This document shows positions 1-64,000 of a DNA stretch of 64,000 nt, piece by piece (positions within the stretch are counted from its first letter, which is position 1; each line of letters opens with the position of its first letter). The notes below the pieces were generated by a model. That model made no database searches, had not been told where the DNA came from, and saw nothing but the letters and a program-made list of their open reading frames with translations. The stretch is from positions 1 through 64,000 of the forward strand of contig NIVC01001515.1 of the NCBI GenBank assembly GCA_002269645.1, written 5' to 3'. Position numbers and translations under genes: made by a program. This DNA comes from Macrostomum lignano. Taxonomy: Eukaryota.

Positions 1-430
1 TTTCTCCGGATGGTGGCCGACCCTCGGCCGGCCAAGCCCCCAGCCGCCTGCCGGCGGCGTCGAGGGCTCAGTGTAGAGAGAGAGAGCACTCCTGCACCGG
101 CTCTGGCAGTACGACTCGGCGCGGAGGATGTGGCCTGCCAGTTGGAGTCGCCGACGGCGCAACAGGTCGCTTGGACGGACCAGGCCGGCGCGGTGATACA
201 AAGCCGCGTGGTCACTCGCTCGTAGCCGATCTTGAAGACGCCGCGTCAACTTATTGCTCGAGCGACTCCGTCAGCGTCCAGGTCTCGGCGTTGTACAACA
301 GGACGGTCTCGATCAACGCCTGAACAACGCCGCCCTCTGGCGGTCAGGTAAGGCTCGGACTGCAGGACTGCCCTCAAGGAACGAAAGGCAGCCCAAGCAA
401 GCCCGCGGCGACGCCGCAAATCCTCGCGTT
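1..430 (-). mobile_element. 5'-truncated RTE-like non-LTR retrotransposon fragment (post-RT C-terminal region), degraded
   Basis: Minus-strand translation gives DLRRRRGLAWAAFRSLRAVLQSE...QALIETVLLYNAETWTLTESLEQ*VDAA...RRRRLQLAGHILRAE, typical of RTE ORF C-termini. It contains stops and frameshifts and is homologous to 12720-12870. The 3' end lies beyond the window start. Confidence 0.7.
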
Positions 431-857
431 CTTTTTTCTTTCGCATTCAGGCATCGGCGCTACCGCAGGAACAGAACGTCAGCTGGCTGGATCAGCCGGC
501 TGAGGCAGCCAGTTCAAACAAGCTGTCACTCGTGTGAAGTCGTGGATTCAATATATGGCTGCAATATCAATTATGCATTAGTGGAACGCGTCATTAACAT
601 TTGGACAGGCTTAAGTCCTCGCTGGAACCGCTTCTGTACGCTATGTGATGCACTACTTTTCGTTGATTCTGGACGAAACGAATGCAAGGCACATTCATGG
701 GACAACTGTGAACTGAGCAAAAATTTTACGAATATCCATCAGCAGTCCTGCCATGCCCGTACCATGAAAACCAGGGTCGGAAACTCCGGCCTCTCCATCC
801 GGCCTTTGGGGTCCTTTGAAACTTCACAATGGCAGTCCGGCCCGCTCAAGGCTTGTG

Positions 858-950
858 TCTCTCTCAGTTCTCTCTCTCTCCTCTCTCCTCTCCTCTCCTC
901 TCCTCTCCTCTCCTCTCCTCTCCTCTCCTCTCTTCTATTCTCTTCTCTCA
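858..950. repeat. (CTCTC)n pyrimidine microsatellite
   Basis: Directly visible. Confidence 0.9.
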
Positions 951-1689
951 TCGCATCTCTCATTTCACCTCTTTTCTTTCTCTCTCCTATATTCCCCCTC
1001 TCTATTTGGAACGCAGCAATGTTCTACGAGCGTAGATTCTTGATCTGGCCCTTAAGGTAGAAAAGCTTTTCTACCCCTGGTGTAAAGGATTTCTGAAGAG
1101 TTCTTTAGCGATAGGAAATTTCAAAGTCTCTCAAGAGTCTCCCTAAAGTCTCACTAAAGCCGCTTATCAATTTCCTAAGTTATGGTGAAGTCCCAAGCTC
1201 AACAAGCTCTTAGCAAGCTGTTGAGTCAAGTAAATCCGGGTTGTCCTTTTAATCCGCACTCCTATCGCTGTGGTTTAGTCTGATAATTAAAAATGCGATC
1301 TTTCTATCGAAAGCCTGAAAGAAGTTAATGCCACAATGTACACTCACTGTACCGTTAAGGTTGGTAAGCCGGAACCGAACCAGGGGTTAAACGCGCGTTC
1401 ACCTCTAGGTTTTTCTGCCACTCTATAAATTGATTGTACACGCAGTTCGATAAAAACTATACATCTCATCGCTCAGGGTAACTATAGCAGCAGAAATTGG
1501 GGAGTTCTACAGATGCAACTAGCGGTATCTTTTGGAGGTTGCATAAGCGTGCACAAGCGTGCAGGCTCCGAGTTGTATCTAAGCGCGCAACAAGAAACAA
1601 AAGAGAACTCACACGAAAGTGCGCTGTTAGTGATTGGCACAAGGGCGCAGGCAATCGATAGCATTTCCAAGCGTTGTACATCATCACAA

Positions 1690-2810
1690 ACCCTCCCTGA
1701 TAGCGATAGCAGCCAGTGGCGGCTCATCAAAGAACCCTGATAGCAGCCAGTGGCGGCTCATCAAAGAACCCTGATAGCCGACAGTGGCGGCTCATCAAAG
1801 AACCCTGATAGCCGACAGTGGCGGCTCATCAAAGAACCCTGATAGCCGACAGTGGCGGCTCATCAAAGAACCCTGATAGCCGACAGTGGCGGCTCATCAA
1901 AGAACCCTGATAGCCGACAGTGGCGGCTCATCAAAGAACCCTGATAGCCGACAGTGGCGGCTCATCAAAGAACCCTGATAGCCGACAGTGGCGGCTCATC
2001 AAAGAACCCTGATAGCCGACAGTGGCGGCTCATCAAAGAACCCTGATAGCCGACAGTGGCGGCTCATCAAAGAACCCTGATAGCCTACAGTGGCGGCTCA
2101 TCAAAGAACCCTGATAGGACAGTGGCGGCTCATCAAAGAACCCAGATAGGACAGTGGCGGCTCATCAAAGAACCCTGATAGCCGACAGTGGCGGCTCATC
2201 AAAGAACCCTGATAGGACAGTGGCGGCTCATCAAAGAACCCTGATAGCCGACAGTGGCGGCTCATCAAAGAACCCTGATAGCCGACAGTGGCGGCTCATC
2301 AAAGAACCCTGATAGCCGACAGTGGCGGCTCATCAAAGAACCCTGATAGCCGACAGTGGCGGCTCATCAAAGAACCCTGATAGGACAGTGGCGGCTCATC
2401 AAAGAACCCTGATAGCCGACAGTGGCGGCTCATCAAAGAACCCTGATAGCCGACAGTGGCGGCTCATCAAAGAACCCTGATAGCCGACAGTGGCGGCTCA
2501 TCAAAGAACCCTGATAGCCGACAGTGGCGGCTCATCAAAGAACCCTGATAGGACAGTGGCGGCTCATCAAAGAACCCTGATAGGACAGTGGCGGCTCATC
2601 AAAGAACCCTGATAGCGACAGTGGCGGCTCATCAAAGAACCCTGATAGCAGCCAGCGGTGGCTCATAAAAGTACCATGATAGCAGCCAGCGGTGGCTCAT
2701 CAAAGAACCCTGATAGCAGCCAGCGGTGGCTCATAAAAGTACCCTGATAGCAGCCAGCGGTGGCTCATCAAAGAACCATGATAGCAGCCAGTGGCGGCTC
2801 ATCAAAGAAT
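1690..2810. repeat. 34-bp minisatellite (GCCGACAGTGGCGGCTCATCAAAGAACCCTGATA), about 30 copies
   Basis: Tandem units directly visible, with no unique spacers. Confidence 0.95.
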
Positions 2811-3749
2811 CTTAAATTTATTGTCAGCCAGCTGAAACAGATTTACAATCTGCTGATTAGGAATGAAGCAACAGCTGGCTTGACACAGACGCCGCTGTTA
2901 AGGGGCCTTATTAAGGTCTTCAATTGTACAGCATGAAGTACTCGTAGACTTACTCGCAAGCCTACTTCAAGCGTAGAGATCGTCGCTTCTAGCAGCTTCC
3001 TGTGACACCTCTCTGCCATGCTCGTATATTTCTAAACTGTATAGCATTAGGAGTTGTACGGACTTAATTAAGGTTGGGGCAGATGCGGCCTTAAAGATTG
3101 CCATAGCAGGCGGCACCGCGGGCGGCAATTTGTGCTGCTGCTGACCGGCTGTGCCCCGCTGTTTTGATGAAGCTAGATCTTAGAGCTCTTCAACAACCTT
3201 GCTACGGCAATTGCTGATGCGAAATTTCGACAGTTTTTATTGCTTACATTATTAGCAACCCTGTTTAATCTCTGTAGAATTCGTATCATTGTCATTTCTC
3301 TTTTCCAACGGCAGTTTGCATCGATATGAACTTCTGATTTATGGATATGAACTCTCATCCGCTTAAACTTTGGGTGGCCAGCAAAACAATTTTTATGTGC
3401 CAAACTACTCTGTTATTTTTGTTGAGCCATGCGGAATCCGAGTCATTCCTATTCTGTGGGATTCAGCCAGCAGACTGTTTACCTGGGAGCCGCAACACAA
3501 AACAAAAAACAGATAGACATTCAAGACCTGCTTTGCCATTCATTGCCCAGTACCGCAGTTGCACTCTTGCAGTGCTGAGTAGCTTGGATTTATTGGGAAT
3601 TTAATGCACTCTCTTCTGCTTCCTCAAAGTAACCAATGCTCGAATTACTAAAATGCAAACTGAGGTACTAAAATGCATTCTAAGCCAGGTTAGAGCAACC
3701 AATCAATTAGTCACGTGCTGTGAGCGATTAAGTGAACTGATCAGTTCCT

Positions 3750-4171
3750 GATTTCATGAGTGACTGCATGAGCTGATGAGCAAGCTTGAGTTTGAGTTCA
3801 TGTGTTAATGAGTGAGCTCGTGAGTGGGCTCATGAGCGGGTTCATAGGTGATTTTATGAGTGAGTTCATGAGTTTATGAGCGATGTTTTAGTTCATGATT
3901 AAGTTTATGAGCAAGTTCATGAGTGGTTTATGAGTGGGTTCATGGGTGAGTGAGTTAATTTGTGAGTTGATGAGTGCGTTCATGAGCTTCTGTAGTGAGC
4001 TTATGAGTGAGTTCACAAGTTAATGAGTTTATGAATGATTTTTAGTTCATAAGAGGATTAATAATTTGGTTCATGAATGGGGTTGGATATGAATGTGTTC
4101 GTGAGAGAGGTCGAGAGTGATTTCATGAATTTATGAGTGATTTTTTTATTTCATGAGTGAGTTCATGAGGG
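3750..4171. repeat. Degenerate ATGAG/GTTCATGAG low-complexity repeat that continues at 9501-9610
   Basis: The same motif-rich sequence lies on both sides of the retrotransposon and is its insertion target. Confidence 0.7.
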
Positions 4172-4413
4172 GCACGCGAAGGCGTATTCAGCATGCCAGT
4201 GAAGTATGAGAAAGACTAGGCCCATGGGCTAAGGTCTGCGATGCTTCACGCCTGCCCCTATCTTCAGCAGGTCAAGGCTGGTGGGAGGTCTGCACCCTCT
4301 ATTTGCCTCTGGCAGCCGCAGACCCCCCCCACGCTGTCTCGCAAGTCGACCCAGGGTACTCATCCCCGCGTGTGTTCAAGGCAGTCCCTAGGGCTGCTGG
4401 ACAGACTGGGCTC
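4172..4413 (+). ncRNA. Candidate HDV-like self-cleaving ribozyme at the 5' end of the retrotransposon
   Basis: P1 GCACGCG 4172-4178 / CGCGTGT 4367-4373 (G1-U wobble). P2 ACCCA 4349-4353. P3 GGG 4354-4356 / CCC 4364-4366. L3 TACTCAT. P1.1 AC 4358-4359 / GT 4374-4375. P4 hairpin 4376-4400. J4/2 and the P2 3' strand are either 4401-4413 or CGAATTTGGGT 4446-4456. Folded by hand only. Confidence 0.65.
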
Positions 4414-4688
4414 CGGCGCTGGCGACCCTATCCAGTGGCTTCGGCCGAATTTGGGTATGCGGGTCTGGCTCGCCAACCTGCAGGCCGTGGTACTGCTCAA
4501 CGTACTCTCTAATGCCTAAGGTGTTGACCGTGCCGATAAGCTGGAAGGCCGGGGAGTAGTCCGGTCGCAAGCGGTCCCCCTCCTGGTTTCGGGCCAGCCT
4601 TGAGGGTGCTATTGGCCTACTGCCCGGTCAGGTGGAGCGGCCGGGTGGGTACCGCGCCCCTTTGAGGGTAGCCCACCAACCTTTTATC

Positions 4689-5626
4689 ATGGCCTTCGAG
4701 CCGATTATGGATAACAAAGCTTTTTCTAGGGACGGGGACCCTTCTAAACCCCAACCTCAGTCCGAAGGACCGGCCGGCCCTGCTGGCAGATCCCAACCGA
4801 CTGATTCAACTGTGGCAAAGGAAGGACCGGCTGGCTCTGCTGGCAGATCCGACCAGAGCTACCAAACTCATAATACCCAAAGACCTGCCAGCTCCGCTGG
4901 TGGATCTAAGGGAACCGCGAGCTCTGAGCCTAAAGGACCGGCCAAATCTGGCAGATCCGATGAAGCTCAGCGGGCTCGGCTTGAGCGCAAACGCGCTAAA
5001 CAACGCGCCAAAAGGCAGGCCAAGAAGGGAGCTGCGGGGGCCAAAGCGGCGGCGTCCACCATGGATGCTGAAGCGACTGGCGTCCCAAGGCAACCAGACG
5101 GGCCGGCCGGTGGAAGCTCCGGTAGTTCAGCGGCGGCGCTCCCTGGAGATGCTGCTGCGGCTGCTGAGGCCGAAACCACGGCGCAACAAATGGCCACTGC
5201 CAACAAGGAGGTTCCTTCGGGAGCTACCTTTGCGGCGAAGGCCAAGGCCAAAATCCCGGGAGTGATCATCCAAGGTCGCGACCAGGACTGGACCACTGAT
5301 CAGCTTCAAAAAGTGTGGAGTGCTGTTGACTCCTATCTGATCCTATCTGGCTCCGGCCAAGCCCCGGGAACCAAACCTGCCAGTCGGAGAAGGAGTTGAG
5401 GACGAGGCCGGGTCTTCGGAATCCGAGCTCTCCTCGGCCACCCTGGTGGGGTCTGAAGGTAAAGATGCAGGTGAGGAAGCTTCCTCCATCCTGTCATCGG
5501 AGCCTGAGGACTCTGCTGGGGGGGGGCGGTGGGGGTGAGGAGGCCATGGACGTCGACCAACTCCCATCTCCCAGTCAAGCCCCAGCGGCCTGGGACGAGG
5601 ACGATCTGTTGTCCAAGTCTCCTTGA
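4689..5626 (+). pseudogene. ORF1 of the non-LTR element, frameshifted
   Basis: ATG at 4689, Ala/Gly/Lys-rich N-terminus and acidic C-terminus (EGVEDEAGSSES...EEAMDVDQ...WDEDDLLSKSP*). The frame is restored by removing a 10-bp tandem duplication (TCCTATCTGA, 5331-5350) and one G from the G9 run at 5518-5526. Confidence 0.6.
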
Positions 5627-5665
5627 TGGCCCTGGGCTCTAGCCAGAAATTGCATTTAATACAGT

Positions 5666-8600
5666 ATGACTAAGCTCCACGCTGCCAAAGGAGCGACATT
5701 CTGTCTGCAAATTAATTTACAGCATTGCGTATCTGCGTCAGTAAATCTGATGATGCTGAGCTGTACAGGCCAGGCCTCATCCTGATCCAGGAACCCTGGA
5801 TGCGCAACGGTAAGTTGCCCAACATTCCCTCTGGCTACTCTGATTTTTATGTGTGTGGCCCGGGGAACAGCCGCCCTAGAGCGGCTATCCTCGCTGCTAG
5901 CCATCTCCAGGCTTGGCTGAGGACTGATCTCTCTGATGGAGACCTTTGCGTCATCCAATCTAATCATTTCTCTCCGCGTACGTGTCTTGTTGCCTCGGTT
6001 TATATCCCAGGCGACAGAGACCCTGCTCCTGAGAGTTTACTGCGCCTCGCGCAGTACTGCGAGTCCCAGAACGCTGAGCTGTGCTTAGGGGGCGACCTCA
6101 ACGCGCACCACAAGCACTGGGGCAGCAAAGATACCAACACTAGAGGAGAGGAGCTTCTGGCCCTCATCTCTAACACAAACCTCATGCTCTGCAACCGCGG
6201 CAGCACTCCTACCTTTAATAATGGCAGATGGACCGAGGTCCTCGACGCCACACTCGTTACCCCAAGACTCTTTGACAGAGTTGAGGAGTGGAGAGTCTGG
6301 TCTGAGGAGCCCTCCCTGTCTGACCACTGCTTTATCGCCTTTAACATCGCGGACACTAAAACCCAGTCTCCGATCACTTGGAGACGCAATATCCGCAACA
6401 CTGATTGGGCGGCCTACAAGGCTGCCCTTGATCTGCACCTGCAGGAACTCACGGACTTACGTCCGATTGAGACCTGCGAGGATGTGGATCATATGGCTGA
6501 GACGCTGACAGGTTGCATTATTGAAGCCTACGAAGCGGCTTGTCCTGCTCGCGCCTACAAAGGCAAGACCTCGGCGCCGTGGTGGAACCCGGAGCTGGGG
6601 AAACTCAGGCGGAAGGCCAAAAGCCTTCATCGCCGTGCCATGAAGACCGGAAACCCGGAGGACATGGAGCTTTTCCGGCAAGCCTCCCGCAATTTCAAAT
6701 CTGAAGTGCGCAAGGCCAAGGAATGTAAGTGGCGCCAATTCTGCAATGAATTGGATCAAGACAGACCTACTTCTAGGCTTGTCAAGGCCCTTACAATGGA
6801 CAAAATGTCCAAATTAGCCATGATCAAAAAAGATGATGGCTCTCTTACTAAAGACCCTGAAGAAGTGCTTCAGCATATGCTTAGCACATTCTTCCCGAGG
6901 GTACCTACTGCTAGACCGGAGCCCAACCATTCGATGGATGGAGCCACCCTAGCGGCGGGCATTGTCACTGAAGACCTAATCGCTCGTGCGGTCAGAACCT
7001 TCAAACCCTTCAAATCTCCTGGACCTGATGGTATCTACCCTGTTCTCCTTCGTGAAGCAGCCAAGATACCCTCGTTCCTGAGACTCACCCGCAATCTTAT
7101 GCGGGCCTCTATCCAGCTGGGATACGTTCCCAAATGCTGGACTGAAGCTCGGGTAGTCTTTATTCCCAAACCTGGGAAGGGTGACTACCAAAGCGTCAAG
7201 GCCTTCCGGCCTATTAGCTTAACGTCAGCAATGCTTAAGCTCACTGAGAGGCTTATTCTCTGGCGGCTGCTGTCCTGCGAGCTGACAGCGATGCCCCTCA
7301 GCAATAATCAGCACGCCTTCCGTACCGGGAGGTCGACTGACAGCGCCCTGCATGCGATTGTCGAGAAGATTGAAAGGGCGGTACTGGGTGACGGCTACGC
7401 TCTGGCTCTCTTTCTTGACATTGTTGGCGCCTTCGACAACGTTATCTTTGAAGCGTTTCAGAGGGCCCTTCAAAATCGCAAAGCTCATGCTACCCTCATA
7501 CGGTGGATCATGTACATGATCTCCAACCGTACGGTCACTGCCCAACTTCTTGGGCAAACTGCCTCCACCAGAGTCTGTAAGGGTGGACCCCAAGGCGGAG
7601 TCCTCACCCCGACGCTCTGGAACCTGGTCATGGACGCTCTTTTGAGTGACTCCCGACCCGACCTCGTCTTCAAAGTCGGGTATGCTGATGACGTCACGGC
7701 CATTGTGGCAGGACCGTCTCCCAGCACGCTCAGGGATCTGATGCAGAGCTTTATCCGCAAAGCAGAATCCTGGGCCAATGACAATGGTCTGGAACTCTCT
7801 GAGCCCAAAACCGTTGCCATTATGTTTACCAGCAGACTACGCTGGAACATACGTCCTCTGCAGCTCTACGGCAGAGATATTGCCTTCGCGCACCAGACCA
7901 GATGTCTCGGGGTCATACTTGACCACCGGCTCAACTGGTCCTCCCACGTGAAAGCAAAAGCCAAGCGTGCCTCAGCCATCCTGGCCCAGCTCCGACGAGC
8001 ACTTGGCACTTCTTGGGGTCTATCCCCAAAGCGGCTTTGGTGGATCTATACTTCCGTAGTTAGACCTGCCATTACGTACGCCTCTGTTGTCTGGGTTAGC
8101 GCTACCCAGGTCAAAAGCCATGCAGACCTGCTCAACACGATCCAAGGCAGAGCGTGTAGGCTCATCTGCAACGCCACCAGGTCCACGCCCTTTGCTGGCA
8201 TGGGGGCCTTCCTTAATCTTCCGCCTCTTGACCTCTTCATCAGGGGTGAGGCGGCTAGAACGACGCGGCGTCTAATTGATGCCGGCGTCAAATTCATTTA
8301 CATGAGAGCACCTGCTAAGCGGAACCTTGTCCCGCATAGCGATCTGTGCCTCAACTTTCTCAACGAGTGTCAGGCCAATCGCGTCTTCACCGATGGCATT
8401 GCCTCAACGCTCAACCTGAGACAGCGCTACTCCGTAGCTATCGACTCGCGCGATAACATCAATGACCAATGGAACCCTGGTGAGCTTCATTGCTACACCG
8501 ACGGTTCTAAGCAGTCAGCCAACACCGGCTTTGGTGTTGGAATCTTTCTGAACGGGAGGGTCATCGCTACCCACGCTCAATACACTGGGGTCAACTCCAG

Positions 8601-9402
8601 TGTTTTCCAAAATGAAGTTCTGGCCATCAGCTCCTGCACTGCTGAGCTTCTCGCCACTGGCGTTACTGGTAAGAACATCATTTTCCATTCGGACAGCCAA
8701 GCTGCCTTGCACGCCATCAGTGGCTGCAGCACCAACTCTGCTACAGTCCTCGACTGTATCAAACTCCTCAACGTGTTGGGTTCCGCCAACAAAATTACCC
8801 TTAAGTGGGTTCCGGGGCATGTGGGGATCCGAGGAAATGAGTTGGCTGACACCCTTGCAAAAGTTGGTGCCTCCGGCTCCTCTCTCGGCCCCGAACCTCT
8901 TGTCCCGATTCCTGGCTGTGTCATCGACTCGCGCATCAAAGCGTGGATCAGGACTCAGCACCGCTCGCCTTGGGCGAACCGCACGAACTGCAGGCAATCC
9001 AGAGGCGCTGTCCCTCAGCCCTCTCACCAGCTTCGGAAGCTCCTCTTGCGCCTCTCGCGCAGAGACATCCGGGCTGCCACCATGACCCTCTCTGGTCACG
9101 GCTGCTTCTCCAGGCACCAGTACCTGCAGGGCAACGCCACCAACGCCACCTGTAGTTTCTGCAACTCAGGTGACGAAACCGCTGAGCATTTCGTCAGCAT
9201 CTGTCCCGCCTTCACGCGGGCCAGACTCACTTACCTCGGGCCACACACATCTATTACTGAAGCGTGCAAACCCGAAAACTTTAATCAGCTCATGCGCTAC
9301 CTTCGGGCCACCCGCAGGGCTGAACTCTCCTTTCCAGAGAGCACCATAGCTGCTGGCGACACTGGGGGACCTCCCTGGGCGGCGCCAACCCTCCGTCCAT
9401 AG
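5666..9402 (+). CDS. ORF2 pol: AP endonuclease + reverse transcriptase + RNase H + CCHC finger, with one frameshift near 5750
   Basis: APE motifs LQINLQH (frame from ATG 5666), LIQEPW, GDLNAHH, SDH. RT motifs FRPISL, FLDIVGAFD, GGPQGGVLTP, YADD. RNase H motifs YTDGSK, SDSQAAL, WVPGHVGIRGNELAD. Zinc finger CSFC..H...C. The frame is open from 5725 to 9402. Confidence 0.92.
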
Positions 9403-10924
9403 CGACGCGTCGGCCGATTAGGGACTAGCGGAATGGGCGCCCGCGCCTTCCCGCTGTGTCCCCTCCGGGACAGCCCTGCAGCTAAGTCAAGTAAGTCAAG
9501 AGTTCATGAGGGAGATCCTGATTTCAGGAGTGACTGAATGAGTTCATAGGATAGTTCTTTAACTCATATGAGTTTGAGTGTTAACCCCACTGAGTGACTG
9601 AGCGAGTGATTGCATCAAAACAGACTAGCCAAGCAAGTGGAAATATAAAACTAACGGAGTAGAAAGTGTGTAGGCAATAAAAAAGAGAAGAGAAATTGCC
9701 GAGAATCGCGGGGTCAGTACCTGCAGTGCATACATGGATAGCTGCTTGCAAAGAGCGGCCATACGCACTGCCCCAGCCCACGCAAGTATTGACCGCACTG
9801 CCGATTTTTCAAACCCGTCCCACTCTGTACGCAGCTGGTAGCGCTCGGGCTGGCACATTTGGGGGTCTCACCCAGCCAGTGTGTACACAGCTGGTGTGCA
9901 ATGCAGTGTACACGCCTGGCTGTACTGTCGCCCACGTATTCACTCAAACAGGCAGTGTGTATAATACGCAGGCATGCAGCTAGAATAACCGATGCTAGCC
10001 ACATGCTGCATGTAGAAATAATCGGCACGCTTGTGAAATCCAATCTTTGCAAAGTCATCTGCGATTTTGAGGAGATATAAGCGGCGGATTCTGGATTTTT
10101 TAGCCTCAGGTGAGTTGGGGACCCTAACCGGAATCAACTAAAAACGTAGCTCGCACATCGCATTTCAAATCTGTGAAAAAAAGATTAGCTACGCAGCTGT
10201 TTCTGGCGTGTGTTGTTGTTTTTGCTTTTTCTCTTGCTAATCCAGTGGTTATCGGTAGCGGGCGCATTGCGTGATCCAGTCCCGCGGTCATGTGATAGCC
10301 GCATTAATTCTAATCAAAAATGATACAGTGGACCAAAGCAGACTGTTGAGAATACGCACTGAAAGTTTTTTATGGTAATTTTTACCAATATTGATGGGCT
10401 GCAGAGGGCAGAAACGAGCTGTAACGCCGAGGCGCGTAGCACCGAGGAGTGTTCGCTCGTTTCTGCCCGATGCGGCCCATCCATATTAGTGTTATAGTTA
10501 GCGGGCGTGAAACCGCCTTTCACGGGCCGCTGAGACTTTCTATGGTAAAATCCTATTTACTCCAATGCATTCAGTCGGTTTCACGGGCCGCTGAAAATGT
10601 CTATTGCAAAGTCAGAAGAAAGCGGGGTCAAGGGGGCGCTGAGCCCCCTTGCGGGGGTGTGGGGGCGGAGCCCCCACATTATCACACCAGCACACAAGAT
10701 GAAGAAAGAAATAATGAAATCTAAAAAATGTCTATTGCCAAAACTCCTTATTTTGCGAATTGAAAAAAATAGTAACAGATACTAAGAATTATTAAGCAGC
10801 ACTAAGCTTTACTTTTAAAATATACAAGCTTCTGCTCGGATTACAGTGGACAGAAGTAAATCATTCGTATTTTTTTCTGAATCTTTAGAAGGCACCTTTA
10901 GCCCGTGGCTTCAACATACACAAC

Positions 10925-11255
10925 AGTTCCAGTCTATGGCTTCAATATAGTCACAAACCATTTAGTCTATGGCCTCAATATAGTCACAAACCATTTAGTC
11001 TATGGCTTTACGACGTAATATAGTCACAAACAGTTTAGTCTATGGCTTCGATGTAGTCACAAACTGTTTACTTTATGGCTTTGATATAGTCACACAGTTT
11101 AGTCTATGGCTTCAGTATAGTCACACAGTTTAGTCTATGGCTTCAATATAGTCACACAGTATTCTATGGCTTCGATATAGTCACACAGTTTAGTCAATGG
11201 CTTCGATATAATCACACAGTTTAGTCTATGGCTTCAATATAGTCACACGGTTTAG
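10925..11255. repeat. ~31-bp minisatellite (AGTCTATGGCTTCAATATAGTCACACAGTTT), about 10 copies
   Basis: Directly visible tandem units. Confidence 0.85.
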
Positions 11256-12279
11256 TTTATGGCTTATGTATTGTTAAAATGAGTCTAAAAGACTAATCGA
11301 GTGTCGAGTCCAAAAGCAACCGGAAATTCAGTCGATAATCAACTTCCTTAATTTCGATTCAAAAGTAGCAGTACTTCTCCTTTTAGCCTAAAAATCACAA
11401 AAAGATAGTATGCTCGGGTATACGATAGAGAAGCGAAGGACTCTTTAGTTCCCTTAATAAATCATAGACATAAAGACTCCCCGGTATGGGAAGCTCAAAA
11501 AATCCCTTGAGAATGTCAAAAAAGCTCGGGACGAGTCGAAGGAGTGCCTCCCTGCCAAAACCTCCTGGGACTGCACATACAGCAAAACCCCCGCCTCTGG
11601 GTCAGGCCCGAGGGGCGGCTCTTCTTCAGTTCATTTCTGACAGAAGCCTGACCTAAAAAAGGACAAAAATACATATTTTAATGTTTAAAATCGCAAATAG
11701 CCCATGTTTCACATCCACATAAACAAAAAATATCTGAATTTATAATGTTCGGGCAGCTTGAAACTGCGCAGAAATAAATACATAGCAAATAAGAGTAAAT
11801 TCCAGAAAATGTAAGCCCTTTTTGGTCGCTAAGCCACTGCTGTCTGATGTAGTCAGCCAAGGATACGCTCGTAGAACTCCTTGAGTCAGTCTACGCGCAC
11901 TGGACCGAGGTTGAAACGCACGACAGCCTTCGTGACTTCGTGACTATTCTAACTACAACACTACTTGACACCTACTGGCATCGCGGTCAGACCGCAGTAC
12001 TGACCACGGTTGGCTCGGACGGCCGACCTCGGCTGCGACAGCACAGCATCAGCATAATAGCAGGGACACACAGAGGGAAGCGCAGCGCACAGCGCCGTTC
12101 TGAGCGGAGGCGCCAGAGCAACCGGTGAGGGCGACTCCGTGGCGCAGCCAGACGCCAGTCGCCTCCGGCCTCTGCTACCACAAACCTGGATCCGCCGGTT
12201 GGCGCCGGGGACCAAGACCCCCAGCTGTACCAGGTGGCCGCCTGAGGCTCTGCAATCTGAACTGCCGGGCCCTAATGGC

Positions 12280-13335
12280 CCACTGTTGGTGGTGCTGCTC
12301 GGGGACCTAGATGCAGTTACGCGGACATGGATGCGTTGGAGCACCTGCTCGACCGGCTGGACCTGGTGTCCGCTAACACTCAGTTACACAAGCCTCCCTC
12401 GCGCCTGGTCACCTTTGCGGGCTGCAAGAGGAGGCGCACAATGCACGCGAGCGGAACACAACGAAGTGGTTAGCGCAACTCGATCACGCGCTGGTCCCGA
12501 CTCGCCGCGTCGTTTACTGCGACACCGTCCAGCTCCAGATTGACAAGCTAGTCAAAGTGGCTCCCATCGCCGGCCTTGTGGTCAAAACGCTTAAAGACCA
12601 AGGTGCTCACCGTGCTGACTGACATCCCCAGTGGACCTGACATGACATGCCGCGGCGCAGACGGGTGGAAGACCCTACTCCTTCGGATTCGCCTGGCCGG
12701 CCTATCGATCCATCCGGATCGTCCTTCAGTCAGAAGCGCTGGCCAACCGCCAGAGGGCTCGGTTCTGGCAGGCGGTAGTCGACACCATCCTATTTTACAA
12801 TGCCGAGACGTGGACGCTGACGGCCATGCTGAAGCGGCAGCTGGACTCGGCGGCTGCTCCGCGAAGCCTTTTGCCCCCAGCCTCTGCAGGACAGGCTGCT
12901 GCTCCAAGCCTCTGCAGGACAGGCTGCTGCCCCAAGCCTCTGCAGGACAGGCTGCTGCCCCAAGCCTCTGCAGGACAGGCTGCTGCCCCAAGCCTCTGCA
13001 GGACAGGCTGCTGCCCCAAGCCTCTGCAGGACAGGCTGCTGCCCCAAGCCTCTGCAGGACAGGCTGCTGCCCCAAGCCTCTGCAGGACAGGCTGCTGCCC
13101 CAAGCCTCTGCAGGACAGGCTGCTGCCCCAAGCCTCTGCAGGACAGGCTGCTGCCCCAAGCCTCTGCAGGACAGGCTGCTGCCCCAAGCCTCTGCAGGAC
13201 AGGCTGCTGCCCCAAGCCTCTGCAGGACAGGCTGCTGCCCCAAGCCTCTGCAGGACAGGCTGCTGCTCATATTGCAGGACAGGCACATTTAGGCGGGGCA
13301 AGGCCGGCATCCGTCGATACTCTACTCTTCTGGAT
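12280..13335 (+). mobile_element. Internally deleted RTE-like relic (APE remnant joined to the post-RT C-terminus)
   Basis: LLVVLLGDLDA, LDLVSANT and LDHALV (APE-like) are followed by VLQSEALANRQRARFWQAVVDTILFYNAETWTLTAMLKRQLDSA. No RT core is visible. Homologous to 1-430. Confidence 0.65.
12880..13285. repeat. 28-bp minisatellite (CCTCTGCAGGACAGGCTGCTGCCCCAAG), about 14 copies, inside the RTE relic
   Basis: Directly visible. It explains the repetitive ORFs at 12548-13631. Confidence 0.95.
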
Positions 13336-13943
13336 TGCGTCATTTGTTTTTTCTTCGGGTCGCGGTCATTGTCGCTAGACGTTGCCGATAGGGCCGGATG
13401 CCTAGCACCATACAGCCAGGGGGCGCGGCTGAGCAACCCCACGCGGGCGGACAGCAGACGACGGAGTCCAATTTGCGGCCTGCGGCGAGTGACCGAGTCC
13501 CGGAGCGCAGGGCTCCTCCGCAGGCGCCTTACGCTGTAAAAACCGCCGCCCGCCGCCAACCCAACGGTGAAGTCCTCAAACTGAGGTGGAAGACAGAACT
13601 CGACAGGCTGCATATCCGAATGGGAGACCAATTAGTCACCCCGTCACCGGCAGGGTGGCACAGTGCTTTTGCCTCGCTGACGGGGCGTCCAGGTGCGCGA
13701 CGTGGACGCTGGTCTCATGCCCCCGCGTCATGAGCCTCGGCGTTATGCGTATCAAAGTTTCAGCCCTGTACAACCTTTTCCATATTAGTACATGTATATT
13801 GAAGTCCGCTGTGTCCATGAAAACTATAAGTGGCGAATGAGTTCTGATCACATAAAAATGATGTGCTGCAGTTCTTTCTCTATGCTAATCGGCTGTCATT
13901 TTTTTAAACAGGAAGTTCGAACGACACCAAGAAGCTTCGCGGC

Positions 13944-16900
13944 ATGCTGCCAGCCGCGCTGATGTCAACAGCCGCGGTCCAGCGCAAGGTTAGAAAATGC
14001 TTGGTTTGCTTGCACCCAGATGGCCACGCAGGGATGAGTCTCGCTTCTTAGAAAATAATTGACTGGCTGGATTTGCGCGAGAAGATAAATCAGCTGGAAT
14101 CTTTAATTAACTTTGTAATAATTAAAAAGTCCATTCCATTTTTCATATCACGTACGAGCTGTTTTAGGTATATTAGTCAATATTTTTCAGTGACTTGGAA
14201 TGTTTTACAATGAAATCTTTAGTAATCAATTTCAGTTATTTTATCAAAAGTGACAATAATTAGAAAAAGCCGACACTACTGCAATGACACACATACATTT
14301 ACACAGCAAGTCTTGGTAAAGGAAAGATTTGAAAATATTATGGAGCTGTGTCATTTTCAGTATTGTACGAAACTTTCAAAAATGAGATCGAGGCTCAATA
14401 CATAGGTTCATAAAAATTTTCGAAGCTTTGAAACAGGTCATTCATTAATTGAATAATTTGTCTTCGCTCTGTTGCGGATACTTTTAAGCTTAGTTGATTT
14501 TTTTCTCCAGAAAATGAAAAAGTTCCTATCTCAGTCGATCCACTTAAGTCGTTCTTGGTTGCACCACTTTTGGTTGTGTGACTTTTCACTCAACTTTTCA
14601 CTCACCCTGCCAGGCTGCTCACAGATTTTCCCTAGTATCGGTCACGCGTCTGGTGACAGCCCTCCTCCTGCTGCACCTGCGGGCTCCGCTTGGCGACTGC
14701 CGGCTGCTGCACGTCGGCCTGGTGTTCCGCCACGGGCACCGGTCGCCGATCCACCCGCTGCCAAAAGACACCTACACAGTGGCCAACACTTGGCGCGACG
14801 GGCTGGGCCAGCTCACTAATATTGGCAAGCGGAACCAGTTCGAATTGGGCAAATTTATTCGCAAGCGGTACGGCGAGTTTCTCGGATCCAGGTGAGCTGG
14901 CGTTGATTGAAAGGTGCAACAATGTGTTTAGTCCGAGGTTCGATTTGACAAGTTCATTTATATATATTAGTTGGGTTCTCCAAATATGAGAATACATGCA
15001 CAATGGACGCAATAGAAAAAATACGTATACACTAGGAAGAATTTTAAACGCAGCTCTCTACCTAGAAGCAAACGCAACTCATCCAGAAAGTGCACATTCT
15101 GTCTATGGTTCAGATCGAGCTTCAGAAACGCGTATAGCCTCCTCTCGCAAGTAACAGGTCGTTGACTCGACGCGGAATTTCCAGAACAAAGCGTCGAACG
15201 CAATCCTGGGGAATTTCCTGACACTTTTCGCAGCATTCCACAGTTCAACGGCTGTCTACGGGGGATTCTACGCTCCGTTCCACACGCAGCACGCACCATT
15301 TTCAGCAGGCGTTGATCTGGCCTCGCCTGTGAACTGCAAAGTTGGTGAAGCGTGAGTCACGCTTCCAGTGGCTCTGCTCTTCTGTTGAAGACGTAAAACT
15401 GTTGAAGGTGACATGTGACCTTCGAAGTGGTTAACAACTGTCATCTGTTGAACTTTTCTCTCTGCAGGATCACTCTATCTAAATAACCGTGGCGTTTAAT
15501 TTAGTCTAACAAGCATAAATTTTGTCCATAGCGGCTCTATAAATTCACCAGTAGATTTTCTTTTAGACATGACTGTCACAAGCAGTGAGGGGGCCGTAGC
15601 CCAGTGGTCTAGCGCAGGCTCTGGTGTGCCAGCGGCCCAGGCTCGATTCCAAGTGCAGTCACATTAATTTGGGCCTGAATTGGAATCTCGGCTTGGCTCT
15701 GCTCGTGCAATTAACGGCCTTGAGAGCCAACCCCCCAAGGCGCAGTGAAGTGTACATGCCTAACGATAAATAAAGTTAGGGCCGCTGTACACTCCTGTGT
15801 GAGTGTGTGCCTGTGCGTATGACTGCGTACGTATCCGCGCGCTTGCTTGCTCAGGGGAGTCGGCGGAATGGGCAGCAATGCCTCTCGCCGGTTGTGTGCC
15901 TATGTCGCTTAAAGTGCGCCAGGGTGCACACAACCCCCCTGCCTCTAAAAAAAAGTCACAAGCAGTGAGGACGAAAGCAATGCTTCATCTGCAGTTGCTG
16001 TGAAGTAGTAATATCAGCCTAGAATTGTGGACCATATGCTAGACTGTCGAAAGAACGCAAAGGGCTTGTCATGGAAGCTTAATTTTGACCATGCTACGCT
16101 CCTAAAATAATCTTTTTGCACTTTTGACGTCACCTTGCTTAAACAAGACAGAAAAGGATTTTTAATCGCGAGTACGCGTCAATATTTTCGTCCTTGTTTT
16201 GTGAGGCTGTTTTTCTCGCTAAAATTTATGGGTTTAAGAGGTTTATCAGCAACAATTTTCATTTCGAAAATTTCGCCTTGCAAGTAGCCCCTGTAATTAG
16301 CTGATGCTCAAAGCTGCAATTTCCAGCTGTAGAAGGGTGTACAGCGCTAAACGATTGATTTTCAACAGTCTTAGTGAGGCAAATTTGAAGAACAAGACAG
16401 TTGCTGGGCTGATTGTCTGCTTTTACTTAGCATTTTGGAAAGCGTCCACTCGCTTCATCGACTGTTCAACCTGTTTTGAGAACTCTGGTTTAATACTGAT
16501 TATTGCAACGACTAATTTGACGATTTTTTTCCGTTGCACAGTGTCATGGATGCAAAGTTCAAGTTCAAGTTCAAGTTTGTCAAAACATGTTGAACATTTC
16601 AACAGGGCGTTGCCACAGGCGGTCACAATTGGATGCAAAAATGTCAATATCGCAGTAGTGCAGGCTTTCCAACACAGAAAGTATGAAGGAGGTGCAGAAT
16701 CTTCGGCTCTAGCTAATCCTAAGAGCATTTATACTGATTGTACTTAGCAATGTTCAAGCACTCAAGCAAGATGAAAGTGTTAGTAGTATAGCTATAGGGT
16801 TGAAACAACAGCGAAAGGAACAATTAAAATTCAGTTTGTCTTGAAGTGAGAGCAGCGTGGCATGGTGCGCCTCATGGCTTGAGGCTGACATCCGGGGCGC

Positions 16901-19740
16901 CGGTGGGAGCGCCGGTGGGAGCGCCGGTGGGAGCGCCGGTGGGAGCGCCGGTGGGAGCGCCGGTGGGAGCGCCGGTGGGAGCGCCGGTGGGAGCGCCGGT
17001 GCGCTGGGAGCGCCGGTGGAGCGCCGGGCGCCCACAAGGGTGTAAAGCTTACAAGTGCAAGCTTTCAATTAATGAGACTGCACAGGGAATCGAGGAATCG
17101 AACCAACAGCCGTAGCGTGAGAGTCAGGCGCGTTTACCGCTGAGCCGATCTGCCCCAAACTACTCGTCTGGCCCTTTATCAACTGCAGTCAGTTTTTAGA
17201 ATCAAAATCAATAAGGAAATGCATCGAAAAATCTGCTTCCGATTTTGCATTCATTAAGCCTTTCAGTTTTATTGGTCACTGAATAGAGAGAGTGATTTCT
17301 TATTTTTTGCTTTAACCCAATTATCCAAACCCAATAATTTAATTATATTTCTTTTTAGAAAATTAATTGCTCAGTCTATCTCTATGCAGCGCTAATTAAA
17401 GAGCGGGAAGTCTCGTTTACCTAGGATTACCTATTCTGAGTAGAGTAGGGATCCTAGCGAGCATGAATAAGCGCTATTGCCTATTTTCTTCCCTGCAAAC
17501 CAATTTAACTCTGAAAAAATAAGGTAATTTCGTAACAGGCTTTCGTAATGCATTGTCTAGATGTAGAGCTTTTTGCTACCGATTTGGTTTGGAGCTTTAC
17601 TTCGGGATCCATCCCGTTGCTTAACTTGACATCCCCATTTGCATGATTTACTTGTGCGGCATTCTGCTTAACAGCCCCAGTCTACTGCACTGACTTGCCA
17701 GGTACAACAGCAGCGAGCACCGCGTCCGATCCAGCGACATCGACCGCACGCTGATGAGCGCGCAGGCCTGCCTGGCGGGCCTGTTCCCGCCAACTGGCGA
17801 CCAGGTGTGGCAGGCGGGCCTCAGCTGGCAGCCGATTCCGGTACACACGGTGGCTAGCAGCGCGGACCCGATGCTGCTGCCCAGCGATTTCGAAGGCTGC
17901 AGACAGCGATTTGTCCAACTAACGACGGAGGCTCGTCGCAACTCGTCGGAGCGGCGACGCTTAGAAGTTGAGATGGCCGGCTTTCTGCGCCGCCTGTCGG
18001 CCGAGGCCGGCTCGGGACGCGGGTCAATTACGCTCAACAATGTCTACAAGGTAAGCCGCGGATGTTGCCATTGTTGTAGCCTTGCTTTCCGTTGTGCCCC
18101 GACATACGGTAGCTAATTGTACACCACCGTTGCCACATGGAGGCGCTGCCCGTCAGGAGCTGAGCCAGTTTCGCCCCAGCAGCGCTAATTGTATTGGCTC
18201 CAACTCATTTTTGAGTCGGAAATCTAATGAATTTGCATCACGCGTCGTCTGCATCGTCCCAGTTCCTGTTAGGGACCTTCGATTGGATCAGCAGACTTAG
18301 GGAGGCAGATTCCTTTAATTAAAGGATGCATGGCATTGTCACATGCACTTACTGTCGTAATTTTTATACGACTAGACATTAACGTTCTTCATGAACTTCT
18401 GTCATTGGTTTTTATGGCACAGTGCAGCTGTTACAGGCACCGAGTCCAGAAGTCGAAAGACACGAGAAACTTTGGGGGGGGGGTTCCAGGCCAAGATTTT
18501 TTACTTCGAGAGGTGAACTCTGGATAAGATGGGATGATGGATAGGATTGATAGACTTTATTAATCGCTCAATAAAAACTATACGGATTTGTTCATCTCCA
18601 ATAAAAGGGCCTTACATAAGCATTTATCATAATTATTAATTAATTTTAGAGAGTAACTTGCAATCTTGTCCCCCCTTCGGGGCGCCCCGTTAGCAAGGGA
18701 CGGAAATTATTTACGTGAATCCTATTTGCCTTGACTTCTTAGCAATTCCCCAGTAAGCCTTGACATCTCAGCAATTCCCCAGTAAGCCTTGACATCTCAA
18801 CGATTCCCCAGTAAGCCTTGACATCTCAGCAATCCCCCCCCAGTAAGCCTTGACATCTCAGCAATTCCCCCAGTAAGCCTTGACATCTCAGCAATCGTCC
18901 CAGTAAGCCTTGACATCTCAGCAATCCCCCCAATAAGCCTTGACATCTCAGCAATTCCCCAGTAAGCCTTGACATTTCAGCAATCATTGAGAGCATCTTG
19001 CCGCCCCACCTTGACAGGTGATTGACACTCTGATGGTGCTTCGCACAGCCAATCTCAGCCTGCCAGCCTGGGCCCTGGTGCCGGACACTCAGCTTCGCCT
19101 GCGCCAGCTCGGCCGGTTCTCCTGGTCGGAATTCGCCAGCACCGCGGAGCTGCGACAAATGCGAAGCGGCGTCCTGATAGACGACCTCCTGTCCGGCATG
19201 GAGGACGCGGCCGCTGGCCGAGGCCGACGCCTGATGATCTACTCTGGCCACGATGTGACCCTGGTGCCGCTTCTAGCCGCCCTTGGCAACAAGGACTACT
19301 CGGTGTGGCCGAACTACGCCGCCTGCCTGATGTTCGAGCTGCACGCAACTGCAGCCGGGAACGGCTCGCTGGCCGAGGTGAAAATCTTCTACAGGAATGA
19401 CAGCCAGGCGGAGCCGCTGCCCATCCGGGTCCCCGGCTGCGGCTCCGGCCTTGCCTGTCCGCTGCACCGACTGGCTGCGCTGCTGGCCGGCTGCCGCCTC
19501 AGCCCCGGCCAGTTCCGCAGCCTCTGCCTCGGCGACTCGGGACACGATGGCACTGGCCAAGCCGTGTCCTTGGACTCAACTATTACTAGAATTCTCATTG
19601 CCGTAGCCGTGGCGCTGCCATCAGTCATCCTGCTGCTAGCTGCTGTTCATTTTTTCTGGCTGCGCAGCTGGCTTGGCAGACGGCGCGATGAGTCACCGAC
19701 AGTGGCCTATCACAGCCTGCTGAGCGAGGTCGAAAACTAG
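13944..19740 (+). CDS. ACP2: Lysosomal/prostatic-type histidine acid phosphatase (ACP2/ACPP-like), 4 coding exons, about 464 aa
   Basis: Exons 13944-13988 (less certain), 14614-14891, 17702-18050 and 19018-19740, with GT-AG introns of consistent phase. Catalytic [20 protein letters not shown] and YSGHD motifs, a C-terminal TM helix and a YHSL tail. Orthology to ACP2 versus ACPP is not resolved. Confidence 0.88.
15591..15954 (+). mobile_element. tRNA-derived SINE with poly(A) tail and 16-bp TSD (in phosphatase intron 2)
   Basis: TSD GTCACAAGCAGTGAGG at 15575-15590 and 15955-15970. Head GGGCCGTAGCCCAGTGGTCTAGCG (A box), GGCTCGATTCC (B-box-like) and an A8 tail. Confidence 0.88.
16890..17156 (-). 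mobile_element. Related tRNA-derived SINE head on the minus strand with an internal 12-bp repeat; 3' end undefined
   Basis: Minus strand reads GGGGCAGATCGGCTCAGCGGTAAACGCG...GGTTCGATTCC followed by GTGCAGTCTCATTAATT, which is shared with the SINE at 15591. No TSD found. Confidence 0.65.
16896..17030. repeat. 12-bp tandem repeat (GCCGGTGGGAGC)n
   Basis: Directly visible. Confidence 0.9.
18740..18985. repeat. ~29-31-bp minisatellite (CAGTAAGCCTTGACATCTCAGCAATTCCC), about 8 copies, in phosphatase intron 3
   Basis: Directly visible. Confidence 0.9.
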
Positions 19741-22700
19741 CTGGTTGTACATGTAGTTAGGCTAATACACACACCGCAATACTGGTTATTACAGAATCTG
19801 TAATCTGTAGGTTGCGGTCAAATAGTTTCTTTGCAATCTATTTAATTTGATTAGCCATTTGCCGGATAACTCTGACAATAAAGCCTGCTAAGGATGAAAA
19901 TCGCAGTCCATCGTATTGTAAATTTAGGAATCCAGCGCAGATTACGATCACGATCGAACTATTAGTGAGTATACAGGGGCTGAGAATTCGAAGCTTTTAT
20001 TCTAATAGAAAGCGTCAGTCAGAATTAGAGTCTAGTTTCAGAGAAAACTCCCCTCTCTACCCCAAGTCTGGAATTTTCCATAGCAGACCGACAGAATCCG
20101 GGGCTCCGGAGTCGAGGCCACAGTTCAGAGCAAAAGGTACAAATACCGTAGAGTAGCATCTTGCAGAGGTAGCTTTATGAGTCGCTGAAACATCACTAGC
20201 TCGTATATTAGGCTTTTTGACAGTGCTCGAAAGGGACGGCCTAAGATTAGTCGGAGCGGGATTCGAGCATTGTCCCCATCGAAACACCCCGTAATTAAGG
20301 AGTACATGTACTACTACACTCTAGCGACACTTTAAGCCGCAGGCTACGGAGAAAGTTTCTTATCTATACTGTTGTTGTTGCAGCGTCTTGTCTCGAACTG
20401 CAGTCTGGATTTTAGTGTTGAAAGACCATTTTTAGTATACGGATTCTGTGCCTTCTTGCGCCAGGAAATTTTAGCGCTCGCTGGAGTATTTTAGTGGGCT
20501 GCCTGCAAACTTTATGGGTGAATAATTATACATACACATTTAGAATTATTTGGACTTTCAATAAATTTTCATGACTTCAGTTAGAAATATCCTCGCTTTG
20601 GCAACTAACGGTAGAAAAAGAGTTCATTTGACAGACTTGTGTTGGAAAATATGAATAAAGCGTATTTTTAGCTTCAATTTTCACTTTTAGTATACAGGAC
20701 TAACACTATTACCATCTGCTTAATTGTATTAGCTGAATAAAATTATTTCGATGAAAGCCCTCTGTCAGCTTCTCTGTAGTCTCATTATTCGCATTTAACG
20801 GTGCGCGCGTGGCTATATCGTGTTCTTAGAAAAATAAAAGGTATCTAGCTTATATTTTAGACATTGTTTGTTCCAATTCATCAATTTTATGACTTGGAAG
20901 TGGTGTCTTGTGAGTAATTTACTCTCTAAACTAGAACGGTCTTCCTGATCCTGTTTTATTTTTTAGTGCATAGAGACGACTAGGCTAAATTTGTTTTCTT
21001 GGTTATGGCAGATCCGGCTATGTTGCTAATTTTAAATCAAGAACCACTCAATACTAGGGACGTGAATAAGCTTCTATCTTCTTAGTGCTTTCCATTAAGG
21101 TGACAGTGAATTTGTGTCTGTGGTAAAAAACCTATTCAAGCAATGCTTTTTCGAGGACTGAGTTATTAATAGATCAACCTCCAACTTTTGTCGTTTCCTG
21201 TCCCTAGTGTTGAGCAAAGTCTGTTTGAAGCAGATAGTGACGGCTCGCTACGTTGATTTACTAAAAGCATACTAGGCGACATCAACACATGTACTATTGA
21301 GTAATTGCAAACTCTCACCGAAAAAATCTCACTTTCAAACTCTCCCAAGCCTAGCTATAGCGGTCCGTTCCGTTTACTTTACACTAAAAGCAGGATTTTC
21401 TGGGTAAATATTTTTACCTAAATGATTATTTGCGTTATTAAAATTTCGTTACAATGCTATTCAATAAAGGGCTCTTTCCTAGTTTAAATGCTCTTTCAAT
21501 GTGGGATTAACCAACAAGCAAATTATGAGCATACAGTATACCAATTAAAATTTATATGCGAATACATGTACAAGAATGTTAACAATACCGGTAGCATCAG
21601 TGAGAACAATGGACTACAGTAATAATCTGTATATTCTAACAATATCTCCGTGAGAATTCTAGAATATTGGAAACTAAACTAACAGTTTCATCTTCATTGT
21701 TCGTACATAAACATGGCTATGTATGGCTACGCAAGATTCGGCTTATAGGAGCTTCTGCAGCCTTCTTCTTGCAGCAGTGCGCTCCTTTTCTCCGCTAAAC
21801 CTGCGCATTCTCAGCCTGCACCAATGATGCCGACGAACCCATGAGTACAGTCTCATGGTAGGTAGTTGCAGACTATTTAACATGTTCTTCACAGCAGGGT
21901 AGACTAACTCCAGAAATGCTTATATCAGGATGCATGCCATCACGTCAGTGCAGCAGCGAGTTGCAGACGTCTCGTAGCGAAATAAAGCTCCACTTCATCA
22001 AATACAGCGATGCTGATTCCCAACGGCTGACATGACATGAAAGGTTAAAGCTGTGTCAGACTTCGGACAGCAACTGACTTTTCCACGCACTGCAGTTAAA
22101 GGTCGTGACTGTTCGCAGCGTGTAGCCACCAATGTACACAGCATGACTTCTTCCACTTCGATCCGATCCATTGCAACGGGGCAAGCCACGTCTGGGCCAT
22201 CCAATCTTTGAAAAGATTCCTGACTCAGCGCTACATCGCCATCGCATTCGCAGGTTTCGCTGGCGCTTAGTTGTTCGGCGATCCCCGACGGCGCCGGCAG
22301 AGTGCAATGCAGCAGTTCCGGTTTTTCGTTGAAACCGTTACGAATTGTAGCAAAACTGCAGTTCTAGAAGTAATAGTATGCTATACTGTGTTAACACTAG
22401 TACGCTCGTATATGCTATATCCATAGATATGTGCTGGATATTCTCTCACTTACGTCAACATGTTCTTGGGTCAGACATCTCAGACAGACATAGCTGACAT
22501 TTTTGTTACCAATTAAGCTCGCTATCAACTGTTTCGCAGAGGCGGATCGACAGCAGCCAGCCTCCTTAAATGGCATACGAGTCTAGTTTGCATTCCTTGT
22601 GAAGCTCACGAGATGGAATTTCCAGCTGATAACTAAACTTGCAGCTATGTTGAGGCGCTGAAGCGTTTTATGGAGAGAAACCGCATAAAAATCCTTGTCT

Positions 22701-22924
22701 CTAGCTATGCTACGCGTTCAGAAAAACACACATCTGTAAATTGTATCCTGTTTGGAAAAATCGCATTTGATTCGAGCCCCGGGTAGCGGATCTATTAGCC
22801 CTTGAAAATAGGCAGAAATGAGCTGCGCATGCAGACAAATGAAGACCTTAGATAACATCTTCCGAATCGGATCACACCAGGTACAGATGCTGTCTCTCTT
22901 TTAAAGCAACTTCTGCCTATTTTC

Positions 22925-23358
<434 letters not shown>

Positions 23359-25819
23359 GCGAGTCTCAAGCTCTCAAGTTCTAGTTCAAGTTCTAAAGGA
23401 CCACACTGTGTATTCTTGGAAATTTAATACAGAAAACACACTGAAACGGGGAGATTTCGCTTCAATTCTAATTTTCACCACTGACTGTGAGCCTCGATGG
23501 ATTTATATTTAGCACGAGTTCATCTCCGGTGGAGAAATTAATCACCGCTCCCTGTATCTCTGCATATAGTATATGGTCAAAAGCTTCTTAAGTGTAGAAG
23601 GCCTGCGCTGTGTCTCTGCATCAGGAATGGGGCGCGCTGGCGTTAAATTTCTACGGTCCAACGAATTTTTGCTTCACCAAGTTCACCTCGGTGTGTTATG
23701 GTATACTGTACTGTGACTTCAGCGTGGATCTAACTATTTACTGATTCATCATGTTTTGATGTTACTTGTTATTGGCTACATTAAACAGTTCAAATTGAAC
23801 GTGTATAATGCGTTGATACCAATAAAGAATTCCTGTGTCTGTGGTAGCGGAGATAAGCTACTGATTTGAGTCTACTGATTCGATCGTTACCAAAGTAATA
23901 ACTGTATTATTGACGCAAAACTTTAGGTTGGCTTTTTAAAATTCTAGATAGTCTACAGTAGAAGTGTACTGTTTATTGTCTACAGACTGTCTATCAGTCT
24001 TGCTGTCGACAGTTTTTCAAATCTGATTACGAAAGTTAACAAGATCAGTACGTATAGGTATAGGTGCATATACAGCATCTGATAAAATTATGTTAGACTA
24101 TAAAAAATGCTCGCTTCGGCCCTCGGCTCCTTGGGATTTTTATAAAATGATATCTCAAATGCAACCTTATAATCTATTGTGAAACATAAACATAACGAGT
24201 TTCCGGGATTATACTGGTATTTGAATCTAACCATCAGATAAAATCACTGAAATGGAAATAATGTCTGGGAATAATGGGAAATCGTTGTATCTATCTATAT
24301 TTTATTGTTTAAAACCTGCTTGAATTTTTTTAAACTAGAGCTAAATTCTCAGAATAAAACAATCTGAAACGAAAAATGAATATCCGATCATTAACTATGA
24401 CTAAAGAATATCTGAAGATGAAAATTCGGTAACAAATGTGTTTAAAAACTCGTCTTATCCAATTTAAATACCGTTACTTGTATTGGACATTAGAAAAAGT
24501 ATGGGAAAACGCGATAACAATGGCTTGTCATGCACTAGCTGATGAAGCGAACAGGTGAACAGTGAACAGGTCTATATGCAATCACTCGTGAAAACAGATA
24601 GAAATAATTGACAATTGCTTTTAAAAACAATGACAGCAGCAGGGTCTGAAATAACAAGACAAAGCACCCCTGGCTCTGCATGTTCTTCGGGTGATGATTG
24701 CGAACTCACCGAAGGCCACCCAATATGAGCTCACTGCATGCGAGAGTTGCTATGTTCGCGTATTGCTTTGGCCTAACTCAAAAGGTAACTTTTTTCAAAT
24801 CCGAGTACTGGCATGAATAAATCAATTTAATTGGCACTCCACTTCTCAGCAGAACAATTTGCCACTTCATTAAATTTCAATTTAATTTAGCCCTAATTGT
24901 CGGCTGCAAATTAAATGGGATTAAGGCCAATTAAATCGAAAAGCTCCACTGTTCTAGCAGCACGAGTACAAAGTAAGTGAAAGTCTGCATATTGGCTGGG
25001 AATGATATTTGTCCAGAAATTTCCCTATTGTTTTGCTGCCTGATCTACTTGTAGAAGAACACACGCTCAGTTATGCTAATAAAGCATGAAATTATACGTC
25101 TGAAAGAAGCAGTTGATGCAAGTTAGTACAGTGGAGCAGGATAAGCACAGAAATGCTGAATTTCGTCTAATCACTGCAACACCCTTTCTGTGATGTTTTG
25201 AGGTACGTGCGTAGCGGGGTGAGCATGTTTTAAGGCTAATTAAGCATGCATTATGTGCATGTGCATTGGACATGTGCATGCATGTCCAATTCAAGTAAAG
25301 TTAGTTGAAATCGGGTTCTCTTATACAGACGTGGCTTGCGAATTGTCTGAGCGTTTGGCTAATCTAATGTTATAAATTATTAACTCTAAAGGTCGCGCCT
25401 TTGCGTGTCTGCTTTGCCAAGTAGTTAAATATTCGGTTTTATGAACTGTATCAAAATTACTCGTAAGAGACAAAAAGTGATGGTAAAAAGATCGCGAATG
25501 AAGCTCTTGGGTATCGGTTTGCTTTAGCTTACAGCAGTAGCGCTGAATATAGAAACTTTTGCGAGCTAGGTCGTGTAGGTTTTCTAAAGTGTGTGTTTTT
25601 TTACAGCTAAAGTATAAATGATTGACGCGTTATACTCGAAAGTCATACAAATTCTACCAGAGTCGCGTGGCTGTTGCCGCGAAATGCTTTATCCAACAAG
25701 CATCTCACCTTCGGTTCCTGCATGAGGGCGCGCACTCATGCACATGCTCACATAGGGTGTACAGTACCTAGGGTGTACTTTCTAGTCGTCAGGCATGTAC
25801 ATGTACACGGCTATGTGTA

Positions 25820-25905
25820 AGTGCTATGTGTGCTATGTGTATGCGTACAATATCCGCGCTCTTGTATGTGGTAGGGAGTCAACGGAACTGACAGAATGAC
25901 AAAAA
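25820..25905 (+). mobile_element. Degenerate fragment of the SINE central domain
   Basis: TGCGTACAATATCCGCGCTCTTG...GGGAGTCAACGGAA resembles TGCGTACGTATCCGCGCGCTTG...GGGAGTCGGCGGAA at 15825-15870. Confidence 0.45.
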
Positions 25906-27535
25906 TTGCGCTGATGCCAAGATTTTTTACTTTTTACTTTGATAAGTACTAGCGCTTCAGCTTCTATCCGAAGCTCTTACGCTACTGGTATGTGTATTTT
26001 GTTTTCGAGTTAGTTGTTACAGGTATTGTAAAAGTTTTCCGAGATTAGAAGATGCCAAGATTTGGTTGTGGGACGGCGTCTTCTAAGGTCCGTCCCGTGC
26101 CAACAATCCAGCAATTAATAATAATTTTTATCCACTAGCTATTACTAAAATAAATGGTTTGTCAGTAGGTAGGTACGGGCTACGGGTGTGATTTCTTTCG
26201 TATATAGCGGACCGCATATGTAATATATAGCGTATATGAGAAAAATGTCTGATCCCCTATAGAAGCATCCCTATAGAAGCACATACGACCGATGTGCATG
26301 AGATACAGTATTAGTTAGTGTTATTTTTTCTTATAAATCTATAGAATCTTTTTAGGCTTCTATATTCGATCTTCTCGCAACAGTTAGTATGAAAATGATT
26401 TAGATATACTGTAAAGTCCTAGGCCATGCGCGCTCAGCCCCCAAACCCAATCATTCCAACCCCATTTATTGCCCCCATCTCCGCTCTCATTCCATCCATG
26501 CCAGTCTCTAAACAGTTTGCTGTATATACATGTATTCTACGTATACTGCATGGGCTACTCTAATATTTTCCTGCGTTAATTTTCCAGTTGACCAAGGCAT
26601 GTTTTTGACATGAATTTGAATTTGACGCTCATGGTTCAAAATTAGGGATCAACATTGCGATGGGCTGCTTTCTTCATTAACAAATCACATGACTTCTTTG
26701 CTTCGAAAATCAAACAATTTAGTCAAAAGAGCCAGAATCTATTTTTTACTCAATTAAGTCGTAGCTAGGAAGTAACTTTAAGTATATAGTCGATCGTCCG
26801 TGCATGGCCGGAACGAAAAAGGAAGTATAGAATTACGACAGCATGATAACTGTGAGGAGCAATTACAAAACTTTAAACAGTAAAATTTCAGCCGGCAAAT
26901 GTCTTCGAGTCGGCAGTAAAACTTCGGTGGGCAAATCGCCCTCAGAAAAGTAACGGATCCAAGTTACATAATTTTATTCGTATATACAGTGAATAATTTA
27001 TCCGGGCATTTTTATTCTATGTTTTTATTTTTTTAACCCTAAATAAAACTATACGTGTCCACTTCTATTCAGCAACTCAAGCCTCGAGGCTATATTTGGT
27101 AAAATGAAAAACAGCTAGGTCTGTGAAGGCGTTATGAAGAATGTTGAAGTTTAAATTAATTCCTACTTCAATCACTATAGAAGTGACGTCTACTTCGGAA
27201 AAGAAAATAGGCTTTGCAATGGCTGTACAAGTTCGATGTGAAATTTTGCATTTATTTGTTTATTTAATATTAATAATGACGTTCGCCTTTATTTTTAAAT
27301 TCGAACCGCTTTCCTGTAAATTAATTGCATCAGGTGAGAAGAGATGAGATGTCCGGCATCTCGCTGCCATCAACTCGTCCTTCAACAATTTTTTGCTGCT
27401 TCGGACATGTCGGGAGGCGGAGCGGATTAACGGAACCGCACAAAATTCAATAATTTAATAAAAAAACTATCTTGTGCTTGTGCACCCTCCTGCGAAAAAC
27501 AACTTAGCAAGTCGCCATCAGTGATATACACCAAA

Positions 27536-27666
27536 CAACAGTCAAAAGTTCCACCCACTGACCCACGAAGCAAGAATATTTTTACTCACTTTTTACTGTG
27601 CACTTTAAATGAAAAATTTTCTCTCTAACTACGCCTGATTTGTACAGGTGGAACTTTTGACTGTTG
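27536..27666. mobile_element. Small inverted-repeat element (possible MITE)
   Basis: Perfect 20-bp inverted repeat CAACAGTCAAAAGTTCCACC at 27536-27555 and 27647-27666. No clear TSD. Confidence 0.45.
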
Positions 27667-28343
27667 CTGTGTATATATTCGACATTCTTGTATCAAAAAT
27701 TGCTTGGTATAGCCTACTATTAATTTACATAAAACCTGGTTTAGTGTGGCAGTTCCACTCAAAAAATTAATTCATATGAATCTTGTCAAGGCTCATAATA
27801 TGAGGCTCATTTATTCATGAGTCTAGCCTGGCCTCTAGATTAAATTGAATGAAAAATCCAAATTTGCCTCCCAATAAATACAACACAATGGTTAGGCCTA
27901 GTAATAAGTAAGTTAGCATAGTTCTAGTCAGTGCTGGGCAAGTTAATCAATTTTTTTAACTCGTTAAAAGTTAAAAAGTTAATTTAATTGCTCCAAAAAA
28001 ATTAACTGTAACTAGTTAATTATTTAACTTTTGCCCAAAATTTAACTTCTGAAAAGTTAAAAGTTAAATTTAATAATTCTCTAACGGAAAAAGTGACATT
28101 TTCCCGGACATGCGTCCGGCGCGTTTTTTAAATTTCAGGTCGGCGCGGCGCGGCTGTGGCCAGGTCGCGGTGCGGCGCGGCGCGCGGTGGCGCGACGCAG
28201 CGCAGAAAGTGTGCGGCGGCGCGGGAAGTCGCGCGGCGGCGCGACATGGCGCAGTATGGTGCAACGCGACAAGGAAATATCTATGCAGCGCGACGCGGAG
28301 CAGCGCAGCAGGGAAGGCAGAATTACAACTACATGTATACAAC

Positions 28344-29433
28344 TAGGGATGTCGACCCCGGGAGGGCTCCCCGGGGCCCCGGGGAGCTTGTCGGGGAATA
28401 CTCCCCGGGGAATTAGACCGGGGACCCCGGGGAGAAAAAAAAGCATTTTTAACTAAATTTTTGCCATTTAAATAAGAAAATCATTCACAGAAAGCTGATT
28501 GAAACTCTGTCTATGCTTTTTTTACCGCAAAACTGCTTATTTCAATGTATTATTTCAAACACAACACACGTTTGAATGGGGGGGGGTTCATAAGACCGAA
28601 ATTTCACAACGCCGAAACACCATACTTCACAAGACCGAAACTTCATAAGATCGAAATTTCACATCGTAGAAAACCTTACAATAAGGATTGTATTGCCACG
28701 GACTACGTATTGCGACGGAATTTTCGGCGTTGTGAAATTTCGGTCTTATGAAGTTTCGGTCTTGTGAAGGGTAGTGCTTTTCGGCGTTGTGAAATTTCGG
28801 TCTTATGAAAGCGACCCGTTTGAATGTTTTTTTCACTATGAGTCTTTCAATCAAGCAAATTGAACGTACGAGCGTAGAAAGCCGTCAGGAAAAAGAAGCC
28901 TTACTGACTATTGTGTTGGCCTGCGTTGACGGCTTGACACATTTGACGCAGGCACAGCGCTATATCCTGCGTCAGTCACTGACGCATAGGGGGGTGTCAT
29001 ACTATAACAAAATACTCCCTATTAGACAGGACAAAATAGTGATTTACATGTATCTGCAAGAAATTAAAATTCCGATTATAAAAACAGTCTCATTCATTAA
29101 TTATCCTCCCTCGAGTGCAGCTGCTGAGTATGCATTTTCCGCCTCCGGAGTCTGGACCCTTTCTGATAAAGGTGCGCGCACGATTTGGTGATGCCACGTT
29201 GTCAAATACAGTTTTAAACAAACATTGCCTTAAGTTTTTACCCTTGCGCCTTGAACATGTAGTCCATCCAAAGCTTTAATCAAAGTTTAAGAAATGCCAC
29301 TTAGTGACTTAAGATCCAAGTTATCCGCCGTTTTTTACTTATTTTTTCCCCGGAGTCCCCGGGGTCCCCGGGGAATGACAGTAAATTACCCGGGTCCCCG
29401 ATAAGAAAATTCCCCGGGGAATCGACATCCCTA
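28344..29433 (+). mobile_element. Second, Ac-type-terminus hAT derivative nested in the first
   Basis: TIR TAGGGATGTCGA. TSD TATACAAC / TGTACAAC (7/8). CCCCGGGG subterminal repeats. Remnant PPSSAAAEYAFSASG at ~29104-29150 resembles the hAT dimerisation motif. Confidence 0.8.
28579..28817. mobile_element. Mutator-like MITE nested in the second hAT
   Basis: Long inverted repeats (TTCATAAGACCGAAATTTCACAACGCCGAAA), GGG/CCC termini and a perfect 9-bp TSD GTTTGAATG (28570-28578 and 28818-28826). Confidence 0.8.
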
Positions 29434-32400
29434 TGTACAACGATAACTTCTAGTAGTCCTTGGGTAGAATATCAATAGATAATAGTTGAAGATTCCAGAA
29501 TCTTCCGAAATATTCTATACATTATAACTTGTAACTGAAATAATATACATGTAATAGTTTGTGACGCGTTAAATAATGCTTAGAAAGGCGAAGTTATTTT
29601 ATGTATGTATTAATTTTACTTTTTGATGGCATACAAGCTGTTGAAACCCGCGGATTTTGAACCCGGGGAACTCAATTTCCCGGAATTATTAACTTTTGTC
29701 ATTTAACTTTAACTTACAGAAAAAAAATAACGATTTTTGTTAACTAGTTAATACATAAAAAATTTAACGAAAATTTAACGATTTTAAAAAAAATTTAGCT
29801 AGTTAATTAACTAGTTAAACAATTAACTAGTTAACGCCCAGCACTGGTTCTAGTTTACTTTGCGGTATTATTTTGCCTTTCGCTAAATTATTTCACCCTG
29901 TTTTTGTCACTTTCCAGGTTCAGCTTAAGTGTCACAAGTCAGAAAAACAGTCAGTTAAAGTTGCCGAGTCACTTAAACAGGATAATACACGAAAGCCCAG
30001 TAAAGCATGGCGCCGAATACATTGTTCGGGTATAGGCGGCGCTCAAACAAGAGATGACTCTCGAAGAGTGCATTGCTTATACTGTGTATTGCACGCAGGT
30101 GCCTCTTGGCAAGGGCCCAGGTGCCCTCGATATGGTTTGTGTGGACAATAAATGTCGGGGCAGCTGGGCAGCTGGCCATTGTGCAGATTAAGCTGAAAGG
30201 GTTGTGGTTTGGGTACAGATGCAGAATATGCTATGTAAATGCAAAAAAAACACAAAAATAATATTGCAAAGTAAAGTAGACCTATGAAATAATATCGCGA
30301 AGTAAACTAGAACTATGCCAGTAAGTCTAATGTCTAGGACCTGTATAACTTTCATCAACACTGCAACACGTTTTCAGGCACATCTTCCAACACTCTCATA
30401 GGATACCTGGAAACTTGGTCAAATTAAAGGTATAGGACAAGAATACCACACACTAAGACCACCATACTTGGGGGAGCTAGGGGAGGAATTTGACTCAATG
30501 TGTTATTAGATGGTGCTAGAGAGGAGATAAGTATGTAAGAGAGCTAGTAGGACAAAGCTGAAAGAGAGAAACCTATGATTTATGAAAGGAATAGCAATGA
30601 ATAGGCCCCCTACTAGAAGATTGGTAGCTCCCCCTCAATACCGGAACCAGTAATAGCTGTGGCAGTCTTGGTATATGCATATGGCACTGTGGCAGTCGTG
30701 GTCATTTGCCAAATTAAATATTTCTAAAAAAATATCCTTGCCCCAAATGCAGTGCCTTCTATAAAATTTTGAATAAAACCTAGGCTTTATACTTATTTGT
30801 AAAAATTTTAATATCTTTTTATAACAATAGTTTTCAAATTAAAGACTTAATCAAATGGACAAATTTAAAACTTCAAACAATTTAGTCAAAAGCTAGAATC
30901 TCTTACTTCATTAAGTAAGCCTAAGAATTTAAGTATAGTGCGTAGTTTATGGCTAGAATGAAGAAAGAAATTAGAATTGTGGTAACAAAATAACTATGGG
31001 AAGCAATTAGAAAACTTTGTTTAAGCCTATGTATCCCTTAAATTTTATGCTTATTTGGTCAGTTGATCATATATATATATATATATATATACCTATATCT
31101 TATATATAGCTACATATCTATATACTATGATATATAGATATATGCCTATGTCTATGCCTATATAGACTATGATATATGCCTACTTAGAAAAGTTGGCAGA
31201 ATGGGCTATAAACATGCAATGCCTATATATTGAAATGCTTATATAGATAGCTGCTCTTATTGCTATATCTGTAGAAATATAGTAGTTGCAGTTATATTCT
31301 ATAGTTTCCTATAGGCTATAGCTGTTGTTATAAATTAAAAAATAGGTAGAATAAAAAATATACTTTGGTAAACTGTAGTATAGATTAAAAAACTTATAAA
31401 TTATACTGAATAAAATACAATAAAACACTAGGCCTACCAAATTCTAACTTTTATTAATATAAAAAGTTTAGTAGCAATACTTTCAGTAGTGATTAAGTAT
31501 TGTTACTCTTTGCAAGATAGATGGAAATATAATCTTATAGAGGCTATTAAGTGTATGACGAATTTAATCTAGCGCAACATAGCAGTCCTTGACAGAACAA
31601 GACCAAACAGAGAACAGAAAAATGCAAGTAGTGGCGCAGTCCAATATGCAATTAAACTGATATATTTTTGCTTGCTTAGTTAGCCAAGTTTATTATATTT
31701 TTTGAGTAGTGACGAAAAACAATCAGTTAATATAATAGATCAAAATGATAGATGATACAGTGAATTGTGATTGGCTAATAGTCACAATGGGCACTGAGCA
31801 AAATTATTGATTTTTTAAAAATTCATCACTTGCCAACATATAAAAGCCACTGCAATGAATGTACACAATTCATATGAAATATGATACACTTACGTAGTCT
31901 ACTGATAGTAAAAATAAAAGTAAATACATAGACATTTTCCACTAACTCCACTGTCACAGTGTTTGTTTAAGTTTCTACCTTAATTTGCAGTTGTTTAAGT
32001 ACTATGTTATCTTCCTGATTCAAGGCATTTCATTTCCTAGAATTTATATCAAAACTATGGCTTCAGCTATGGGAATTATGTGAATATGATAATATTGTGA
32101 TCCCTATAGCTATGGAATATGGAGAATTGGAATAAGCCATAAGTTTTGCTTACAGCTATAGCTATGGCATATAGACCCCCCTTATGATGGAACACTAGTA
32201 AAAATATGTGTTACTAGTGTAGTGCCTTCAATGTATGTGCAGTGCCTTCAATTGTCAATTTGGTAGAAATTACCTTTTAATCATAAAGAAATAAATAGGC
32301 CAATAAAAAGTCTTATTTACATCACGTTAGGCCTAGCTCTCAAAAAGGTGTTTGATACTAATGTGTATTTTCAATTGCCATTTCCCTAATTGCTTACAGT

Positions 32401-32461
32401 AGTCCCAATTATATAGCACTAACCCAAAAAGTCAGCAGCACCAGACAGCTACAGAGGCCTC

Positions 32462-35400
32462 ATGGCGCTACTGCCAGTCAGGTCAAAGACTCGCTTGGCT
32501 TTCTCTGTTGCATTCCTGCTGTGGCTGGTGGCCTTCATTCTGCTGCTCAATCGACGCTTGGCACCTTCAGCAGCGGAGTCCGATAGCCATGCTGCTGGCC
32601 AGCCGCCCAATAGCAGATTTCTGGCAGCAGAGTTCATCAATAGGGTTGAGCAGCAACAGAAGGAACTGCAACAGCTGCTAGTGGAAAGTCGTCAGCTTGC
32701 TGAGGCATTGCGAGCTCAGAGCAGCATTGGGGGCAATAAAGGTGATTAATTATCATTGTTTTTTTTAGTTTGAGCTTCTGAAGTCATTCGTTTATAAGTG
32801 CTAAACCACTCGGCCATTGTTGGATTGTTAATTGGAGTGCTAATCCCTACAGTCACTCATTAGCAGTGCTAATCCTTACAGTCACTCATTGGCAGTGCTA
32901 ATCCTTACAGTCACTCATTGGCAGTGCTAATCCTTGCAGTCACTCATTGGCAGTGCTAATCCTTACAGTCACTCATTGGCAGTGCTAATCCTTACAGTCA
33001 CTCATTGGCAGTGCTAATCCTTACAGTCACTCATTGGCAGTGCTAATCCTTACAGTCACTCATTGGCAGTGCTAATTCTTGCAGTCACTCATTGGCAGTG
33101 CTAATCCTTGCAGTCACTCATTGGCAGTGCTAATCCTTACAGTCACTCATTGGCAGTGCTAATCCTTACAGTCACTCATTGGCAGTGCTAATTCTTGCAG
33201 TCACTCATTGGCAGTGCTAATCCTTGCAGTCACTCATTGGCAGTGCTAATCCTTACAGTCACTTATTGGCAGTGCTAATCCTTACAGTCACTCATTGGCA
33301 GTGCTAATTCTTACAGTCACTCATTGGCAGTGCTAATCCTTACAGTCACTCATTGGCAGTGCTAATCCTTACAGTCACTCATTGGCAGTGCTAATCCTTA
33401 CAGTCACTCATTGGCAGTGCTAATTCTTGCAGTCACTCATTGGCAGTGCTAATCCTTGCAGTCACTCATTGGCAGTGCTAATCCTTACAGTCACTCATTG
33501 GCAGTGCTAATCCTTACAGTCACTCATTGGCAGTGCTAATTCTTGCAGTCACTCATTGGCAGTGCTAATCCTTGCAGTCACTCATTGGCAGTGCTAATCC
33601 TTACAGTCACTTATTGGCAGTGCTAATCCTTACAGTCACTCATTGGCAGTGCTAATTCTTACAGTCACTCATTGGCAGTGCTAATCCTTACAGTCACTTA
33701 TTGGCAGTGCTAATCCTTACAGTCACTCATTGGCAGTGCTAATCCTTACAGTCACTCATTGGCAGTGCTAATCCTTACAGTCACTCATTGGCAGTGCTAA
33801 TCCTTACAGTCACTCATTGGCAGTGCTAATCCTTACAGTCACTCATTGGCAGTGCTAATCCTTACAGTCACTCATTGGCAGTGCTAATTCTTGCAGTCAC
33901 TCATTGGCAGTGCTAATCCTTGCAGTCACTCATTGGCAGTGCTAATCCTTACAGTCACTCATTGGCAGTGCTAATCCTTACAGTCACTCATTGGCAGTGC
34001 TAATTCTTGCAGTCACTCATTGGCAGTGCTAATCCTTGCAGTCACTCATTGGCAGTGCTAATCCTTACAGTCACTCATTGGCAGTGCTAATCCTTACAGT
34101 CACTCATTGGCAGTGCTAATCCTTACAGTCACTCATTGGCAGTGCTAATCCTTACAGTCACTCATTGGCAGTGCTAAATCCTTTTAAAAGTTTCTCTACT
34201 TTCAGCTCAGTAGTGAGGAAGAATGCGTAAGCTATTTTATGAAGACCGGTAGTTGGAGTGACTCGCAGACGCAAACAACTGGCTATTGGTGCAGCCGTGA
34301 TGTACATTAGCCAAGCCAAAGCCACTGAGAATGTACATGCCAGCGTTAGGCCGCAACACCGAGGAGGGCAATAAAAATTGGGGCAGAGATTCTGTGTCGA
34401 AAGACGCGGGTGAAGGGGTTCAGATGGGGGTCAGAGGACCAAAAAATGAGTCCTGTCCTAAAATACGTTAAAATGCTTCTTTTTAAGCTCACTACTGAAA
34501 GTAGCTTACACAAAAAATGCTGAGTTGGCCGTAGTTATTTTACTATGGCTTAATGCCTTAATTATTCACGAGAGCATCACGTGAGTTGCAGAATCGTAAA
34601 AGAGTCGCAAAGTCGTCCAAGAGTCGTGTTAGCGCTCAACTTTCTACTAACTCAATTAGACTAAATGGAGTTGTTATAAATGCAAAATGTGATTCTACAG
34701 CGACTCTATCACGCCTCAGATACAAGTCTACAGCCCCAGAGTTTTAGAGTCGCAGAAAATACAGCGCCTCAAATTGACTCTTAGAACGACTTTTAGAGTC
34801 GTCCAGAGTCACTTCTTTCCTATTTTACCTGTGCTACCTGCAACGAATCTGGGACGCTTCTTTGTCTAGGCACCGTTTTCATCGGGTTTCACCTTCTACG
34901 TACATTTCTCTGTTAATCTTGTAGCCGGTGGCATCGGTGAGCCGACTTCGCCCAGGCCGGTGATGGCCAAGCTGAGCCCAGCGGACAGCCTGCCAGCCAG
35001 CATCGCCGTGCTGGTGATCGCCTGCAATCGGCCAACTGTGCGCAGAAGCCTGGACCAGATATTCAAGTACATGCCGACCTCCGGGCCGCACCAGTTTCAC
35101 GTTATAGTGTCACAGGACTGCGGGCACGCTGAAACGGCTAGCGTTATTCAGTCCTACGGTAACAAGCTGGTGCACATTCGCCAGCCAGACCTGAGCCCAA
35201 TCAGTGTGCCGGCCAAGGAGAGAGCTCTTGTTGGTTATTATTACATATCCAGGCACTTTCGATGGGCGTTTGATCAAGTGAGAACAATACATTTTCTTGT
35301 TTGTCTTTGCGTAGCTGACCGCCATCCATTTGACTTGCCATGATTTAGGTTTAGGTTAAGTAGGGTCAGGCAGTCGAATGTAATGGACCAGTATATTGGA

Positions 35401-36525
35401 ACCCCTTAGCTAAGTGGGTTAGCGTATTATCCGCCAACGCTGTGAGTTAAGCATAGTTGGTAGCGGTTAGTACGCAACGCGGCTGAATAGTGGTAGAATT
35501 ATAATTAAAGGTAGTAGTTTAATTTTTTTAGCAGATTAATAAACTTTAAATTTTTAAAACATAACAGCATTTATAAAAGTCTGTTTAAGCTCAAATTCGT
35601 AAATTCCAATCACAGAATCGTTATGCAATGCATTGGTATGAGTCATGTGACGCATCAATTATATTGGCACTCTGACGCACAAAATATAGGTTAGAATCCT
35701 ACCTTCGTAGTTATAGCAGATGCTAATTGCCTAGCAACTATGTTAAATGACTTTCACTGTTCCCCAATCAAGGTATTCCTTACAATGAACTACACAGCCG
35801 CTATTGTTGTCGAAGACGATTTGGACATAGCGCCAGACTTTTTCGACTATTTTATCCATCTGGGCCGCGTGATGGCCCAGGACCCCACCGTGTGGTGCGT
35901 GTCGGCCTGGAACGACAACGGCAAGTCCAACCTGATCGACACGGCCCGATCCGACCTGTTCTACCGGACCGACTTCTTCCCCGGCCTGGGCTGGATGCTG
36001 CTCCGGCCAACCTGGCTGGAGTTGCGGACAGGCTGGCCGGCTGCCTACTGGGACGATCACATGCGCAAGGCCGGCGTCCGGCGCGGCCGAGCCTGCCTCC
36101 GCCCCGAGGTGTCCCGCAGCTACACATTCGGCCGGGTGGGAGTCAGCAACGGCCTGTATTTTGATAAATACCTGCGCTTCATTGAGCTGAGCAAACGGCC
36201 GGTTAACTACGCTGCTATGGATCTGAGCTACCTGTTGAAATCTAATTACGATTCCTATTACCTGGACCGGGTGTACAAACTGCCATCGGTGACGCTGGAC
36301 ATTGCTCTGGGAGTCGGATCCGGCGCGCCAGCCGAGGTTCGTGTCCAGTACAACGGGCCAAAAGAGTTCGTTGCCATGGCCAAGCGGCTGGACATCATGC
36401 CGGACTTCAAAGACGGCGTGGCCCGCTGCGCCTATAGCGGCGTTGTGCCCGTGTTCAAATCCGGCCGCCGGATCCACCTGGCGCCCGGCCGGCCGTGGAA
36501 GGGCTACGATGTAACTTGGAAGTGA
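32462..36525 (+). CDS. MGAT1: Alpha-1,3-mannosyl-glycoprotein 2-beta-N-acetylglucosaminyltransferase (GnT-I, GT13), 3 exons, about 461 aa
   Basis: Exons 32462-32741, 34925-35277 and 35773-36525 with consistent phases. Type II TM anchor plus coiled stem. Motifs VLVIACNRP, VSQDC, YYYISRHFRWA, IVVEDDLDIAPDFF, CVSAWNDNG, RTDFFPGLGWML, WDDHMR, RPEVSR. Confidence 0.95.
32843..34178. repeat. 29-bp minisatellite (CAGTCACTCATTGGCAGTGCTAATCCTTA), about 45 copies, in MGAT1 intron 1
   Basis: Directly visible. Confidence 0.97.
34190..34480 (+). repeat. Dispersed repeat, copy 1 (copy 2 at ~56440-56745)
   Basis: Shared runs include GTTGGAGTGACTCGCAGACGCAAACAACTGGCTATTGGTGCAGC and ACTGAGAATGTACATGCCAGC...CAACACCGAGGAGGGCAATAAAAAT. 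Confidence 0.8.
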
Positions 36526-36879
36526 TTGATTTGCTTTGTTGTTTTTAGATTTGCCTCAATTAATCTCATTGGCTTGCCTTTATTATCCGAGTGTCTGTAA
36601 CCGGCTATGAAATTAGTGTTTTAAAAAATTGCCTATTTCTGGTCTCTCGCAGTTATTACTGATTTCTTATTTTCCATTTCTCTTAGCGAATACTGCGTTT
36701 GATGCTTTTAAACTCATAATGCGCTATGTTAGTTCATTGACTTTCAGCTGTGCTTTGTGCATGCTAACGGTAGGCTTTAAGCTGATATACTGGTTCATTA
36801 AAATAGGATATACAATCTGTTTATATTATTAATTAAAAAAGTTAGTCAGCTTAAACATTGTAGAATTAATCATCGAGAC

Positions 36880-37270
36880 ATCCTACAAAATGAACCCACC
36901 GGAACACCCCAACCTGCAAAATGAACCCACCGGAATACTCCAACCTGCAAAATGAACCCACCGGAACACCCCAACCTGCAAAATGAACCCACCGGAACAC
37001 CCCAACCTGCAAAATGAACCCACCGGAACCCCAACCTGCAAAATGAACCCACCGGAACACCCCAACCTGCAAAATGAACCCACCGGAACCCCAACCTGCA
37101 AAATGAACCCACCGGAACTCCCCAACCTGCAAAATGAACCCACCGGAACCCCAACCTGCAAAATGAACCCACCGGAACTCCCCAACCTGCAAAATAAACC
37201 CACCGGAACACCCTAACCTGCAAAATGAACCCACCGGAACCCCAACCTGCAAAATGAACCCACCAGAACA
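36880..37270. repeat. 31/29-bp minisatellite (AACCTGCAAAATGAACCCACCGGAACACCCC)
   Basis: Directly visible, about 13 copies. Confidence 0.93.
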
Positions 37271-37964
37271 CCCATCTAGTTAACAAAGCCGATCTAATAA
37301 ACATGCTCCTTCAAATTACTAATAGTAGCAGTTTGCGACTAGCTTTCATGATAAAAAATAAGAAAAATTCAAACTACTGAAAGCCTATCAAAGCTTTTTC
37401 ATTTTTACAATAAGTTTTCATTCGATTCGTACACAGTATTTCTATAATCCGCCCTCGTCGGAAGTGACTGATCTGCTTTGTAAGTCAGTTGTAATATTCT
37501 TCATTCAGCCCAATTGATTATGATAAATGAGAATAGATTTGCTCATATTTGACCGACTAAAGTTGCCAAAGTTAATGAGCCAACCAAATTCTGCATTCGC
37601 GCACAAGTTTTTGTCTCTATGGGCCTCGCTGACCTCTGTTTGATGCGGCTATGATTTTTAAATTGATGTGGCGCTTAACTGTCCATTCAGTTTATCGCTT
37701 TTTTGTGTGTTATCTTTATTGGTTAGTTGATTATCCCTGTGTTTATCAAATTTCGATTATTACAATGTTTGCGCGTATGATTTGGAATCGGAGGTTTCTG
37801 GAACAATGCCTAGCTGGTTTAGTCAGTAGTCAGCTGTGTTAGGTTAGGGGGGTGGGGAATCTGAATGGTGCGCTGGGCTTGTGCGAAATTTAAAATGTGT
37901 TGTCATTTTTAGCAGCGAACATGTGATTGGAGTTCTAGTGATATTATGCCTATCAGATGATTCA

Positions 37965-39060
37965 TAACGGGTAATTTCTAATCGGTTAATTTCTAGTAAT
38001 GTGATATTCCATCGGGTGATTTTTAATCGGGTAATTTCCAGTCACGTGATATCCCATAGGGTGATTTCTAATCGGGTAATTTCCAGTCACGTGATATCCC
38101 ATAGGGTGATTTCTAATCGGGTAATTTCCAGTCACGTGATATCCCATAGGGTGATTTCTAATCGGGTAATTTCTAGTAATGTGATATTCCATCGGGTGAT
38201 TTTTAATCGGGTAATTTCTAGTAATGTGATATTCCATCGGGTGATTTTTAATCGGGTAATTTCCAGTCACGTGATATCCCATAGGGTGATTTTTAATCGG
38301 GTAATTTCCAGTCACGTGATATCCCATAGGGTGATTTCTAATCGGGTAATTTCTAGTAATGTGATATCCCATCGGGTGATTTCTAATCGGGTAATTTCTA
38401 GTAATGTGATATCCCATAGGGTGATTTTTAATCGGGTAATTTCCAGTCACGTGATATCCCATAGGGTGATTTCTAATCGGGTAATTTCTAGTAATGTGAT
38501 ATCCCATAGGGTGATTTTTAATCGGGTAATTTCCAGTCACGTGATATCCCATAGGGTGATTTCTAATCGGTTAATTTCCAGTCACGTGACTTAATTGGGT
38601 AATTTCCAGTCACGTGACTTCTAATTGGGTAATTTCCAATCATGTGACTTCTAATTGGGTAATTTCCAGTCACGTAACTTTTAATTGGTAATTTTCAGTC
38701 ACGTGATTTCCAATTGGGTAATTTCCAGTCACGTGAATTTTAATTGGTAATTTTCAGTCACGTGATTTCCAATCGGGTAATTTCCAGTTACGTGATTTCT
38801 AATCGGGTAATCTCCAGTCACGTGACTTCCAATCGGGTAATTTCCAGTCACATGATTTCCAATCGGGTAATTTCCAGTCATGTGATTTCCAATCGGGTAA
38901 TTTCCAGTCATGTGATTTCCAATCGGGTAATTTCCAGTCATGTGATTTCCAATCGGGTAATTTCCAGTCATGTGATTTCCAATCGGGTAATTTTCAGTCA
39001 CGAGATTTCTTATCCGAAAAATTTCCAGTCACGTGACTTCCAATCGGGTAAGTCACGGGA
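37965..39060. repeat. Composite minisatellite: 45-bp units grading into 30-bp units, built on a 15-bp subunit, rich in GTCACGTGA
   Basis: Period 45 at 38041/38086/38131 and period 30 after ~38590. Confidence 0.9.
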
Positions 39061-40065
39061 TATCCGATCGGGGGATTTCCAGTCACGTGATATCATCATC
39101 GGGTGATTTCCAGTTGCATGATTTTCAGTCACGTGGTATCCAATTTTTTCCATTTCGAGTCTCGTGGTTTCCAATCTCGTTACATTTCGTGATTTCTATT
39201 CGTGCGGTGTCCAATCACGTGACTGGATCCAGTTTTAGCGTCCCGAGAACAGAGCTCCACTCTAATTAAGTTATTAAGCACTCGCTAACGATAGTAAGGT
39301 TATTTAATTGCTGTATTAATAACTTTATTCAATATCTACAATTCCCTACGGTTAATTAATGACAAGCAGACTAATATGCAATCTGATTTCATCTCCCAAA
39401 TGTCATTCGCTTCTTGGTATGGCCAGACTGTCCACTTTGCTCAGTCAATATAACTTAATTAGACATCATTGTTGATAATTGATTTTATCCATACACAGAG
39501 TATCGTATGAGATCGATATTTAGGCCTGATCTGACGAGTTAACAAGATTTTTTAAATACTTGAATAACTATATTGTCTTGCAAAGAATGACTTACAGTTG
39601 ATGATTTTGTCTTGGTAAATATAATTCTAATTGATGTGGGTGGTTTACCTTTTTCTGCCTCGAACATAGACTGGCTAAAGTGTCGTGTTACTGATAGCTT
39701 TACTATCTTCCAAGTGCGTTTTCGGCTCCTAGTGATAAACTATAAACCATGAGTAAATCTTGTCTTGGCCACTTTCACACGCCAGGCATGCACAGCTGAA
39801 GCAATTGCTACCAGCTTGATTATCTTATACAATCTGCAAGCCTGTGGGCTGACTTGAAAGTTCTCTTTCTGACGCTTGCACACCTGCGCATCTGTTTGGT
39901 TGCGTAAGTCAGCTGACCATGCTGTTGGTACAGTATCGGGTGCAGAAAATGTTTGTTAAAACACAAGCTTAAATTCTGATAGAAACGTTATTTATTACCC
40001 GTATCTTCTAGCCGTGAGCGTTTGGGCCTAAAGTCTTCGTAGTTATTCTGTTAAGCGCTATTGTG

Positions 40066-43000
40066 ATGCATCCGAGATCTTGGTCGCAGGTTTGCATTTC
40101 TCTTAACTGTTTAATTGCCAATGCACAAGTGCTAGCAGTTATTGGCATCCAGCTGGTGCAGCTATTCAACGGTAGGTTGCATTTCTTGATCCATAATAGG
40201 GATCGCTAGTTATATGTATTATAAATAGCTAGAAATGGACTAAATGTACTTTTGTACCATTTTATTTGGCTCTGTGTTGGTGACATGCAGCACAAATTAA
40301 GTGGCAATATATCTCATCTTTGATTAGAAGTTGATCGATGTTGGTGCGAGCTCCACATGTCCTGGCCTACAAATCTCCCTCTGAACACAAGCTTAACTCC
40401 GTACTGTATCCATATCCAGTGATTCATGGGTGGCTACTTCACCCTCAAAAGCGTAAAATCAATAATATCTTAAAATTGTCTTATCTAAATATATACGGCA
40501 GCATATATACGAGTATTACATTTCTTCTCTGCGCCATCAATATCCTGCACAGGCGCCGGTGCCAGTCACTCAAATCTGAACATGATCGAAGCCTGGCAGT
40601 CGTCCACATTTGAGGAGCGATGCTACAGCGCCTCGGCTCGAGCCGTGGCCGACACGACCGCCGTGTCGTTCCGTTCGGGCAACGCGCCGGACGAATTCGG
40701 GTACCAATGGCTGCTGCTCCGTCTGTCCAGAGCTGTTCATCTTCAGTCCGTGACGGTTCACGCCCAGCCTGACGGTTTGTTCTGGGTCAGGGGTTGGTTG
40801 TCAGGGTGGTGTTGGGTCAGGGTAGTATATATAGTGTCAAGTCAGATTAGCCTGGAAATCCAATGTTTTTCTCTCCGGTCTGCTGCTATAATTTCGCTCC
40901 AATCTCATATCCCCTAACAAGCAGCTCCGGTGAGAGCAAGCAACTTGGAGGTGCTAATCAGCGATGAGCAGTCGGAATCAATCCAGTTAAAGCCGTGTCA
41001 GGCTCCTGCAAAGCCACTGTGGCTGTGGACAAATTTTCTACTTGCGGCCGTACCGCCGCTGCCCGGCCTTCTGGACCGCTGCGCCAGCAGGTGAAGTGCG
41101 GACTCGTGTGCGGCCCGGTGTGCCCAAAGGTCAGCTGCTGTCCATGGAATTGAGCCTTCGTGCTATTAGCAAAAAAATTCACTTCCTAATATTGGGAAAA
41201 TTCTCCCTTTTCTGAACTAATCTCACGCGCCACTTTAGTTTTGGGAGTTCACGCTCGGAATGCTGACTTAGCGTTTGTGTGATATACACTCAAGAGGACC
41301 AATCCCGATCCCATTCCACAGGTCCCATCCCGGTCCCATTCCACAGGTCCCATCCCGGTCCCATTCCACAGGTCCCATCCCGATCCCATTCCACAGGTCC
41401 CTCCGATCCCATTCCACAGGTTCCATCTCCAGGTCCCATTCCACAGGTCCCATCCGGTCCCATTCCACAGGTCCCCTCCGGTCCATTCCAAGGTCCCATC
41501 CCGTCCCATTCACAGGTCCCATCCGATCCCATTCCACAGGTCCCATCCCGATCCCATTCCACAGGGTCCATCTCCGTCCCATTCCACAGGTCCCATCCCG
41601 ATCCCATTCCACAGGGTTCCATCTCCAGCCCGTCCCATTCCACAGGTCCCTCCGGTCCATTCCACAGGTTCCCATCCCGGTCCCATTCCACAGGTCCAAT
41701 CCCGGTCCCATTCCACAGGTCCCATCCCGATCCCATTCCACAGGTTCCCATCCGATCCCATTCCACAGGTCCATCTCCGGTCCCATTCCACAGGTCCCCT
41801 CCCGGTCCCATTCCACAGGTCCCTCCCGGTCCCATTCCACAGGTCCATCCCGATCCCATTCCACAGGTCCCATCCCGATCCCATTCCACAGGTCCCATCC
41901 CGATCCCATTCCACAGGGTTCCATCTCCAGGTCCCATTCCACAGGTCCATCCCGATCCATTCCACAGGGTTCCATCTCCAGGTCCCATTCCACAGGGTCC
42001 CCTCCCGGTCCATTCCACAGGTCCCATCCCGATCCCATTCCATAGGTCCCATCCCGATCCCATTCCACAGGTCCCATTTCGATCCCATTCCACAGGGTTC
42101 CATCTCCAGGTCCATTCCACAGGTCCCATCCCGATCCCATTCCACAGGGTTCCATCTCCAGGTCCCCACCACAGGTCCCATCCCGATCCCATTCCACAGG
42201 GTTCCATCTCCAGGTCCCATTCCACAGGTCCCATCCCGGTCCCATTCCACAGGTCCCATCCCGATCCCATTCCACAGCGTCCCTCCCGATCCCATTTCCA
42301 CAGGGTTCCATCTCCCAGGTCCCATTCCACAGGTTCCCCTCCCGGTCCCATTCCACAGGTCCCCTCCCGGTCCCATTCCACAGGTCCCATCCCGATCCCA
42401 TTCCACAGGTCCCATCCCGATCCCATTCCACAGGTCCCATCCCGATCCCATTCCACAGGGTTCCATCTCCAGGTCCCATTCCACAGGTCCCATCCCGATC
42501 CCATTCCACAGGGTTCCATCTCCAGGTCCCATTCCACAGGTCCCCTCCCGGTCCCATTCCACAGGTCCCATCCCGGTCCCATTCCACAGGTCCCATCCCG
42601 GTCCCATTCCACAGGTCCCATCCCGATCCCATTCCACAGGTCCCATCCCGATCCCATTCCACAGGGTTCCATCTCCAGGTCCCATTCCACAGGTCCCCTC
42701 CCGGTCCCATTCCACAGGTCCCCTCCCGGTCCCATTCCACAGGTCCCATCCCGATCCCATTCCACAGGTCCCATCCCGATCCCATTCCACAGGTCCCATC
42801 CCGATCCCATTCCACAGGGTTCCATCTCCAGGTCCCATTCCACAGGTCCCATCCCGATCCCATTCCACAGGGTTCCATCTCCAGGTCCCATTCCACAGGT
42901 CCCCTCCCGGTCCTTTTCCACAGGTCCCATCCCGATCCCATTCCATAGGTCCCATCCCGATCCCATTCCACAGGTCCCATTTCGATCCCATTCCACAGGG

Positions 43001-46000
43001 TTCCATCTCCAGGTCCCATTCCACAGGTCCCATCCCGATCCCATTCCACAGGGTTCCATCTCCAGGTCCCATTCCACAGGTCCCATCCCGATCCCATTCC
43101 ACAGGGTTCCATCTCCAGGTCCCATTCCACAGGTCCCATCCCGATCCCATTCCACAGGGTTCCATCTCCAGGTCCCATTCCACAGGTCCCATCCCGGTCC
43201 CATTCCACAGGTCCCATCCCGATCCCATTCCACAGGTCCCATCCCGATCCCATTCCACAGGTCCCATCCCGATCCCATTCCACAGGTCCCATCCCGATCC
43301 CATTCCACAGGGTTCCATCTCCAGGTCCCATTCCACAGGTCCCATCCCGATCCCATTCCACAGGTCCCATCCCGATCCCATTCCACAGGGTTCCATCTCC
43401 AGGTCCCATTCCACAGGTCCCATCCCGATCCCATTCCACAGGGTTCCATCTCCAGGTCCCATTCCACAGGTCCCATCCCGATCCCATTCCACAGGGTTCC
43501 ATCTCCAGGTCCCATTCCACAGGTCCCCTCCCGGTCCCATTCCACAGGTCCCATCCCGGTCCCATTCCACAGGTCCCATCCCGGTCCCATTCCACAGGTC
43601 CCATCCCGATCCCATTCCACAGGTCCCATCCCGATCCCATTCCACAGGTCCCATCCCGATCCCATTCCACAGGGTTCCATCTCCAGGTCCCATTCCACAG
43701 GTCCCCTCCCGGTCCATCCCCGTCCCATCCCGATCCCATTCCACAGATCCCATATTTATTTTTTTTAGTTATCAATAAATATTGGGAGCTTTGGCGCCAA
43801 AATGAAGTTTTCGTGTCTCTATTAAATTAACTTCAGAACTATCAATCTAAATGCGTAACCTTGAATTAAATCAATATTTGCAGCCGACTCGCTTTATTCT
43901 TCTGAGAAGATTTGTGCAGAATGAAACTGATAAGCGGCTGGAGTTCGCTGGATTACAAATCAATTTTGGTAAGCCAGTTACCAGTGATTGCAAAGAGGTC
44001 ATGTCATCGCGTGACAACTTTCCCTTGTATCCACCAGAGGGAATGGCACCGAGTGAGAGAAGAGGGAATGGCACCGAGTGAGAGAAGAGGGAATGGCACC
44101 GAGTGAGAGAAGAGGGAATGGCACCGAGTGAGAGAAGAGGGAATGGCACCGAGTGAGAGAAGAGGGAATGGCACCGAGTGAGAGAAGAGGGAATGGCACC
44201 GAGTGAGAGAGTGGAATGGCCAGGGGACCGAAGTGATAATTGAAAACATATTAAGTAATGGGCGAGTAAAGAATTCAAAAGAATATGATGATGAGTCCGC
44301 TAATCAACTGCGCTGTGTGCGCGCTCTCTCTCTCTCAGATGATGCAGCTGTTCAGCTGGTCAGCCGCAGCAGCCAGTCGGTCTGTTCAGCGGTCGGCCTG
44401 GACCGCCTTCGGCCTGGCACCATGCTGGTGGCCTGCCTGCCCTGCCAGACTCAGAAGACTCCGCTGTGCAGCCTCCAACCACTCGTGGGCAATTTCAAGT
44501 TTGTGAGTTGCAGTAAATTAATAACGGTTTAAGATACTCTTGTTAGTAAGGACAAGCTCACAATTCGTTGCATACTTGCCAGCAAAAGGGGCGAAACATT
44601 TATTAGTTTCTTATGAGAGCCAGATGTTTTCTGCCGAATGTTTGTTTGCAGGATGTTTGCTTGCAGGATGTTTTCTGCCGAATGTTTGTTTGCAGGATGT
44701 TTGCTTGCAGGATGTTTTCTGCCGAATGTTTGTTTGCAGGATGTTTGCTTGCAGGATGTTTTCTGCCGAATGTTTGTTTGCAGGATGTTTGTTTGCAGGA
44801 CGTTTGTTTGCAGAATGTTTGCTTGCAGGATGTTTGTTTGCAGGATGTTTGCTTGCAGGATGTTTGCTTGCAGGATGTTTGGTTGCAGGATGCTTGTTTG
44901 CAGGATGTTTGCTTGCAGGATATTTGCTTGCAGGATGTTTGCTTGCAGGATGTTTTCTGCCGAATGTTTGTTTGCAGGATGTTTGTTTGCAGGACGTTTG
45001 TTTGCAGAATGTTTGCTTGCAGGATGTTTGCTTGCAGGATGTTTGCTTGCAGGATGTTTGCTTTCAGGATGTTTGTTTGCAGGATGTTTGCTTGCGTTTG
45101 CTTGCAGGATGTTTGTTTGCAGTATGTTTGCTTGCAGGATGTTTGCTTGCAGGATGTTTGCTTGCAGGATGTTTGCTTTCAGGATGTTTGTTTGCAGAAT
45201 GTTTGCTTGCAGGATGCTTGTTTGCAGGATGTTTGTTTGCAGGATGTTTGCTTGCAGGATGTTTGGTTGCAGGATGCTTGTTTGCAGGATGTTTGCTTGC
45301 AGGATATTTGCTTGCAGGATGTTTGCTTGCAGGATGTTTGCTTGCAGGATGTTTGTTTGCAGGATGTTTGCTTGCAGGATGTTTTTTTGCAGAATGTTTG
45401 TTTGCAGGATGTTTGTTTGCAGGATGTTTGCTTAAAGGATGTTTGTTTGCAGGATGTTTGTTTGCAGGATGTTTGCTTGCAGGATGTTTGCTTGCAGGAT
45501 GTTTGGTTGCAGGATGCTTGTTTGCAGGATGTTTGCTTGCAGGATGTTTGCTTGCAGGATGTTTGGTTGCAGGATGCTTGTTTGCAGGATGTTTGCTTGC
45601 AGGATATTTGCTTGCAGGATGTTTGCTTGCAGGATGTTTGCTTGCAGGATGTTTGTTTGCAGGATGTTTGCTTGCAGGATGTTTTTTTGCAGAATGTTTG
45701 TTTGCAGGATGTTTGTTTGCAGGATGTTTGCTTAAAGGATGTTTGTTTGCAGGATGTTTGTTTGCAGGATGTTTGCTTGCAGGATGTTTGTTTGCAGTAT
45801 GTTTGGTTGCAGGATGCTTGTTTGCAGGATGTTTGCTTGCAGGATATTTGCTTGCAGGATGTTTGCTTGCAGGATGTTTGCTTGCAGGATGTTTGTTTGC
45901 AGTATGTTTGCTTGCAGGATGTTTGCTTGCAGGATGTTTGCTTGCAGGATGTTTGCTTTCAGGATGTTTGTTTGCAGAATGTTTGCTTGCAGGATGCTTG

Positions 46001-49000
46001 TTTGCAGGATGTTTGTTTGCAGGATGTTTGCTTGCAGGATGTTTGGTTGCAGGATGCTTGTTTGCAGGATGTTTGCTTGCAGGATATTTGCTTGCAGGAT
46101 GTTTGCTTGCAGGATGTTTGCTTGCAGGATGTTTGTTTGCAGGATGTTTGCTTGCAGGATGTTTTTTTGCAGAATGTTTGTTTGCAGGATGTTTGTTTGC
46201 AGGATGTTTGCTTAAAGGATGTTTGTTTGCAGGATGTTTGTTTGCAGGATGTTTGCTTGCAGGATGTTTGCTTGCAGGATGTTTGGTTGCAGGATGCTTG
46301 TTTGCAGGATGTTTGCTTGCAGGATGTTTGCTTGCAGGATGTTTGGTTGCAGGATGCTTGTTTGCAGGATGTTTGCTTGCAGGATATTTGCTTGCAGGAT
46401 GTTTGCTTGCAGGATGTTTGCTTGCAGGATGTTTGTTTGCAGGATGTTTGCTTGCAGGATGTTTTTTTGCAGAATGTTTGTTTGCAGGATGTTTGTTTGC
46501 AGGATGTTTGCTTAAAGGATGTTTGTTTGCAGGATGCTTGTTTGCAGGATGTTTGCTTGCAGGATATTTGCTTGCAGGATGTTTGCTTGCAGGATGTTTG
46601 CTTGCAGGATGTTTGTTTGCAGGATGTTTGCTTGCAGGATGTTTTTTTGCAGAATGTTTGTTTGCAGGATGTTTGTTTGCAGGAGGTTTGCTTAAAGGAT
46701 GTTTGTTTGCAGGATGTTTGTTTGCAGGATGTTTGCTTGCAGGATGTTTGTTTGCAGGATGTTTGCTTGCAGGATGTTTGCTTGCAGGATGCTTGTTTGC
46801 AGGATGTTTGCTTGCAGGATGTTTGCTTGCAGGATGTTTTCTTGCAGGATGTTTTCTTGCAGGATGTTTGCTTGCAGGATGCTTGTTTGCAGGATGTTTG
46901 TTTGCAGGATGTTTGCTTGCAGGATGTTTGCTTGCAGGATGTTTGCTTGCAGGATGCTTGTTTGCAGGATGTTTGCTTGCAGGATGTTTGTTTGCAGGAT
47001 GTTTGGTTGCAGAATGCTTGTTTGCAGGATGTTTGCTTGCAGGATGTTTGCTTGCAGGATGTTTGGTTGCAGGATGCTTGTTTGCAGGATGTTTGCTTGC
47101 AGGATATTTGCTTGCAGGATGTTTGCTTGCAGGATGTTTGCTTGCAGGATGTTTGTTTGCAGGATGTTTGCTTGCAGGATGTTTTTTTGCAGAATGTTTG
47201 TTTGCAGGATGTTTGTTTGCAGGATGTTTGCTTAAAGGATGTTTGTTTGCAGGATGTTTGTTTGCAGGATGTTTGCTTGCAGGATTTTTGCTTGCAGGAT
47301 GTTTGCTTGCAGGATGCTTGTTTGCAGGATGTTTGCTTGCAGGATATTTGCTTGCAGGATGTTTGCTTGCAGGATGTTTGCTTGCAGGATGTTTGTTTGC
47401 AGGATGTTTGCTTGCAGGATGTTTTTTTGCAGAATGTTTGTTTGCAGGATGTTTGTTTGCAGGATGTTTGCTTAAAGGATGTTTGTTTGCAGGATGTTTG
47501 TTTGCAGGATGTTTGCTTGCAGGATGTTTGTTTGCAGGATGTTTGCTTGCAGGATGTTTGCTTGCAGGATGCTTGTTTGCAGGATGTTTGCTTGCAGGAT
47601 GTTTGCTTGCAGGATGTTTTCTTGCAGGATGTTTTCTTGCAGGATGTTTGCTTGCAGGATGCTTGTTTGCAGGATGTTTGTTTGCAGGATGTTTGCTTGC
47701 AGGATGTTTGCTTGCAGGATGTTTGCTTGCAGGATGCTTGTTTGCAGGATGTTTGCTTGCAGGATGTTTGTTTGCAGGATGTTTGCTTAAAGGATGTTTG
47801 TTTGCAGGATGTTTGTTTGCAGGATGTTTGCTTGCAGGATGTTTGTTTGCAGGATGTTTTCTTGCAGGATGTTTTCTTGCAGGATGTTTGCTTGCAGGAT
47901 GCTTGTTTGCAGGATGTTTGCTTGCAGGATGTTTGGTTGCAGGATGTTTGCTTGCAGGATGTTTGCTTGCAGGATGCTTGTTTGCAGGATGTTTGCTTGC
48001 AGGATGTTTGTTTGCAGTATGTTTGCTTGCAGGATGTTTGCTTGCAGGATGTTTTCTTGCAGGATGTTTGCTTGCAGAATGCTTGTTTGCAGGATGTTTG
48101 CTTGCAGGATGTTTGTTTGCAGGATGTTTGCTTGCAAGATGTTTTCTTGCAGGATGTTTTCTTGCAGGATGTTTGCTTGCAGGATGCTTGTTTGCAGGAT
48201 GTTTGCTTGCAGGATGTTTGCTTGCAGGATGCTTGTTTGGTGGAAGTTTGCTTGCAGGATGTTTGTTTGCAGGATGTTTGCTTGCAGGATGTTTGTTTGC
48301 AGGATGTTTGTTTGCAGGATGTTTGTTTGCAGGATGTTTGCTTGCAGGATGCTTGTTTGCAGGATGTTTGCTTGCAGGATGTTTGGTTGCAGGATGTTTG
48401 CTTGCAGGATGTTTGCTTGCAGGATGTTTGTTTGCAGGATGTTTGCTTGCAGGATGTTTGTTTGCAGGATGTTTGTTTGCAGGATGTTTGCTTGCAGGAT
48501 GTTTGCTTGCAGAATGTTTGCTTGCAGGATGTTTGCTTGCAGGATGTTTGCTTGAAGGATGTTTGTTTGCAGAATGTTTGTTTGCAGGATGTTTGCTTGC
48601 AGGATGTTTGGTTGCAGGATGTTTTCTTGCAGGATGTTTTCTTGCAGGATGTTTGCTTGCAGGATGCTTGTTTGCAGGATGTTTGCTTGCAGGATGTTTG
48701 GTTGCAGGATGTTTGCTTGCAGGATGTTTGCTTGCAGGATGCTTGTTTGCAGGATGTTTGCTTGCAGGATGTTTGTTTGCAGTATGTTTGCTTGCAGGAT
48801 GTTTGCTTGCAGGATGTTTTCTTGCAGGATGTTTGCTTGCAGAATGCTTGTTTGCAGGATGTTTGCTTGCAGGATATTTGCTTGCAGGATGTTTGCTTGC
48901 AGGATGTTTGCTTGCAGGATGTTTGTTTGCAGGATGTTTGCTTGCAGGATGTTTTTTTGCAGAATGTTTGTTTGCAGGATGTTTGTTTGCAGGATGTTTG

Positions 49001-52000
49001 CTTAAAGGATGTTTGTTTGCAGGATGTTTGCTTGCAGGATGTTTGTTTGCAGGATGTTTGTTTGCAGGATGTTTGTTTGCAGGATGTTTGCTTGCAGGAT
49101 GTTTGCTTGCAGGATGTTTGCTTGCAGGATGTTTTCTTGCAGGATGTTTTCTTGCAGGATGTTTGCTTGCAGGATGCTTGTTTGCAGGATGTTTGTTTGC
49201 AGGATGTTTGCTTGCAGGATGTTTGCTTGCAGGATGTTTGCTTGCAGGATGCTTGTTTGCAGGATGTTTGCTTGCAGGATTTTTGTTTGCAGGATGTTTG
49301 CTTAAAGGATGTTTGTTTGCAGGATGTTTGTTTGCAGGATGTTTGCTTGCAGGATGTTTGTTTGCAGGATGTTTTCTTGCAGGATGTTTTCTTGCAGGAT
49401 GTTTGCTTGCAGGATGCTTGTTTGCAGGATGTTTGCTTGCAGGATGTTTGGTTGCAGGATGTTTGCTTGCAGGATGTTTGCTTGCAGGATGCTTGTTTGC
49501 AGGATGTTTGCTTGCAGGATGTTTGTTTGCAGTATGTTTGCTTGCAGGATGTTTGCTTGCAGGATGTTTTCTTGCAGGATGTTTGCTTGCAGAATGCTTG
49601 TTTGCAGGATGTTTGCTTGCAGTATGTTTGTTTGCAGGATGTTTGCTTGCAGGATGTTTTCTTGCAGGATGTTTTCTTGCAGGATGTTTGCTTGCAGGAT
49701 GCTTGTTTGCAGGATGTTTGCTTGCAGGATGTTTGCTTGCAGGATGCTTGTTTGGTGGAAGTTTGCTTGCAGGATGTTTGTTTGCAGGATGTTTGCTTGC
49801 AGGATGTTTGGTTGCAGGATGTTTGCTTGCAGGATGTTTGCTTGCAGGATGCTTGTTTGCAGGATGTTTGTTTGCAGGATGTTTGCTTGCAGGATGTTTG
49901 TTTGCAGGATGTTTGTTTGCAGGATGTTTGTTTGCAGGATGTTTGTTTGCAGGATGTTTGCTTGCAGGATGCTTGTTTGCAGGATGTTTGCTTGCAGGAT
50001 GTTTGGTTGCAGGATGTTTGCTTGCAGGATGTTTGCTTGCAGGATGTTTGTTTGCAGGATGTTTGCTTGCAGGATGTTTGTTTGCAGGATGTTTGTTTGC
50101 AGGATGTTTGCTTGCAGGATGTTTGCTTGCAGAATGTTTGCTTGCAGGATGTTTGCTTGCAGGATGTTTGCTTGAAGGATGTTTGTTTGCAGAATGTTTG
50201 TTTGCAGGATGTTTGCTTGCAGGATGTTTGGTTGCAGAATGCTTGTTTGCAGGATGTTTGCTTGCAGGATGTTTGTTTGCAGTATGTTTGCTTGCAGGAT
50301 GTTTGCTTGCAGGATGTTTTCTTGCAGGATGTTTGCTTGCAGGATGCTTGTTTGCAGGATGTTTGCTTGCAGGATGTTTGCTTGCAGGATGTTTGCTTGC
50401 AGGATGTTTGCTTGCAGGATGTTTGCTTGCAGGATGCTTGTTTGCAGGATGTTTGCTTGCAGGATGTTTGCTTGCAGGATGCTTGTTTGGTGGAAGTTTG
50501 CTTGCAGGATGTTTGTTTGCAGGATGTTTGCTTGCAGGATGTTTGCTTGCAGGATGTTTGCTTGCAGGATGTTTGCTTGCAGGATGTTTGCTTGCAGGAT
50601 GTTTGTTTGCAGGATGTTTGCTTGCAGGATGTTTGCTTTCAGGATGCTTGTTTGCAGGATGTTTGTTTGCAGGATGCTTCTTTGCTGGAAGTTTGCTTGC
50701 ACGATGTTTGTTTGCAGTATGTTTGCTTGCAGGATGTTTGCTTGCAGGATGTTTGTTTGCAGGATGTTTGCTTGCAGGATGTTTGCTTGCAGTATGTTTG
50801 TTTGCAGGATGTTTGCTTGCAGGATGCTTGTTTGCAGGATGTTTGTTTGCAGGATGTTTGCTTGCAGGATGTTTGCTTGTCGAAGGCTGTTTGCAGGAGT
50901 TTATCAAGCGGCACCAACCTACGAGCGTAACTGGTACGAGATGCATGTAGAGGGAGTACGGCCACCACGTGACTGGCGCACAAAGGGAGGTCTCCAGAAA
51001 GGAGGAGCGCTCCCTTAGGATGGCACCAAAAGAAAAAAAAGCTATAAAACAGTAAACAGAACGAGAAAAGAGGAACTGGCTTCCTAAAAAAGCAGTTTTC
51101 AGTGGTACACGTGAATGACTTTTACAATATTTTTAGGAAGCCGCAGGCAGTGCGGCGGCCTACCTGCTGACGATCAACGGCCGATTTCGCAACAGTCAAT
51201 TGGACTGCAGCTTCCGGTGCGCCAGCGGAGCCAGTGGCCGATTCAATAGGACGATCGGGTTCATCTGTAGGCAGCCCGGTTCTTCTGTACATGCATTCGT
51301 GCTTCTACAATAGAAAATCAAGCAAAAAAGAAGTTCGCTGCACTTTCAAATCGTTAATTTTCCTACGTTAAGTAGGGTAGCTGTAGTGCGCTGTCGACCT
51401 GAGGGAGGGTAGCTGTAGTGCGCTGTCGACCTGAGGAAGGGTAGCTGTGGTGCACTGTCGGACCTGAGGAAGGGTAGCTGTGGTGCACTGTCGGACCTGA
51501 GGAAGGGTAGCTGTGGTGCACTGTCAGACCTGAGGAAGGGTAGCTGTGGTGCACTGTCGGACCTGAGGAAGGGTAGCTGTGGTGCACTGTCGGACCTGAG
51601 GAAGGGTAGCTGTGGTGCACTGTCGGACCTGAGGAAGGGTAGCTGTGGTGCACTGTCGGACCTGAGGGATTGTAGCTGTGGGAGTGGTGCAATGTCGGAC
51701 GTGAGGGAGGGTAGCTGTGCTTCACTGCTTCATTATTTAACAACCAGTTCTAGAACAACGAGTTTTAGGTGAATTTCTGAGTCTTCTGTTCGGGAGCACG
51801 AGAATTGCCCGCCGAGCTTTGCCCGCAGTGGAATTTGCCCGCGAGTGAATTGCTCGCCGAGATTTTTCCCGCCGAGATTTGCCCGAAATGCTTTTTTTCT
51901 TGCGGCGCATTTAGTCACGTGACAGCTATATTTTGCATGCCCCCTAATGCTTATTAAGTCTTAATAAAGAGATTTATCCGATCAAAACGCTTTGATAGTA

Positions 52001-55000
52001 ACTGCATATCAAATTTATATTTTTCTTGTAGGCACTCAGTTCTGTATATACATGCATCTATTAATTCATGCATATTCCATGTCGCTTTGTTCCCCAAATC
52101 TCTTTAATAAGACTTACTAAGCATTGGGGAGGCAGTGCAGACAAAATCTGCGACGTGAAAAAATGCGCTGCAGGAAAAAAGCATTGCGGGCAAATCTCGT
52201 TGACCCTGTCTGTTCTACTACTCTATAAAATTAACAAATATAGTTTCTCTGAAGCTTGACGTCTTTTTAATGTCAAGGAAACTCCGAAGCCCTATCTAGC
52301 TAATGTATTCTGCAGTAAAAATTACACGATTTGCGAGTACAGAATTCTTCTTGAGCGATTTGTTTGCTCATGATCATTTATGCGTCTTAAGAGTCATTGT
52401 GGGCAGCAGAAGCATAAGTAAAAAGTAAATAATTTTTACTCAAAATACTCCGCAGCAAAGCCGAAAGCTGTCCATCTGGACATGGGCGGATCCGTGTGGG
52501 TCGTGGGGACCGAAGCGCTGGTGACCTTCAGTACCGAGCCGGCGTTTCCAAGGCCGCTGCACCACTGCCTGCTGATTGATCGAGCTGGCTCGCCGAAGCT
52601 GATCTTGGAGACCAAGCATGACAATGTTCGAGTCGGGGGTTTTTATGTTGAGTGGGATGGGACTTTATCCTCAGCTCTTTGTGGTTCGTTGGGGTGCAGA
52701 AGAGGTAGTTTGGGCTGCACTGCAACACACTCCAATGCATTCCAGTCGACTCCAATTGCAACCCAAGACAATGAACCACACTTAAGTGCACTTCAATACA
52801 TTCAATTCACTGAATCCCGCAGTTGACTGACGTGGGTGACGGACTGGAATTTCGCAGCAGCACGTTCAGCCTACGAGTCAACGAGTCGATGGTCGGCGGG
52901 AGCATTTCGTGCGCCTACTCTCTGGAGAGAACTTCGGAGGAGTCGCAAATAACCGAGAGCATACCGAAGTTGATTTGTGCGCGCTCACTGTGAAACTGCA
53001 TAGCACTCAGCCTTTTTGTACCGTTCAGTGTTTTACAGAGGGCGAGTCCCCTACATTGCTCTCTTGCACCGAAGGACACAGGTTCAAGTCCAGATATAGC
53101 CACTAGATAGTGCAAGTACCGTCTCCACAATCTCCCGCAGATTCGTGCAAAACGCTGTTCAATCAGCCGCCAGAAACTGATTGGCGGCCTGGCTTCACAT
53201 TCACATTCACTGTGAGCACGATTCCAACTCTTCGGAGCAGAAGTTGTTTGGCTACAACCCACACCTGCCACCTAAAGCATAGGCATGGGCGGAGTCGTCT
53301 GACATCTGTGTCTGTAAGCGACTAATTTGTCTTTTGAGGTGTGCGCCACTCTCCCTCAGGTCCGACAGTGCACCACATCTACCCTCCCTCAGGTCCGACA
53401 GTGCACCACATCTACCCTCCCTCAGGTCCGACAGTGCACCACAGCTACCCTCCCTCAGGTCCGACAGTGCACTATTGATAAAAGATGAAGTACTTAGGGT
53501 TGTCTCAAGGTGGCATGGTAGGTCTTTGAATCCCACCGCTGCCACCAACGAAGTAGATCGCTTTTTGCTTCCCGATTTAGTCACTTAAGCTTTACCTTAA
53601 GTCTCGAGCCTCTTCTCTCGGAAGCTTTCTTATTAGCTCTTAGTAGCGTCGGTAGTGCTGCCACCAGTTCCTTCATGTCTCGGCCTTCGGTGAGGTGAGC
53701 TTCCCGTCGGAACGAAATAAACAAGTCAAGGAACTCAGCACAGCGTGCAGATCTGCAGATTAATGAACAAGGCGTCCTGTCCTGTTCAGCAGATCCCGCC
53801 GGGCTCAGCGGGTGGCTGAGAAGGCAGTGTTAGCCTCCCTTAGGCTTCGGCGTCTAAGTTTAGTCAGGCCAATTACAGATAGCTTAAATGGGCAACTGAA
53901 CGAAGTCTGGAAAACTAGACTAAAGAAGAACTCCTTGACTGAACCAAGGGTGAGGGGCACGTATTTATAGGGGAATCCCCGCTGCGCCAGTGTGCGCCGG
54001 ACCTCGTGCCTTAGAGAAGGCAGGGTCTGCGGGTAAAGTGCACAGGGCCGCATGACTCATTATCTATTTTTAGAAACATGAGTCACCTATTACCTTAGAG
54101 AAGGCAAGGGCCCTGAAGCACGTGATTCCTCCTGTAAACATGGGCCAACAAGTACAGTAAACATGTCTACTGCACTTTAGGACTTCGAGAAAACAAGACT
54201 TGTCAAGTGACTTGCTCACCTGACAAGGGAAACAGGCCGCCAGCTTGATCTCAGGACAGGAACGAAACGCAGAGCAGGCCACAGCAGAGAAGCTCGTGGC
54301 TGCAAGCAAGAGCCCAGAGAAGAGATGGGGGGGCGACAGAGAACAGGCAGAAAACTACGAAGGCTACGGAGGCTGACCAGCGGCAGACAGCGACTTAGGG
54401 CGAGGGCGAGGGCGAGGGAAGCCGCTGACAATAGTGCGACGCCTAACACCAAACTAGCGGATCACTACAAAGAGGATGTCAAATTAAGCTATAGAAGCAA
54501 AGCTGCAATTGATAACTTATCAGAACAATCGACTAGAAACGCCAAGACATCTCATCTAGGTCCCATTCTAGTTGTTTTAGTCGGCTTCGGGATCCATTCT
54601 ATAGCTTAAGTAGTTGAAAATTCTCTTTGTCAAAAAGAACAATTGCAGGATAATCTACTTCAAGTATAGGATGGCTCGTTTGCTAAAAATTCAAATAGCT
54701 ATCTTTGCGTTCATACTAATAAGAAATATAAAACTGCACCACTTTCAGTCGAGTAACACAAGCAGCACGTTTTCGCTGATTGTTCCGAAGGAGTGGGCTG
54801 ATTCGGCGTCCGTCCATTGTCTGGTGAATCAGTCAGGGCTCATCCTGGACACTGTCAGTTCGACACTTGGCAGGCCATCGCAAGGTGAGAATGGTCTTCG
54901 TGAATCATGATGAATCAAACGAACATTGTCACTCCTGGTTTGCATAGCCACGAAAAATATGTATAAGCCGCATGATCATTCCAAAACTGGTCTCATTTGA

Positions 55001-55940
55001 AAATGGTCTGAACGAGCCTATACATTTAGTCTCTAAGCTTGTACGAAGAATATTGTACAAACAGGTCATCTACATGGGTGACCACTGACTGACTGGGTGA
55101 CCACTTTTATTTAACACATTAGGCATGTATTTGAATGCCGAAACCATTGCAGAAGACGACAATCCGGGAGGTTTTGGCTTGCCGCAGTTTCTAACGAGCT
55201 TCATTCTGGGCAGCTTGTTGGTTTTTTCTGGTCTCTGCGTCTCGTTTAGATTGCTCTGCTGTCGTCGCAATGCAGCGAAAGAGCCACCTGTCAAAGCTGA
55301 TGCGGATGGCATATGTAACAGCGAATTCATTGCTCTGTCCAAACTGTCCCAGAAATCCCCGAGAGCGGTTGTTGACGGGCATTCATGCCACCGCGGGAGT
55401 GGTACTCCTCCAATTGTCAAGCCACACTCCGGAGTAGTTGAGAATGAGTACGACGTGCTGGCGAGTGCATCGACTCCTGCAACTCACGTTGGAGTAGTTG
55501 AGGATGAGTACGACCTGCTGGCGAGTGCATCGACTCCTGCAACTTACTTTGGAGTAGTTGAGGATGAGTACGACCTGCTGGCGAGTGCATCGACTCCTGC
55601 AACTCACGTTGGAGTAGTTGAGGATGAGTACGACCTGCTGGCGAGTGCATCGACTCCTGCAACTCACATTGGAGTAGTTAAGGATGAGTACGACCTGCTG
55701 GCGAGTGCATCGACTCCTACAACTCACATTGGAGTAGTTGAGGATGAGTACGACCTGCTGGCGAATGTATCGACTCCTGCAACTCACGTTGGAGTAGTTG
55801 AGGATGAGTACGACCTGCTGGCGAGTGCATCGACTCCTACAACTTACTTTGGAGTAGTTGAGGATGAGTACGACCTGCTGGCGAATGTATCGACTCCTGC
55901 AGGCTCCACAAGTGTACTTGTGAATGAGTATGATGAGTAG
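40066..55940 (+). CDS. Uncharacterised type I membrane receptor-like gene: possible discoidin/F-lectin-like N-domain, three Ig-like units, TM helix and a tyrosine-motif tail; has frame lesions
   Basis: Hand-built exons: 40066-40171 (tentative), 40553-40774, 40925-41129 (one base too long), 44339-44502, 51137-51266, 52456-52625/31, 52823-52976, 53039-53211 (in-frame TAGs), 54749-54884 and 55123-55940. All have AG/GT ends and a repeating phase 1-0-1 pattern. Domain names rest on remote motif resemblance only. Confidence 0.6.
41297..43750. repeat. Satellite of 25/28-bp units (CCCATTCCACAGGTCCCATCCCGAT / CCCATTCCACAGGGTTCCATCTCCAGGT), intronic
   Basis: Directly visible. It is stop-free in several frames and produces spurious 750-835 aa ORFs. 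Confidence 0.97.
44036..44222. repeat. 25-bp minisatellite (GAGGGAATGGCACCGAGTGAGAGAA), about 7 copies
   Basis: Period 25 at 44041/44066/44091. Confidence 0.92.
44625..50880. repeat. 6.2-kb 15-bp satellite (GCAGGATGTTTG[C/T]TT)n with higher-order structure, intronic
   Basis: Directly visible. It explains the ~2000-aa LAGC/LQDVC/KHPAS ORFs. Confidence 0.98.
51375..51720 (-). repeat. 33-bp minisatellite, about 10 copies (inverted relative to the 53350-53472 array)
   Basis: GGGTAGCTGTGGTGCACTGTCGGACCTGAGGAA is the reverse complement of the unit at 53353 (CCCTCAGGTCCGACAGTGCACCACATCTACCCT), apart from 1-2 substitutions. Confidence 0.92.
51792..52207. mobile_element. Mutator-like MITE
   Basis: TIRs GGGAGCACGAGAATTGCCCGC and GGGTCAACGAGATTTGCCCGC (revcomp), TTGCCCGC subterminal repeats, and flanks CTTCTGTTC / TGTCTGTTC (7/9). 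Confidence 0.65.
53350..53472 (+). repeat. 33-bp minisatellite, about 4 copies
   Basis: Period 33 at 53353/53386. Confidence 0.9.
53527..53547 (+). other. tRNA-Leu 3'-end match including CCA (PBS-like on the minus strand)
   Basis: GAATCCCACCGCTGCCACCA matches the metazoan tRNA-Leu 3' end as recalled. A second partial match GCTGCCACCA lies at 53657-53666. No complete cloverleaf is present. Confidence 0.55.
55123..55940 (+). CDS. Terminal exon of the receptor-like gene: TM helix plus cytoplasmic 20-aa repeats
   Basis: FLTSFILGSLLVFSGLCVSF (TM), then RLLCCRRN (basic/Cys stop-transfer), then 8 x GVVEDEYDLLASASTPATH and a final VNEYDE*. Confidence 0.8.
55431..55900 (+). repeat. 60-bp in-frame coding minisatellite, 8 units
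   Basis: GGAGTAGTT(G/A) starts at 55431, 55491 ... 55851. Confidence 0.97.
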
Positions 55941-56439
55941 GCGAGCAATTAGGTACTGAATAAAATTGGATTTCGATTTTACAATATAAAGCCACGGAGC
56001 ATGCTGGGTGTGCTTCTAATTCTGAAAATATGTCGGTCAGATAATTGCAAGCACTCACAAAAATCTACTGAAACGCTAAATTTAATATAGCTTCCTTAGG
56101 TTGTCGCTGTGTCAATATTGTGCATCCGATGCGTCATTAGTTTTAACAGTATTACGTAAAGGAACATTAATAATTAGATTAATAATTAGCCAAATTGAAG
56201 CTCCTCATCTATCCTAATGAAGCTGTCTACGAGTAGACGGACTTTTGATCTTTCGCTCGAACTCGCCTCTATGCCTCTTAAGTACACAACATTATGCTTG
56301 ATTGGTTATCTAAAACACATACTATCTATATAACTACCGTTAATATTATTAATGACTCTAGCAACGCTAGAGAGCACACGCTGTTTGAACAGGCTGGGCA
56401 ACCGTAGATGAACCACTTAGGCAGGCGTGTAATTGGCAT

Positions 56440-56745
56440 AACAGTTTCTCTACTTCCAGCTCAGTAGTAAGGAAGGATGTGTAAGCTATTCTATGAAAAG
56501 ACAGGCAGCAGTTGGAGTGACTCGCAGACGCAAACAACTGGCTATTGGTGCAGCTATAATGTACATTAGGCCAGTCAGTGCAACTGAGAATGTACATGCC
56601 AGCTTTAGGCTACAACACCGAGGAGGGCAATAAAAATGGGGGCAGAGATTTTGTGTGGAAAGGCGAAGGGGTTTAGTCGGAGGGGTTCAGCTAGGGGTCA
56701 GAGGGCCAATAAATGAGTCTTGTCTTGAAATGCATTAAAACGCAT
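56440..56745 (+). repeat. Dispersed repeat, copy 2
   Basis: Homologous to 34190-34480. Confidence 0.8.
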
Positions 56746-57914
56746 CCGCAGTCATCAGAGGATCTGTGAATTGCTGAAGTTTATTGCTCTTTTTCATTAC
56801 TACTCAGTTTGCTTACTATTGGTGCACCTGGACTTCAGAAATCCTGGTGATTGGCACGTCGTATGGACTCAAAGCCAGATCTCAATAATGTACTTTGCCG
56901 CTCAATACTCAAATCGCTTAAAAAACTGCAAATGGCATTGACGGTGACGAATGATACTTAAAATTGAACAGCCATCTCTCTAGAATAGGTTTCGGTGTGT
57001 GCTCGACTCTTCGAGTTTCAACTCGATTTAGACCGAGTTTCATATCTAAAAAGCGTTTTGTCGAGTTTCAAGCTTTTTCAATACAGGACATTTCAGTCAT
57101 ATCGTGTAGCTATCCTGTATTCTGTATTTTGCTATGTAATGGATAATGCATAAAACCTACTTTAATATAATAATATACGAGCTAACTCATTCTGAAAAGT
57201 TTGTTCACTTTCCTAGAAAAATGCCACTGATTCTTATAATTTTTTTAATCGAACCAATTTTAACAAAGAGCTGCCCGATAGGTTTGAATTGTCAATTTAC
57301 GAAATTTAAATCAAATGAATTGATTTTAAATGGTTAAAACTTTAAAAGAGCTTCTTTAAAGCAAGAATTGATTTACGAGGCTTGAAACAGTAGAAATACA
57401 AAGCCATTTTTCCGCCCATCGAACTTAGAGGCATTTTTTTGACAATTGTTTTTTCTGCACCCGAACGGAGCAACGCAGGCATTCGAAATGCAAGAACACG
57501 GCCTAACTTTTTGTTGCGCACCTTCTCAAACAAGAATCAAGTTGCCAGCCCTCTGGACCGTCAAGACATTCGAAGATTCAACCGGAGGTCAATTTTTTCT
57601 GTAGTGTCTTCAATACATCCCTGTGTGCCAATCAGCACTGCGCCTCAGTGCAGCCTTGCCAAGCCTCCAAATTTCATCAGCACATCAAGCACATAAGTCT
57701 CCATCAGCTCTGACTTCGTTGGTCACTGGCCTTCACCCAGGCGGAGCTTCTGATCTGGACCTTCATTACGTGGCACCAGGTAACTACATGTATGGACTCG
57801 CAGTTGCAAATTATTTTATTATTTTACTTTTAATTACTCGTCTTTGTATTTCGTACAAAAATATATTTACGACTCGTTTCGCATGCCTGTTAATGCAATT
57901 TTTTCTCTTTTTCT

Positions 57915-58521
57915 ACCGTCTAAATGGTCTGCGCTCTTGTGCACTGCTTCCGTACACTTGTATTCTGCACGCAGTCAGTTTCTATACACAAATAGACACG
58001 GTTTAAGCTACCGTCAAAATTGTCTGCGCTCGTGTCACTACCATCAAAATGGTCTGCGCTCTTGTGTCACTACCGTCGAAATGGTCTGCGCTCTTGTGTC
58101 ACTACCGTCGAAATGGTCTGCGCTCTTGTGTCACTACCGTCGAAATGGTCTGCGCTCTTGTGTCACTACCGTCGAAATGGTCTGCGCTCTTGTGTCACTA
58201 CCGTCGAAATGGTCTGCGCTCTTGTGTCACTACCGTCGAAATGGTCTGCGCTCTTGTGTCACTACCGTCAAAATGGTCTGCGCTCTTGTGTCACTACCGT
58301 CAAAATGATCTGCGCTCTTGTGTCACTACCGTCAAAATGGTCTGCGCTCTTGTGTCACTACCGTCGAAATGGTCTGCGCTCTTGTGTCACTACCGTCAAA
58401 ATGGTCTGCGCTCTTGTGTCACTACCGTCGAAATGGTCTGCGCTCTTGTGTCACTACCGTCGAAATGGTCTGCGCTCTTGTGTCACTACCGTCGAAATGG
58501 TCTGCGCTCTTGTGTCACTAC
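57915..58521. repeat. 32-bp minisatellite (ACTACCGTCGAAATGGTCTGCGCTCTTGTGTC), resuming at 62867-62935
   Basis: Period 32 at 58101/58133. The array is split by the LTR element. Confidence 0.95.
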
Positions 58522-58885
58522 TGTTGTGCTTTTGGCTTTTAGCCTTTGGAAATTGTCAGTCTAGCGGTCTGTTGACCTCTGACGCGTCTATCATTTATTC
58601 CATAACTCAATAGCATGGTTCAATTCATCAACGCAGTCGCGTAACAAAAATGTCTATGGCAAAGCCATCAACCCACAACACCCTCCCTCTTCTATAGGTA
58701 GGTGTACAATTATCACTCAGGTGCGATAAAAAATTCTAGTTTTCTTGGCCAAGCGTTCGCTTCGCCTGGGTGACGGCTTGGATTGAACTCCGGCCTCAGT
58801 CTGTTGCTGTTGTGCTCTCTCAGCTTGTTCTGTTCCCGGTAGTGTCTCAGTGTCTGTCGATGACGGACGCGTCTGTTGGCCGTCG

Positions 58886-61612
58886 TCACTTGGACCGTTG
58901 CCACCGGGCTTGGAATCCCCCATTTCCGTAGTTCCCGTGAGCCTCATGTACCTCACCGATTCGTAGTTGATCGAGGTGGGTCTTTAGATTTCGTCCAGTC
59001 TCTGTGGTGACGACTGCTGTGTTGCTGCCAAGCATTTTGGCGAATCTCACAGTTCGTGGCTCATGAGAACTCGATGCACGGTAGATGAGTGATTCTCCTG
59101 GGATCCACTTGGACTGAGTGCTGCTCTCCGAGATGGGGAGTCTTATTTGTCTGCCGTTCAACAACTCGGACGGTGATGCTTGCTGCTTCCCTTTGGCAGC
59201 TCTGTAGAACAGTAGAAATCTGTCAATACTTCTTTGGGATAAACCATTGGTCTTGATTGTCTCTTTGACGGTTCGCACCATTCGCTCTGCAATGCCGTTG
59301 CTCTGTGGATGGTAGGCGGGCGTTGTGATGTGCGAACAGCCAATCTGGGTGAGCCAGCCGGTCACCGCTTCGCTCACAAAACTAGGGCCGTTGTCTGACA
59401 CGAGACACTTGGGCACCCCCTGTTGTGAGAACAATCTTCTAAGTCTGGAAATGACTGTGTCGGCCTTCATGTCGCTCGTGATGAAGACTTCCGGGTAGCT
59501 CGAGTGCGCATCCACAATGATGAGTAGGTACTTGCCCTCTATCGGACCGGCAAAATCAATGTGCACTCGCTCCCAGGGGTTGTCAGGTTCTGGCCACGAG
59601 TGCCGAAAGTTCTTATTTCTGGGCTTGTACGCGTTGCACACGTTGCATCGTCCAATGTAGTCAGCGATGATGTCACGGTCCATCTGTGGCCACCAGAACT
59701 GTTCCCTCAAAATCGACTTTGACTTTTCCACCCCAAGGTGCGTTGAGTGTACAGCTGCCAGGGCAGTTTCTCTCAGGACACGAGGCAATACAATTCTGTT
59801 CATTCTGTAAATAATTCCATCATTGACAGTTAGCTCATCTTGAACCTTTGAGTAGCTGAGTAGGTGTGGGTCGTCAAATAGATTATTGTTAATTATGGCT
59901 GCGCCCAGGCATCTGAACTCCGGGTCCTCTCTGGTTGCGTGTGCAATGCGATCCAGCTGAATTACTCCCGGGTTGTCAGCTTCGAGGAGTCCGATCGATG
60001 CTGTCTGTGCATTCGGCTTAGCGGGCACCAGTCGAGATAGCGCATCCGACAGCATTAGCTTTGATGGTCGACACTGTATGTCAAAGTCATAAGCAGCTAG
60101 AATGATTGCCCATCGTTGTAGTCGAGCTGAAACTCTGGTGGGCAGCTGTTTGTCTGGCGCGAATATGTATGTGAGGGGCCGGTGATCAGTTATCAGTGTG
60201 AACCTCCGGCCATACAAGAACCGATGGCATCTTTGAATGCACCAAACCAGTGCCAGGCCTTCACGCTTTATTTGCGAATATTTTGTTTCGGCGTCAGACA
60301 GAGTCTTGCTCATGTACAGCACGACTTGACCGCTTTGTGTCAACACTCCGCCCAGAGCTCGCTGAGAACTGTCGCATTCCAGTTCAATGGGCTTCTCCGG
60401 ATCAAATATTTGAAGACTCGATTGATCAGAGAGAGTGACCTTGATTTTGTCAAATGCTATTTGACACTCCTTTGTCCACACGAAGTCCTCATTTTTCTTT
60501 CTTAGTCGATTGAGAGGCTTGGTCAGTGCAGCTAGGTTTCTGATGAACTTGCCGCTAAAATTTACGAGACCCAGGAAGGATTCAAGCTCGCCAACGTTCT
60601 GCGGTGGTGTCATGTCCTGGATTGCCTTCACTTTGGCTGGGTCCGGCTTGAGCTGATCTCCTTCCAATAAGTAGCCTAGAAACTTGATCGAAGTCTTGCG
60701 GAATTCACTTTTCGCCGTGTTGATCTTCAATCCTTGCTGGTTTAGTCGATGCAATACTTCCGTCTCGCGAACTGCCAATTGTTCTACGCCTTTGCCGCAT
60801 ATCAATATGTCGTCTACGTAGGCAATGACGCCAGGAATTCATTGTAGGACTTGGCTAATGTACCGCTGGAAGATTGCAGGTGCTGTTTTCACTCCGAATG
60901 GAAGCTTGTTGAAAGCGAACATCCCAAATGGTGTTGACATTACTGTCAGCTCTTTGGAAGCTTCATCTAGTGGGATCCGGTGATAAGCTTTCTCTAGGTC
61001 CAGACGAGTGTATATCCGGCTGCCAGCAGCAGTTGCAATCACTTCGTCAGGTGCAGGCATCGGATATGAATCGTTGATAAGATGAGAATTGATTGTCACC
61101 TTGTAGTCGACGCAAAGTCTGAGCTTTCCAGAAGGTTTCTTGACCACGACAATTGGTGAGGCCCATTCACTGAACTTGACGGGCTTGATGGTGTCTTCTT
61201 CAAGCAACCGATCGATTTCATCCTTGACTCCCTGTCTGAGTGCGAAGGGTAGCGGCCTGGGTTTGCAATGAATTGGAGTGGTTCCTTCCTTGATCTTAAG
61301 AGTTGCTGGTGGAAATTCGCATGACTGGGTTGCCGATGTGCAGTTGTTGTCTACAGCGTTTAGCGTGAAATTGAGCTTGTCTCGGCCAACCAGAACAAAG
61401 TTCCTCTGCGATTCCACAATGAAGAATGTGATTGGAATGAACTCGTCATTGTACTCCAACTCAGTTTCGTGTGTTCCAAAGACCTTCATCTGCGTATCAG
61501 CGTATGTTGTCAGAACAGTGTCTGTAGGTGTCAGCTTTGGACAACCCAATCGTTTCCAGATCGTTTTTGACATTACCGAAACTCCTGCCCCAGTATCGAT
61601 TTGTGCGTTCAC
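58886..61612 (-). pseudogene. pol: protease-RT-RNaseH-integrase with an in-frame TGA at 60839-60841
   Basis: Protease IDTGAG. RT LRLCVDY, DLEKAYHRIPL, PFGVKTAPAIFQR, then LQ*IPGVIAYVDD. RNase H CDSS. Integrase HHCC, HIDFAGP, SDNG, GIAER. Confidence 0.92.
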
Positions 61613-62680
61613 GCTAGCATCGACCCGCTCGTGTGTCTGAGCCTAACAGGCACGGTGTAGCTATCAACGGGATGTCGAATGTGAAAACAATCCTCCTGTT
61701 CAGCTTCGCTTGCATCTACAAAGCTTGTGGTCCTTGGCCACACTGCAGCTCGCCTAAATTGACCAGATGCTGACGGGCTTTTGAACGATTTTCGGCCTTT
61801 GCCAAAACCAGTTGATTTCGTTTTGCAAACTGTTGCGAAGTGGTTTTGCATGCCACATTTGTTGCACGTTTTTCCTTTCTCAGGACACCCTCCATTGGAG
61901 CCATGCATCGTGCCACATCTGCCACACTTGGAGCTTGTAGAGTGGGAGCCTCTGGCCACCGATGCTGAAATTTTCATTACTTCAGAAGACTGCGGCTGAC
62001 TGGTGCAACCCTTTAGTATTTGCGTTTGTGATAGGTTCTGGTGCGCCTCAGCGATGTTGATAGCTGTCTCAAACGTGAGAGTGCTGAAGTCCTGTTCCAA
62101 TAACTTGCTGATGGCCACCTTGTCATTCAAACCGAATACGAGCCGATCTCTCAGTCTCTCATCTCTGGATAGGCCAAACTGACACTTGTCTGCTTGCATG
62201 CAGAGTTGCTGTGCATACTCACGAATGCTCATTGATGCCGTGCCAGTGATATGCTGGAAATTGAATCTCTCAGCCATGACGAACGTCTTTGGTTCCAGGA
62301 TGCTGGCCAGTAGTTTGGTCAGTTCATCGAAGCTCTTTTCTCCCGGCTTCTTGGGAGCGGCTCGATCTGCCAATGCGTCGTATACAGCTTGGTGCTGAGC
62401 TTCATCAGCAGCAGCTTGTTTTTCGTGTCGTCCTGCCAGCCGTTGAGTTCGCTGCACAGTGTGAATCGGTCCAACCACCTCTGGAAGTTCGAACTTTCAT
62501 CGAGTTTTTCGATGTCAACTTGCTGTCCTCTCGATACTTGTGCGCTTGGATTCTGCGCTGTCGCTGTTGCAACTTTGTCGCTTGGACTGATTTCGACGAG
62601 ATCGCAAGCGGTGGTGCTTTGTCGCTCGAAACCGTTTTACCAATTCCTTTAGTTGGCGATGCTGGCGTACTTCCAGGCAT
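61609..62680 (-). pseudogene. gag, frameshifted, with two zinc knuckles
   Basis: LDESSNFQRWLDRF...KLLLMKLS (shifted frame), VYDALADRAAP..., RDERLRDRLVFG, CGRCGTMH....C and CNKCGMQNHFATVC. Confidence 0.85.
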
Positions 62681-63323
62681 TTTCGTAGCCTATGCTTGCC
62701 GACGCCACTGTTGTGCTTTTGGCTTTAGCCTTTGGCAATTGTCAGTCTAGCGGTCTGTTGACCTCTGACGCGTCTATCATTTATTTCATAACTCAATAGC
62801 ATGGTTCAATTCATCAACGCAGTCGCGTAACAAAAATGTCTATGGCAAAGCCATCAACCCACAACAACTACCGTCGAAATGGTCTGCGCTCTTGTGTCAC
62901 TACCGTCAAAATTGTCTGCGCACTTGTGTCACTGCCGCGTTTGCGCGCTTCTGCCTGTGCGCGCTATCTATGTCAAATCGTAAAGAATACACATGCGCGC
63001 TTATCTCAGGCGCGCTTATTCAGCCCTCCCAGCACCGAAACTAGACAACTCGAACAAAATCTACTTCTCACTTTTCTATACGAGCTAATTATTTAAAAGG
63101 GCCAAATTTCTGTTGTACCATATATGAAGCCTCTTTTTACTGATGCTGCAGGTCTGTCTATTTAATTAGAAATACTGATTTTGTTAGATTTTCCCTCCAA
63201 ATATGGCTCCCTAAACGTTCGCCTCTTTGTTCTCCAAATTTCCCATTTCTGTCTGCAAGCCTCATTAAAGAGGCGGAAAGGATTTCATGGCTTGGACTTT
63301 TCTGCACCATTGTTTCACCATTG

Positions 63324-64000
<677 letters not shown>

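Follow-up and report, generated by a model that had tools for sequence, protein, structure and literature searches.

The window, that is, the whole 64,000-nucleotide stretch of DNA analysed here, originates from the flatworm Macrostomum lignano. An open reading frame on its plus strand (positions 55125-55940, 271 aa) encodes a transmembrane (TM) helix, a 61-aa linker, and eight units of the type GVVEDEYDLLASASTPATH; a ninth, diverged unit, VLVNEYDE, then leads directly to the stop codon TAG. Protein database search recovered A0A1I8HFT5 (UniProt, M. lignano), a 99-aa partial model named "Ig-like domain-containing protein" that is 99% identical to the locus. The following features were identified in this region:

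54749-54884, plus strand: penultimate coding exon; its product SSNTSSTFSLIVPKEWADSASVHCLVNQSGLILDTVSSTLGRPSQ is the same as residues 1-45 of UniRef100_A0A1I8HFT5; acceptor ctttcag, donor CAAG/gtgaga
54885-55152, plus strand: phase-1 intron of 268 nt, defined by the A0A1I8HFT5 junction
55153-55940, plus strand: predicted terminal coding exon with stalk, TM helix, linker, repeat array, and stop; matched by A0A1I8HFT5 over 55153-55313, frame open to TAG at 55938-55940
55188-55247, plus strand: predicted TM helix FLTSFILGSLLVFSGLCVSF, from hydropathy and flank charges; AlphaFold2 helix at ORF residues 19-50
55248-55430, plus strand: unique 61-aa linker, predicted to be cytoplasmic, ending in the degenerate partial unit SGTPPIVKPHS; from the translation
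55257-55262, plus strand: juxtamembrane Cys-Cys (RLLCCRRN), read from the sequence
55431-55901, plus strand: coding minisatellite of eight 60-bp units (20 aa), each with E(D/N)EYD(L/V)L and S-T-P; from TRF, translation, and a core-spacing scan
55902-55937, plus strand: C-terminal ninth unit ...GSTSVLVNEYDE, older and diverged, aligned in frame to the unit; E-Y-D kept
55959-55964, plus strand: AATAAA, probable poly(A) signal, 19 nt past the stop codon

A0A1I8HFT5 joins the exon 54749-54884, whose donor scores 6.7, to position 55153; the junction reads GRPSQ/EDDNPGG (54884^55153). The model continues through the TM helix in the frame of the repeats, covering 55153-55313 at 99% identity, and stops at ...KADADGI, 39 codons short of the array. 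The initial annotation had assumed a spliced exon starting at 55123. The model bears out an exon that is spliced in phase 1 to one further upstream, labelled Ig-like, but its acceptor AG at 55151-55152 moves the start to 55153. The two proposed starts are 30 nt apart and share the same frame. An alternative in-phase acceptor at 55121-55122 has a better pyrimidine tract than that at 55151-55152 and would yield an intron of 238 nt. Under the A0A1I8HFT5 model, the residues MYLNAETIA fall in the intron; a short isoform from the ATG at 55125 is possible.

The segment 55153-55940 was assigned as the terminal coding exon because its frame continues from the annotated model, its positive-inside topology provides a cytoplasmic tail, and the AATAAA hexamer closely follows its stop codon. 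This hexamer has a frequency of 0.000625 per base in the window, and the chance of finding one in 30 nt is about 0.019. The probability that the 93 unique codons of the exon remained open by chance is about 0.01. The tail had a codon-usage score of about -0.11, and known exons held out of the training set ranged from +0.23 to +0.70, in a likelihood test that is underpowered with its 587 training codons. The sequence of the terminal exon is real, and it is probably coding.

The best 19-mer of the TM helix has a mean Kyte-Doolittle value of 2.05. The flanks of the helix carry net charges of -3 on the N side and +3 on the C side, with five basic residues on the latter. Since these charges fit the positive-inside rule, the protein is predicted from sequence to be oriented N-out, C-in, with the repeats in the cytoplasm. 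The tail is acidic (230 aa, net charge -27) and contains 11 tyrosines. Cysteines adjoining TM helices are known S-acylation targets, and the Cys-Cys pair at 55257-55262 is a possible site of this modification. The repeats had been described as beginning immediately after the TM helix; in fact, the linker intervenes, and no second copy of it was found in the window by tblastn.

This topology bears on the reading of the array as an extracellular mucin-like or sulfotyrosine stalk, in which EDEYD would be tyrosine-sulfated and ASASTPAT would be O-glycosylated, as in 20-aa mucin VNTRs. The period of 20 aa and the S/T/P/A-rich half of each unit agree with such a stalk. Tyrosylprotein sulfotransferase prefers an acidic context around tyrosine, and the context of the repeat tyrosines suits this preference. 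However, the repeats are located C-terminal to the TM helix, on its basic side, while the Ig-like exon is N-terminal, so that they are predicted to be cytoplasmic; a stalk is extremely unlikely.

The survey of the array revealed an exact match between the translation of the ORF and the repeat as first described, namely, eight near-identical 60-bp units in frame and a terminal VNEYDE. TRF identified a single array (period 60, 7.8 copies, 94% matches, 0% indels, score 837). The 24-nt core of the unit occurs eight times at an exact spacing of 60 nt and nowhere else in the window, while shuffled sequences gave none; copies of the unit elsewhere and out of frame would have counted against the initial annotation, and the window contains no such copy. 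The unit consensus is GVV(E/K)(D/N)EYD(L/V)LA(S/N)(A/V)STP(A/T)T(H/Y)(V/I/F). Nine tyrosines occur within E-Y-D, and two more result from H-to-Y changes. The period, a multiple of 3, and the frame, free of indels and continuous with the flanking CDS, are two of the three characters of a coding minisatellite or VNTR, the third being copy-number variation between alleles; the analysis covered one allele.

The units are 94-100% identical in DNA and differ by nine changes at eight variable sites. None of them contains a frameshift or a stop codon, and every unit has the same residues at E6, Y7, D8, and L10. All nine inter-unit changes are nonsynonymous, which gives no sign of purifying selection within the array; codon position 3 was spared by all of them, and this (P = 0.026) departs from plain neutrality. 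The edges of the array are more diverged than its centre, and the relic units that border it retain E-Y-D, with synonymous substitutions in its codons (TAC>TAT and GAC>GAT in the ninth unit). Together with the four invariant residues, this suggests that the E-Y-D motif is older than the expansion. The array itself is young and recently expanded.

Minisatellites comprise 27% of the window, in arrays with periods of 12-60 bp, and 15% of the M. lignano genome (PMC5730564). The GenBank annotation of this genome excluded transcripts overlapping repeats (PMC5730564). The origin of the array and its absence from protein databases are thus both explained by the genome, which is rich in minisatellites, and by its annotation, from which repeat-overlapping transcripts were dropped. 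One further gene in the window, a neighbouring acid phosphatase, ends in a TM helix and a YHSLL tail.

Non-coding arrays in the window are often open-framed as well, one example being a 2136-aa "ORF" in a 15-mer array. The open frame across the EDEYDLL array says little by itself, since the unit is stop-free in three of its six frames. This array might therefore be a non-coding satellite with an accidental ORF, the real transcript ending or being spliced away before 55431, and the end of A0A1I8HFT5 ahead of the array agrees with this. However, the stretch between 55313 and 55431 is free of stop codons and of good donor sites, the frame is continuous with the annotated CDS, a stop codon and then AATAAA lie just past the array, and the unit occurs nowhere else in the window. 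We regard a non-coding satellite as very unlikely.

Word-seeded searching among 5.8 billion proteins returned no match for the 271-aa ORF and, for its non-repeat part, only A0A1I8HFT5. A HMMER scan of 1.84 billion representatives recovered A0A1I8HFT5 and 38 further matches. The latter were rejected as homologues: most or all of them are apparently driven by periodicity, the sources checked being crayfish, mosquito, Diplonema, and metagenomes. Neither set yielded an orthologue or a paralogue, and the search for relatives of the EDEYDLL protein, suggested earlier as a check, ended with A0A1I8HFT5 alone. No paralogous copy of any exon was detected in the window by tblastn with each exon, and the assembly index holds no record of the exact product of the 271-aa ORF or of A0A1I8HFT5.

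The HGAL/GCSAM family (Pfam PF15666, E 1e-10) was considered as support for an ITAM-type adaptor and was ruled out by Y-to-F, single-pair, and shuffled-unit controls. The whole-protein score of 41.8-42.2 bits is a sum over 2-5 stretches, and a 40-aa pair of units reaches 14.7 bits (E 0.034) against a gathering threshold of 27. Arrays of shuffled units obtained 43.1 and 40.7 bits on unrelated families; since these controls score equally well, the match to PF15666 is a repetition artefact. With this match discarded, the ORF has no Pfam match to an adaptor family, and no lectin domain was seen in it by Pfam.

The exon encoding SSNTSSTFSLIVPKEWADSASVHCLVNQSGLILDTVSSTLGRPSQ resembles that half of an Ig-like domain which comprises E-F-G. 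Two candidate exons for further parts of an ectodomain were located upstream:

52458-52637, plus strand: candidate exon A, first half of an Ig V-like domain; stop-free, acceptor ...ccgcag, 3' boundary uncertain, link to the gene putative
52823-52989, plus strand: candidate exon B, uncertain, second half of an Ig V-like domain (SSTFSLRVNESMVGGSISCAY); acceptor cccgcag, E-F strand signature

The codon-usage scores of exons A and B in frame were +0.57 and +0.33, respectively (587 training codons). Joined together, they gave a predicted nine-strand beta sandwich (pLDDT 62). The top 50 Foldseek matches of this model were nearly all Ig V domains (E 0.02-0.08; probability up to 1.0; TM about 0.5); neither exon had a sequence match in Pfam or PDB. 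A GTGAAA directly follows exon B at its 3' end, and a possible 39-nt intron (52990-53028) keeps the frame, which is then blocked by TAG at 53108. A tandem duplication relating exons A-B to B'-C was also considered and was not significant (E 0.15). Enumeration of splice sites and ORFs did not link the upstream exons, the ectodomain could not be assembled, and no signal peptide was found for the locus. The term "receptor" used in the initial annotation is backed only in part: the ectodomain comes down to a half-domain exon and two unlinked candidate exons. Because of the unassembled ectodomain and the in-frame stop after candidate exon B, the locus could be a gene fragment or a pseudogene.

The array could be a neutral by-product, a minisatellite that happened to be in frame in a fast-evolving or pseudogenised orphan, or part of a decaying gene copy; its copy number would be unselected and the protein perhaps not made. 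Several of the observations given above fit this explanation: the tandem arrays of similar periods throughout the window, the open frames of half of the unit's six readings, the near-identity of the units with no synonymous differences, the lack of homologues in the protein searches, the unassembled 5' part with a candidate exon B that runs into stops, and the weak codon-usage score from the small training set. Many duplicated blocks are present in the DV1 genome (PMC5730564). It is opposed by the independent annotation of junction and frame in A0A1I8HFT5, the poly(A) signal shortly past the stop codon, the intact frame of every unit, the relic flanking units that keep E-Y-D through synonymous changes, and the avoidance of codon position 3. 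On balance, neutrality or decay seems somewhat unlikely.

A survey of the tail with regular expressions confirmed three proposed motif matches: YDLL fits YxxPhi (10 occurrences of the pattern), DEYDLL fits the dileucine pattern [DE]xxxL[LI] (7 occurrences), and S-T-P fits the proline-directed pattern [ST]P (10 occurrences). The YxxPhi and [DE]xxxL[LI] copies are located in a tail predicted to be cytosolic, and AP binding is putative. The motif reading of DEYDLL is not unique, because xLIR (Atg8-binding) and DLL (clathrin) are two further patterns that these six residues match. A canonical ITAM (YxxL/I, 6-12 residues, YxxL/I) has no match in the tail; the YDLL motifs are spaced 16 residues apart, and a relaxed YxxL-x9-YFGV pattern matches twice. 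The ITIM pattern [SIVL]xYxx[IVL] is also without a match in the tail, position -2 being Asp or Asn, and no YxN, YxxP, YxxM, or NPxY sites occur in it.

These motifs could also represent a pure trafficking signal, that is, reiterated YxxL, [DE]xxxLL, and DLL elements that would bind AP-2 or clathrin and direct endocytosis or lysosomal targeting independently of phosphorylation. YDLL, DEYDLL, and DLL are each present 7-10 times in a tail that is predicted to be cytoplasmic, and the YHSLL tail of the acid phosphatase indicates that such signals are used in this genome. One or two sorting signals normally suffice, however, and an acidic residue at Y+1 together with an acidic context at -1 to -3 is more typical of kinase substrates. 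A role in trafficking alone is unlikely.

As a further alternative, the 20-aa units could stack as a beta solenoid or amyloid-like fold, with two strands per unit and the tyrosines forming a structural ladder. Single-sequence AlphaFold2 predicted two strands per unit in all repeats (pLDDT 70-80, pTM 0.54), the nearest Foldseek matches were beta-helix proteins, none of them significant, and 9 of the 20 unit residues are hydrophobic. Yet AlphaFold2 is known to yield solenoids for perfect tandem repeats, and the best Foldseek E-value was 0.69. Each unit also contains four acidic residues, Pro, and Gly, in a tail with the strong negative charge noted above. A folded repeat domain is highly improbable.

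Our best explanation, held tentatively with a probability of roughly 0.45, is that the locus encodes an orphan single-pass type I membrane protein, in which a minisatellite multiplied an acidic tyrosine motif into a multivalent cytoplasmic array. The locus would be the 3'-terminal coding exon of an M. lignano protein with one or more Ig-like exons for the outside and the acidic 230-aa tail inside. The ancestral tail may have ended in one or two acidic tyrosine motifs (..ENEYDVL.. and ..VNEYDE-COOH), and the minisatellite instability typical of this genome would have expanded a 60-bp segment of 20 codons to eight in-frame units. In the present protein, the E-Y-D tyrosine would be exposed nine times, in seven or eight cases within EDEYDLL. 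The likeliest mode of action is that of a multivalent short linear motif: phosphorylation by kinases of the Src or Syk type could create pY-D-L-L sites recruiting SH2 proteins, while unphosphorylated YxxL/[DE]xxxLL motifs could bind AP-2 and lead to endocytosis. As judged from the sequence, the older acidic YxxL/di-leucine motif plausibly docks SH2 domains or AP-2. We infer translation of the array, its phosphorylation or adaptor binding, and an effect of its copy number.

The proposal of a phosphotyrosine scaffold receptor is thus retained in part. The repeats are in frame and, by the predicted topology, follow the TM helix inside the cell, in a phylum that possesses Src and Syk kinases (PMC4102852), but the support from HGAL proved to be artefactual and the tail lacks a canonical ITAM or ITIM. 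As the array is young and the genome rich in minisatellites, control of signalling valency by the number of copies could have arisen as a by-product and not by design. A bolder version, which we consider distinctly unlikely, is that the number of EDEYDLL units in this flatworm Ig-like receptor varies from one individual, homeologous copy, or sister species to another and alters the strength of the signal, so that signalling or endocytic valency evolves by minisatellite slippage. If true, such a receptor would have been hidden from protein databases by the exclusion of repeat-overlapping transcripts.

If the tail proves to be both expressed and phosphorylated, this would be a clean natural case in which repeat instability created the multivalency of a signalling scaffold in one step. 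Transgenesis and RNAi in M. lignano could link motif number to signalling or endocytic output with constructs of 1, 2, 4, or 8 units. If the tail is not expressed, this is an ordinary in-frame minisatellite of a repeat-rich genome. Pipelines that discard transcripts overlapping repeats, as in the GenBank annotation of M. lignano, systematically lose such genes.

The tail of the M. lignano protein shares several features with known multivalent phosphotyrosine scaffolds, although no homology to them was found by sequence. As in nephrin (YDxV), p130Cas (YDxP), and the tails of LAT and PAG, a membrane-anchored tail carries many tyrosines in an acidic context with Asp at Y+1, and it may likewise be disordered. 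The motifs of nephrin, p130Cas, and LAT are diverged and individually conserved, whereas those of M. lignano reside in near-identical DNA units. Juxtamembrane cysteines by the TM helix are shared with LAT and PAG. Of the characters of the LAT/PAG/NTAL/LIME group, the TM helix, the Cys-Cys pair, and the number of tyrosines are present; a Grb2-type YxN is absent, and an Ig-like exon lies upstream. LAT-type adaptors possess a short ectodomain stub, in contrast to the Ig-like ectodomain of the M. lignano protein if A0A1I8HFT5 is right. The resemblance to HGAL/GCSAM is tyrosine-dependent and concerns positions 53-86 of PF15666, the C-terminal tyrosine-motif region. HGAL, however, has no TM helix, being a cytosolic adaptor with a lipid anchor, while such a helix is clear in the M. 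lignano protein, which is outside the HGAL/GCSAM family. EDEYDLL also combines the acidic triad and YxxL of the hemITAM of CLEC-2 and Dectin-1, but is present in nine copies in the C-terminal tail of a type I protein, whereas those type II C-type lectins have one copy in their N-terminal tail.

The uncharacterised scallop protein XP_069141799.1 from Argopecten irradians displays the same arrangement of a single TM helix, a basic stop-transfer, and a C-terminal array. Its units (HVGTVKEEYDKSEDxxTG) are about 18-20 aa long, and BLASTP needs 2-aa gaps per unit for an alignment at 33-36% identity in the common register H-V-G-x-V-x-x-E-Y-D. The scallop protein lacks L-L and S-T-P, has Phe in place of Tyr in some units (EHFD), and belongs to a different phylum; the similarity is confined to the repeats, and its E-value is driven by periodicity. 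Analogy is more likely than homology for this protein.

With regard to the origin of the array, the 48-bp VNTR in exon 3 of the dopamine D4 receptor (DRD4) is likewise an in-frame minisatellite in a cytoplasmic receptor segment with an interaction motif in each unit, and in both cases copy number could in principle tune valency. DRD4 differs in that proline-rich SH3 motifs are located in a GPCR loop and polymorphism is documented, as compared to Tyr/di-Leu motifs in a C-terminal tail read from one allele. The EPIYA repeats of CagA, chlamydial Tarp, and the Bartonella Bep proteins also consist of tandem near-identical units with one acidic tyrosine motif each, and their copy number varies between strains. 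These are bacterial mimics of host substrates without sequence similarity to the M. lignano tail, which belongs to the animal's own membrane protein. A receptor with a variable number of EDEYDLL units, if true, would be the animal-encoded counterpart of these variable tyrosine-repeat effectors.

Scanning all 1.84 billion representative proteins with HMMER returned a single close match, UniRef100_A0A1I8HFT5, an "Ig-like domain-containing protein" of Macrostomum lignano (99 aa; 99% identity to the window), which fixes the species. Beyond this own-species model, no homologues of the protein were detectable in that scan. The model corresponds to the translated segment 54749-54884 (SSNTSS...GRPSQ) fused to EDDNPGGFGLPQ, the TM helix and ...KADADGI. 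It thereby fixes a phase-1 splice junction between 54884 and 55153 (acceptor ...ccattgcag), the frame through the TM helix, which the repeats share, and an Ig-like-labelled extracellular exon on the N-terminal side. The model is partial at both ends, its last residue lying 39 codons short of the array. The initial annotation had started the exon from an acceptor at 55121-55122. This site is in frame, 30 nt upstream of the acceptor for 55153, and has a better pyrimidine tract, but the UniProt model indicates that the downstream start is probably the true one; both acceptors may be in use. The terminal ORF is organized as follows:

55125-55940, forward strand: ORF, beginning with a 21-aa stub
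Within this ORF, after the stub: TM helix FLTSFILGSLLVFSGLCVSF
C-terminal of the helix: basic stretch RLLCCRRNAAKE
Between the basic stretch and the repeat units: unique 61-aa linker
After the linker: eight units, GVV(E/K)(D/N)EYD(L/V)LA(S/N)(A/V)STP(A/T)T(H/Y)(V/I/F)
Last: ninth unit VLVNEYDE, diverged, in frame and followed by TAG

The initially proposed translation of the repeat units agrees with this ORF. The repeats had also been placed straight after the TM helix; in fact, the linker intervenes. Residues E6, Y7, D8, and L10 are unchanged in all eight units.

Tandem Repeats Finder reported a single array at 55431-55901 (period 60; 7.8 copies; 94% matches; no indels). Within the 64-kb window, a 24-nt core of the unit is confined to this array, where eight copies follow one another at an exact spacing of 60 nt. 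This array is likely to be part of the CDS: its frame is continuous with the annotated CDS, the units contain neither indels nor stop codons, and the ORF stops 13 codons past the last full unit. Also, the 93 unique codons at 55153-55430 are open (P about 0.01, from the window stop-codon frequency), and AATAAA is located 19 nt past the stop codon (P about 0.02). Four observations are neutral or count against coding. Stop codons are missing from half of the unit's frames (three of six), and plainly non-coding arrays elsewhere in the window hold "ORFs" of up to 2136 aa. The codon-usage score of the tail was -0.11 vs +0.23 to +0.70 in held-out real exons, an underpowered comparison with 587 training codons. 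Each of the nine inter-unit substitutions is nonsynonymous and lies at codon position 1 or 2 (0 of 9 at position 3), a pattern unexpected under purifying selection and plain neutrality alike (P about 0.025 each). A non-coding satellite, which could yield open frames of this kind, is very improbable beside the frame continuity and the open unique codons.

The array has the usual anatomy of a minisatellite: its centre is homogenised, and its edges are older and diverged. N and V occur in unit 1 (ENEYDVL), which is preceded on the 5' side by the relic SGTPPIVKPHS. The ninth unit, on the 3' side, has diverged strongly with E-Y-D retained, its Tyr and Asp codons being changed synonymously only (TAC>TAT, GAC>GAT). 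These changes (n=2) are a small hint that an acidic Tyr motif close to the C-terminus is under constraint and older than the expansion. Variant pairs are common to non-adjacent units (Y and F in units 2 and 7; N and V in units 6 and 8), which suggests block duplications within the array. About 27% of the window is made up of tandem arrays (periods, 4-60 bp), and simple or tandem repeats constitute 15% of the M. lignano genome (PMC5730564). The window arrays include a 15-mer array at 44623-50879 (6.2 kb; about 418 copies) and a 25-mer array at 41295-43753 (2.4 kb); several bear long spurious ORFs in multiple frames.

The following elements identify the window as animal DNA:

4632-9402, forward strand: LINE-like element with an ORF1-like 255-aa ORF and a 1225-aa ORF
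19018-19740, forward strand: terminal exon of a histidine acid phosphatase (His_Phos_2, E 4e-7)
34993-35280 and 35770-36522, forward strand: MGAT1/GNT-I exons (Pfam E 2e-96) with a 489-nt intron between them
57600-63300, reverse strand: LTR retroelement with gag (61609-62478), protease/RT (60839-61612), and RT-RNaseH-integrase (58886-60805)

The best database match of the MGAT1/GNT-I exons, the annotated M. lignano MGAT1, shares only 57% identity, so that the window GNT-I is a divergent paralogue absent from protein databases. Transcripts overlapping repeat annotation were dropped ahead of GenBank submission in M. lignano (PMC5730564), which explains the absence of both this paralogue and the tail from the databases. 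A Tandem Repeats Finder row at 35926-35972 overlaps a GNT-I exon and may be the reason for its loss via the annotation repeat filter. The LINE-like element appears intact; to judge from its sequence, the 1225-aa ORF apparently specifies endonuclease, reverse transcriptase, and RNase H. The product of the acid phosphatase exon ends in a TM helix followed by a short tail with a YxxL-type motif. Direct repeats of the LTR retroelement (58531-58689, 62717-62875) share 94% identity, and 32-mer arrays of one kind are present in both LTR regions (58008-58521, 62867-62937).

Two segments were considered as candidate exons of the ectodomain:

52458-~52637, forward strand: candidate exon A, stop-free, with an acceptor-like site and a positive codon-usage score
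52823-52989, forward strand: candidate exon B, with the same three features

The joined segments were predicted to form a nine-strand beta sandwich (pLDDT 62). Ig V-type domains made up nearly all of the best 50 PDB matches to this model (probability up to 1.0; E 0.02-0.08; TM about 0.5), and Pfam and PDB sequence searches with the segments gave no match. With a candidate 39-nt micro-intron at 52990-53028 (GTGAAA...ccgttcag), exon B would lose an in-frame TGA and its frame would be preserved, but a TAG occurs downstream at 53108. Neither a link from these segments to exon 54749-54884, nor the first half of the domain completed by that exon, nor a signal-peptide exon was found. The designation "receptor" is therefore only partly supported. 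The gene copy could be incomplete or decaying; duplicated blocks are numerous in the DV1 genome (PMC5730564). That the tail is a neutral by-product or belongs to a pseudogene copy is conceivable but unlikely; the missing exons would fit this reading, and the E-Y-D retained in the ninth unit would not. Two arrays of the same 33-mer, in inverted orientation, lie at either end of the 51.4-53.5 kb segment (51374-51727 and 53345-53472; 94% complementary over up to 128 nt; separation of about 1.7 kb), enclosing the candidate Ig-like exons in a foldback-like layout.

The TM helix is flanked by net charges of -3 on the N side and +3 on the C side. Together with the upstream Ig-like exon, this predicts a type I protein with a cytoplasmic tail, of 230 aa and net charge -27. 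An extracellular mucin or sulfotyrosine stalk, which would place the acidic units outside the cell against these flank charges, is extremely improbable. The Cys-Cys pair four residues past the helix may be S-acylated.

Regular-expression matching gave 10 matches to YxxPhi, 7 to [DE]xxxL[LI], 10 to [ST]P, 8 to xLIR, and 7 to DLL, with zero matches to ITAM, ITIM, NPxY, YxN, YxxP, and YxxM; the first three counts bear out the pattern fits suggested initially. Given the overlap of these matches, DEYDLL fits several unrelated recognition systems, and the choice among them is beyond the reach of sequence alone. A pure sorting signal would account for the YxxPhi and di-leucine matches in this overlapping set and is considered improbable. 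In the single-sequence AlphaFold2 model, the TM region is a helix and the repeats stack regularly, each unit contributing two strands (pLDDT 70-80), as in a folded beta-solenoid. However, perfect repeats commonly yield solenoids in AlphaFold2, and Foldseek revealed no significant match to the stack (best E 0.69; closest structures, beta-helices), making such a fold highly unlikely.

Pfam matched the repeats to HGAL (PF15666; E = 1e-10; 42 bits vs a gathering score of 27). A single pair of units scored only 14.7 bits, and arrays of shuffled units (n=2) gained 43.1 and 40.7 bits vs unrelated families (antitoxin domain, YchJ_N). The significance thus arises from the summing of eight identical weak matches, and membership of the HGAL family was rejected, as was that of ITAM, ITIM, and LAT-type adaptors. 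Y-to-F substitution removes the HGAL match, which is therefore centred on the Tyr motif. The other 38 HMMER matches are tandem-repeat proteins, most or all apparently periodicity-driven; the sources examined were crayfish, mosquito, a diplonemid, and metagenomes, with periodicity as the sole likeness.

Our preferred reading, with a probability of about 0.45 for the whole statement, is that the exon is genuine and is the last coding exon of an orphan Ig-like membrane protein of type I, whose older acidic YxxL/di-leucine motif, cytoplasmic in location, would have been multiplied by a recent minisatellite expansion. Most likely, this motif would offer a tyrosine-based docking site to SH2 domains upon Src- or Syk-type phosphorylation or to AP-2 when unphosphorylated. 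Flatworms possess kinases of both types (PMC4102852).

One of these 38 HMMER matches, scallop protein XP_069141799.1 (Argopecten irradians), resembles the flatworm protein: its single TM helix is accompanied by a basic stretch, and its C-terminus bears a HVGTVKEEYDKSED array with units of roughly 18-20 aa in the same register. It differs in having Phe for Tyr in some units and in lacking LL and STP. This protein is probably an analogue, and the combination of a TM helix with acidic-Tyr repeats may be convergent. In function, the flatworm tail would be comparable to multivalent phosphotyrosine scaffolds (nephrin, p130Cas, LAT/PAG). As regards origin, the array is like the DRD4 exon-3 repeat, a coding VNTR, and like the variable segments of tyrosine repeats in some bacterial effectors. 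The kind is already known, and such arrays are common given the genomic background of M. lignano; the new aspect is that a young tandem array would build the tyrosine-motif tail of an animal's own membrane protein.
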